Positions 1 to 64,000 of a DNA stretch of 64,000 nucleotides are shown piece by piece. The first letter of the stretch is position 1; each line of letters starts with the position of its first letter. The stretch is from positions 62,001-126,000 of the forward strand of contig NIVC01000781.1 in the NCBI GenBank assembly GCA_002269645.1, read 5' to 3'. The notes beneath the pieces are model-generated. The model was given only the letters and a program-made list of their open reading frames with translations. It did not search any database and was not told the DNA's origin. This stretch comes from Macrostomum lignano (taxonomy: Eukaryota). Both the position numbers and the translations under genes were made by a program.

Positions 1-3000
1 ATCCACTCCCCTATCTACCCTCTGAGTGTCTACCTTCTCATCCACTCCCCTATCTATCTGAGTGTCTACCTTCTCATCCACTCCCCTATCTATCTGAGTG
101 TCTACCCTCTCATCCACTCCCCTATCTACCCTCTGAGTGTCTACCTTCTCATCCACTCCCCTATCTATCTCAGTGTCTACCTTCTCATCCACTCCCCTAT
201 CTATCTCCTTTTCTACCCTCTCATTCACTCCCCTGTCTATCTCAGTGTCTACCTTCTCATCCACTCCCCTGTCTATCTCAGTGTCTACCTTCTCATCCAC
301 TCCCCTGTCTATCTCAGTGTCTACCTTCTCATCCACTCCCCTGTCTATCTCAGTGTCTACCTTCTCATCCACTCCCCTATCTACCCGTTAAGTGTCTACC
401 TTATCATCCACTCCCCTATCTATCTCAGTTTCTACCTTCTCATCCACTCCCCTGTCTATCTCAGTGTCTACCTTCTCATCCACTCCCCTGTCTATCTCAG
501 TGTCTACCTTCTCATCCACTCCCCTATCTACCCGTTAAGTGTCTACCTTATCATCCACTCCCCTATCTATCTCCGTTTCTACCTTCTCATCCACTCCCCT
601 GTCTATCTCAGTGTCTACCTTCTCACCCACTCCCCTATCTACCCGTTAAGTGTCTACCTTATCATCCACTCCCCTATCTACCCTCTGAGTGTCTACCCTC
701 TCATCCACTCCCCTATCTACCCTCTGAGTGTCTACCTTATCATCCACTCCCCTATCTACCCTCTGAGTGTCTACCTTCTCATCCACTCCCCTATCTACCC
801 TCTGAGTGTCTACCTTCTCATCCACTCCCCTATCTATCTGAGTGTCTACCCTCTCATCCACTCCCCTATCTATCTGAGTGTCTACCTTCTCATCCACTCC
901 CCTATCTATCTGAGTGTCTACTCTCTCATCCACTCCCCTATCTACCCTCTGAGTGTCTACCTTCTCATCCACTCCCCTATCTATCTCCTTTTCTACCCTC
1001 TCATCCACTCCCCTATCTACCCTCTCAGTGTCTACCTTCTCATCCACTCCCCTATCTATCTCAGTGTCTACCTTCTCACCCACTCCCCTATCTACCCTCT
1101 GAGTGTCTACCCTCTCATCCACTCCCCTATCTATCTCCTTTTCTACCCTCTCATCCACTCCCCTATCTACCCTCTCAGTGTCTACCTTCTCATCCACTCC
1201 CCTATCTATCTCAGTGTCTACCTTCTCACCCACTCCCCTATCTACCCTCTGAGTGTCTACCCTCTCATCCACTCCCCTATCTATCTGAGTGTCTACCCTC
1301 TCATCCACTCCCCTATCTATCTCAGTGTCTACCTTCTCATCCACTCCCCTATCTATCTGAGTGTCTACCTTCTCATCCACTCCCCTATCTACCCTCTGAG
1401 TGTCTACCCTCTCATCCACTCCCCTATCTATCTCCTTTTCTACCCTCTCATCCACTCCACTATCTACCCTCTCAGTGTCTACCTTCTCATCCACTCCCCT
1501 ATCTATCTGAGTGTCTACCTTCTCATCCACTCCCCTATCTATCTCCTTTTCTACCTTCTCACCCACTCCCCTATCTATCTGAGTGTCTACCTTCTCATCC
1601 ACTCCCCTATCTATCTCAGTGTCTACCTTCTCATCCACTCCCCTATCTATCTGAGTGTCTACCTTCTCACCCACTCCCCTATCTATATCCTTTTCTACCT
1701 TCTCATCCACTCCCCTATCTATCTCAGTGTCTACCTTCTCATCCACTCCCCTATCTATCTCAGTGTCTACCCTCTTACCCACTCCCCTATCTACCCTCTG
1801 AGTGTCTACCTTCTCATCCACTCCCCTATCTATCTGAGTGTCTACCTTCTCACCCACTCCCCTATCTATCTCCTTTTCTACCTTCTCATCCACTCCCCTA
1901 TCTACCCTCTGAGTGTCTACCCTCTCATCCACTCCCCTATCTACCCTCTCAGTGTCTACCTTCTCATCCACTCCCCTATCTATCTGAGTGTCTACCTTCT
2001 CATCCACTCCCCTATCTATCTGAGTGTCTACCTTCTCATCCACTCCCCTATCTATCTCCTTTTCTACCTTCTCATCCACTCCCCTGTCTACCCTCTGAGT
2101 GTCTACCCTCTCATCCACTCCCCTATCTACCCTCTCAGTGTCTACCTTCTCATCCACTCCCCTATCTACTCTCTGAGTGTCTACCCTCTCATCCACTCCC
2201 CTATCTACCCTCCCAGTGTCTACCTTCTCATCCACTCCCCTATCTACCCTCTGAGTGTCTACCCTCTCATCCACTCCCCTATCTACCCTCTCAGTGTCTA
2301 CCTTCTCATCCACTCCCCTATCTACCCTCTAAGTGTCTACCTTCTCATCCACTCCCCTATCTATCTGAGTGTCTACCTTCTCATCCACTCCCCTATCTAT
2401 CTCCTTTTCTACCTTCTCATCCACTCCCCTATCTACCCTCTAAGTGTCTACCTTCTCATCCACTCCCCTATCTACCCTCTAAGTGTCTACCTTCTCATCC
2501 ACTCCCCTATCTACCCTCTAAGTGTCTACCTTCTCATCCACTCCCCTATCTACCCTCTAAGTGTCTACCTTCTCACCCACTCCCCTATCTACCCTCTAAG
2601 TGTCTACCTTCTCATCCACTCCCCTATCTACCCTCTAAGTGTCTACCTTCTCATCCACTCCCCTATCTATCTGAGTGTCTACCTTCTCACCCACTCCCCT
2701 ATCTACCCTCTGAGTGTCTACCCTCTCATCCACTCCCCTATCTACCCTCTCAGTGTCTACCTTCTCACCCACTCCCCTATCTACCCTCTGAGTGTCTACC
2801 CTCTCATCCACTCCCCTATCTACCCTCTCAGTGTCTACCTTCTCACCCACTCCCCTATCTACCCTCTGAGTGTCTACCCTCTCATCCACTCCCCTATCTA
2901 CCCTCTCAGTGTCTACCTTCTCATCCACTCCCCTATCTACCCTCTGAGTGTCTACCCTCTCATCCACTCCCCTATCTACCCTCTCAGTGTCTACCTTCTC

Positions 3001-3069
3001 ATCCACTCCCCTATCTACCCTCTAAGTGTCTACCTTCTCATCCACTCCCCTATCTACCCTCTGAGTGTC
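1..3069. repeat. Minisatellite with mixed 36/39-bp units (GAGTGTCTACCTTCTCATCCACTCCCCTATCTA[TCT/CCCTCT]); runs off the window start
   Basis: Directly visible tandem units, pyrimidine-rich on +. The long D/E/V/R-repeat ORFs on - are by-products of the 3n unit length. Confidence 0.98.
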
Positions 3070-3633
3070 CCACAGCCAGGAAGACGGTAGAATCCTCGGA
3101 ATTTTCCGGCGCAAATCAGCAATTTGCCGGCGCACGGCGCACACTTCACTGCGCCGCGCGCATGGGCTCGGCGCATCGGCGCATGGCTCGGTGCATCGGT
3201 GCATGGCTCGGCGCATGGCGCACAAGGTACGTCAGTGTACGTGACAATATAATAATGAATAATAAAAAAACGTATATTAAATGTCAATCAATCAATAAAA
3301 TAAACGATAGTCGATACGATAGTCGTTATTTCCAATGTTGTTTCTATTTCAAATTTCATTAATCGACTTAACAAACTTAACAAATTTGCGCCTTTCGCGG
3401 CTTTTGTTGCGTCTTTTTGCTTATATTTTGCAAATAGAAGCCATGATTGAACTGCTTGAACTTCCATTGATATTGATTCAATTTAGATACTTAATACTTG
3501 ATGGTGCTTTTTCAAGTGTATTTTTCTCGGCGCATGGCGCACAAGTAATTTTTTTTTCTCGGCGCACGCGGCGCACAGCAAAAATTTTGATGGATGTTAT
3601 TCCGGCGCACACGCTGCACCTTCCTGACCATGG
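3070..3633. mobile_element. 564-bp MITE inserted into the minisatellite (imperfect 14-bp TIR, 8-bp TSD, hAT-like)
   Basis: Left end CCACAGCCAGGAAG matches the reverse complement of the right end CCATGGTCAGGAAG at 11/14. TGAGTGTC flanks both sides (3062-3069, 3634-3641). Removing the element plus one TSD restores an exact repeat unit. There are many internal CGGCGCA motifs and an AT-rich centre. Confidence 0.75.
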
Positions 3634-4185
3634 TGAGTGTCTACCTTCTCATCCACTCCCCTATCTATCTGAGTGTCTACCTTCTCATCCACTCCCCTAT
3701 CTATCTCCTTTTCTACCTTCTCATCCACTCCCCTATCTACCCTCTAAGTGTCTACCTTCTCATCCACTCCCCTATCTACCCTCTCAGTGTCTACCTTCTC
3801 ATCCACTCCCCTATCTACCCTCTAAGTGTCTACCTTCTCATCCACTCCCCTATCTACCCTCTAAGTGTCTACCTTCTCATCCACTCCCCTATCTACCCTC
3901 TAAGTGTCTACCTTCTCATCCACTCCCCTATCTACCCTCTAAGTGTCTACCTTCTCACCCACTCCCCTATCTACCCTCTAAGTGTCTACCTTCTCATCCA
4001 CTCCCCTATCTACCCTCTAAGTGTCTACCTTCTCATCCACTCCCCTATCTACCCTCTAAGTGTCTACCTTCTCACCCACTCCCCTATCTATATAAGTGTC
4101 TACCTTCTCATCCACCCCCTATCTATCTCCGTTTCTACCTTCTCATCCACTCCTCTATCTAAATCTCAGTGTCTACCCTCTCTAA
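3634..4185. repeat. Continuation of the 36/39-bp minisatellite after the MITE
   Basis: Same unit as 1-3069. Confidence 0.97.
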
Positions 4186-4535
4186 GCCAGTCCCCCTCTA
4201 CTCTCCAAGCCACTTTTTATAATTTATTCTATCACGAATCGTCACCATCAAATTTTATGCACCTCCCGCTACTCTCATCCTTCGAATAAGTGAGATGATA
4301 AGAAAGCCGCAGAAAAATCTTTCAAAATCCGAAATTTAATATCCGCCCATCTGTTTTGAGCAGACCTTGAACAATTCAATTTTAGGAAGACCATGCAGCT
4401 AACAACTATAAAAGCATTAGCCTTCCCAAGCCATGTATGGCTAAGAATATTATAGTTTGAGCGAATTTTTACCAAGCAGAACCTCATCTGTCTCCTGCTC
4501 AGGGTGGGTGAGCAGAGCGAGTTGCTTGCTCAGCT

Positions 4536-5286
4536 TGTTTGCTCTTCTGCCGCCGCCGCCGCCCCAGGGGGTACCACCGACGTCAGCCCCCACCCCTAAC
4601 AACACAAACAAGGGGGGTCGGTCGCCCCCCCCCCCCGCTGCCGCCAACTTTCACTTTACCGCGACAATCGGCTGAGCTATGGGTGGGGGCGTTCCTTTGT
4701 TTGCTCTCCTCCTCTCTCTCTCCCACGTTCGACGGCGACCGTGAGTGCAGGCCTAGGAATTGGGTCCGCTCTCGCGGTTTCCTAGAATTATTCGGGCGGT
4801 AATGGGTATTGGAGCCGGCCGCCTGCTCACTTGTTTGCCAAAGGCCTACTAGGCTCTTCAGGCCTTGCTAGCGGAGCGACATGTGATTCAACCTAGGGTA
4901 AACCCTAACAGCGCTCACCAACCAACCAAGGCTCTGGTAAACACAAATTCTGTCGTTGCTATGACAACGAAACGAAACGGGAACGAATGAATCCAGAGAA
5001 AGTTCCTAGCTGTGGGGGCCGTTGTGTTCAGCGTTGAATAAGGCTGAACGGAATAGAATGAGCAGGACTCGACGGAGAGCTGCTGAAGTATAAGCTTGAG
5101 AGAACTCCCGGCGGAAACCGGATCCCTTGTTTGCTCGGGATTGGAGTCCGTGGCGGCAGCTTCCCAGCTGCATCATGGCCAGCTTGTGCCGCTGCTGCAT
5201 GCTGCCTTATCAGTTGTTTGCTCAAGTTCTGCAGGACCCCGGACGGGGATGTTGGAGGCACCAGCAGCAGCAGCACAAGGCAAACA
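4536..5286. promoter_or_regulatory. Candidate cis-regulatory module with clustered forkhead motifs
   Basis: TGTTTGC at 4536, 4698, 4832, 5128 and 5215, GTAAACA at 4937 and GCAAACA at 5280. These lie in a GC-rich non-repetitive island ~9.5 kb 3' of FoxA. Confidence 0.4.
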
Positions 5287-5624
5287 CTGGGCCTCGGCTC
5301 TTCCTCGCGGCCTGACATCTTCCATCCTGCAGGAAGTGGATGGATGGGTGAAGCCAAGAGGACTGACGAAGGGAGGGGTTGATGAGGAAAATGAGAATAT
5401 GGAAGAGATCCGTTTTTCTGTCCGGAGATCGGTTTTCTGTACGCCGATAAGTATAAGCCGTGCAGCTCGAGTCCTGATTGAAATTTTGCAATCTGAACAA
5501 AATTTTCGAAACCTTTTATGTGGAAATGAAGATCAGCAGAGTAAGAGATGAAGATTTACATGCAACGGAAAATTAGGGGAGAGGGAGAGACGGTGCAATA
5601 AAGAGGGAGGTTGCGTTAAATGAA

Positions 5625-7450
5625 AAATTGGTAGAGTGAGGGATTGGGTAGAGTGAGAGATTGGGTAGAGTGAGGGATTGGGTAGAGTGAGAGATTGGGT
5701 AGAGTGAGGGATTGGGTAGAGTGAGGGATTGGGTAGAGTGAGGGATTGGGTATAGAGTTGGGGACTGGGTAGAGTGAGAGATTGGGTAGAGTGAGAGATT
5801 GGGTAGAGTGAGAGATTGGGTAGAGTGAGGGATTGGGTAGAGTGAGGGATTGGGTAGAGTGAGGGATTGGGTAGAGTGAGGGATTGGGTATAGAGTTGGG
5901 GACTGGGTAGAGTGAGAGATTGGGTAGAGTGAGAGATTGGGTAGAGTGAGAGATTGGGTAGAGTGAGAGATTGGGTAGAGTGAGGGATTGGGTATAGAGT
6001 TGGGGACTGGGTAGAGTGAGGGATTGGGTAGAGTGAGAGATTGGGTAGAGTGAGAGATTGGGTAGAGTGAGAGATTGGGTAGAGTGAGGGATTGGGTATA
6101 GAGTTGGGGACTGGGTAGAGTGAGAGATTGGGTAGAGTGAGGGATTGGGTAGAGTGGGGGATTGGGTAGAGTGAGAGATTGGGTAGAGTGAGGGATTGGG
6201 TAGAGTGAAGGATTGGGTAGAGTGAGAGATTGGGTAGAGTGAGGGATTGGGTAGAGTGAAGGATTGGGTAGAGTGAGGGATTGGGTAGAGTGAGGGATTG
6301 GGTAGAGTGAGGGATTGGGTAGAGTGAGGGATTGGGTAGAGTGAGGGATTGGGTAGAGTGAGGGATTGGGTAGAGTGAGGGATTGAGTGGAGTGAAGGAT
6401 TGGGTAGAGTGAGAGATTGGGTAGAGTGAGGGATTGGGTAGAGTGGGGGATTGGGTAGAGTGAGAGATTGGGTAGAGTGAGGGATTGGGTAGAGTGAAGG
6501 ATTGGGTAGAGTGAGAGATTGGGTAGAGTGAGGGATTGGGTAGAGTGAGGGATTGGGTAGAGTGAGAGATTGGGTAGAGTGAGGGATTGGGTAGAGTGAA
6601 GGATTGGGTAGAGTGAGGGATTGGGTAGAGTGAGGGATTGGGTAGAGTGAGGGATTGGGTAGAGTGAGGGATTGGGTAGAGTGAGGGATTGGGTAGAGTG
6701 AGGGATTGAGTGGAGTGAAGGATTGGGTAGAGTGAGAGATTGGGTAGAGTGAGGGATTGGGTAGAGTGAGGGATTGGGTAGAGTGAGGGATTGGGTAGAG
6801 TGAGGGATTGGGTAGAGTGAGGGATTGGGTAGAGTGAGGGATTGGGTAGAGTGAGGGATTGAGTGGAGTGAAGGATTGGGTAGAGTGAGAGATTGGGTAG
6901 AGTGAGGGATTGGGTAGAGTGAGGGATTGGGTAGAGTGAGAGATTGGGTAGAGTGAGGATTGGGTAGAGTGAAGGATTGGGTAGAGTGAGAGATTGGGTA
7001 GAGTGAGGGATTGGGTAGAGTGAGGGATTGGGTAGAGTGAGAGATTGGGTAGAGTGAGGGATTGGGTAGAGTGAAGGATTGGGTAGAGTGAAGGATTGGG
7101 TAGAGTGAGGGATTGGGTAGAGTGAGGGATTGGGTAGAGTGAGGGATTGGGTAGAGTGAGGGATTGGGTAGAGTGAGGGATTGAGTGGAGTGAAGGATTG
7201 GGTAGAGTGAGAGATTGGGTAGAGTGAGGGATTGGGTAGAGTGAGGGATTGGGTAGAGTGAGAGATTGGGTAGAGTGAGGGATTGGGTAGAGTGAGGGAT
7301 TGGGTAGAGTGGGGGATTGGGTGGAGTGAGAGATTAGGTAGAGTGAGAGATTGGGTAGAGTGAGGGATTGGGTAGAGTGAGGGATTGGGTAGAGTGAGGG
7401 ATTGGGTAGAGTGAGGGATTGGGTAGAGTGAGGGATTGGGTAGAGTGAGA
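5625..7450. repeat. 17-bp G-rich minisatellite (GAGGGATTGGGTAGAGT)
   Basis: About 105 tandem units, with two GGG runs in most units. Confidence 0.98.
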
Positions 7451-8127
7451 TATTACATGTAGGTATACAGGGAAGGATAAAGGAGGAGATAAGACCTAAT
7501 GATAAAGATGGAGATAATAGATAGATTTTAATGATAAGGTAGAGGGAGAGAGGGAGAGGCAATTGAAGCCAGAGGGGTAGAGAAGTACCCGTTAGTGAGT
7601 TGAGCTGTCAAGAGTGGCACTGCGTGTAAATGGATTGATAAAGCAATTACGAGCGTATTAAGAAATTATTAACAAGTATTACGCTACACTCCATTGCTCC
7701 ACCAATTGTCTCACTTTTTGAGCCTATGAATTGCAGGCCGCATACACCGTAAGTAGGAGCTCTGCTGCAGGCTGGGACGCCAAGGCTGTTAGCGGACCTT
7801 CCCCAGATTGGCAATGCGCAAGTGTTGGGGGGTCTCGGAGGACTGAAGACTGTTGGAATTATTGCACACTTGAAATCCTGCCCCACTCGAAATGAAACAT
7901 GCAGGGGGGGGGGGGGGGCAGCGCAGGGCTCTTGTCTGATATTGCTTCCACCGCCTCACGCCAAGACTGTTTGCACCAAGACGGTCTCACCCACTTCACA
8001 GCTGCAGCCGGGGTTCGACTTCTGCTAACCCCTCTTTCTTCGCGCGTTGGAGCTCTGTAGCTGTTATTTGCTGAGCTGTTTGTGGCCTGGAGATTAACCT
8101 GACCTCAGCTCATAACTGCTTTATGTA

Positions 8128-9006
<879 letters not shown>

Positions 9007-9597
9007 ACCGCAGCCCCCTCGCACTTGCACAGCCACCCGCTTCTCTGGCAGTCTGTCGGCGGCTCTGCTTGCAAAAGCAAGACAGCCCAAACCGAGTTGA
9101 GCTGGTCTGCAGGCGGGCGTCCCCCCCCCCCTATCCCGCGGCCCCAGCGCGCAACCCGAACAGTTGAGCAAACACAAAGGCCAGCTTGGGAATACGTGAG
9201 CACAAGCCGACTTGAGCTGCTCGTATCGCTGAGATTCGAGCTCCCATCCATCGTTTATTCCGGGCAGGCTGGCTGAGCAGTCGGTGGGAGCGGGGGGGGG
9301 TCGGGTCTGTGTTTGCACTGGGACTGCTGTTCAGACCCGATCCGGGACCTCCCATGCAGCGGCTTAGGGATTTTTGTTGGAATCTTTTAGTCCCTGATAA
9401 TCGGGCAAAAAAGTTAGCGCTGGAAGTGGACGGGCTTGCTCCAGTGTAGCTTAAATTGCCATTTTCTTGGTTTCCCGACAGGTATCATGACTGGTGCATG
9501 ACGCTTATAATCTGATAGTCCACTCTACGAGTATGACTATTTTTGTCCATATTGTTGTCATTAACTGTTATAATTTTTTTAACATAACTTCGTGTTA

Positions 9598-10213
9598 TTG
9601 AGAGTAGTCCTAGAGTAAGTTCATAAAGAGTAGGTCATAGAGAGTAGGTCATAGAAAGTAGGTCATAGAGAGTAGATCATAGATATTAGGTCATAAAGAG
9701 TAGGTCATAGAGAGTACGTCATAGAGAGTAGGTCATAGAGAGTAGGTCACAGATATTTGGTCATAGAGAGTAGGTCATGGAGAGTAGGTCATAGAGAGTA
9801 GGTCAAAGAGAGTAGGTCATAGATATTAGGTCATAAAGAGTAGGTCATAGAGAGTAGGTCACAGATATTAGGTCATAGAGAGTAGGTCATGGAGAGTAGG
9901 TCATAGAAAGTAGGTCATGAGTAAAAGATCATAGAGAGTAGATCATAGAGAGTAGATCATAGAGAGTAGGTCAAAGAGAGTAGGTCATAGATATTAGGTC
10001 ATAAAGAGTAGGTCATAGAGAGTAGGTCACAGGTATTAGGTCATAGAGAGTAGGTCATGGAGAGTAGGTCATAGAAAGTAGGTCATGAGTAAAAGATTAT
10101 AGAGAGTAGGTCATACAGAGTAGGTCATAGAGAGTAGGTCATAGAGAGTACGTCATAGAGAGTAGGTCATAGAGAGTAGGTCATAGACAGTAGGTCATAG
10201 ACAGTAGGTCAAA
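9598..10213. repeat. 14-bp minisatellite (TAGAGAGTAGGTCA)
   Basis: Directly visible tandem units. Confidence 0.96.
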
Positions 10214-10636
10214 GAGGATGATGTCAAGCGAAGGCCGACCAACCACAATGGACAGCAGATAATTCTAAATGTCCCAAATCCCAGTGATTACTGTCCGCTC
10301 GATAGCCAGATCCCCCGTAATTTTCTGTTTAATCTGGCATTTCCTCTCCCAGCCGAACCAAATTGCCTTCATTGTTGACCGAAGGCGAGCTCACATTAGT
10401 GCTATCAGAGTTATATAACTCATTTAATTAAATCTGTTTGCTTGCCAACCAGTCAATGCTATGCAGTTTTTATTTGTGTGAATTTCAACTTCGACCAATC
10501 GCCTATGCAATCGATGTCAATATTGAGAGATTCCCAGTGATCTGGGTGGCCAGTGGTTTGATTGACAGGTCGGCACTGCTGATTTTGTGCAAGTTGAAAG
10601 AATATTGCTCAAAAACTGCCTACAAATTTGGCTATG

Positions 10637-11547
10637 AGAGAGGTAGAGAAGTAGAGAGACAGGTCGAAAATTAGATGGAGACAGGTAGACAGTAGATAGA
10701 GACAGGTTGAAAATTAGATGGAGACAGACAGTAGATAGAGACAGGTAGAAGGTAGATAGAGAGGTAGACAGTAGATAGAGACAGGTTGAAAATTAGATGG
10801 AGACAGACAGTAGATAGAGACAGGTAGAAGGTAGATAGAGAGGTAGACAGTAGATAGAGACAGGTTGAAAATTAGATGGAGACAGACAGTAGATAGAGAC
10901 AGGTAGAAGGTAGATAGAGAGGTAGACAGTAGATAGAGACAGGTCGAAAATTAGATGGAGACAGGTAGACAGTAGATAAAGACAGGTTGAAAATTAGATG
11001 GAGACAGACAGTAGATAGAGACAGGTAGAAGGTAGATAGAGAGGTAGACAGTAGATAGAGACAGGTCGAAAATTAGATGGAGACAGGTAGACAGTAGATA
11101 GAGACAGCAGATAGAGACAGTAGATAGAGACAGCAGATAGAGACAGTAGATAGAGACAGGTAGACAGTAGATAGAGACAGGTAGACAGCAGATAGAGACA
11201 GTAGATAGAGACAGTAGATAGAGACCGGTAGACAGTAGATAGAGACAGGTAGACAGTAGATAGAGACAGGTAGACAGAGACACTAGATAGAGACCGGTAG
11301 ACAGTAGATAGAGACAGGTAGACAGTAGATAGAGACCGGTAGACAGTAGATAGAGACAGGTAGACAGTAGATAGAGACAGGTAGACAGAGACAGTAGATA
11401 GAGACCGGTAGACAGTAGATAGAGACAGTAGATAGAGACAGTAGATAGAGACAGTAGGTAGAGACAGTAGATAGAGACAGGTAGACAGAGACAGTAGATA
11501 GAGACCGGTAGACAGTAGATAGAGACAGTAGACAGAGACAGTAGACA
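10637..11547. repeat. Compound purine-rich minisatellite (GTAGACAGTAGATAGAGACAG and longer variants)
   Basis: Directly visible, with ~21-bp and 15-bp cores and higher-order variants. Confidence 0.95.
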
Positions 11548-12233
11548 GTTACGTGGCGATGGAACGGTACGTCACAGAGCCATCAAAAGCGCGGAGCACA
11601 ATGGGGCTGGCAATGGCGCTTTGTCTCCTGTGAAACAGGCAGTGTCAGACAATACAGCGGCTACTAAAATCCATTGTAATCCACACAGCTCTGGGCTGCA
11701 ATCATTATACGATTTTAATGCGATCACAGAACAGTGCTTTCCTGTCCCCCTGTGCATGCGATTCCGTTCCGCACACCACTGCTTTCTATAATCTCTCACC
11801 TTTCCACTCTCATGTATATATAATATGGTGTGCAATAATATGTAGGGCCTCTAATATTATTATGCATCTTGCCCATGCACTGAGGCTGTTACTGTTATAC
11901 TCGCCGGTTAAGCGTGAAGTGGGCCCTTATAATCGACTCCAACTTAGCTAACTAGCTGCACACAACTGGCCTCCTAGCTCCTAGCCAGAATCACTTTGCC
12001 CGCCCCCTATAGGAGAACTCTATTTTCAGACAAGTGTAGGCCGATTGCAAGTTTTCTATTCATTTTGCACTGCTAGTCAGCCTACAGTTGTATAACTATG
12101 AAGGAGTCTGGGCAAATAGTTTCTGCTCCCAGTTTGTGCTTTCAGACCTTCTTGGCTTTTCCCAAAACCGTCTGCACACATTGATTATGATATTATCACA
12201 GCGGAGCTATCGATATGAACTTGTCCAGGGTCC

Positions 12234-12928
12234 TGTGTTTGTCTTTGTCTTTGTCTTTGTCTGTCCTGTCCTGCCTTTGTCTGTCCTGTCTTGTCTATCC
12301 TGTCTTGTCTGTCCTGTCTTGTCTGTCCTGTCTTGTCTGTTTTGTCTTGTCTGTCCTGTCTTGTCTGTCCTGTCTTGTCTGTCCTGTCTTTGTCTATCCT
12401 GTCTTGTCTGTCCTGTCTTGTCTGTCCTGTCTTGTCTGTCCTGTCTTGTCTGTCCTGTCTTGTCTGTCCTGTCTTGTCTGTCCTGTCTTGTCTGTCCTGT
12501 CTTGTCTGTCCTGTCTTGTCTGTCCTGTCTTTGTCTATCCTGTCTTGTCTGTCCTGTCTTGTCTGTCCTGTCTTGTCTGTCCTGTCTTGTCTGTCCTGTC
12601 TTGTCTGTCCTGTCTTTGTCGATCCTGTCTTGTCTGTCCTGTCTTGTCTGTCCTGTCTTGTCTGTCCTGTCTTGTCTGTCCTGTCTTGTCTGTCCTGTCT
12701 TGTCTGTCCTGTCTTGTCTGTCCTGTCTTGTCTGTCCTGTCTTGTCTGTCCTGTCTTGTCTGTCCTGTCTTGTCTGTCCTGTCTTTGTCTATCCTGTCTT
12801 GTCTGTCCTGTCTTGTCTGTCCTGTCTTGTCTGTCCTGTCTTGTCTATCCTGTCTTGTCGACAGTCTTGTCGACTGTCTTGTCTTGTCTGTCCTGTCTTG
12901 TCTTGTCTCCTACATATTTGTCTTGTCT
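12234..12928. repeat. 14-bp minisatellite (CTGTCCTGTCTTGT)
   Basis: Directly visible. Confidence 0.97.
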
Positions 12929-13789
12929 GTCACTCCTTGCAGAAACCAGCTTACTACATATCTATAACAGGTGTTGCGCAGTCCTACTCAGTACACAAAG
13001 TTGAAGCATAAACAGGATTAATAATTATTTCTATTTCAAGCTAAGGCATGTGGCTATCAGCTTAGGCTGGAGTCTGCTGGAGGGGAGGGTGCTGAGGAAC
13101 CGGCCTCGGGGTTCAAGTGGCCCTGGATGGCCAGGGTTTTTTCGCTTTGGCTCAATTTTTTGAACCTGCTCAGACTCAAGAGCGGAGACTGGAGTCACCT
13201 GGCTAAGCCAGGTAATGATGAATTATCACAGGCAAATAAGTAAAGCAGGAAAGCTGATCGACCACAATTTATAAATAATTGATCATTGTTCACAAGTCGC
13301 AGAAACTGCCGCAGTTCACAGTGCACATTATATAATAATGTAAAATTTTTATTCCAATTCACTGCATTGCAGGCACTTTAGGGAATTAGTTCAAAATGAT
13401 AAATGAATAGTTATGCAAAGTTGGTTTTAGTTTGAGTTGATTCTTTTATACGCTTATAAATATTTATATATAAATGATAGGTCAGATGGTTAATAAATTG
13501 TAAATATAGAGAGATTTGAAATTTAAACACGCGGGTTTGCAGAAGAGCAGATAAATAAATATTTATAGGAAATAGTTTCTTAAAAGAAGATAAGTAATAT
13601 TAAATTCAATTTGATTTAGACATACAGTACAGTTTACAGGGGCGACAGAATCTGTGTTTTTGGTTACAAAATCTGAGGGCAAGCAGTCACCTGCAATCCC
13701 TGGGCTTGTCATTTTGAAGTTCATGACGTATTTGTAATTGATGTAGATCAGTCTGTAGAGCCGTTTCTAGGGTTGGTAGAGTGTGAAAA

Positions 13790-14358
13790 AGATGAGGGAG
13801 AGAGTGAGATAGATGAGGGAGAGAGTGAGATAGATGAGGGAAACAGTGAGATAGATGAGAGAGAGAGTGAGATAGATGAGGGAAACAGTGAGATAGATGA
13901 GGGAGACAGTGAGATAGATGAGGGAGACAGTGAGATAGATGAGGGAGATAGTGAAATAGATGAGGGAAAGAGGGAGATAGATGAGGGAGACAGTGAGATA
14001 GATGAGGCAGACAGTGCGATAGATGAGGGAAACAGTGAGATAGATGAGGCAGACAGTGAGAAAGATAAGGGAGACAGTGAGATAGATGAGGGAGACAGTG
14101 AGATAGATGAGGCAGACAGTGAGATAGATGAGGCAGACAGTGAGATAGATGAGGCAGACAGTGAGATAGATGAGGGAGAGAGTGAGATAGATGAGGGGGA
14201 CAGTGAGATAGATGAGGGAGAGAGTGAGATAGATGAGGGAGACAGTGAGATAGATGAGGGAGAGAGTGAGATAGATGAGCTTGAGTGTGAGATGGCTGAG
14301 GGAAACAGTGGGATAGATGAGGGAGACAGTGAGATAGATGAGAGAGTGTGATAGATGA
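13790..14358. repeat. 21-bp minisatellite (GAGGGAGACAGTGAGATAGAT) just 3' of the FoxA stop
   Basis: Directly visible. The (DEGDSEI)n ORF is a repeat by-product. Confidence 0.96.
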
Positions 14359-14670
14359 GGGATTTATGTACTGTACAAAAGCTACTAAAGAAATCTGCAA
14401 TACTCGAATTCAAACTCATGGACAGACTCAGAGAATTCAAAGGTACAAAATACAAACAACGGACAAAAGAAAGGTCAAAAGAGCGTCAGGACAGAGGACA
14501 GAGAAAAAAATTTAACAGCAAAACAGGATAAGAATGCAGATAACTGTTAACTGTAAATATGGGACAAATAGGCATGACGTACCCCACACTAACAACAACA
14601 AAAGCTGTTTGTGTAGCAATGGACAGCTGGATTCTTGAAGGTGGAAACTGTCCATGGCTTTTGGTGCAGC

Positions 14671-15146
14671 TCATAGCGCTCCGCCGCTATGATACTTGTA
14701 ATAGTACTGATGCTGGGCAGCTTCATCAGCCTTCAGCTGCCCGTAACCGGCTGCGGCGTAGCCAGCGGCGCTCATGTCGTTATAGTACTTCAGCTCGCCC
14801 GCATGCATCAGCGAGCTGATGGAGAACGGGTGCGAGTGATGCTGGTGATGGTGAAAATTGCCTACCAGAGTCGGGTCCATGTGAGGCATCATTTCAGGAG
14901 ACAGGAAGTAGCCGGACATTGACAGCGGGTCCTGCTGCTGCTGCTGCTGCTGCTGATACTGCTGAGAGTACTGCATCTGCTGCTGCTGCTGATGCTGCTG
15001 AAGATCCATACCATCCATTGGATGGCTTTGCTGCTGCTGAAGGTAGTGATGCAGCTCAGTTCCGCCTTGGTGCATCGCCAGCGGCTGCTGAGACTGCTGA
15101 GGCTGCAGTGGCTGCTGCATTTGCATTTGCATGTGCTGTTGGAGCA

Positions 15147-15180
<34 letters not shown>

Positions 15181-16318
15181 AAGGCTGAGACTTGAAGAGG
15201 CTCGACTGCTGCACCGCTCGGAGATTCCAGCATCCGGTTCCTCCTTCATCTTGCTGCTGTCGGCCTCGCCGTCCTCGTCGTCGTCACCGCCAGTCGCAGC
15301 CCGGTTGGCCTGCCTGGTGGCCTCCCGCTGGGGATCCTTGAAGCGCTTCTGCCTGCGCAGGTAGCAGCCGTTCTCGAACATGTTGCCGCTGTCCGGGTGC
15401 AGCGTCCAGTAGGAGCCTTTGCCCGGCTTGTCCGGGCTGCGCGGCACCTTCAGAAAGCAGTCGTTGAATGACAGCGAGTGCCTGATGGAGTTCTGCCAGC
15501 GCTGCTGGTTCTGCCTGTAGTAAGGGAACAAATCCATGATGAACTGGTAGATCTCCGCCAGGGTGCACATCTTCTGGGGCGACTGTTGAATAGCCATGGT
15601 GATGAGGCTGATGTAGCTGTAAGGCGGTTTAGCGTGAGTGTAGCTTCGTCTGTAGGCCGCCGCTGCTGCCGCTGCGGCCGCTGCTTTGCCGCCGTCCAGA
15701 CAGCCGCTCATGACTGCCGCAGCCGCTGCAGCCGCTCCCGGGTGTTGCTGCTGAATCTGCTGCAGATGATGATGCTGCTGCTGCTGCGATGGATGCTGGG
15801 AATGATGCAGCTGTTGATGCTGCTGTTGTTGCTGTTGAAGATGGTGCAGATGGTGCTGCGGCGGCTGCTGCTGCTGCTGATGCAGATGATGCGGATGCTG
15901 GACGGCCTGATGATGCTGCAGAGCGCCGCCTCCGCCAGCTGTTGAGTCGCTCGAATAAGCGGCAGCAGCGGCAGCAGCGGCGGCAGCGCTGGCCCGGTCG
16001 GGTAGCAGGAGACTGCAGCAGCGGCCGCGGCAGCAGCGGCAGCAGCAGCGGCAGCCGCAGCAGCCGCCGCAGAGCCCGGAGCGTTGGACATCGTTGAGGA
16101 AGTGACCCGGCCAGCGGGTCGCTGTACAGGGCGGCAGAAGCCGACTCCGACGGCGCGGACGAAGTCGAAGCCGCTGTCGGCAGGTCGATGTCGGTACCGC
16201 TATCGGCGTGAAGGTCGCCGCCGCCGCCGCCGCAGCCGCCGTTACTGCTGCCGTTGACGCCTGCGCCGTCATTAGACAACGACGAGGCGACGCCGGCGCC
16301 GCCACCGGCGCTGAGCAT
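14671..16318 (-). CDS. FoxA: Forkhead box A transcription factor (single exon; two apparent 1-bp deletions in the 5' part)
   Basis: The forkhead domain [22 protein letters not shown]...[15 protein letters not shown]...[16 protein letters not shown] is FoxA-type, and the C-terminal eh1-like motif HPFSISSLM is present. The ATG at 16318 (MLSAGG...) joins the FH frame only if one G is added at each of two GGG runs (16106-16108, 15993-15995). Confidence 0.95.
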
Positions 16319-17009
16319 TCCGCCTCGCGCGGCAGGGGGGGGGTCGGCAGTGGGCGAGAGGGAAGACTTCAAGGAATTAAGAAACGAGGATATCTGCAGT
16401 ATAATAGTTGAACAAAGTTTGTTTTCAGTGGATTATGGGAGGGAGGGGGCGGCAGGGCGCCTCCGTCAACCAAGTGCACAGGCGGCCCGGCGCAGTTTTT
16501 AGCAAACAAGAATTCGATCAATGACAAACTTCTAGGAGAACAGCGCGCGGATTACACAGTACACACAGACTATAGCCAGCGAAGACTTTGATTTCGAAGA
16601 AGAGGTTGAGGCTGAAGGAGCTCAGGATTTGTGTGCGCTCGCGTGTGTGTGCGCTGTGTGCCCTCTCCGGGGCGGCGGGGGAGGCGGTGGTTGCCGAGGG
16701 GTTGGCTATAGCTGGCTGGCGTTTATGCGCGAGATTCGCGATAGTGGAGGCGCGGAGTAAGGGGGTCGCTCGCAAGGTTTGGCCTGGGCAAATTTGCTAA
16801 CTCTGATTGCTCTGCTCTCGGGCAGCGCCGCGGCCTGTGGGGGAGCATAAATTCTCGAACCGGGCTGGGGAGGTGGCGGACCTTTGAGAAGAAAAGACGC
16901 GGAGCCTCGGAGCTCAGCTCAACGAAAGGCAAATGGAGGGAGAGTCCGGCTAGGGAGCTCCAAGCCAGAAGCGCTCTGCAGCCAGGATTCTTTGTGCCGG
17001 AGCTTCCTG

Positions 17010-17047
17010 ATTGGCTGCAGTTCGACCCCCAACTCATAGCCTATTGG
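17010..17047 (-). promoter_or_regulatory. Tandem CCAAT boxes upstream of FoxA
   Basis: ATTGG on + at 17010 and 17043 (minus strand CAGCCAATCAG and CAGCCAATAG), 33 bp apart, at the edge of the GC-rich 5' region ~700 bp upstream of the ATG. Confidence 0.5.
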
Positions 17048-17159
17048 CTGCGACACACAACTGTGCCGCTCTGAGTGTTCTCAAACTCCAGTCATGATGA
17101 TGGACTATACTCAGTTTTAAAACGGCCGTCAGTAGCTGTTGGCTACCGACAGCTGACTG

Positions 17160-17532
17160 CAATGCACCATCCAATTTGGCGCCCTCCCATTGTGAATAGC
17201 TGAAAATGCGCCATCCAATTTGGCGCCCCTCCCATTGTGAATAACTGACAATGCGCCACCCCATTCGGCGCCCCTCCCATTGTGAATAGCTGACAATGCG
17301 CCACCCCATTTGGCGCCCCTCCCATTGTGTAAATAGCTGACAATGCGCCACCCCATTTGGCGCCCCTCCCATTGTGTAAATAGCTGACAATGCGCCACCC
17401 CATTTGGCGCCCTCCCATTGTGAATAACTGACAATGCGCCACCCCATTTGGCGCCCCTCCCATTGTGTAAATAGCTGACAATGCGCCACCCCATTTGGCG
17501 CCCTCCCATTGTGAATAGCTGACAATGCGCCA
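17160..17532. repeat. 45/47-bp minisatellite (~8 units) upstream of FoxA
   Basis: Unit TGTGAATAGCTGACAATGCGCCACCCCATTTGGCGCCCCTCCCAT, with a TGTGTAAATAGC variant. Confidence 0.95.
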
Positions 17533-18671
17533 TTTAATTCGTCGCCCCATGTCGACAAAACAACGTCATGAACGTTCCTAAATAACAGAATCCAGAAACA
17601 CAAAAAACATTTTTATTTAGACAATTAAAAGCGTGCCAGATGGGTGATTTATTAATTTATTAGCCTCAGTAGAATTGTATATAGATTAAATTAAATTAAA
17701 ATATTATATTGCACTTTCCATTGCAAATTTATCAAATAAAACGCTTGTGTGTGTACTTACTCCAGAGTGCTGGACAGATGCCAGACTGGATGTCGGAGGC
17801 ATCAGTTTTAGCTCAAAAAAACCAGGGCTCAGTAAATCTTCTGCGTTCAAATATTATTATTGAAAACAAGTATTGCACGAACAGTAGGATAGTACTTATA
17901 TAGCTAGCAGTAGTAGTATAGATAGAGTGCAGTAAGAAAAAAGCAAAGAATTAATCGCAAAAATTGATAACTTTATTAAGTAAAGTAAATAAATATGATT
18001 TAAGCGAAAGAAGGAAATTCGCCAATTTGAAGAAAACAGACAATACTTTGCGGACACACAGAATACCATGTCTGATTCACCTATAATAAACAACTATTAA
18101 GTATTAATTAATTAATTATTATTAAATTAAACTAGTAAAACAACAGACACTGCTGTTACTATACGGTTTATCTATTTATAAATTAATATAGTTGCGTATA
18201 ACAAAAACTGCGAGGAATGCGACCAATTATAAAATTGAATAGAAATAATTAAGTATTTAAGCTACGCAAAATTAGTAAAGCAAAACGCTAACAATGCAAA
18301 GGAACCCAAGTAGTAAATAGAAAAATTAAAAAATAAAAACTTATTGCACCCAAACTTTCTAGAATAGATACGCCAATGTCGCTACTGACTTGAATACTAC
18401 ACTAGTAGTAGTTGTTGCAATTTAAAAATATGACTGCAGAGAGGAAAATTGTAAGATTTAAGTTGACAATATTAATAGTAACCATATTTATTAAATATTG
18501 TAGTAAAGTCTTTGTACGGGGACACAGCGACAGAAGTATATTTTGCGACAAAGACACAAAATCTCTTTTAATTAAAGTCCAACAATAGAGTCCAATATTA
18601 TTGTTAATAATAAACAATTTTATAAGTCTTGGCTTTGCCCGATTTGTTTCAGCTCGACAGATCCAAACTTC

Positions 18672-24428
<5,757 letters not shown>

Positions 24429-25990
24429 TTTGAATGTAGCCTTTGTAGGTTTAGTTAGTGAATTAGAGACGCTGAAATATAGGAACCTGGTGCTTTAAAA
24501 GGTAAGGTAATCTACAGATAGCCGAGGTAAAGAACGTTGATGTAGGTCTTGAGGGAGGAGTAGATTTTATGTGTAGTGTATAGTATATGAAATATTTAAA
24601 AAGCTGCAATAACTGACTCGGATATTTATAAAGTTTTTAATTTCGTGAAATATTTGTAAGTAGGCACTAATAAATGTTTTTTAATTACAAATTCGGGAAT
24701 AAAAACTAAGAAAAAAGTCGCAGTTGATTAATATTATCTGAATATCAACTGCTTTGCGTTCAAATTTTGTATTTTGTTTAAATATGTAAACACGACTAAG
24801 CTTCTTCAAGATATACCACAATCCCATCTTTTTTGCAGTCAGTTTAAAGCAGTTAACATAATTCAGAGTGCCACATCACTACACACAAGACAAATTTTGC
24901 CCCCTTAATCTGACTGGTGAACAAAGAATTCAAATTATTGTTCCTTTCCTCTATGTTCCATCGTATTACAGAACTCGTGTAGTTTGCAGTATTACATGTA
25001 GTTTCACTGTATTGATTTACGATTAATAACAATTAAATCAAGAATCAAGAAAAGGAGGAAATGGACTTACTTAAATGTTCCAAAGATTCAGCAGTCTTTG
25101 CTCTTTAGTCACACTTTTGGACCATAGCCATGCAGGGGCAAAGCAGCTATCCTGGTTATAGTTGCAGGTCTTGAGTACTGCATATGTATACGTGTACATG
25201 TAAGCGCTCTGCCACTCTGGATAAGTTAACTACTCCTAAACTCAAACTGACTGCAAAAGGCTATATCATATACGAGTTGTGCATCATTTGGTAGCAATTT
25301 TGGTCTAAAACAAAACGGTCTCTACTATACATATATATCCTACTATACATGCGCATATACAGCAGTGTAGGTACACTGGATTACTTCCAGCAGTACAAGC
25401 ATCATATATAGTACGCTGTATACTACATGTATAGTGCAGACCGGACGGGTTGCTACCAAGTTTCAAGTCTAGTACAGAGTCTACATGGTACATGTAGTGT
25501 CTAACTTATTAGGTCCAACAAGCGGTTTGAGAAAGGTCAGCATAATCAATACTAAATAAGTGTCAGTAAAGGGCAGTACGATCTTAACCATCACTGATCA
25601 TGAGGCTTCAGCCAGGACTTACATGTAGAACTGCATGCCTTTCGGTATACCCTGACAAAAATAGTGCATATGAAACTACGAGTATATAGTAGGAAAAGTA
25701 CTTATACATGCATGAAATTGCACCCGAAGCTCAGTTAAATTAAATAACAATCGATCATAAACCGAGCTTTTTCAGACAGGCAAGTAATTAATAATGATTT
25801 CGCTGCCCCTGATTTGGCTTAGGCATCAAAACAATGTGTCCAAATTGCTTACATTCATAACCGTAAGACACGATTTATAATTGACCTCCAGTCAGTACAG
25901 ATACATTGTACATGTACGCCATGCATAATAGTATCAGAAGTTGACTTAAGCATACATTAACATTGCAATCATGTAACTATAATCCTATCT

Positions 25991-28900
25991 TCAAACCGTC
26001 TGCGGTATTGTCGGACGTTTCGCGGCGCGTCTCTGGCATGCAGCTCTCCAGCAGAAGTTGCCGCATGAGCGACGCTTGTGCCGTTCAGACCAGCGCAGTC
26101 GAAGCGTCACCGAGGCCGGCGGTCGCATTCGAGTGAACACAAAATCGTAGCGCCGATGCAGCAGCCACAGCTCGTACAGGACAAACACGACAGCCAGCAG
26201 AGTGCCCGAGCCCAGCAGTATGGCGTTGACAATGTTGATCCGACCGCCGGCTGGGTGCAGCATCGACCACAAGCCGAAGCCAATCAGCAGGCCGGACAGA
26301 ACCAGCGCCGCCGACAGGTGCCTGGCGAACGACAGCCGTGCCGAACTGTCGCAGGCTCGACGACCGCGCCGACGTGTTACAACGAAAGCGTCGCCGCAGA
26401 CGCTGCAGCGCAGGCTCAGCTGGCGACCGCCGCCGCCGCTCCTGGCGTTGCCGTAGCCGTAGGCGCAGCCGGCGTAGACGGCGTCGTCGAGAAACTTCGC
26501 CTCCAGGCAGGCCAAGTGAAGCCGGCGATCCTCGCACGAGCAGGGCAGGCGTTTCGTGGGCGGCGGCGTCTCGTCCAGCATCAGCTGCAACTGCTGCTGC
26601 TCCTCCGGCTGCTGCTGCTGCTGATGTCGGTGGGGGCACAGCTGGCAATTGATGTCGTCGCGCCAGATCGACTGCTGACTGGCTCTGCTTTGATAGCTGC
26701 CGCCACCGCTGCTGCTGCAGAAGCGGTTGTAGTTTAGAGAGGCCTACTGATTATAGGTTTAGTTTAGGGAGGGTAGATTAGGGAAGATTAGTAAGGGTAG
26801 TTCAGGGAAGAATACTAAGGCCAAGGGTAGTTCAGGGAAGAATACTAAGGCCAAGGGTAGATCAGGGAAGAATACTAAGGCCAAGGGTAGTTCAGGGAAG
26901 AATACTAAGGCCAAGGGTAGTTCAGGGAAGAATACTAAGGCCAAGGGTAGTTCAGGGAAGAATACTAAGGCCAAGGGTAGTTCAGGGAAGAATACTAAGG
27001 GTAGATCAGGGAAGAATACTAAGGGTAGATCAGGGAAGATTACAAGGGTAGTTCAGGGAAGAATACTAAGGCCAAGGGTAGTTCAGGGAAGAATACTAAG
27101 GCCAAGGGTAGTTCAGGGAAGAATACTAAGGGTAGTTCAGGGAAGAATACCAAGGGTAGTTCAGGGAAGAATACTAAGGGTAGTTCAGGGAAGAATACTA
27201 AGGGTAGTTCAGGGAAGAATACTAAGGGTAGTTCAGGGAAGAATACTAAGGGTAGTTCAGGGAAGAATACTAAGGGTAGTTCAGGGAAGAATACTAAGGG
27301 TAGTTCAGGGAAGATTACTAAGGGTAGTTCAGGGAAGAATACTAAGGGTAGTTCAGGGAAGAATACTAAGGGAAGTTCAGGGAAGAATACTAAGGGTAGT
27401 TCAGGGAAGAATACTAAGGGTAGTTCAGGGAAGAATATCAAGGGTAGTTCAGGGAAGAATACTAAGGGTAGATCAGGGAAGATTACTAAGGGTAGATCAG
27501 GGAAGATTACTAAGGGTAGATCAGGGAAGAATACCAAGGGTAGTTCAGGGCAGATTACTAAGGGTAGTTCAGGGAAGATTACTAAGGGTAGATCAGGGAA
27601 GATTACTAAGGGTAGTTCAGGGAAGATTACTAAGGGTAGTTCAGGGAAGATTACTAAGGGTAGTTCAGGGAAGATTACTAAGGGTAGTTCAGGGAAGATT
27701 ACTAAGGGTAGTTCAGGGAAGATTACTAAGGGTAGTTCAGGGAAGAATACCAAGGGTAGTTCAGGGAAAATTACTAAGGGTAGTTCAGGGAAGAATACTA
27801 AGGGTAGTTCAGGGAAGAATACTAAGGGTAGTTCAGGGAAGAATACTAAGGGTAGTTCAGGGAAGAATACTAAGGGTAGTTCAGGGAAGAATACTAAGGG
27901 TAGTTCAGGGAAGATTACTAAGGGTAGTTCAGGGAAGAATACTAAGGGTAGTTCAGGGAAGAATACTAAGGGTAGTTCAGGGAAGAATACTAAGGGTAGT
28001 TCAGGGAAGAATACTAAGGGTAGTTCAGGGAAGAATATCAAGGGTAGTTCAGGGAAGAATACTAAGGGTAGATCAGGGAAGATTACTAAGGGTAGATCAG
28101 GGAAGATTACTAAGGGTAGATCAGGGAAGAATACCAAGGGTAGTTCAGGGCAGATTACTAAGGGTAGTTCAGGGAAGATTACTAAGGGTAGATCAGGGAA
28201 GATTACTAAGGGTAGTTCAGGGAAGATTACTAAGGGTAGTTCAGGGAAGATTACTAAGGGTAGTTCAGGGAAGATTACTAAGGGTAGTTCAGGGAAGATT
28301 ACTAAGGGTAGTTCAGGGAAGATTACTAAGGGTAGTTCAGGGAAGATTACTAAGGGTAGTTCAGGGAAGATTACTAAGGGTAGTTCAGGGAAGATTACTA
28401 AGGGTAGATCAGGGAAGATTACTAAGGTTAGTTCATGGAAGATTACTAAGGGTAGTTCAGGGAAGATTACTAAGGGTAGTTCAGGGAAGATTACTAAGGG
28501 TAGATCAGGGAAGATTACTAAGGTTAGTTCATGGAAGATTACTACCACGTGTAGTTTTGGACCGATTACATTGACAGGATTGCTTTCGTACTCAACACTT
28601 AGACACCTTAGAGCACTAATCCTAGCCCTTAAACAAAATCTCTTTTACTCACCTCAAAGCTGGTGACTCCAGTTGCAAACGATGAGGCACTTGTAAATTC
28701 TGCCGCCGCATCAAGTGCAGCTGGCTGTCAGACCAGTGATTTGGCGGTCGCCTCATCCCAAAACCGGCAGTATTTGTACTTTTATTATTAATATTATTAT
28801 CAATTGCGGAGCCGTCGTTACAATCGGAATCGGGTACAGAAAAAATGGCGGGCTCCTCCCTGTCCAAGTTGAACCGGGTCACTCTGCTCCGATCTTCGTT

Positions 28901-29041
28901 GACTTTGATGACTGGCAGCAAGCCGGTTGCTGAGTAAGCTGACGGAGATGGTACCAGCGTCTGCTCTTCATCATGTTGCCGCTTTTCAAGCAGCTCCACT
29001 GTCTCTGAATCGGTTTTATCCTCATCTGCAGCTGCTTGCAT
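25991..29041 (-). CDS. RING-CH (MARCH-family) membrane E3 ubiquitin ligase, ~370 aa. Exons 28653-29041 and 25991-26714
   Basis: C4HC3 pattern CQLC...PCSC...HLAC...CSVC followed by two hydrophobic TM segments. The ATG at 29041 has an upstream in-frame stop. The phase-2 donor AG|GTGAGT joins TTCTGCAG|C in frame. Probable 5'UTR exons lie near 29390-29425 and above 29718. Confidence 0.8.
26765..28547. repeat. 24-bp minisatellite (AAGGGTAGTTCAGGGAAGA[A/T]TACT) filling the RING-CH intron, with a 600-bp internal duplication
   Basis: Directly visible. The variant pattern at 27301-27600 recurs at 27901-28200. Confidence 0.97.
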
Positions 29042-29124
29042 TGTTCCTCCGCTCGGTTGCAGTCTGAAGAATTATTTCTGGGATTTGCTAACGATCTGAA
29101 AGACATGATTATCTTAGCTTCCCA

Positions 29125-29278
29125 CATGATTATCCTGCATCTCCCCCCACATGATTATCCTGCATCTCCCCCCCCCCACATGCTTATCCTGCATCTCCCC
29201 CCACATGCTTATCCTACATCTCCCCCCACATGATTATCCTGCATCTCCCCCCCCCCACATGCTTATCCTGCATATCCC
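29125..29278. repeat. Short ~25-28-bp repeat (CATGATTATCCTGCATCTCCCCCC) in the RING-CH 5'UTR intron
   Basis: About 5-6 copies visible. Confidence 0.85.
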
Positions 29279-29939
29279 CAAAAATTTTTTCAACCCAATC
29301 CACTCTGCGGTGAATTAATAAAGAATATCATTATTAACAATGAATGTAAATTCAGTAAAATAGAATTCAAGTTTCTTACCTGTTAAACTTGCTTGCCCGG
29401 ACAGCAAAAGCAGTCCTGTTTTAACTGTTTAATTGTTAGCACTCGATGATATACTAGAAGAAAGTCACTGGCCTCAACAGATGAGAAGCAAACCATTTAT
29501 ATTTGCGTTTAAAAAATCCAAAGAGCGATAAAATTGTAAAGAGAAAGGCCTGAGTTTGGCTTCAAGCTTGTAAGCTGGTTGAGGCCAGCATATAACAGTA
29601 CAATATAATAGCAGAGTGCTGGGCACAGGCACACAGGGGTCAGAGTGGGGTGGCATTACTGCCAACATTCAATGAGCACAATGACAATGCCTAGATGCCT
29701 TCTCCATTTTCATTTACCTGGCTTGGCTTGTTTAATTGGACAAACGAGCATAACAATGTACAGTAGCAACGAGTAGCGAGTGCACAGTGCCCGCATGCGC
29801 TGTACGCATGATGCGTAATACGATTACAGGCAGAATGACAGCTGACTAATAAATGTCACCCTATAGCCTAGGCACAGGTGTATGATGTTATAGGGGCAGA
29901 TTCGAAGGTATTACATTTTTAGACGTGAACGTTTGCGTA

Positions 29940-30490
29940 AGGAAGGGAGGAACAGAGAGGAAAAGGGGAGAGGGGAAGAAGGGGAGACAGGAAGAAGGGG
30001 AGAGGGGAGGAAGGAGGGGTGAAGACTGTAGGAAGAAGGGGGGAAGAGGGGAGGAAAGAGGGGGAAGAGGGGAGGAAGGAGGGGTGAAGACGGTAGGAAG
30101 AAGGGGGAAGAGGGGAGGAAGAAGGGGGGAAGAGGGGAGGAAGAAGGGGGGAAGAGGGGAGGAAAGAGGGGGAAGAGGGGAGGAAGGAGGGGTGAAGACG
30201 GTAGGAAGAAGGAGGGAAGAGGGTAGGAAGAAGGAGGGAAGAGGGTAGGAAGAAGGGGTGAAGACGGTAGGAAGAAGGGGGAAGAGGGGAGGAAAGAGGG
30301 GGAAGAGGGGAGGAAGGAGGGGGAAGAGGGGAGGAAGGAGGGGGAAGAAGGGAGGAAGGAGGGGGAAGAGGGAGGAAGGAGGGGGAAGAGGGGAGGAAGG
30401 AGGGGAAGAGGGGAGGAAGGAGGGGGAAGAGGGGAGGAAGGAGGGGGGAGAGGGGAGGAAGGAGGGGGAAGAGGGGAGGAAGGAGAAAGG
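29940..30490. repeat. Polypurine (G/A-only) low-complexity tract
   Basis: GGAAGAGGGG-type repeats, almost free of pyrimidines on +. Confidence 0.95.
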
Positions 30491-31149
30491 CCAAAAGAAA
30501 TGAAACAAATAATTCCTTAAAATTTGTCAGTTCAGCTGAACCCGACCATTTTGATAATTATTATGAATACGCAAGTTATTATTAAGCAAGAGCAGAGATT
30601 AAGTAGCAATAATAATGTTAAATGGATAAAAATTGAAGCACAAAAAGAAGAGCATAGAGCAGAGATAGCTCGTATTACGGAGAGAACACTAATTACTACA
30701 CACATAAGAGAAAACAGAGCTGCCAAAAACATTAATTAAACAATGCACTTCGTATACTACTGATATAGATATAGCAAGACTACTTATTAACTAGCAGGTA
30801 AGAGCGTCAATAACGTAGATAGGATTATAATTTAAAGCGCAACAAAAAAGAAATTAGATCAGACGGTACAGGTTGAAAACGATGACGGAACAAAAAAGGT
30901 CATTTTTAGATTTTTTGTACAAAAAATATTTATTAAGTACAAACTTCAGACTGAAGTGCAAATAGCGACATAATAATTGTTTAAGAAGCCGGTTAACAAA
31001 ACTTTAACTTAGCCATAAGTATTATAATGTCAGGATAGTATACACTGCACATGATTACAGAATCGGTGAACATGTACAGAGCAGATGAAGTGATTTCCAC
31101 TTATTTAGTGCTTTACAAATATTAGCTTCAATTCCGGATTTAGGACATC

Positions 31150-31465
31150 AAGGGCGATTCTAAGGACACATTTAGGGCGATTCTAAGGACACATTTAGGG
31201 CGATTCTAAGGACACATTTAGGGCGATTCTAAGGACACATTTAAGGAGACTTAAAGGGCACATTTTGGGCGATTCTAAGGACACATTCAGGGCGATTCTA
31301 AGGACACATTCAGGGCGATTCTAAGGACACATTCAGGGCGATTCTAAGGACACATTTTGGGCGATTCTAAGGACATATTTAGGGCAATTTTAAGGACACA
31401 TTGAGGGCAATTTTAAGAAAACATTGGGGGCGATTCTAAGGACACATTCAGATCGATTCTAAGAA
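31150..31465. repeat. 23-bp minisatellite (GGGCGATTCTAAGGACACATTTA) 3' of the RB-like stop
   Basis: Directly visible. Confidence 0.95.
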
Positions 31466-31565
31466 CCCCTTCAGGATGAATACCAAGCGACAGATTAAGG
31501 ACTAATGATTAAAAAATTCGGCATGAGCATTAAGAATGTCAAAGTCCCCAGATAGCTAATCAAGC

Positions 31566-34500
31566 TCAACGAGCAGTGGTAGACGTACTCAACAAGTTGA
31601 GCTTCTTGGCAGCATTAGGCGACAATTCCATGCCAATGTGATGCGAAGTGGCCTGCCGTTTGCCCAGCAGTTTGGTGGCGTGCTGCAGTATGGCGGCATT
31701 GATCGCTTGAACGTCCTTGTCAGACGAGGTGAGAAAATTGTAACCGATCCGTTTAGAAGACGGTATGCCGGAGGTCAACAGCAGTGTGCTAGACGTGCCC
31801 GATCGAATGATGAGGTGCGCCTCAGCTTCCTCGTCAGTGAGTAGTCGACAGGCCAGCACCTGAGGTTAATAAGTGTTAATAAGGATGTTCTGTTGGGACT
31901 GTTAGGTCGCTTGTGGCTGTTCTGACATCCAATACGACCTCATTCTGACACCCCACTATGGCCTCATTCCGACAACAATATGGCCTCATTCTGACACAAC
32001 AATATGGCCTTATTCTGACACCAATATAGCCCGTTCTGACAACAATATGGCCTCATTCTGACACCCCCAATATCACAACCCACCATACCCTACTCCAAAA
32101 TCACATCACAGAGAGCCTCTGACACCCCACAACAGAGCCTCTGACACCCCATAACAGAGCCTCTGACACCCCATAACAGAGCCTCTGACACCCCAAAACA
32201 GAGCCTCTGACACCCATAACAGAGCCTCTGACACCCCATAACAGAGCCTCTGACACCCCATAACAGAGCCTCTGACACCTCATAACAGAGCCTCTGACAC
32301 CTCATAACAGAGCCTCTGACACCCCATAACAGAGCCTCTGACACCTCATAACAGAGCCTCTGACACCTCATAACAGAGCCTCTGACACCTCATAACAGAG
32401 CCTCTGACACCTCATAACAGAGCCTATGAGACCCACACAATAGAGACACAATTACCCCGTCCACCCACAAAAGCAGCCACAAGCGCACCTGTCTGATATG
32501 ATCGCCCTCCTCGGTGGTGAACACGGCATTGTAAAACTGGATAATATCGCCAGCATTGCCTCGATTATCTAGCGGCACAGTTCGAAACAGAGTGTCGGTG
32601 GCCTGACCTCCGGCAGCCACGGTGGACGAGCTGCCAGTCAGATTGGCTACCCGGCGATGAGCGGCCAGGATGTGCGCGAATCTGATTGGACAGGGGGGCG
32701 ACGGTTGAGCCGCCCTAGCCGCGGCGAATAGGCCGCAGGCGATCACGTGATCCAGGTGGCGATTGCGCAATAGGCCGGGATTGTCGCGCAGCACCCGATT
32801 AATGATGACAGCGGCTCGTTGCTTAGAGACGGGGTTCAACAGGTGCAACTCGGAGGACAGCTGGGCAAGACGGGTGTCGCACAGGCGGTGCAGGTGACGG
32901 TAGAAAGCCTGACAGGAGGGGATTAAACGGGGATTTTAATAGTGAAATTGAATAGAATAGTTTCTTAGAAACTTTTTGAAGGCAAGCTATCAAAAATTGT
33001 ATGGTTTGACTTATTCTACGTAAGTCTTAACTAGGGAGGGAATTCAGTAACTAGGGGGGGGAATTCAGTAACTAGGGAGGGAATTCAGTAACTAGGGAGG
33101 GAATTCAGTAGCTAGGGAGGGAATTCAGTAGCTAGGGAGGGAATTCAGTAACTAGGGAGAGAATTCAGTAACTAGGGAGGGAATTCAGTAACTAGGGAGG
33201 GAATTCAGTAACTAGGGAGGGAATTCAGTAGCTAGGGAGGGAATTCAGTAACTAGGGTGGGAATTCAGTAACTAGGGAGGGAATTCAGTAACTAGGGAGG
33301 GAATTCAGTAACTAGGGAGAGAATTCAGTAACTAGGGAGGGAATTCATTAACTAGGGAGGGAATTCAGTAACTAGGGGGCGGGATTCAGTAACTAGGGGG
33401 CGGGATTCAGTAACTAGGGGCGGGATTCAGTAACTAGGGGGCGGGATTCAGTAACTAGGGAGGGTTTTCAGTAACTAGGGAGGGAATTTAGTAACTAGGG
33501 GGGATTCAGAAAATAGGGAAGGAATTAAGTAACTAGGGTAAAGGAATTCAGTGATTAGAAAGGGAATTAAAAGACTGTGGAGTCACTTTCTTGACCCTAC
33601 CAAAACTCAATAGCTTCATTTGAGCTATTTAAATGACAGTCTAAGAATTGGGTAAACAGAGGAGTAACTAAACTAAGTCATCTAAAAAGTGCCCCAATAA
33701 TTTAGATCAAGCAAGACACACCTGCAGTGCGGACAATCCTTTGCTCATCTTAGGCGAAGTGGCTGTGGAAGCCACCAGAGGACGCTGGCATTCAACGGCT
33801 GAGTAGCCGCGGCCGCGATTCTGCTGCACTAGCTTCCAGAGCGGACTGCCGGCAGTCCAGGCTAGAGAGTCCACAACGCGATCAACGCACAGACGGAGGT
33901 GTCGAACAATGTCGCGAGGAAAGTCCACCGCTTCAATGAGGCTCTCTACGATCTGTAGGGTGGTATGATCGAGACAAAATGAAGGGCGCTGGTACGCTTT
34001 GCGTTTCTTAGAGCTAATTGATAGTGCGTGCCAAGACTTTTGAATTTAAGGTCGAATTTAGTACTAGTCTCTGGCAATGGGACAGTCAAGGGCCGATGTA
34101 CACCAGCACCAGAGGCGCCAGCACCAGAGGCGCCAGCACCAGAGGCGCCAGCACCAGAGGCGCCAGCACCAGAGGCGCCAGCACCAGAGGCGCCAGCACC
34201 AGAGGCGCCAGCACCAGAGGCGCCAGCACCAGAGGCGCCAGCACCAGAGGCGCCAGCACCAGAGGCGCCAGCACCAGAGGCGCCAGCACCAGAGGCGCCA
34301 GCACCAGAGGCGCCAGCACCAGAGGCGCCAGCACCAGAGGCGCCAGCACCAGAGGCGCCAGCACCAGAGGCGCCAGCACCAGAGGCGCCAGCACCAGAGG
34401 CGCCAGCACCAGAGGCGCCAGCACCAGAGGCGCCAGCACCAGAGGCGCCAGCACCAGAGGCGCCAGCACCAGAGGCGCCAGCACCAGAGGCGCCAGCACC

Positions 34501-37500
34501 AGAGGCGCCAGCACCAGAGGCGCCAGCACCAGAGGCGCCAGCACCAGAGGCGCCAGCACCAGAGGCGCCAGCACCAGAGGCGCCAGCACCAGAGGCGCCA
34601 GCACCAGAGGCGCCAGCACCAGAGGCGCCAGCACCAGAGGCGCCAGCACCAGAGGCGCCAGCACCAGAGGCGCCAGCACCAGAAGGGCGCCAGCACCAGA
34701 AGGGCGCCAGCACCAGAAGGGCGCCAGCACCAAGGGTCAGATGACCTCCCTTCCACTATAAAAATCGAGTCTACTAGCCAAGGCACCCACCTTGAACAGG
34801 TGAAACGCGTGAGTGCCAGACGCCTCCAAGCACCACGCTAGCGAGGTGGAGCAGCCGAAGCTGTACAGCACCACCTGGGAGCAGGCGGCGAACAGGCAGG
34901 CTAGCAGAGTCCGGTTACTCAATAGAGACGACAATCGAACGCCAAGCTGATCTTCGTCTGGCACTTTATCAGCTTCGCAGGTGAGAATAGCGTCTAGCGT
35001 CATGTAGAACAGAGTCTCAGTGAGATTCGCACGGCGCTGCATTTCGTTGCGATTCACGTCGGCTTCCGTGACCGCTAAATCGTAGGCCGACAGAAAGTTG
35101 CTGCGCAGCTGGTTCACCTGGGGAAGTGCGGGTGGGGATAATTTGGGTCTGCGACACGAGCAGATGGACTTGGGAAGGAATTCAGCTCGTAAGTAGGGAA
35201 TTAAGTGACTCAGAGAGAGAGGGAGGGAACTCAGAGACTAAGGAGAAATTCAGTGACTAGAAAGGGAATAAAGTAAATAGGGAGGGAATTCAGAGATTAA
35301 GTAGGTATTTAACTGACTAGGGAAGAAATTCATAGACTAAGTAGGGAATTGAGTGACTAGGGAGCGAATTCAGAGATGAAGTAGGGAATTAAGTGACTAG
35401 GGAGGGAACTCAGAGACTAGGGGGAATTAAGTGACTATCGAAGGCATTCAGTGTCTAGAAAGGTGAATTAAATGACTAGGGAGGGAATTAAGTGACTAGG
35501 GAGGGAATTAAGTGACTAGGGAGGGAATTAAGTGACTAGGGAGGGAATTAAGTGACTAGGGAGGGAATTAAGTGACTAGGGAGGGAATTAAGTGACTAGG
35601 GAGGGAATTCAGTGACCATGGAAGGGTTTCACACACTAGCAAAATAATTCGGTGATTAAAAAGCAGATTTAGATACAAGAAAAGGTGAATTCAGAGCTTA
35701 TTAGAAAAGGGTTTGAGAATCTGGGGGGACTAAGGCAAATAAATGGGATAAAAGTATCCCACGCCAGTTAACACAGCGTATAAAAAGCTGTCACTCACCT
35801 GAGCCCTAATATCATCCCAAGGAGCCGTTCCCGAGCAGTACTGCCTCATCTTAGACAGAGTGGCCTCTCCAAACTCCCGCCTGCGGCCGGCCAGCAAAGC
35901 CTGCAGTCTGGCAACGCCCTGCGCTTGTATAGTTGGCGTCAAATAATCTCCTTTGTAGCCTTGAAGCAGCAGTTTGTCCGGATTAGCAAACTGTTGCACA
36001 ATATCAACATCCTCAGTTGCTAGGCGAAGCTGAGCGCCGGCCAACACGCGTTGTAGGCGGGGATTCAAGCGGCTGGCTTCTTCGTCTAGTAGAAGGCGGC
36101 AATCACCGCGAATTGGGGCGCCGACCTGACAAATATGCAGTGATTAAAGGGTAGAACAGTAACTAGACTGAAGGATCGAAGGGTAGAAAACGGAGTAGCT
36201 GAATTACATGTACAAAGAGGGTAAAAGAAGGGGTAGGTAGGTTAATCATAAAGCGGGGTAGACGAGATGGTAGGTTAATGAAAAAGCGGGGTAGAAGAGG
36301 GAGTAGGATATGGTTAAACAGGGGTAGAAGATGGAGTAGGTAGGTTAAGGTTAAACAGGGGTAGAAGATGGAGTAGGTAGGTTAAGGTTAAACAGGGGTA
36401 GAATAGGGAGTAGGTTAAGGTTAAGCAGGGGTAGAAGACGGAGTAGGATATGGTTAAACAGGGGTAGAAGATGGAGTAGGTAGGTTAAGGTTAAACAGGG
36501 GTAGAATAGGGAGTAGGTTAAGGTTAAGCAGGGGTAGAAGAGAGGGTAGGTTAAGGTTAAACAGGGGTAGAAGAGGGAGTAGGTTAAGGGGTTAAGCAGG
36601 GGTAGAAGATGGAGTAGGTAGGTAAGGTTAAACAGGGGTAGAATAGGGAGTAGGTTAAGGTTAAGCAGGGGTAGAATAGGGAGTAGATTAAGGTTAAGCA
36701 GGGGTAGAATAGGGAGTAGGTTAAGGTTAAGCAGGGGTAGAAGAGGGAGTAGGTTAAGGTTAAGCAGGGGTAGAATAGGGAGTAGATTAAGGTTAAGCAG
36801 GGGTAGAATAGGGAGTAGGTTAAGGTTAAGCAGGGGTAGAAGAGGGAGTAGGTTAAGGTTAAGCAGGGGTAGAAGAGGGAGTAGGTTAAGGTTAAACAGG
36901 GGTAGAAGAGGGAGTAGGTTAAGGTTAAGCAGGGGTAGAAGAGGGGTAGTCGGGTAGATCCACAGATAACTACAGAGAAGGGTCCAGGACTTGTAGGTCC
37001 TCAGTAACACATATATAATGAAATTCATTAAGATTTCAACCAGCTATTCTCACCTCTTTCTCAGCCACATCCGACAGTAGAATCCGTTCGTCCAGATCGC
37101 CATCGGACAGCACAAACATCTCGTAGGTGCTATTGAGATGCAGCGAAGAGTGATCAAAGTCGGACGTCTCCAAGCTCAAATAGAAATTATTAATTCCCGT
37201 GAGAATTTTCTCCTCAAACAGTCGTTCTAAACTGGCTCGAAAATAATTGGCCTGTACAACTTTGGCGTTGACGCAGGACGCGTGGGCCAGTTCGCACAGA
37301 TCCTCCAGGATGCTTAAACTGGATCGATCGCGCGGCGCGAACTGCGGGTTCAGCAGATCCGACCTGCTGTTCTTGTCTGACAGACAGACCATGTAAAGCC
37401 AGTCGATGGTCACTAGCAGCAGCAGGTGGCAATTGACTAGATCGTCTGCTATTGTAGGATAGAATGCCTTCACCTGCGGGATTGTGGGTTGGGGATTGTG

Positions 37501-40500
37501 GCATGGGATTATGCATGGATTTGAATCTGTTAGGAGGTAAGATTAATAAAACTATGCCTACAGAATTATGATATACAGTTAATAAGATCTAATAAAGGAC
37601 TGAAAAGATTTCAGTATTTCAGTATTCTATTCCACTGAAAAGATTTCAGTGGGACTGAAAAGACCACTGTAGGATTAGGAAGAACCACTGTAGGATTAGG
37701 AAGAACCACTGTAGGATTAGGAAGAACCACTGTAGGATTAGGAAGAACCACTGTAGGATTAGGAAGAACCACTGTAGGATTAGGAAGAACCACTGTAGGA
37801 TTAGGAAGAACCACTGTAGGATTAGGAATAACCAATTTAGGATTAGGAAGAACCACTGTAGGATTAGGAAGAACCACTGTAGGATTAGGAAGAACCACTG
37901 TAGGATTAGGAAGAACCACTGTAGGATTAGGAAGAACCACTGTAGGATTAGGAATAACCAATTTAGGATTAGGAAGAACCACTGTAGGATTAGGAAGAAC
38001 CACTGTAGGATTAGGAAGAACCACTGTAGGATTAGGAAAAACCACTGTAGGATTAGGAAGAACCACTGTAGGATTAGGAAAAACCACTGTAGGATTAGGA
38101 AAAACCACTGTAGGATTAGGAAAAACCACTTAGGATTAGGAAAAACCAATTTAGGATTAGGAAGAACCACTGTAGGATTAGGAATAACCAATTTAGGATT
38201 AGGAAAAACTACTGTAGGATTAGGAATACTCACTGTAGGATTAGGAACATTTACTGTAGGATTAGGAATACTCACTGTAGGATTAGGAACATTTACTGTA
38301 GGATTAGGAAAAACTGTAGGATTGGAAAATCTACTGTAGGATTAGGAAAAACCACTGTAGGATTGGAAAATCTACTGTAGGATTAGGAAAAACCACTGTA
38401 GGATTAGGAAGAAGCACTGTCTGTAGGAGTACGAATAACCACTGTAGGATTAGGATTAGGAAGTACCATTCACGGATTAAAAAGATAAGTTTTAGGACTA
38501 CAAAGAATTTCACTTTATCCCAAAAATTAAAATTATATAGATAGGGCAGCAGATAAATGAGCAAAATGAAGAGCCTCCTCACCTGCAAGAACAGAGTCCA
38601 AGCCAGATTAAACAAATCATGGCTGCCAACCTGTCTAACCGTAGCGGAAGCGCCGCCCTTCTGCCTGGACTTGCTAGTTGTCGAAGCATTATTACCAACA
38701 GTGCCAGCATTGCTCAAATTATCCGCATCATCCGACACATCAGTTCGGAATATTTTCGGAAACACTACAGTCATCTTGCGAAAACAAATAGCCGTAATGC
38801 TGAACTGGCGTTCCAGCATCATCATTCGAGATTTGAAATCTGTCGACATATCGACCATGTTAACCCACTGGCGCATTCGGTGAAAGAACTGCATCAGAGT
38901 GACGCCAGATAGCTTTAATAAGCGCGACAATGACAGCATACCGGAGCTGATGTCGCTCAGGTGCGTGCCAGACGTCTCGGCGTGACTGCGCTGTTTGACG
39001 CAATCGAACAGGGAACAGACGAGCCACTGCATTGGCTCGCCATCCAGCGAGTAGTTGGACCAGACAGCTAAATTCAAACAGTTGAAGGTGAGAATTAAAA
39101 ATTAAATATCTTTCAATAGAAGCATTTCAGTCTACACATACCTTAGCCAAGGTAAGTTGCAAAATTCCCACCCAAAAGACAATACTAATTAGATGACGAG
39201 GCATTCAGCCTTAGTAGTACAGATATAGTTACTCCCGCCGTTTACCAAAATTACGTTAAGTGGCATTTCTGGTCAAAAAGTAAGTTGCATGGTCAGTGTA
39301 AACTTAAGGGGATAAGGAAATTCTTTCAATGTTTTGAAAGAATTTACAACATTGTTATTGCCTACACCCACACCAATGTAAGCCATCTACAGGAGGCCCA
39401 ATGAGTTTCAATTCCTACTTTTTAATATGTAATGCGATGTCGCACTTATAATGCGACTTATAAGTAACCTACCTACAAATCAGTCTTGAATATAATGAAT
39501 CATTTCAATATCCTAATGGATAGAATCAGGAAAAGATTAAGAGTCATTCAAAATCTAGAAGATAAGAATTATTAATAAAGGTGCTAGATCAAACGTTGGC
39601 AAACTCTAGCCTGCAGGACACATGTAGCATACAAAGACTATCTAGTCCTTCAGGTTCTTTGAAGCTTCTTAGTAGCAATCACAGTCACTAAAAGGTTTGT
39701 GCCTTCTTAGCTTTTTTCTTCTAGATCTTCTCTCATCTCTCATCTCCTTTTTTCCTCTCTATTTTCCCTCTATTTTCCCTTCTTTCTTCTTTTCTCTTCC
39801 TTCTCCCTTTCTCTCGCCTTTTTTCTCCCCTTTACTTTTCTCTCTATAGTCTATATAGTCTAATAGTCAATAATAGAGGTTGGATTTTATATTTGCAAAC
39901 ATGTATTATAAGCTTGTAAGATACAAATGTAAAAAGTAACAAAACAAGAAAATAAACCATTATATATTAGATTATAGATACTTGGTAATGTCAATAAATA
40001 TAAAATATATTAGGGTAAAACATCATCAACCACACAGTGATTCTTCAAAACTGGACAAGTTTATCAGCTTCTATTTTACTACTGTGCTTGATAATAACAA
40101 ACTTAAGAGCTTAACTTAACCACTCATTTGAAAGAACTTGTAACTATCTGCAAAATGGCACATCCATTGTTTGAAAGTTTTCTATAGAAAAAAAAGATTT
40201 GTTTTTATCCAATGAAAAAATCATGAAATTTACATTTTGCAAAGATTTTTGTTTTTCAGCAGCTCCTGAAAAAATGTTTATAACTTTATAATCATGGCTC
40301 CATTTCTTATACCCAATGTCTCATTTTATTCAGCATAAAATGATCTATTGATTGACATTAAATGTGACTTCAATTTGCTGGTAACTTTCACATTTAGCCC
40401 TGTCTGGTTGATGATGCAATTCTGTCCATTTGGTTTGGTTTACAGATTTGTGCACCATCAACCAGACAAAGAATCATCAACTAGATGGGTAAAAAATGCA

Positions 40501-43500
40501 AGCAATAAAAAGTTTTTAGCTAGTAAAATAAACAGAATATATGTTTTGTTTTTTCACCTAAATTACAAATCAAAGCAGTTTTTATAAGTTTGTTGTTAAA
40601 AAACAATAACCATTTTGTTTTACACATTTGAGCTTTGAACACCAGATTTTCAGAATTTGTTTTATAAATCTCCAGTAAAAAAACAGTCAAATGTTTTATT
40701 CACTATGTACAGTAGTAAAGCAAAGGCTGGCAAAATATCAATTATTTTCAGACAATAGTGTCAAAAAGTGACGGACTCCAACTTGCTAAACTCTATGGAG
40801 TAAATAGGCCTAGCTTATTTTAACTAGCAACATTACTACGCTAACTTTAGTACTGCGGCCAATAACTATCTGCATTTGGTGCCAGAGATATATATGTATT
40901 CAGCAAGTAGATGTGGTAGTGGCTTTAAAAAGGTGCTTGAATAGTTTGGTGCATACATGTGCAAATACATGTGCAACCTCCAAAATTCGGTCAGCCGTGC
41001 GACTTAGTTTTAACAAAAATGCGACGTAGTTTTTGGCCAAAAATGCGACTTACATATAAAAAAACCCGAAAGCAAAATTAACGCAACTTTGGGTAAACGG
41101 CAGGAGTAACTATGACTGTTTTATTAAGCTAAAATGCCTCGTCAGCTACTTAGTACTACTCTTCAGGTTATTTTTTGGGTGGGCATTTTTGCGACTTCCT
41201 TGATTGGCCACCAAATCGGTCGGCCAGATCGGCCGACTCGGCCGGATCGGCCGACTGTTGCGCATGTATGGTTTGGTGTGGGCTAAAGCCAAAACCAAAT
41301 AAACAAACATGGGTGTCCCCAAGCTGGCTACTCCCAATAGTGCCCTCTTGGTGCCACTAAAAATATTGCCATTACTAAGTAGCACCAGTGCCTTCAAGCA
41401 AACATGTAAATGTGGCATTCCATGCCCTTCATCATCCCCAGTGTGGCGCCCCAAGCATAGTGCAAGGTGCACCTATATAGATTGCCAATAAGCTCTATTG
41501 TATTTCAAGAACCACTATAGGAGTACATTTACTTTCTGTTTGCTATCTCAAATACAATAATCTATTGTTTCCTTATAATTAACTACTCCCATAGGTAAAA
41601 TTGAGATATTTATTGGGTTGTGTGCCGGGGATGCTAAAAGGACACCAAAAGCACGCTAAAGCATGCTCTAAAATGTGGAAGAGTCTTGTGTTCTGGGGCT
41701 AGCTTTGGGAGTACCTATTGGGGGAGGAGACGATTCAGTACAATGTAGCGCTATGAGGGCGCTTTGGTAGGGCGCAGCCAGGGCAGGGCAGCTTTAAGTT
41801 CACTGGGTTGCAGGGTGCTTTGGGAGAGCTTTACCCCTTCAAAAGAATCTCTGCTTGCCCAGCCCTTGGCTTTGCTTTGCTTCTTCCAAACAATATACCA
41901 AACTTTAGGGTGGTATACCCAAAGGAGCAAGGCTGAGGTGGGCTGTTCCTAGAATTTTCCTTAAATTCACTCATCACAATGTTTTCAGGTGTCTATAATT
42001 ATTACAGAAAGTGGACAGCCACCCCACTATAGTTGCACTACTGGTTTTTAGATAAATTGAGGATCTATAAAATATATATAGCTTGTGCCTCTAAAAATCG
42101 AAGGCATTTAGGCAGCCACTACTCATAATCATTAGTAATAGCTAGTATTGATTGCAGTAAGGCAAAATTAAAACCACCAGTATATATATGAAGCCTTATT
42201 ATTGACGCATTCTATACTATGCCATTCATCCATGATTCTACCGCCACCCTTGTTGGATCTCATCTAGTTAGGGTGGATGAATCAAAGCATTGAGACAATT
42301 GATAGAGGCCAACTCAATCTTCCAGTTTCAGTTGAATTTGCACATTACTGGCAGCTGAGCTCTAAATGGCAACTAATGCTTTATATGCCAACATGTTGCA
42401 TTCATGAGATAGAGATGTGATAGCTGTTTGTGAAAGTGCAAAAATGGGCAAAATTTGTAAGAACTATGCAATCATTGGCTGAATTGACTCTGTCTATATA
42501 ACACTCTATATCTGTCTCTCTTGTATATAAGAATTATAAGCTCACCTTGTTATCCAGGAAAGGTTTTTCTATATTTTGCATTAGGCCAACTTGCTCCTCT
42601 TTGCCTGTCTCTTCTCCGCTGGTCTCCTATCTCTCTGCCCATCTTCTCTCTGTCTATCTCCTCTCTGCTAGTCTCCTTCCTCCCCCCTGACTCCTCTCCA
42701 CCCATCTCCTCTTTGCTAGTATCTTCTCTGCCCATCTCCTTTCCACCCAACTCTTCTCTGCCCATCTCCTTTCCACCCAACTCTTCTCTGCCCAACTCTT
42801 TTCCACCTATCTCCTCTTCTCCTATCTTCGGTTTAAAGATCATACATGCGCAACAGTCGGCCGAGTCGGCCGATCCGGCCGACCGATTTGGCGGCCAACC
42901 AAAGAAGTCGCAAAAATGCCCACCCGAAAAAACACCCAAGCAGTAGTACTAAGTAGCTGACGAGGCATTTTAGCTTAATAAGACAGTCATAGTTACTCCT
43001 GCCGTTTACCCAAAGTTGCGGTAATTTTGCTTTAGGGTTTTTTACATGTAAGTCGCATTTTTAGCCAAAAACTACGTCGCATTTTTTGTTAAAACTAAGT
43101 CGCACGGCCGACCGAATTTTGGAGGTTGCGCATGTATGTTAAAGATACATATACATCTCTAGTTTTGGATGAAAAATGACTATAATTTATTTTTTCTAAA
43201 CCAAAATACTTAAGTCAACACTTTTCTTAAAGCTAAGAAAGTTTTCTACAACTTTTTTTCTTTGGCTCTTATATCTACAAAATATAATTCATAAATTCAG
43301 TTTTATTTTATAAAATATGACTTTCTTGTCTGGTTGATGATGTTTTATCCTATGCTTTTACTAATGAAAGTGCTTATTCCCATGGTCCTATACCAATTTC
43401 CAATTTCCATGGTCCTATTCCAATTTTATCCACACAGATCTGTGTCAATAATTTTCAGCTTATCCCCACAGCAGCTTATTAAAATAGCTGCCATCATTCA

Positions 43501-46500
43501 AGTCTATAGGCCATGTCAATAATTCCAATTTTTATCCACATGGATCCATGTCAATAATTTCTAGCTTATCTTCATAGCAGCTTATTGGAATAAAGAACCT
43601 TAAATAAATCTGTTCAAAAACAGTCTTTTTGTTTTCAATGTTTGACAAATCTTCCAAATGAACTACATGTACTGAATACTAAATAACATTGAATACTTTG
43701 TTAAAACTTTTTGTGATTAAAAAGGTTAATTTTAAATATTTAATTAGCTGCCGGCTTTGCTTAGAATGACCAAATGACTCAAAGATTATGGCAAATAAGA
43801 CCTGCAAAATTCAAAATTCAATACATACATGCGCAACCCCCCTGATTTACACTGGCCATGCGACTTACTTTTTGACCAAAAATGCGACTTACCTGTGAAA
43901 GAAACCCTAGAGCAAGATTAACACAATTTCGGGTAAACGGCAGGAGTAACTATAACTGTCTTAAAAGGGCTAAATGCCTTGTCATCTAATTAGCACTACG
44001 TCTGTATTTTTTGGGGTGGGCATTTTTGCGACTTACCCCTGGTCCACCACAATTTACGGTAGCCAGATCAGCTAGGTCGGCCAGCAGTTGCGCATGTATG
44101 ATTCAATATATAATAATAATGATAATATTACTATTAATAATGACTATATCAATTTAACGTAAGTACACAAAACTAAACACAAACAACTGCACCATCTTAG
44201 CCATGGGGATAAGCTGAAAATTATTGACATAGATCTGTGTAGATAAAATAGGAATTATTGGCACAGGACTGTAGGGATAAGCACTTCCTTTATTAATACT
44301 AATAGTAATAAGCAACAATTAGTCTATACTTTTTACTTAGAGTTATAATTATAAAATGAATTTAATAACATCATTCTTTTTCTATAATATATTATTATCA
44401 ATTTGACCAATATTATTAAGTATTTATAAATTTTTATTTTCTTCAGAATTAGAATCCCAAGATTCCTAACTATTAGGCCCTAGTAATACTATTATTAGGC
44501 CTAGTCTAGTGTTCCACCATAGCCTTAACTATGGCTACAGGATCCTAGGGCAAATATGGTAAAATAGGTGCCTACGGCAGCTACGGATACGCCTACAGTA
44601 GCTAGCTGCTCTTATGGCTATGACTACAGAAATATGGCAGTTGCTGTCATATTCCATAGATTCCATAGTGTGGATCATGCGAAGTGCACGCGAGAAACGA
44701 CCCAAAGCTAATTCCCAAAAGCACGCCGACGACAAGCGAATGCACACCTATGCACGCCGATGCATGCCTACATATTTTAAAACGTATTTTAAATACGTAA
44801 AAAACGTATTTTAAATTGCATTGTATAAAACAAAGCAACAAATGATGTACAAAAGAAATGATATATCTTTAAAAACATGTATTTCTCATACATTAATTTA
44901 TTTAATAGTCTTATACACTGTTTATTTACAATAGTTTTTTTCAAAAGTTAAATACAATAATACATATTTTATGTCTGCTTACCATTGCATTGGCAGCTTT
45001 GCCACATCAGGTGCCAGGCACACGGCACGCGGCGCACGCCAGGCACGCCAGTGTATTTATGTAGTGTGCATATTGCATGCCAAATGCACGCCACTTACCT
45101 AATTGCATGCCGGTGCACACCACTTTTGAAAATGCATGCGAGAAAATTCTTGCGTGTACTACATGATCTACACTATGGCATAGATTCCCGTAGCCGTAGT
45201 TATTAATATTAAAAAATTGAAAAAATATTAGAAACAGGTAGAATAAAACAAAGATACTTTTAGTAAACTGTATTATCAACCTAGAATTAGAAACTTATAA
45301 AATGTATCTAAAAAAGTACAATAAAAGACTAGCAAACTCTAATTTTAATTAATGTGAAAAAGTTTAGCGTTAGTACTTTCAGTAACGATTAAGTATTGTT
45401 GCTCTGAAAAAAGACAAAATATAATCTTACAAGGGCAATTGAGTGTTTCTTTTATTTTCTAACTTAATTTGCAGTCAGGGTTTTTTTTTGTGCGCAGAGT
45501 GTGCGTATGCACCCTAAATTTTAAAATCGCACCCTGAAATTAAAAAAGTAGGTGCGGTTTAGGTGCGGTCTTATAACCATTTTTCTTTAAAGGCTTAACC
45601 ATGCTTAAGCTATTTTTTATGCACTGCCTTAAAATATGAAACAAAATAACTCTTTAAATCCTATTAAGTCATATAGGCGATATAGCCTATAGCTATAGCC
45701 TTATGTAAGATATTAAAATATACATTCCCAGTTGTCTGAAATGTGAGCAATGTGAGGGTTTCACGAGAGATATTCAGACAAAGGCTCCCTAAAACACGCC
45801 CCGCACCGGGCCCCGAACTGCTACACATTATAACATTTTTTGTCAATGCAGTATTTGATTGCAAGGAAAAGTTAAAATAGTAATGGAATAAATATCTTTA
45901 TTTATTTTTTTAAATATTATTATTTTTTATATTCTCGTTTTTATTATTAAATTATAATATTATTATTTTATTAATATTATTATTAATATCACTTATTGTT
46001 CACCGAATTTTATATTTCAAAGTAAAAAAAACTAAATTTAATAAAAACTTGAAGCTTAACAGAAAACGCATTCTGAAGTGTCTTTAGTTATAGTCCAATT
46101 TGTTTTAATGTGTAGCGCTGCAGGGTGGTGCGGGGCGTGTTTTAGAGAGACCCATTCAGACAGACATTCAAAATGATTGTCTGTAACTTCAAACAAAATT
46201 GACCCGCTTCAACCATCTTTTTGGCAAATACTTACGCAAGTGTTGGGCGTCAAATAAGCTTTAATTTATTAACTGAAGTAAAAATCCTTCTGACATACAT
46301 TGATTTAAAAATTGCTTAGCAACACTAGCTCTGATTAGAAATCGCTTTACTGTTGACTAAAATTGTTTTGATCGTAGCAGCCTAAAAGCAGATACTGGAT
46401 TTAAAAATGCTTCGATTTACTCTATACGCATGTCTCAGCTTCAAAATGACACCTCAGGCGTCGCAAAAGACAGCCTTGATGCTGAGATATTCGACACTAA

Positions 46501-48805
46501 ACATGCATTGCTTTGCGCAATCTCACATTCAGAAATTTCACTGATTTTTTGTCGATATTTGTGCAGTTGCCATGTCCTTGTTTTTCATCAGAATCTTATC
46601 AAATTCTAGTCATGTCTATACGCATGTCTCAGCTTTAAAATGACACCTCAGGCATTGCAAAAGACAGCTTTGATGCTGAGATATTCGACACTAAACATTG
46701 CTTTGCTCAAACTCACATTCGGAAACTTCACTGATTTTTATTCAATATTTGTTCAGATGCTTGTCTACTTCTCCATTTATTAACCATCGCATGGAGCCTT
46801 GCTAACGTACAAGTGTATGTAGTTACAGTAAATGGGGTTTTTGTGACTCACTTAAACTTGTTTACGCATTCTACAGCTATTCGCCGCCTTTCATTGGAGT
46901 GATTCATGGAGTCCAGTTGATAAATTTCCACAAATTGGACTGCTTCTACGTCAGATCTCAACATTTGGAACCGTCCTTGAACTATTTCAGAGTTAAGTGA
47001 GCTAATGGCATCAAATGGAAGGCTAGTGCTCGTACTTGTAAGTGAAGCAGGTTCACAATTGAAATGGTTGTATTCATGGCCATGGGATCTAAACTGATCT
47101 GTTTTACTTTCACGATCGCTTTGGTCTCAGAAGGAGCAGTCAGTTGATGGACTGAGGTGAGAAGAAGATGTGTCACGACTTGAGCTGTTTTTAGAAAATA
47201 TCTTTATCCAATTAAATATTTTCATGCGGCTCCTTAGGTTGTTCCGAATTCCGAGTCTAGAAGTCAAGACAGAAAAAAAGTTAAGAACTGCTACTGTAGT
47301 CCGTAGGGATTGGAAAGCTTAGCAGTACATTAGAAATCGCCTGTTCAATCTAAAAAGTTTGAAGTACATATAGCTATTGGGTTGCAACAACAGTAGAAAA
47401 AATTCTTTTTATTTTATTCCCACCGCTTACCTCATTCCGATTTGGATAGCAGAATTGCCACGCAAAAAAAGTAAAAACATAACAATAAACTATTTGCTTC
47501 ATATTAATTGCCACTGACTGTTAATAAACGCGACGTCAATTTCTCTCAATAACAGTTGGAACATGTTTCTTGTACACTCGTATATTTATTTGAACCGCAA
47601 AGCGGTGAAAAAGTCATGATTGGTTGCCATATGTACAAATGTACACTCACAGACTCACTGACTCAGGTACAATCTATGCAATATAAAGGCAGGAATCATT
47701 AAAAATCAAATACTTAAGACAGTTTAAGAGAAGTCCAGGTTTAAACTGGACATGACTAGAATTTGACAAGTTTCTAATGAAAAACAAGGACACGGCAGCT
47801 GCACAAATATCGACAAAAAATCAGTGAAATTTCTGAATGTGAGATTGCGCAAAGCAATGCATGTTTAGTGTCGAATATCTCAGCATCAAAGCTGTCTTTT
47901 GCGACGCCTGAGGTGTCATTTTAAAGCTGAGACATGCGTATAGAGTAAATCGAAGCATTTTTAAATCCAGTATCTGCTTTTAGGCTGCTACGATCAAAAC
48001 AATTTTAGTCAACAGTAAAGCGATTTCTAATCAGAGCTAGTGTTGCTAAGCAATTTTTAAATCAATGTATGTCAGAAGGATTTTTACTTCAGTTAATAAA
48101 TTAAAGCTTATTTGACGCCCAACACTTGCGTAAGTATTTGCCAAAAAGATGGTTGAAGTGGGTCAATTTTGTTTAAAGTTACAGACGATCGTTTCGAATG
48201 TCTGTCTGAATATCTCTCGTGAAACCCTCACATTCTAAACAAGACTCAAGAGAAATTGCACTCTGAGCCTTAAAATCGCACCTTGAAATTTGGCACAAGG
48301 TGCGATTTCGCACCTTATCTCTGGCGAAAAAAAAAACCCAGTTTGCAGTAGTTTAAGCACTAGGTTATCTTCTTGATTCAAAATATTTTGTTTTTAGACT
48401 TTTTGTTAAAACTATGGCTATGGCTACGGGAACTATGGGAATATGGTAATTTTGGGGTCCCTACAGCTACAGGAATATGGAGAATTGGAATAAGCTGTAG
48501 TTTTGCTTATGGCTACGGCTATGGTACATGGACCCTCCTTACGGCGGAACACTAGCCTAGTCATTATTAGTCCCTATTCAATAGATAGAAAACTGAATAA
48601 TACATAAGGGAACAAATATAATAATACATTCATGCAATGATACTTAATGAAGACTAAGTAAAGAAATCTAAAAACTACAAGCTCAATATTCCAACTTACT
48701 TCGATACTTCTCCCAGGCCTCAACTCTTTCTGAGTTTTGAAGACAGAGCTCATCACAAAGCTCATTGAAAGTACGTTCTAAAGGTTCTTCATCCTCGAAG
48801 TCCAT
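31566..48805 (-). CDS. RBL: Retinoblastoma-family pocket protein (p107/p130/RBF-like), ~869 aa. Exons 48700-48805, 38583-39067, 37054-37473, 35799-36125, 34791-35117, 33722-33952, 32489-32908, 31566-31859
   Basis: N-terminal F.ELC.EL...AW..Y and NYSLDGEPMQWLVCSLF. Later motifs DDLVNCHLLL, pocket A (TLFYMTLDAIL...HLFK|IVESLI...DSLAW...SPLW), pocket B (AFYRHL...RNRHLDHVIACGLF...DIIQFYNAVF) and C-terminal GYNF..SSDKDVQAIN. All seven introns are GT-AG and in phase (2610 nt total). Confidence 0.93.
31945..32428. repeat. 22/23-bp minisatellite (ACAGAGCCTCTGACACC[C/T]CATA) in RBL intron 7
   Basis: Directly visible; more degenerate copies at the left edge. Confidence 0.95.
33028..33560. repeat. 20-bp minisatellite (GGAGGGAATTCAGTAACTAG) in RBL intron 6
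   Basis: Directly visible. Confidence 0.96.
34103..34735. repeat. Near-perfect 15-bp minisatellite (GCACCAGAGGCGCCA, ~38 identical units) in RBL intron 5
   Basis: Directly visible; stop-free in all six frames. Confidence 0.99.
35200..35625. repeat. 20-bp minisatellite (GAGGGAATTAAGTGACTAGG) in RBL intron 4
   Basis: Directly visible; related to the intron 6 unit. Confidence 0.93.
36285..36945. repeat. 33-bp minisatellite (AGGTTAAGGTTAAGCAGGGGTAGAAGAGGGAGT) in RBL intron 3
   Basis: Directly visible. Confidence 0.95.
37650..38430. repeat. 21-bp minisatellite (ACTGTAGGATTAGGAAGAACC) in RBL intron 2
   Basis: Directly visible. Confidence 0.96.
39137..39312 (-). mobile_element. Truncated/degenerate copy of the 28S-fragment hAT MITE family
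   Basis: Shares AAGT(C/T)GCA, CCCACCC and TTTTTGACCA-type internal motifs and the 28S-like segment (39184-39246) with the complete copies. TIR and TSD were not recovered. Confidence 0.7.
40952..41270 (+). mobile_element. hAT-type MITE copy 1 (TIR CATACATG[T/C]GCAAC) carrying a 28S rDNA-like segment
   Basis: Perfect 8-bp TSD GTTTGGTG (40944-40951, 41271-41278). The rDNA-like segment is at 41091-41154. Confidence 0.9.
42841..43138 (-). mobile_element. hAT-type MITE copy 2 (inverted relative to copy 1)
   Basis: 14-bp perfect TIR CATACATGCGCAAC/GTTGCGCATGTATG and 8-bp TSD TTAAAGAT (42833-42840, 43139-43146). The rDNA-like segment is at 42948-43011. Confidence 0.93.
43824..44100 (+). mobile_element. 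hAT-type MITE copy 3
   Basis: Same perfect 14-bp TIR and 8-bp TSD ATTCAATA (43816-43823, 44101-44108). The rDNA-like segment is at 43930-43993. Confidence 0.93.
44527..45201. mobile_element. Foldback/MITE-like element with nested inverted repeats
   Basis: Outer IR AACTATGGCTACAGGA (44527) / TCCCGTAGCCGTAGTT (45186-45201). Inner ~33-bp IR CCATAGTGTGGATCATGC...GAGAA (44663-44696) / TTCTTG...GATCTACACTATGG (45147-45178). A related CTATGGCTAC tract lies at 48411-48530. Confidence 0.6.
45749..48234. mobile_element. Long-inverted-repeat element (~486-bp arms) nested in the hAT
   Basis: The left arm (45749-45780 + 46163-46616) is the reverse complement of 47749-48234 with only scattered mismatches. 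No TSD was found. Confidence 0.8.
45781..46153. mobile_element. 373-bp MITE with 9-bp TSD (Mutator-like) inserted in the left long IR
   Basis: TSD ATTCAGACA (45772-45780, 46154-46162) and TIR core CT[C]CTAAAACACGCCCCGCACC. The uninterrupted right arm provides the empty site. Confidence 0.88.
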
Positions 48806-51800
48806 AGCGCTCCACTAAATTATTGTTAGTTGATAGTTAAAAATCAAAACGCAATTTTACCGAGCAATGCACCTTTTATCTTTCAGATTTTTTACGTTTT
48901 CCAAGAGAGATTCGCACGGCTAAAAAATACAAAATGGTGGCTAAACTAAAACAAAAGGAAAATGTTTTTTTGAATCAGAATTTTCTTTTTTTGTAGCTAA
49001 ATAATAAAACTAATTTATTAGTTTTTAATCAACACAAAAGTTTTTTCATTTCTCAGCTAATTGAGCACTGGACTTTTCGCACTTGTGGATTCAAATTCGC
49101 AGATGCAGATTATCTCAATTAGTATTTTGAATAAATACTAAATACATCGGATTATACCTTGGCATAACAGGCTCCTTAAGCCTGAGCCAAATCTACTACT
49201 ACTACTCAGTAAACTGCGTTAAAATTGAAAGCGTATCTGCTTTCTGGAGAACAAGCCATTTATTTATTTTGAATTGAATTTTGAATAATGGCAGTTAATA
49301 ATCTTAGCTAGGGTTCTTTTACACTAGAAGTAGGCGGATAGTTGCAGTGCTAGCTATATAGCGCCAAATATTCATCCGTATCAAAAAGTCACAGTGAGAT
49401 CTTTCTGGACCGTTGGATTAATAAAAAAATAGGCCTATGGCTATGTATATCGGTGGATGTGTTGTCAAAGTTATCTGATATTTTAGTACCAAAAATTAAA
49501 TACAAATATTTTTACCATTTTATGCATACTGTACTGTAGTGCTAGTGCAGTGCAGTGTACAGTACAGTAAAGCTTTTTGAATTGCTGTCTATTGTGTGGT
49601 GCGTCAAGTGTCAAGTCTTGGCTACTACCTAAGTCAAGGTCCTATAAAAATTGTTCTCATGAGAACTCATTTGACATTTGTCAAAAAATTTAAGTGTATG
49701 GATATTTACATAAATTAAAAATTTACTTGCATATGCTACTCTTGGTTTTACCTAGAAACTTAGTTGTCATAGGATTGGTTTTGAGCCTAGGAATATACAC
49801 TTTACTATTTAGGCCATAGTCAAATACTAGCCCACAGTATAGCTATGGTATACCTAGTAGCTATAAGAGCATATGCTGGTTTAAATTCCTAAGTTCTTAG
49901 GCTATGTTTTTGTTTAGATATTGCCCACTGTGCCGACTACCATTGACTTGACTCACTTGAGGGGTTGTGTGTTTGCCATTGATTCAATGTTGAGTCTTTT
50001 TCAGGCTAATGGATATCAATTCAATGGCAAACAGTTGACATGTTTTTGACACTTATTTGACATGTATTTGACTACCTCTCCTCTGATTTGACACATATTT
50101 GACACACATTTAACATTTAATATCATTGATATTATATATATACGTATGTATATGTAAACATGTGGCACATGTTTTTGTAGACCTTGATCGTGACAAAAAC
50201 AGAATAATTTATAGTAGCTAATTGCACATTCTATTAATATCTGAAACAAAGAAATGCAAGAAAATTTTTTTATAGATTTTCAGTAATTTTAACAAAGTGC
50301 AAAAAAATTCCATGGTAATAGCAAAAGGTTTGGTTAGGTCCAGAGCAACATGTATTTGCTAATTAAAATAACAATATGCACAAATTATACCATAATTAAA
50401 TTTGCACTTTGAGTTACAAAACAAGTGCTTAGCAGCATTTATTGAAGGTGCTAACCAAAGCTTCAATGTCAGTTCAGGTTTCTTGCTCTTGCTCAGCTCA
50501 GGTTGTTCATGTCCACAGTCAGTCTTGTTATTTAGCAACCAGTGTGGCCAACTCCTTGTCTTTATAGTGAAAGATTCTTTAATCGATTGCGTACAAACAA
50601 ACAACTCATTTTTAGTATATAGGATTAATTACCATTATGAAGCTAGCTGAAATGTGTTCAATTCAAAACAGAAAGTCTATAAATACAAAAAATATATGTA
50701 TATATAATTTGTTAAATGACTATATAAATAAAAAGTGATAATTAGACATTTATACAAAACAATATGCACATTTAAGGTATAATTTCTAAAACATAGCATG
50801 TTGTTTGCATCTACTGCATAGAAACATACTCACTAGCCCTACTCAGAGAGGAGTTGAAAAATGTTTGATCTAAAAGGATTGATATATATATTTATAGAAA
50901 ATATAAGCCACAACTAGTCCTTCTCTGGATATCCTTCTTTTTAGTAACTTTCTACTGTTCTACTGGTTGCTATTATTAGACTTATTTAATCTTAAAGTTT
51001 TTCTACAATATTTATTATAGTTGTAAATTATTCATAATAAGCATAAACAGACTAGCAGTAGGAACTAGACCTAGAAGTAGATCTAGTAGATGTGTCCTAG
51101 GGCTTACTTCTGTCCTCCAACTATCTTACTAACTGCCACCAAAGTTGTAACAAGGCTATTTCTTCTTACTGAAATTATCCCTCTGCTGACGCCAAGTAGT
51201 TATAGGTTTTTAATTTCCCTTATTAAATTTCTATTGCTGACACTAGATCTTGCCTTAATGTTTCTAACAGTTTCTCATATATTTTCTGGGTAGTGTTCTT
51301 GGTAGTGTTCTGGTAGCATTCTTAGTATATTAGTCTGGTAGCATTCTTAGTATATGGTATGGTAGCATTCTTAGTATATGGCCTGAGCGGTCTTACTGGT
51401 ATATGTACTTTCTCTCTTTCTCTAGTCTGGGCGTTACCAAGATTAGAGGGTCACAGCGATTACTCTTAGTATTAATTCCCTTTGCGTGAATTCCCAATCC
51501 TGACTTTCAATACTTCTTAAAATGAGCAACGATCTGAGAATGGTTTATCGAACATTTTTTGAGCTTATAGCTAACGAACAAGTTATCTTTTACTGCCTAC
51601 AATTCTCTTCCTTTTATACTAGTTGATTGCATGTATTTTAAACAAATTGTTACAAGTTGAAAATATTTTGAGTATTAAAACAACAAATATAAATTTCGTG
51701 CTAATTTGAAAAACGAGTTCATAAGAAACAAGGTACCGCTACCACAGATGGAGCAATTCCCCAAGGGCAAGAAGTATTTGCTATATAAACAATTAGCATA

Positions 51801-52100
51801 ACTAGATAACACAGGGCCTAGTATATAGCATAATGAATAATTGTAATAAGGTACATAGTGTTTATTATACCCAAGTTTTAGTAAATTTTGTATATTCCAA
51901 TCCTAATAACTAGGTGCTTTTTTAAAAAACTCGTATTTAGTGTAAACGCTATCTCAAATTCTTATAAAGTATATATTTTTCGTTTTCCTAGGCTTAATTA
52001 TTTTTTACATTATCTTTTATTTCATGCAGACAATCAGTGGCCCCCAAAAAAGAGGTGAGGCCTAAAAAGTGAACTAATACAACACTCTCATCAAATTGAC

Positions 52101-53766
52101 ATGGATCTGTATATTGACTGTCCACTTGGGCCCACCTTGAGACTGTCTGCATCGCCATGCGACACTGTGCTATCAGTGAAGCTGCGCCTGCAAGCGCTTC
52201 TGTGCAACAGTCTGCCAGCCAATCAGCAGCGACTTGTCTGGCGTACCTGCGAACTTGTCAATGAGCGACAACTAAGCGACTATAGCCTTGAATCTGGCTG
52301 CACTATTAAACTACTGCCGCGTCTGTTTGCAGGCCCAACTAATATGCAGCAGCTGCCGTCTGCTTCTGCGCTTCAGCAGCAACAGCAGCAGCTCTTAGCT
52401 CTTCAGGCTTATCGATTGACGGTGAGGTAGCATTTGGATGGGCTTTATTGGAACTAGAAGGGGATCAGTTTTTGCTCCTATTGTCAGCAAGATCCCTTTT
52501 GTCTACCTGCTGACTGAGATTTACCGTTATTTCACACTATCCACAGTTTATTGCACACAGTCCACGCTATTTCCCTGAATTCCATGCTGACTGGGATTTC
52601 CCTGTATTGCCCGCTGACTAGGATTTCTTTGCGTTTTACGCTAACTACTTTTTTCTTTATCCTCTGCCGACTGGGATTTCCCTCTATTCCACGCTGGTTG
52701 GGATTTCTCTCTATTCCACGCTGGCTGGGATTTCTCTCTATTTCACGCTGGCTGGGATTTCCCTCTATTCCACGCTGGTTGGGATTTCCCTCTATTCCAC
52801 GCTGGCTTGGATTTCCCTCTATTCCACGCTGGCTGGGATTTCTCTCTATTTCACGCTGGCTGGGATTTCCCTCTATTCCACGCTGGTTGGGATTTCCCTC
52901 TATTCCACGCTGGCTTGGATTTCCCTCTATTCCACTCTGACTGGGGTTTCCCTCTATTCTAGGCTGAATGGGGTTTCCCTCTTTTGTAGGCTTGTCGGGA
53001 TTTCCGTTTATTCCACACTGGTTGGGAATTCTATTCCACGCTGCCTGGGATTTCCCTCTATTCTAGGCTGAATGGGATTTCCCTCTATTCTGGGTTTCCC
53101 TCTATTCCACGCTGGCTGGGATTTCCGTTGCGTTTACTAAACAGCTTATTTAGCTCATCAGTGCTAATTTACTCGCAGATGGAGCAGCAACAATTGCAGC
53201 AGCAGTTACAACAGCATCATCAGCAACCGGTGCTACCAACAACAAGCTACTCTGCCACAATGCCAGTCGGTTACTATCTAGTCTATTGCTTGCGCCCATC
53301 TAATAACAGGGACGGTATTAGCAGTGTAGGCGGCGGCGGCAGCGTAGGCGGAGGCGGCGGCAGCGTAGGCGGGGGCGGCGGCGTCGGCTTTGATCTGGTC
53401 TGCGTGTCCTACTGCTTAGCAACTGCAACAACGTCGACAGCAATAATAGCAAATAGTGCCAATGAGGCCCAGACTTCCACTAGCAGCAGCAGCAGCAGTT
53501 CACCCAAATCCCAACCAGATTTGTTGCACATCTCTCAGGTAGACGCTCGAGATTCGGTCAATCCAAGAAGCGTCGATCGTTGCCAAGCTTGTGGACGACG
53601 AACCGGTCCGTCGTCGAGTTTCGAATGTCGCTGCGGTCGGATCTATTGCGCCAGGCACCGTTACCCGGAGAGCCACTCGTGCAGCTTCGATTTTAAAGAG
53701 CAGGGTCGGCAACTCCTGCGCGAATCGAATCCCAGGGTATTGGCGCCTAAATTGCAGCGCATCTGA
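52101..53766 (+). CDS. ZFAND4: Ubiquitin-like + AN1 zinc-finger protein (ZFAND4/ANUBL1-like), ~302 aa. Exons 52101-52421 and 53179-53766
   Basis: N-terminal UBL (DTVLSVKLRLQ...QQRLVW...LSDYSLESGCTIKLLPRL) and C-terminal AN1 finger CQACGRR...CRCGRIYCARHRYPESHSCSFDFK...NP.V.APKLQRI. The intron is phase 0, GT-AG. Confidence 0.88.
52655..53128. repeat. 27-bp minisatellite (CTGGGATTTCCCTCTATTCCACGCTGG) in the ZFAND4-like intron
   Basis: Directly visible. Confidence 0.95.
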
Positions 53767-53861
53767 TTTTTGCAATGCGCATGCTGGACTTTGGCGGGGC
53801 CGCAACGGACTTTGGATACGCTTGGTTTGTTTGAATGCTTCACGATTGGGACTAGGGCCAG

Positions 53862-54810
53862 GTTAACACCTGGAACCAGTGATAGTTGAACACCTGGAAT
53901 CAGTGATAGTTTAATACCTGGAATCAGTGATATTTGAACACCTGGAATCAGTGATAGTTTAATACCTGGAATCAGTGAGTTTAACACCTGGAATCAGTGA
54001 TAGTTTAACACCTGGAATCAGTGATAGTTTAACACCTGGAACCAGTGATAGTTGAACACCTGGAATCAGTGATATTTTAACACCTGGAATCAGTGATAGT
54101 TTAATACCTGGAACCAGTGATATTTGAACACCTGGAATCAGTGATATTTTAACACCTGGAATCAGTGATAGTTTAATACCTGGAATCAGTGATAGTTTAA
54201 TACCTGGAATCAGTGATAGTTTAACACCTGGAATCAGTGATAGTTTAACACCTGGAACCAGTGATAGTTGAACACCTGGAATCAGTGATATTTTAACACC
54301 TGGAATCAGTGATAGTTTAATACCTGGAATCAGTGATAGTTTAATACCTGGAATCAGTGATAGTTTAACACCTGGAATCAGTGATAGTTTAACACCTGGA
54401 ACCAGTGATAGTTGAACACCTGGAATCAGTGATATTTTAACACCTGGAATCAGTGATAGTTTAATACCTGGAACCAGTGATATTTGAACACCTGGAATCA
54501 GTGATATTTGAACACCTGGAATCAGTGATATTTTAACACCTGGAATCAGTGATTTTTGAACACCTGGAATCAGTGATAGTTGAACACCTGGAATCAGTGA
54601 TATTTTAACACCTGGAATCAGTGATAGTTGAACACCTGGAACCAGTGATAGTTGAACACCTGGAATCAGTGATAGTTGAACACCTGGAACCAGTGATAGT
54701 TGAACACCTGGAATCAGTGATAGTTGAACACCTGGAATCAGTGATAGTTGAACACCTGGAATCAGTGATAGTTGAACACCTGGAATCGGTGATAGTTGAA
54801 CACCTGGAAA
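53862..54810. repeat. 24-bp minisatellite (ACACCTGGAATCAGTGATAGTT[G/T]A) 3' of the ZFAND4-like stop
   Basis: Directly visible. Confidence 0.97.
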
Positions 54811-55986
54811 CTGTAAAATCAAGCTAAGCGTGACCAAGTATCCAACTGTGAAGCACCGCCCTGCCCAGAGCACCATGGACCATATTATATACTGAAAAGA
54901 TTTGAGTTTCCAATGCCAGATACAGTTGGAACTGAGCTCAAATTTCAGGCAAACTTAATTCTTGCCATCGGGCAGGCAAGCATACAAATTAGCAGCTAAA
55001 AGACTGTGTCGCTAATTATATGTTTTAGCATTATGCAAATTGGCGCAATACTTACATTAATACCGACTATGTACGCCTTCGGTGCTAATATCTAATCTTG
55101 CGCATTATTACTGGAATTCTGCAACAGCAGCTCAGGTGAAATGGGTACAAAAAACATCTCAGTTTTATCTGAATATATTCAATTATCCTGATTTACTTTC
55201 GTTGCCATGCAATAATTCGGTTGCATTTTTATTCATCATCATTTTAATTTTTATCCTTTCCTTAACTAAACAAAATCATTTTATCCGGTGTTTTAATTTT
55301 CAATAAGTTTTTTAACGAACACAGAAAAACAAATTAATCAAAAGCTAGCAGAGAAGTATGGCAGACGTGTAAAAAAGCCATTGTTGCATTTTCTGTTTAA
55401 TGATCAAAAATATCTGTTCCCAGAGCAAGTGAGGCCATTGTCGCAGCTGTTTGAGTGCAAACGCGCACCTGTACACCCCTCTTACCACGTCAGGAGGCCG
55501 AAGCTCCTAAAATGCACAGAGTTTCAGCGAGCAAATGTATTATTTACTAACCAAGTTAATAACTAATTATCGCCCCAGACTCACACCCAATTTCGGAACG
55601 CGCGAGCTCCATCAAAGCCAACAGTTTTGTCCACAGTAAATCGGCATTGTTGCTCGGAAGAATTTTAATTTTTCTATTTACAACTATCAATAAAGAAAGA
55701 TGATTGCGCGGTCTTTTTGAGCGGTCTTATTCATTTTTTGAAGTAGAATTATCGACTTGTATCAAGTGGCAAAACGAGAAGAGAGAACAGGAAAGAGGAG
55801 ATAAAAGGAGAGATGAGAGATGAGAGAGAGATGCCCGTATTTGGTCGGGCAAACGGATTTTAGGCGGCAGGCGCGTCGCCACCGGGGGGACAGGTCCCCC
55901 CCAGTAAAAGTTATAGGGGACATCCCAATTCTTTGTCCCCCCCCACCCCACCTTTGTTGACCCGTTATGGAAATCAATAATTTTGC

Positions 55987-58900
55987 TGCAGGGCAACAAA
56001 AGATAGTGCCTGCGGCGCTAAAATGAGTGCCTGCGGCGCTAAAATGAGTGCCTGTGGCGCTAAAATGAGTGCCTGCGGCGCTAAAATGAGTGCCTGTGGC
56101 GCTAAAATGAGTGCCTGCGGCGCTAAAATGAGTGCCTGCGGCACCAAAATGAGTGCCTGCAGCGCTAAATGAGTGCCTGCGGCGCTAAAATGAGTGCCTG
56201 CGGCGCTAAACTGAGTGCCTGTGGCGCTAAAATGAGTGCCTGCGGCGCTAAAATGAGTGCCTGCGACGCTAAAATGAGTGCCTGCGGCGCTAAAATGAGT
56301 GCCTGCGGCGCTAAAATGAGTGCCTGCGGCGCTAAAATGACTGCCTGCGGCGCTAAAATGAGTGCCTGCGGCGCTAAAATGAGTGCCTGCGGCGCTAAAA
56401 TGAGTGCCTGCGACGCTAAAATGAGTGCCTGTGGCGCTGAAATGAGTGCCTGCGGCGCTAAAATGAGTGCCTGCGGCGCTAAAATGAGTGCTTGCGGCAC
56501 CAAAATGAGTGCCTGCGGCGCTAAAATGAGTGCCTGCGGCGCTAAAATGAGTGCCTGCGGCGCTAAAATAAGTGCCTGCGGCGCTAAACTGAGTGCCTGC
56601 GGCGCTAAAATGAGTGCCTGCGGCGCTAAAATGAGTGCCTGCGGCGCTAAACTGAGTGCCTGCAGCGCTAAAATGAATTCCTGCGGCGCTAAAATGAGTG
56701 CCTGCGGCGCTAAAATGAGTGCCTGCGGCGCTAAAATGACTGCCTGCGGCGCTAAAATGAGTGCCTGCGGCGCTAAAATGACTGCCTGCGGCGCTAAAAT
56801 GAGTGCCTGCGACGCTAAAATGAGTGCCTGTGGCGCTGAAATGAGTGCCTGCGGCGCTAAAATGAGTGCCTGCAGCGCTAAAATGAATTCCTGCGGCACC
56901 AAAATGAGTGCCTGCAGCGCTAAATGAGTGCCTGTGGCGCTAAAATGAGTGCCTGCGGCGCTAAAATGAGTGCCTGCGACGCTAAAATGAGTGCCTGCGA
57001 CGCAAAAATGAGTGCCTGTGGCGCTAAAATGAGTGCCTGCGGCGCTAAAATGAGTGCCTGTGGCGCTAAAATGAGTGCCTGCGGCGCTAAACTGAGTGCC
57101 TGCAGCGCTAAAATGAATGCCTGCGGCGCTAAAATGAGTGCCTGCGGCGCTAAAATGAGTGCCTGCGGCGCTAAAATGACTGCCTGCGGCGCTAAAATGA
57201 GTGCCTGCGGCGCTAAAATGACTGCCTGCGGCGCTAAAATGAGTGCCTGCGGCGCTAAACTGAGTGCCTGCGGCGCAAAAATGAGTGCCTGCGGCGCTAA
57301 ACTGAGTGCCTGCGGCGCTAAAATGAGTGCCTGCGGCGCTAAAATGAGTGCCTGCGACGCTAAAATGAGTGCCTGTGGCGCTGAAATGAGTGCCTGCGGC
57401 GCTAAAATGAGTGCCTGCGGCGCTAAAATGAGTGCTTGTGGCACCAAAATGAGTGCCTGCGGCGCTAAAATGAGTGCCTGCGGCGCTAAAATGAGTGCCT
57501 GCGGCGCTAAATGAGTGCCTGCGACGCTAAAATGAGTGCCTGTGGCGCTAAAATGAGTGCCTGTGGCGCTAAAATGAGTGCCTGTGGCGCTAAAGTGAGT
57601 GCCTGCGGCGCTAAAATGAGTGCCTGCGGCGCTAAAATGAGTGCCTGCGGCGCTAAAATGAGTGCCTGCGGCGCTAAACTGAGTGCCTGCGGCGCTAAAA
57701 TGAGTGCCTACGGCGCTAAAATGAGTGCCTGCGGCGCTAAACTGAGTGCCTGCAGCGCTAAAATGAATGCCTGCGGCGCTAAAATGAGTGCCTGCGGCGC
57801 TAAAATGAGTGCCTGCGGCGCTAAAATGACTGCCTGCGGCGCTAAAATGAGTGCCTGCGGCGCTAAAATGACTGCCTGCGGCGCTAAAATGAGTGCCTGC
57901 GACGCTAAAATGAGTGCCTGTGGCGCTGAAATGAGTGCCTGCGGCGCTAAAATGAGTGCCTGCGGCGCTAAAATGAGTGCTTGCGGCACCAAAATGAGTG
58001 CCTGCGGCGCTAAAATGAGTGCCTGCGGCGCTAAATGAGTGCCTGCGGCGCTAAAATGAGTGCCTACGGCGCTAAAATGAGTGCCTGCGGCGCTAAAATG
58101 AGTGCCTGCGGCGCTAAAATGAGTGCTTGCGGCACCAAAATGAGTGCCTGCAGCGCTAAATGAGTGCCTGCGGCGCTAAAATGAGTGCCTGCGGCGCTAA
58201 AATGAGTGCCTGTGGCGCTAAAATGAGTGCCTGCGGCGCTAAAATGAGTGCCTGTGGCGCTAAAATGAGTGCCTGCGGCGCTAAAATGAGTGCCTGCGGC
58301 GCTAAAATGAGTGCCTGCGGCGCTAAAATGAGTGCCTGCGGCGCTAAAATGAGTGCCTGCGGCGCTAAACTGAGTGCCTGCGGCGCTAAAATGAGTGCCT
58401 GCGGCGCTAAAATGAGTGCCTGCGGCGCTAAACTGAGTGCCTGCAGCGCTAAAATGAATGCCTGCGGCGCTAAAATGAGTGCCTGCGGCGCTAAAATGAG
58501 TGCCTGCGGCGCTAAAATGACTGCCTGCGGCGCTAAAATGAGTGCCTGCGGCGCTAAAATGACTGCCTGCGGCGCTAAAATGAGTGCCTGCGACGCTAAA
58601 ATGAGTGCCTGTGGCGCTGAAATGAGTGCCTGCGGCGCTAAAATGAGTGCCTGCGGCGCTAAAATGAGTGCTTGCGGCACCAAAATGAGTGCCTGCAGCG
58701 CTAAATGAGTGCCTGCGGCGCTAAAATGAGTGCCTGCGGCGCTAAAATGAGTGCCTGTGGCGCTAAAATGAGTGCCTGCGGCGCTAAAATGAGTGCCTGT
58801 GGCGCTAAAATGAGTGCCTGCGGCGCTAAAATGAGTGCCTGCGGCGCTAAAATGAGTGCCTGCGGCGCTAAAATGAGTGCCTGCGGCGCTAAAATGACTG

Positions 58901-60938
58901 CCTGCGGCGCTAAAATGAGTGCCTGCGGCGCTAAAATGAGTGCCTGCGGCGCTAAAATGACTGCCTGCGGCGCTAAAATGAGTGCCTGCGACGCTAAAAT
59001 GAGTGCCTGTGGCGCTGAAATGAGTGCCTGCGGCGCTAAAATGAGTGCCTGCGGCGCTAAAATGAGTGCTTGTGGCACCAAAATGAGTGCCTGCGGCGCT
59101 AAAATGAGTGCCTGCGGCGCTAAAATGAGTGCCTGCGGCGCTAAATGAGTGCCTGCGACGCTAAAATGAGTGCCTGTGGCGCTAAAATGAGTGCCTGTGG
59201 CGCTAAAATGAGTGCCTGTGGCGCTAAAGTGAGTGCCTGCGGCGCTAAAATGAGTGCCTGCGGCGCTAAAATGAGTGCCTGCGGCGCTAAAATGAGTGCC
59301 TGCGGCGCTAAAATGAGTGCCTGCGGCGCTAAACTGAGTGCCTGCGGCGCTAAAATGAGTGCCTGCGGCGCTAAAATGAGTGCCTGCGGCGCTAAACTGA
59401 GTGCCTGCAGCGCTAAAATGAATGCCTGCGGCGCTAAAATGAGTGCCTGCGGCGCTAAAATGAGTGCCTGCGGCGCTAAAATGACTGCCTGCGGCGCTAA
59501 AATGAGTGCCTGCGGCGCTAAAATGACTGCCTGCGGCGCTAAAATGAGTGCCTGCGACGCTAAAATGAGTGCCTGTGGCGCTGAAATGAGTGCCTGCGGC
59601 GCTAAAATGAGTGCCTGCGGCGCTAAAATGAGTGCTTGCGGCACCAAAATGAGTGCCTGCGGCGCTAAAATGAGTGCCTGCGGCGCTAAATGAGTGCCTG
59701 CGGCGCTAAAATGAGTGCCTACGGCGCTAAAATGAGTGCCTGCGGCGCTAAAATGAGTGCCTGCGGCGCTAAAATGAGTGCTTGCGGCACCAAAATGAGT
59801 GCCTGCAGCGCTAAATGAGTGCCTGCGGCGCTAAAATGAGTGCCTGCGGCGCTAAAATGAGTGCCTGTGGCGCTAAAATGAGTGCCTGCGGCGCTAAAAT
59901 GAGTGCCTGTGGCGCTAAAATGAGTGCCTGCGGCGCTAAAATGAGTGCCTGCGGCGCTAAAATGAGTGCCTGCGGCGCTAAAATGAGTGCCTGCGGCGCT
60001 AAAATGAGTGCCTGCGGCGCTAAACTGAGTGCCTGCGGCGCTAAAATGAGTGCCTGCGGCGCTAAAATGAGTGCCTGCGGCGCTAAACTGAGTGCCTGCA
60101 GCGCTAAAATGAATGCCTGCGGCGCTAAAATGAGTGCCTGCGGCGCTAAAATGAGTGCCTGCGGCGCTAAAATGACTGCCTGCGGCGCTAAAATGAGTGC
60201 CTGCGGCGCTAAAATGACTGCCTGCGGCGCTAAAATGAGTGCCTGCGACGCTAAAATGAGTGCCTGTGGCGCTGAAATGAGTGCCTGCGGCGCTAAAATG
60301 AGTGCCTGCGGCGCTAAAATGAGTGCTTGCGGCACCAAAATGAGTGCCTGCAGCGCTAAATGAGTGCCTGCGGCGCTAAAATGAGTGCCTGCGGCGCTAA
60401 AATGAGTGCCTGTGGCGCTAAAATGAGTGCCTGCGGCGCTAAAATGAGTGCCTGTGGCGCTAAAATGAGTGCCTGCGGCGCTAAAATGAGTGCCTGCGGC
60501 GCTAAAATGAGTGCCTGCGGCGCTAAAATGAGTGCCTGCGGCGCTAAAATGACTGCCTGCGGCGCTAAAATGAGTGCCTGCGGCGCTAAAATGAGTGCCT
60601 GCGGCGCTAAAATGAGTGCCTGCGACGCTAAAATGAGTGCCTGTGGCGCTGAAATGAGTGCCTGCGGCGCTAAAATGAGTGCCTGCGGCGCTAAAATGAG
60701 TGCTTGCGGCACCAAAATGAGTGCCTGCGGCGCTAAAATGAGTGCCTGCGGCGCTAAATGAGTGCCTGCGGCGCTAAAATGAGTGCTTGCGGCACTAAAA
60801 TGAGTGCCTGCGACGCTAAAATGAGTGCCTGCGGCGCCAAAATGAGTGCCTGTGGCGCTAAAATGAGTGCCTGCGGCGCTAAAATGAGTGCCTGCGGCGC
60901 TAAAATGAGTGCCTGCGGCGCTAAATGAGTGCCTGTGG
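55987..60938. repeat. ~5-kb 21-bp satellite (TGAGTGCCTGCGGCGCTAAAA) with higher-order structure
   Basis: About 235 units. Diagnostic variants and 20-bp units recur with a ~1.65-kb period. Confidence 0.98.
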
Positions 60939-61494
60939 CAAACGAAGACCAAAGAAGGCAAACAATTACTGACAAAATAGTCGCGAAAAAACATCGGAAG
61001 CGCGCAATTCTTTTAGGCATCTATTATTTATTCCATTGAGTTCAATTAATTGACATCCGAATTTGAATGGTTTATATGCACAGTTTACTATTAATAGTAC
61101 ATTTAACTTATAAAGAGACAAGATTGGTCCCATCATTAGGGTGTTCAAAAGCTCAGAAAACAACTTAATTTACATTATCCTGATAGCAAAGGTAATTATC
61201 GATAGTAAAAGTGTTGCATAATTATCAAGACTGCAATTAAAACAAAATCTTCACGCGACTAAAGCAAATTAATTGTATCAAAGAACCAGAAAAAATGCCT
61301 AACAATACTAGCCGGGTCTGGAACTATTAACTAAAATTGCAATGTACATGTACTATTCGAATATATCGATATTACAAACGCACTTGTTCGACCAGTCTGA
61401 TCCAGGTGACTATCAATATAAAACCAGGGTTAATATGACCTACGAGCGTATGCTGAGAGCGTAACATTTGATGAAGGGATGAGAAACGTTTGAG

Positions 61495-62105
61495 GAAGGG
61501 AGATCTCGCACAGAAGAATAAGATCTCAGAGTCCAGTGAGATCTTAGAGTCAGGTGAGCTCTCAGAGACGAATGAGATCTCAGAGTCAAGTGAGGGATAT
61601 CTCACAGCCAGGTGAGTGAGATCTTGAGTCCGGAGAGATCTCACGTACAGTCAGATGAGTAAGATCTTGAGTCCGCTGAGATCTCACAGCCAGGTGAGTG
61701 AGATCTTGAGTCCGGTAAGATCTCACAGTCAGATGAGTAAGATCTTGAGTCCGGTGAGATCTCATAGTCAGGTGAGTAAGATCCTGAGTCCGCTGAGATC
61801 TCACAGCCAGGTGAGTGAGATCTTGAGTCCGGTGAGATCTCACAGTCAGATGAGTAAGATCTTGAGTCCGGTGAGATCTCATAGTCAGGTGAGTAAGATC
61901 TTGAGTCCGGTGAGATCTCATAGTCAGGTGAGTAAGATCCTGAGTCCGGTGAGATCTCACAGCTAGGTGAGTAAGATCTTGAGTCCGGTGAGATCTCAGA
62001 GTCAGGTGAGTGAGATCTTGAGTCCGGTGAGATCTCACAGCTAGGTGAGTAAGATCTTGAGTCCGGTGAGATCTCACAGTCAGGTGAGAGATCTCAGTCA
62101 GGTCC
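61495..62105. repeat. 39-bp minisatellite (GAGATCTCACAGTCAGGTGAGTAAGATCTTGAGTCCGGT) 3' of the WIPI stop
   Basis: Directly visible. Confidence 0.95.
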
Positions 62106-62212
62106 TGGTGAGAGTCTCGAACACCGGTGTAAAAAATCTTTAACGTTCTACCAGCCGTCAAAGGATTGAATATGTAAGCTCAGGCTCAAAGCACCGCTTG
62201 CTAACTGACAAA

Positions 62213-64000
62213 TCACGCAGTCTCCGAAACGGCAGTCGCCGCCACCGCCGCAGGGACAGCCGTGGCATCTTCAGCAGCCCGGCCGCCTCGCAGGTCCAAC
62301 AGTCCGGCCAGCTGGCAATCGCCACCCAGCCTCTCGTCGACATCGTAGATGGCCAACTGTCCGACATCGCCGGACATTGCGCACAACAATCTCAACTGCC
62401 GGCCAATGTAAGCCAGGGCGCAGACGGACCGGCCTGGACCCGAGCGACTGCCCGTGGACAGTCTGGCTGTGGCGAAGTCACGGTCCTGCGACAGGGCGGC
62501 TGGCAGATAGGCAGAGGTGGCCCGGTAGGCCCAGCTAGCCCAGGATTGCTGCTGATTCGCCTGCTGTTGCTGCTGCTGCTTCTAGAGGACAGTTAGAAAA
62601 AGTTTTATCGCATTCGAACCAAAATCAATATAAAGGACGACCCTGCAAAATGCAAAACTGACTCTACAGACACTGAGGAACAGACCCTGCAAAACACTGA
62701 GAAACAGACCCTACAAAACACTGAGAAACAGACCCTACAAAACACTGAGAAACAGACCCTGCAAAACACTGAGAAACAGACCCTGCAAAACACTGAGAAA
62801 CAGACCCTACAAAACACTGAAAAACAGACCCTACAAAACACTGAGACCCAGCTAGCACAATAGACCCACCTCCAAATGCTGCTGCTGCGGATCCAGGCAG
62901 AACACGTGCAGAGTCTCAGTGTTGGAGCAGCAGGCCAATAAGCTGCTGTCCCGACTGAAGGCCAGGGAATGCAGCTGGACGCAGCGCTTCACGCCGCGTC
63001 GGAATTCAGCCACGCGTTCGCCATCTGGCACAGAGTAGACCCGAATCACCGTGCCCTTCTCCGAGGCGGTGGCCAAACGAGTGGCAGTTGAGTCGAAAGC
63101 CAGCGCGGCTAGCGGACTGTTGTGAGCGGGTATCTGGGGGCAACAGGGGAGGGGGGCGTTGGGCATCACCCTAAATGCAATTAATCATTCGGATCCCTAA
63201 TCCTAGGACTAGGATTCCTAATCCGGTGAATTAGATTCCTAATCCGGTGAATTAGACTCCTAATCCGGTGAATTAGATTCCTAATCCGGTGAATTAGATT
63301 CCTAATCCGGTGAATTAGATTCCTAATCCGGTGAATTAGATTCCTAATCCGGTGAATTGAACTCCTAATCCGGTGAATTAGACTCCTAATCCGGTGAATT
63401 AGATTCCTAATCCGGTGAATTGAACTCCTAATCCGGTGAATTAGATTCCTAATCCTGTGAATAAGATTCCTAATCCGGGGATTTAGGTTCCTAATCCGAT
63501 GAATTAGATTCCTAATCCGGGGATTTAGATTCCTAATCCGGTGAATTAGATTCCTAATCCGGGGATTTAGATTCCTAATCCGGTGAGTTAGATTCCTAAT
63601 CCGGGGATTTAGATTCCTAATCCGGTGAATTAGATTCCTAATCCGGGGATATCTAAGCCTAACCTGAGGATATCAATGCCTAATCCGAGGATATTAATGC
63701 TTAATCTGTGGATTTCTTTTCAAAGCGCAGCTCAACTCAGCAAAACAAACTAAACTCACAGAGCACAGCTGCCTCAGCGCCATCGCGTCAAACACTCTGG
63801 CCTCGCCGGTGCCTCCGCTGCCATTAGCAGGATAGGCCAGCATGCAGGCGTCCTGGTCAGAGCACAGCGCGCACAGGCCCTGCCTATTGCCTGTTGAATC
63901 GCGCACCGTGTGCACCACCTTCATGTCCTGCAGGCTGTGCAGATGGAGCGAGTCCGCTAAACAGACAACCAGGCGCTGACGGCTGAGGCGGACTGTCAGC
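62213..64000 (-). CDS. WIPI2: WIPI1/2 / Atg18 PROPPIN, 3' part. Exons 63760->64000, 62870-63133, 62213-62581
   Basis: [29 protein letters not shown]..., [13 protein letters not shown]...[12 protein letters not shown], the phosphoinositide-binding EFRRG motif, SNTETLHVF and [10 protein letters not shown]. Introns are phase 0, GT-AG. The 5' end lies beyond the window. Confidence 0.93.
62635..62846. repeat. 24-bp minisatellite (CAGACCCTACAAAACACTGAGAAA) in a WIPI intron
   Basis: Directly visible. Confidence 0.95.
63195..63715. repeat. 21-bp minisatellite (TTAGATTCCTAATCCGGTGAA) in a WIPI intron
   Basis: Directly visible. Confidence 0.96.

Follow-up and report, generated by a model that had tools for sequence, protein, structure and literature searches.

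A MITE family with a 28S rRNA-derived core in a 64-kb window of Macrostomum lignano

Introduction

Fragments of host genes are carried by Pack-MULEs and, through transduplication, by CACTA and hAT elements, and Ac/Ds and P elements gain filler DNA via abortive gap repair. Transposons with host fragments and transposon modules derived from rDNA are already known kinds. Among the latter, 5S modules occur in the SINEs SINE3 and AmnSINE1 and in the TRIMs Cassandra and Ajax (PMC10946416, Table 2). SINE28 is a mammalian SINE that is derived from 28S rRNA and is a retroposon (Longo et al. 2015, as cited in PMC10946416). In Daphnia, the piggyBac elements named Pokey and the MITEs related to them (mPok) carry rDNA-derived sequence (PMC10946416). 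The 28S gene also harbors recognition sites of other mobile elements. The sequence CTGACTCTCTTAAGGTAGCCAA of I-PpoI and I-Vdi141I lies at LSU bases 1915-1938, where it overlaps H69 (PMC2602781), and the target DNA of R2 contains AAGGTAGCCAAATGCC (PMC12180492).

Here, a MITE family is analyzed whose copies share a central segment resembling this part of the 28S rRNA gene. The window, that is the whole stretch of DNA that was analyzed, comprises 64 kb from Macrostomum lignano, and all coordinates are positions in it.

Structure of the elements and their target sites

Three complete copies were delimited. Copy c1 (40952-41270, + strand) measures 319 bp, c2 (42841-43138, - strand) 298 bp and c3 (43824-44100, + strand) 277 bp. 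Each is flanked by an identical pair of 8-bp TSDs, which are GTTTGGTG for c1 (40944-40951 on the left and 41271-41278 on the right), TTAAAGAT for c2 (42833-42840 and 43139-43146) and ATTCAATA for c3 (43816-43823 and 44101-44108). The duplications are perfect within each pair and their sequence differs at each site. This agrees with a preliminary description of the locus, which had reported three complete MITEs of about 280-320 bp with their own perfect TSDs. Its account of a 14-bp TIR needs one correction: the family TIR, CATACATGCGCAAC, is perfect at five of the six ends, namely both in c2, both in c3 and the right one in c1, whereas the left end of c1 is decayed and reads CATACATGTGCAAA, with two mismatches to the TIR, followed by a 12-bp tandem duplicate. 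With up to two mismatches allowed, CATACATGCGCAAC occurs seven times in the window compared to 0.24 expected occurrences; six of these matches are the ends of c1-c3 and one is an internal duplicate. Copies c1-c3 are miniature transposons that occupy three independent sites, each with TIRs at its ends and a perfect TSD around it.

Subterminal motifs, ATGCGACKTA and TCGGCCGA, recur in the family, and the former was found 13 times compared to 4.6 expected, almost exclusively within MITE copies. The longest stop-free stretches of the copies span 42-73 amino acids, and none exceeds 73. As single-stranded DNA, c2 is predicted to fold with -58 kcal/mol (z -5.46) into a hairpin through the element ends. 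Copies c1 and c2 form an inverted pair (186 nt, 92% identity) separated by 1.6 kb within the same transcription unit or its flank. An A-rich or LINE-like tail is absent from the complete copies, and their TSDs invariably measure 8 bp. From the TIRs and TSDs we infer that the family is mobile, and the combination of TIRs with a TSD of fixed length points to cut-and-paste movement.

Superfamily assignment

Members of the hAT superfamily carry the terminal pentamer 5'-YARNG, insert preferentially at targets of the pattern nTnnnnAn, as in the Ac type, or nnnTAnnn, as in the Buster type, and depend on a transposase with a BED finger, a DDE domain and a hAT dimerisation domain. The P superfamily is characterized by TSDs of 7-8 bp, ends starting with CA and a THAP-domain transposase; the Drosophila P element starts with CATG. 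The MITEs had initially been labelled as hAT elements. Their 8-bp TSD is in line with this label, but the terminus CATAC breaks the YARNG rule with a T at position 3 and a C at position 5, and neither a transposase ORF nor an autonomous partner was found in the 64-kb window. With respect to nTnnnnAn, the TSDs match T2 in 3/3 and A7 in 1/3 cases (4/6 half-sites, P ~0.09 at this base composition, not significant with n=3), and the Buster pattern nnnTAnnn occurs in 0/3. An 8-bp TSD together with a CAT start is compatible with the P superfamily, although this resemblance is a lead only. Membership of the family in hAT is not established, and the P superfamily would fit equally well.

Older copies and subfamilies

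The truncated copy that had been noticed alongside the complete ones was located at about 39143-39312 (- strand). It is devoid of TIRs and belongs to the subfamily of c3. It sits approximately 70 nt upstream of an Rb-like exon. Copies c1 and c2 share 90.6% identity, whereas c3 is only 77-78% identical to either of them and represents a different subfamily; its left arm is 22 nt short. In a BLAST alignment of 192 columns, the truncated copy and c3 are 68.8% identical; nhmmer recovered the truncated copy with an E-value of 7e-46.

A fifth copy consists of the core alone, with family-specific derived states retained. It is split by a nested non-coding hAT-like element of 1292 bp (22432-23723, + strand) into a left half at 22394-22431 (+ strand; nhmmer E 8e-10) and a right half at 23724-23768 (+ strand; nhmmer E 1.4e-9). 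The nested element has the TIR TAGAGATGCCC / TAGAGATGGCCC and the TSD GTCTAATC / GTCTTATT, in which 6/8 positions match and whose copy GTCTAATC forms the end of the left half of the core; its terminus TAGAG fits the YARNG rule of hAT elements. Alignment of the flanks of the fifth copy with the family arms was no better than that of shuffled sequence, and this copy may simply be a fragment. Both the truncated and the fifth copy are older than c1-c3, an age spread that would fit amplification over time. The window contains five copies per 64 kb, four of which lie within 5 kb, and no further copies were found in scans of public collections.

Origin of the central segment

The arms of the elements, which extend for about 100-140 bp on each side of the rRNA-like piece, are common to the copies and show no similarity to rDNA. 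The core between them was compared with the Rfam LSU consensus and, by BLAST, with two verified eukaryotic rDNA units (L001 and L002), which represent generic eukaryotic 28S and not that of the host. The core of c1 (41090-41153, + strand) is identical to the consensus at 50/64 positions (BLAST match 41075-41154, E 9e-17), that of c2 (42949-43012, - strand) at 51/64 (E 3e-16) and that of the truncated copy (39185-39248, - strand) at 50/64 (E 1e-11), the latter retaining the rRNA-like GGCGGGAG. The core of c3 (43930-43993, + strand; BLAST match 43917-43993) is the nearest to rRNA. The 55/64 counted by hand for it in the preliminary description was reproduced exactly against the Rfam consensus, and 56/64 positions are identical to a real 28S sequence (rDNA unit L001, E 2e-18). 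By comparison, the best unrelated 64-mer of the whole window reaches 34/64 (both strands, 128,000 positions). Each copy gave a single significant match to the two rDNA units (E 1e-11 to 2e-18), and no similarity to 18S, 5.8S or the remainder of 28S was detected in the elements against these units. According to BLAST, homology may reach about 15 nt further in 5' direction, to a total of 77-81 nt.

The core of c3, for which a search against LSU models had been proposed, was recognized by cmscan with LSU_rRNA_eukarya (RF02543) at 35.8 bits (E 7.9e-8, model positions 2239-2310). The core of c1 scored 24.7 bits (E 9.1e-5) and that of the truncated copy 18 bits (E 0.0064), and the same model coordinates were obtained for these three copies in three separate runs. 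The E-values hold for excised 74-nt segments. All scores are below the LSU gathering score of 50 bits, and cmscan reported no match at gathering level in the window and did not recover the core from longer stretches. The core comprises H69, the H69-H71 linker and most of H71, preceded by the 3' strand of the upstream helices; the preliminary description had already named H69-H71. The central 64-80-nt segment thus derives from the H69-H71 region of a eukaryotic 28S rRNA gene.

All cores deviate from rRNA in a common manner. The change CTCTC>CTGTC is present in 5/5 cores and TAGTGAC>TAGTAC in 4/5; the centre is altered in 5/5 cores, with TTATT common to c1, c2 and the fifth core. Since these derived changes are shared, the cores point to one acquisition rather than several. 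The 28S piece was apparently acquired once, before the split of the subfamilies, and then copied by transposition, which is consistent with the earlier proposal that an rDNA piece has been amplified within the element. The stems of H69 and H71 are not maintained: c1 and c3 each show 2/6 broken pairs in H69, and the truncated copy has more of them (cmscan NC lines). Because of these broken pairs the core is not functional rRNA; its scores stay below gathering and it covers only about 72 of the 3401 positions of the LSU model.

Proposed explanation and alternatives

The elements are best explained, with a probability of roughly 75%, as a non-autonomous cut-and-paste MITE family that carries a once-acquired 28S piece as a passenger. 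We infer that the founder took up this piece as filler DNA when a double-strand gap was repaired after excision. The gap repair could have been abortive, or it could have switched template to the rDNA, which is very abundant, or possibly to cDNA derived from rRNA. Since then the piece would have been a passenger, with a trans-acting transposase of a superfamily producing 8-bp TSDs, hAT or P, recognising the ends of the element. The explanation rests on five copies from one 64-kb window. Two observations, the lower divergence of the core compared to the arms and the core-only state of the fifth copy, do not fit comfortably with a strictly neutral passenger.

Both observations lend some weight to a different reading, which is considered improbable but is the strongest of the competitors, namely that the core is a selected functional module like the central domains of SINEs and is common to more than one TIR family. 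Such a module might act as a protein-binding site that aids transposition, as a decoy or landing pad for R2 or homing enzymes, or as a source of small RNAs; in the last case, complementarity to rRNA might come into play when inverted copies are co-transcribed. Between the subfamilies (c1 vs c3, gaps counted) the core is 81% identical compared to 62% for the arms (Fisher p 0.003), and in the fifth copy the core persists with its derived states next to flanks that cannot be aligned. The captured stretch is also the target region of R2 and I-PpoI, and c1 and c2 are arranged as an inverted pair. However, degeneration in every copy is greatest precisely in the endonuclease-recognised part, CTCTTAAGGTAGCC (4-8/14), the R2 / I-PpoI recognition sequence is intact in none of them, and pairing in H69 is not maintained. 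The flanks of the core are 86-95% identical to rRNA, which is near the neutral-decay prediction since the c1/c3 split. The arms are CpG-rich and indel-prone, and this can explain their faster apparent divergence, in a comparison that is based on n=5 copies with the fifth possibly being a mere fragment. There is no sign yet of any role for the 28S piece.

Slightly less probable still is an inheritance of the module from an autonomous, Pokey-like transposon linked to rDNA, in which case the core would be what remains of the donor rDNA at the insertion site and would bear a scar at the R2 / I-PpoI position. For c1, c2 and the truncated copy, a +3 (TTA) / -3 (TAG) rearrangement located exactly at AAGG/TAGC is the best model of the middle of the core. 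Moreover, mobile elements are known to concentrate in this part of the rDNA, and Pokey exemplifies a DNA transposon that lives in 28S and carries rDNA-derived sequence. On the other hand, 0/3 datable insertions (TSDs GTTTGGTG, TTAAAGAT and ATTCAATA) are located in rDNA, and the piece of rDNA forms one uninterrupted stretch inside the element instead of flanking it. The core of c3 aligns to rRNA without gaps, therefore the scar in the centre may be ordinary drift. Equally speculative is the broader view that H69-H71 constitutes a conserved, exchangeable core of flatworm TIR elements, as a class II equivalent of the core domains of SINEs. It would be kept via rDNA-directed machinery, such as endonucleases of the R2 or homing type or proteins that bind rDNA, or via 28S-complementary small RNAs from inverted copies, and its central scar would reflect an insertion or a cleavage at the R2 / I-PpoI site in the donor rDNA.

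Fragments of rRNA are common filler DNA and 28S-derived SINEs such as SINE28 exist, but an interpretation of the elements as rRNA-bodied retroposons or as dispersed orphan rDNA pseudogene fragments is highly improbable and refuted by their anatomy, with 14-bp TIRs, a TSD fixed at 8 bp, no tail and an internal rRNA piece. A chance resemblance to 28S, which could be invoked because cmscan was silent when long stretches were scanned or the gathering threshold was applied, is practically excluded and refuted by 50-55/64 identities against a background of 34/64, the BLAST E-values and the threefold recurrence of the same model coordinates.

Comparison with known systems

Such an element is absent from a 2024 review table of rDNA-derived transposons, and no description of one was found in the searchable literature outside Repbase and Dfam. 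It is plausible that a MITE carrying 28S sequence is novel. With a MITE that contains 28S coding sequence, a class II case would join the rDNA-derived mobile elements, the current short list of which consists of 5S SINEs, Cassandra/Ajax, SINE28 and the spacer repeats of Pokey. If the family is abundant, many 28S-like 64-mers will be scattered through the genome. Repeat maskers could then annotate them wrongly as rRNA, probes for rRNA depletion or mapped reads could be drawn to them, and counts of rDNA pseudogenes in Macrostomum could be confused. As the cargo corresponds to a target of the R2 / I-PpoI type, the family could help to find out whether rDNA-specific elements ever hit target-like sites that are scattered through the genome, and the conservation of core versus arms is directly testable with the published genome. 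The family is a real but modest curiosity, a neat case that changes no major question.

Across its five copies, and judged against generic 28S, the family combines a host-gene-like internal segment with element arms. In this it is like Pack-type transposons, which are bounded by TIRs and contain an internal host-gene piece that was acquired once, likely by template switching during gap repair, and then amplified. Unlike in these transposons, the cargo comes from the 28S rRNA gene and not from protein-coding sequence, the element is very small, and the cargo is its best-conserved part. SINE28 is likewise a dispersed repeat with a 28S-derived body, a likeness that leaves aside which region of 28S is involved, but it is a retroposon, whereas the MITE has TIRs and a fixed 8-bp TSD. 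The 5S elements share the principle of a mobile element built around an rRNA-gene module. However, their module is a pol III promoter for retroelements, while the carrier here belongs to class II, and to our knowledge no promoter role has been assigned to the H69-H71 fragment of 28S. Pokey and mPok resemble the family in being a DNA transposon with MITE derivatives tied to the same conserved 28S neighbourhood. They differ in carrying spacer repeats rather than 28S coding sequence, in duplicating TTAA and in inserting site-specifically into 28S, whereas the MITE family has 8-bp TSDs and insertion sites outside rDNA. R2 and I-PpoI / I-Vdi141I, finally, recognise exactly the rDNA sequence found in the middle of the core. 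These elements insert into this sequence, whereas in the MITE it is the cargo, with the site mutated in every copy.

Structure of the MITE family

With up to two mismatches allowed, the whole window contains seven matches of the 14-mer CATACATGCGCAAC, compared with 0.24 expected from shuffles, and they form the termini of three short elements. These complete copies, c1 (40952-41270, forward strand, 319 bp), c2 (42841-43138, reverse strand, 298 bp) and c3 (43824-44100, forward strand, 277 bp), are flanked by the perfect 8-bp TSDs GTTTGGTG, TTAAAGAT and ATTCAATA, respectively. The proposal that they are MITEs, short elements bounded by TIRs and each carrying its own perfect 8-bp TSD, is borne out by this anatomy. 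One detail has to be amended: the left end of c1 has decayed to CATACATGTGCAAA, after which comes a 12-bp tandem duplicate. An origin as a SINE-type retroposon is rejected on the basis of the TIRs and the fixed TSD length. The copies have zero coding capacity, and the MITE folds back on itself via its ends (z -5.5). The subterminal motif ATGCGACKTA was found 13 times compared to 4.6 expected, nearly always within MITE copies, and a second repeated subterminal motif is the palindrome TCGGCCGA. Copies c1 and c2 are 90.6 % identical, whereas c3 shares 77-78 % identity with either of them and is without 22 nt of the left arm; therefore at least two subfamilies are present. An older, truncated copy of the c3 type, which has no TIRs, was located by BLAST and nhmmer at about 39143-39312 on the reverse strand.

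A profile search identified exactly five loci in the window that bear the central 28S-like segment, hereafter the core. Four of the five lie inside 5 kb of AT-rich, repeat-filled DNA just 5' of a DUF3452 exon, a clustering that, in this small sample, would be compatible with a cut-and-paste element moving locally. Two exact patterns specific for the MITE had no match in metagenome contigs or viral contigs.

The preliminary description named the family a hAT MITE, of which the second word stands and the first is not established. The 8-bp TSD is the one feature in support of hAT. Elements of this superfamily follow the rule YARNG in their terminal pentamer, and the P superfamily also generates 8-bp duplications, with the Drosophila P element starting with CATG. 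The terminal pentamer of the MITE family, CATAC, does not fit YARNG, whereas that of another element in the window, located at 22432 (TAGAG), does. The Ac-type target nTnnnnAn is matched in four of six half-sites of the three TSDs, which is not significant, and the Buster target pattern is found in none of the three. No transposase was detected in the window. On these points the family is better described as an 8-bp-TSD MITE than filed under hAT.

Identity of the 28S-like core

Without gaps, the 64-nt core matches the Rfam LSU_rRNA_eukarya consensus at 55/64 positions in c3, 51/64 in c2 and 50/64 in both c1 and the truncated copy; the hand count of 55/64 reported previously for c3 is exact. 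The best unrelated 64-mer on both strands of the whole window reaches 34/64. Analysis with cmscan of excised 74-nt segments placed three copies at identical model positions (2239-2310), with 35.8 bits (E 7.9e-8), 24.7 bits (E 9.1e-5) and 18 bits (E 0.0064), where the E-values hold for 74-base searches and every score is under the gathering score of 50. No LSU match at the gathering threshold was obtained in the window, and none at E<=10 on stretches of 5.3 kb, 335 nt and 181 nt. The fragment is apparently reported only if the searched stretch ends near its 5' end, as a 5'-truncated match to the 3401-position model. Because of this silence on long stretches, the identity of the core was assessed with the excised segments, by ungapped scanning and by BLAST to genuine rDNA.

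Two eukaryotic rDNA units served as 28S references. In contigs of prokaryotic genomes, the pattern GGTAAACGGCAGGAGTAACTAT matched only these two, namely L001 (SPBV01000080.1, 1144-7013) and L002 (VAFL01000052.1, 1-4607), which are deposited in bacterial MAGs of Nitrosomonadales and Paracoccus denitrificans, respectively. Both were identified by cmscan as eukaryotic 18S-5.8S-28S, which indicates binning contamination. BLAST of each copy against these units gave a single significant match, located in the 28S (E 1e-11 to 2e-18), and the rest of the rDNA unit had no match to any copy. Thus the rRNA homology is limited to one internal segment. The c3 core shares 56/64 positions with the 28S of L001, and BLAST lengthens the homology by about 15 nt on the 5' side, where identity is weaker, to a total of 77-81 nt. 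In the structure annotation of Rfam, the segment takes in the 3' strands of the pre-H69 helices, H69, a single-stranded linker and H71, so the label H69-H71 of the preliminary description is correct. H69 comprises bases 1906-1924 (PMC2602781).

The claim of a 28S fragment is therefore confirmed by the cmscan position, by BLAST to real 28S and by an identity far above the window background. A true rRNA gene or array is rejected, as the scores stay below gathering and the window holds no LSU match at that level. Chance resemblance is rejected as well, given 50-55/64 against a background of 34/64 and BLAST E-values down to 2e-18.

Origin and decay of the core

The cores share derived changes. CTCTC is altered to CTGTC in all five, TAGTGAC to TAGTAC in four of five, and the centre is altered in all five, where TTATT is common to c1, c2 and the fifth core. 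They go back to a single origin, and these common changes argue that the 28S piece was captured once, not several times. In H69 of c1-c3 two of six pairs are broken and uncompensated; the core is not a working rRNA part. A natural H69 variant, GGCAGGAG, is present in the two reference units L001 and L002, therefore the G>A of c1-c3 need not be a transposon mutation.

Identity to rRNA is unevenly distributed, with 24-26/28 positions on the left, 20-21/22 on the right and 4-8/14 in the central 14 nt (CTCTTAAGGTAGCC). Gapped alignment resolves the centre in c1, c2 and the truncated copy as a gain of three (TTA) and a loss of three (TAG) nucleotides, and that of c3 aligns without gaps. The core centre corresponds to the site recognised by I-PpoI and I-Vdi141I, CTGACTCTCTTAAGGTAGCCAA (PMC2602781), and lies inside the R2 target DNA AAGGTAGCCAAATGCC (PMC12180492). 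An intact I-PpoI/R2 site is kept in no copy. R2 nicks at AAGG/TAGC. The altered centre may represent either a scar that the donor rDNA unit already carried or plain drift in the founder, and the overlap of the core with this target site is a curious coincidence.

The fifth core, which lies outside the coordinates of the preliminary description, is split into two halves (22394-22431 and 23724-23768, by BLAST and nhmmer) and carries derived states of the MITE family. Exactly at its centre sits a non-coding hAT-like element of 1292 bp (22432-23723) with TIRs TAGAGATGCCC / TAGAGATGGCCC, the 8-bp TSD GTCTAATC / GTCTTATT and the repeated subterminal motif TTTTGGG. These hAT-type ends and the 8-bp duplication identify the insert in the fifth core as a different transposon, and an R2 insertion is rejected. 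In the flanks of the fifth copy no TIRs were found, and their scores for homology to the arms of c1-c3, the non-rDNA sequence on either side of the core, are at shuffle level. This locus may be an old fragment, or else a different element that has the module in common with the family.

The family would be moved by a trans-acting transposase that binds the ends and the subterminal repeats, in a cut-and-paste manner generating 8-bp duplications. Most likely, the 28S piece was incorporated into the founder as filler DNA when an excision gap was repaired, copied from the multicopy rDNA or perhaps from cDNA of the abundant rRNA, and would have been carried passively since. Alternatively, and with much lower probability, the core could be a functional module and not a passive passenger. 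This explanation is kept alive by the identity between c1 and c3, which with gaps counted is 81 % in the core compared to 62 % in the arms (p 0.003), and by the fifth locus, which retains the core only. However, the arms are indel-prone and CpG-rich, a mundane source of such a difference, and retention of the core alone may mean that the fifth locus is a fragment.

Genes and other repeats in the window

The Rb-like gene, with DUF3452, RB_A and RB_B exons, extends over 28649-39077 on the reverse strand. Its RB_A and RB_B exons have one match, Macrostomum lignano A0A1I8FH98, which is near-identical exon by exon; a search with the N-terminal exon gave no match. The host is accordingly assigned to this flatworm, or to a homeologue or very close relative. 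A FoxA gene (14671-16372, reverse strand), the N-terminal part of which has a frame change or an intron, matches sequences across Metazoa in the forkhead domain only, and a zf-AN1 gene is located at 53128-53766 on the forward strand. Minisatellites reach an extraordinary density at 1-14500, 17000-20000, 27000-30500, 34000-38500 and 52500-62200. Their units of about 15-50 nt form arrays of up to several kb (e.g. 55.9-61 kb, and 37.6-38.5 kb with a 21-nt unit) in and between the GC-rich genes, with long spurious ORFs in every frame.

Other repeats surround the MITE copies. Inverted arms of 52 nt from another family (43417-43468 / 44204-44255, 94 % complementary) flank c3, which appears to be nested in an element with these arms; a direct copy of the arm is present at 43530-43592, 106 nt downstream of the left one. 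The 26-nt inverted pair TAGGRTAAAACATCATCAACCAGACA, with a hAT-like TAGGG start, flanks c1 and c2 (40011-40036, forward; 43327-43352, reverse). A single 3.3-kb element (40011-43352) carrying both copies is rejected, since its ends lack a matching TSD. Inner partial copies of the 26-nt repeat form a hairpin at 40395-40474, whose mir-133 match of 24.5 bits compares to a gathering score of 55.5; this hairpin almost certainly represents repeat sequence rather than a miRNA. Next to the truncated copy, a short fragment at 39430-39470 with two to three subterminal motifs of the family (ATGCGACTTA / GTGCGACAT) may be the remnant of yet another insertion.

Copies c1 and c2 have opposite orientations, and 186 nt of them (41059-41244 and 42858-43043) are 92 % complementary at a distance of 1.6 kb. 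This inverted pair lies immediately 5' to the Rb-like exon, and co-transcription of both copies would yield a long double-stranded RNA including the 28S-like segment.

Relation to known elements

The family is a tidy case, in which expectations are not overturned. Text searches of the literature with the TIR and with keywords, Macrostomum papers included, retrieved no description of a matching element. A 2024 review of the interplay between rDNA and transposons contains no MITE with 28S coding sequence in its table of rDNA-derived transposons (PMC10946416). The case is apparently undescribed, an uncommented entry in a repeat library may exist, and both ingredients are known. TIR elements carrying fragments of host genes exist. 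Mobile elements built on pieces of rDNA include 5S SINEs, Cassandra/Ajax, SINE28 and the Pokey/mPok spacer repeats (PMC10946416).
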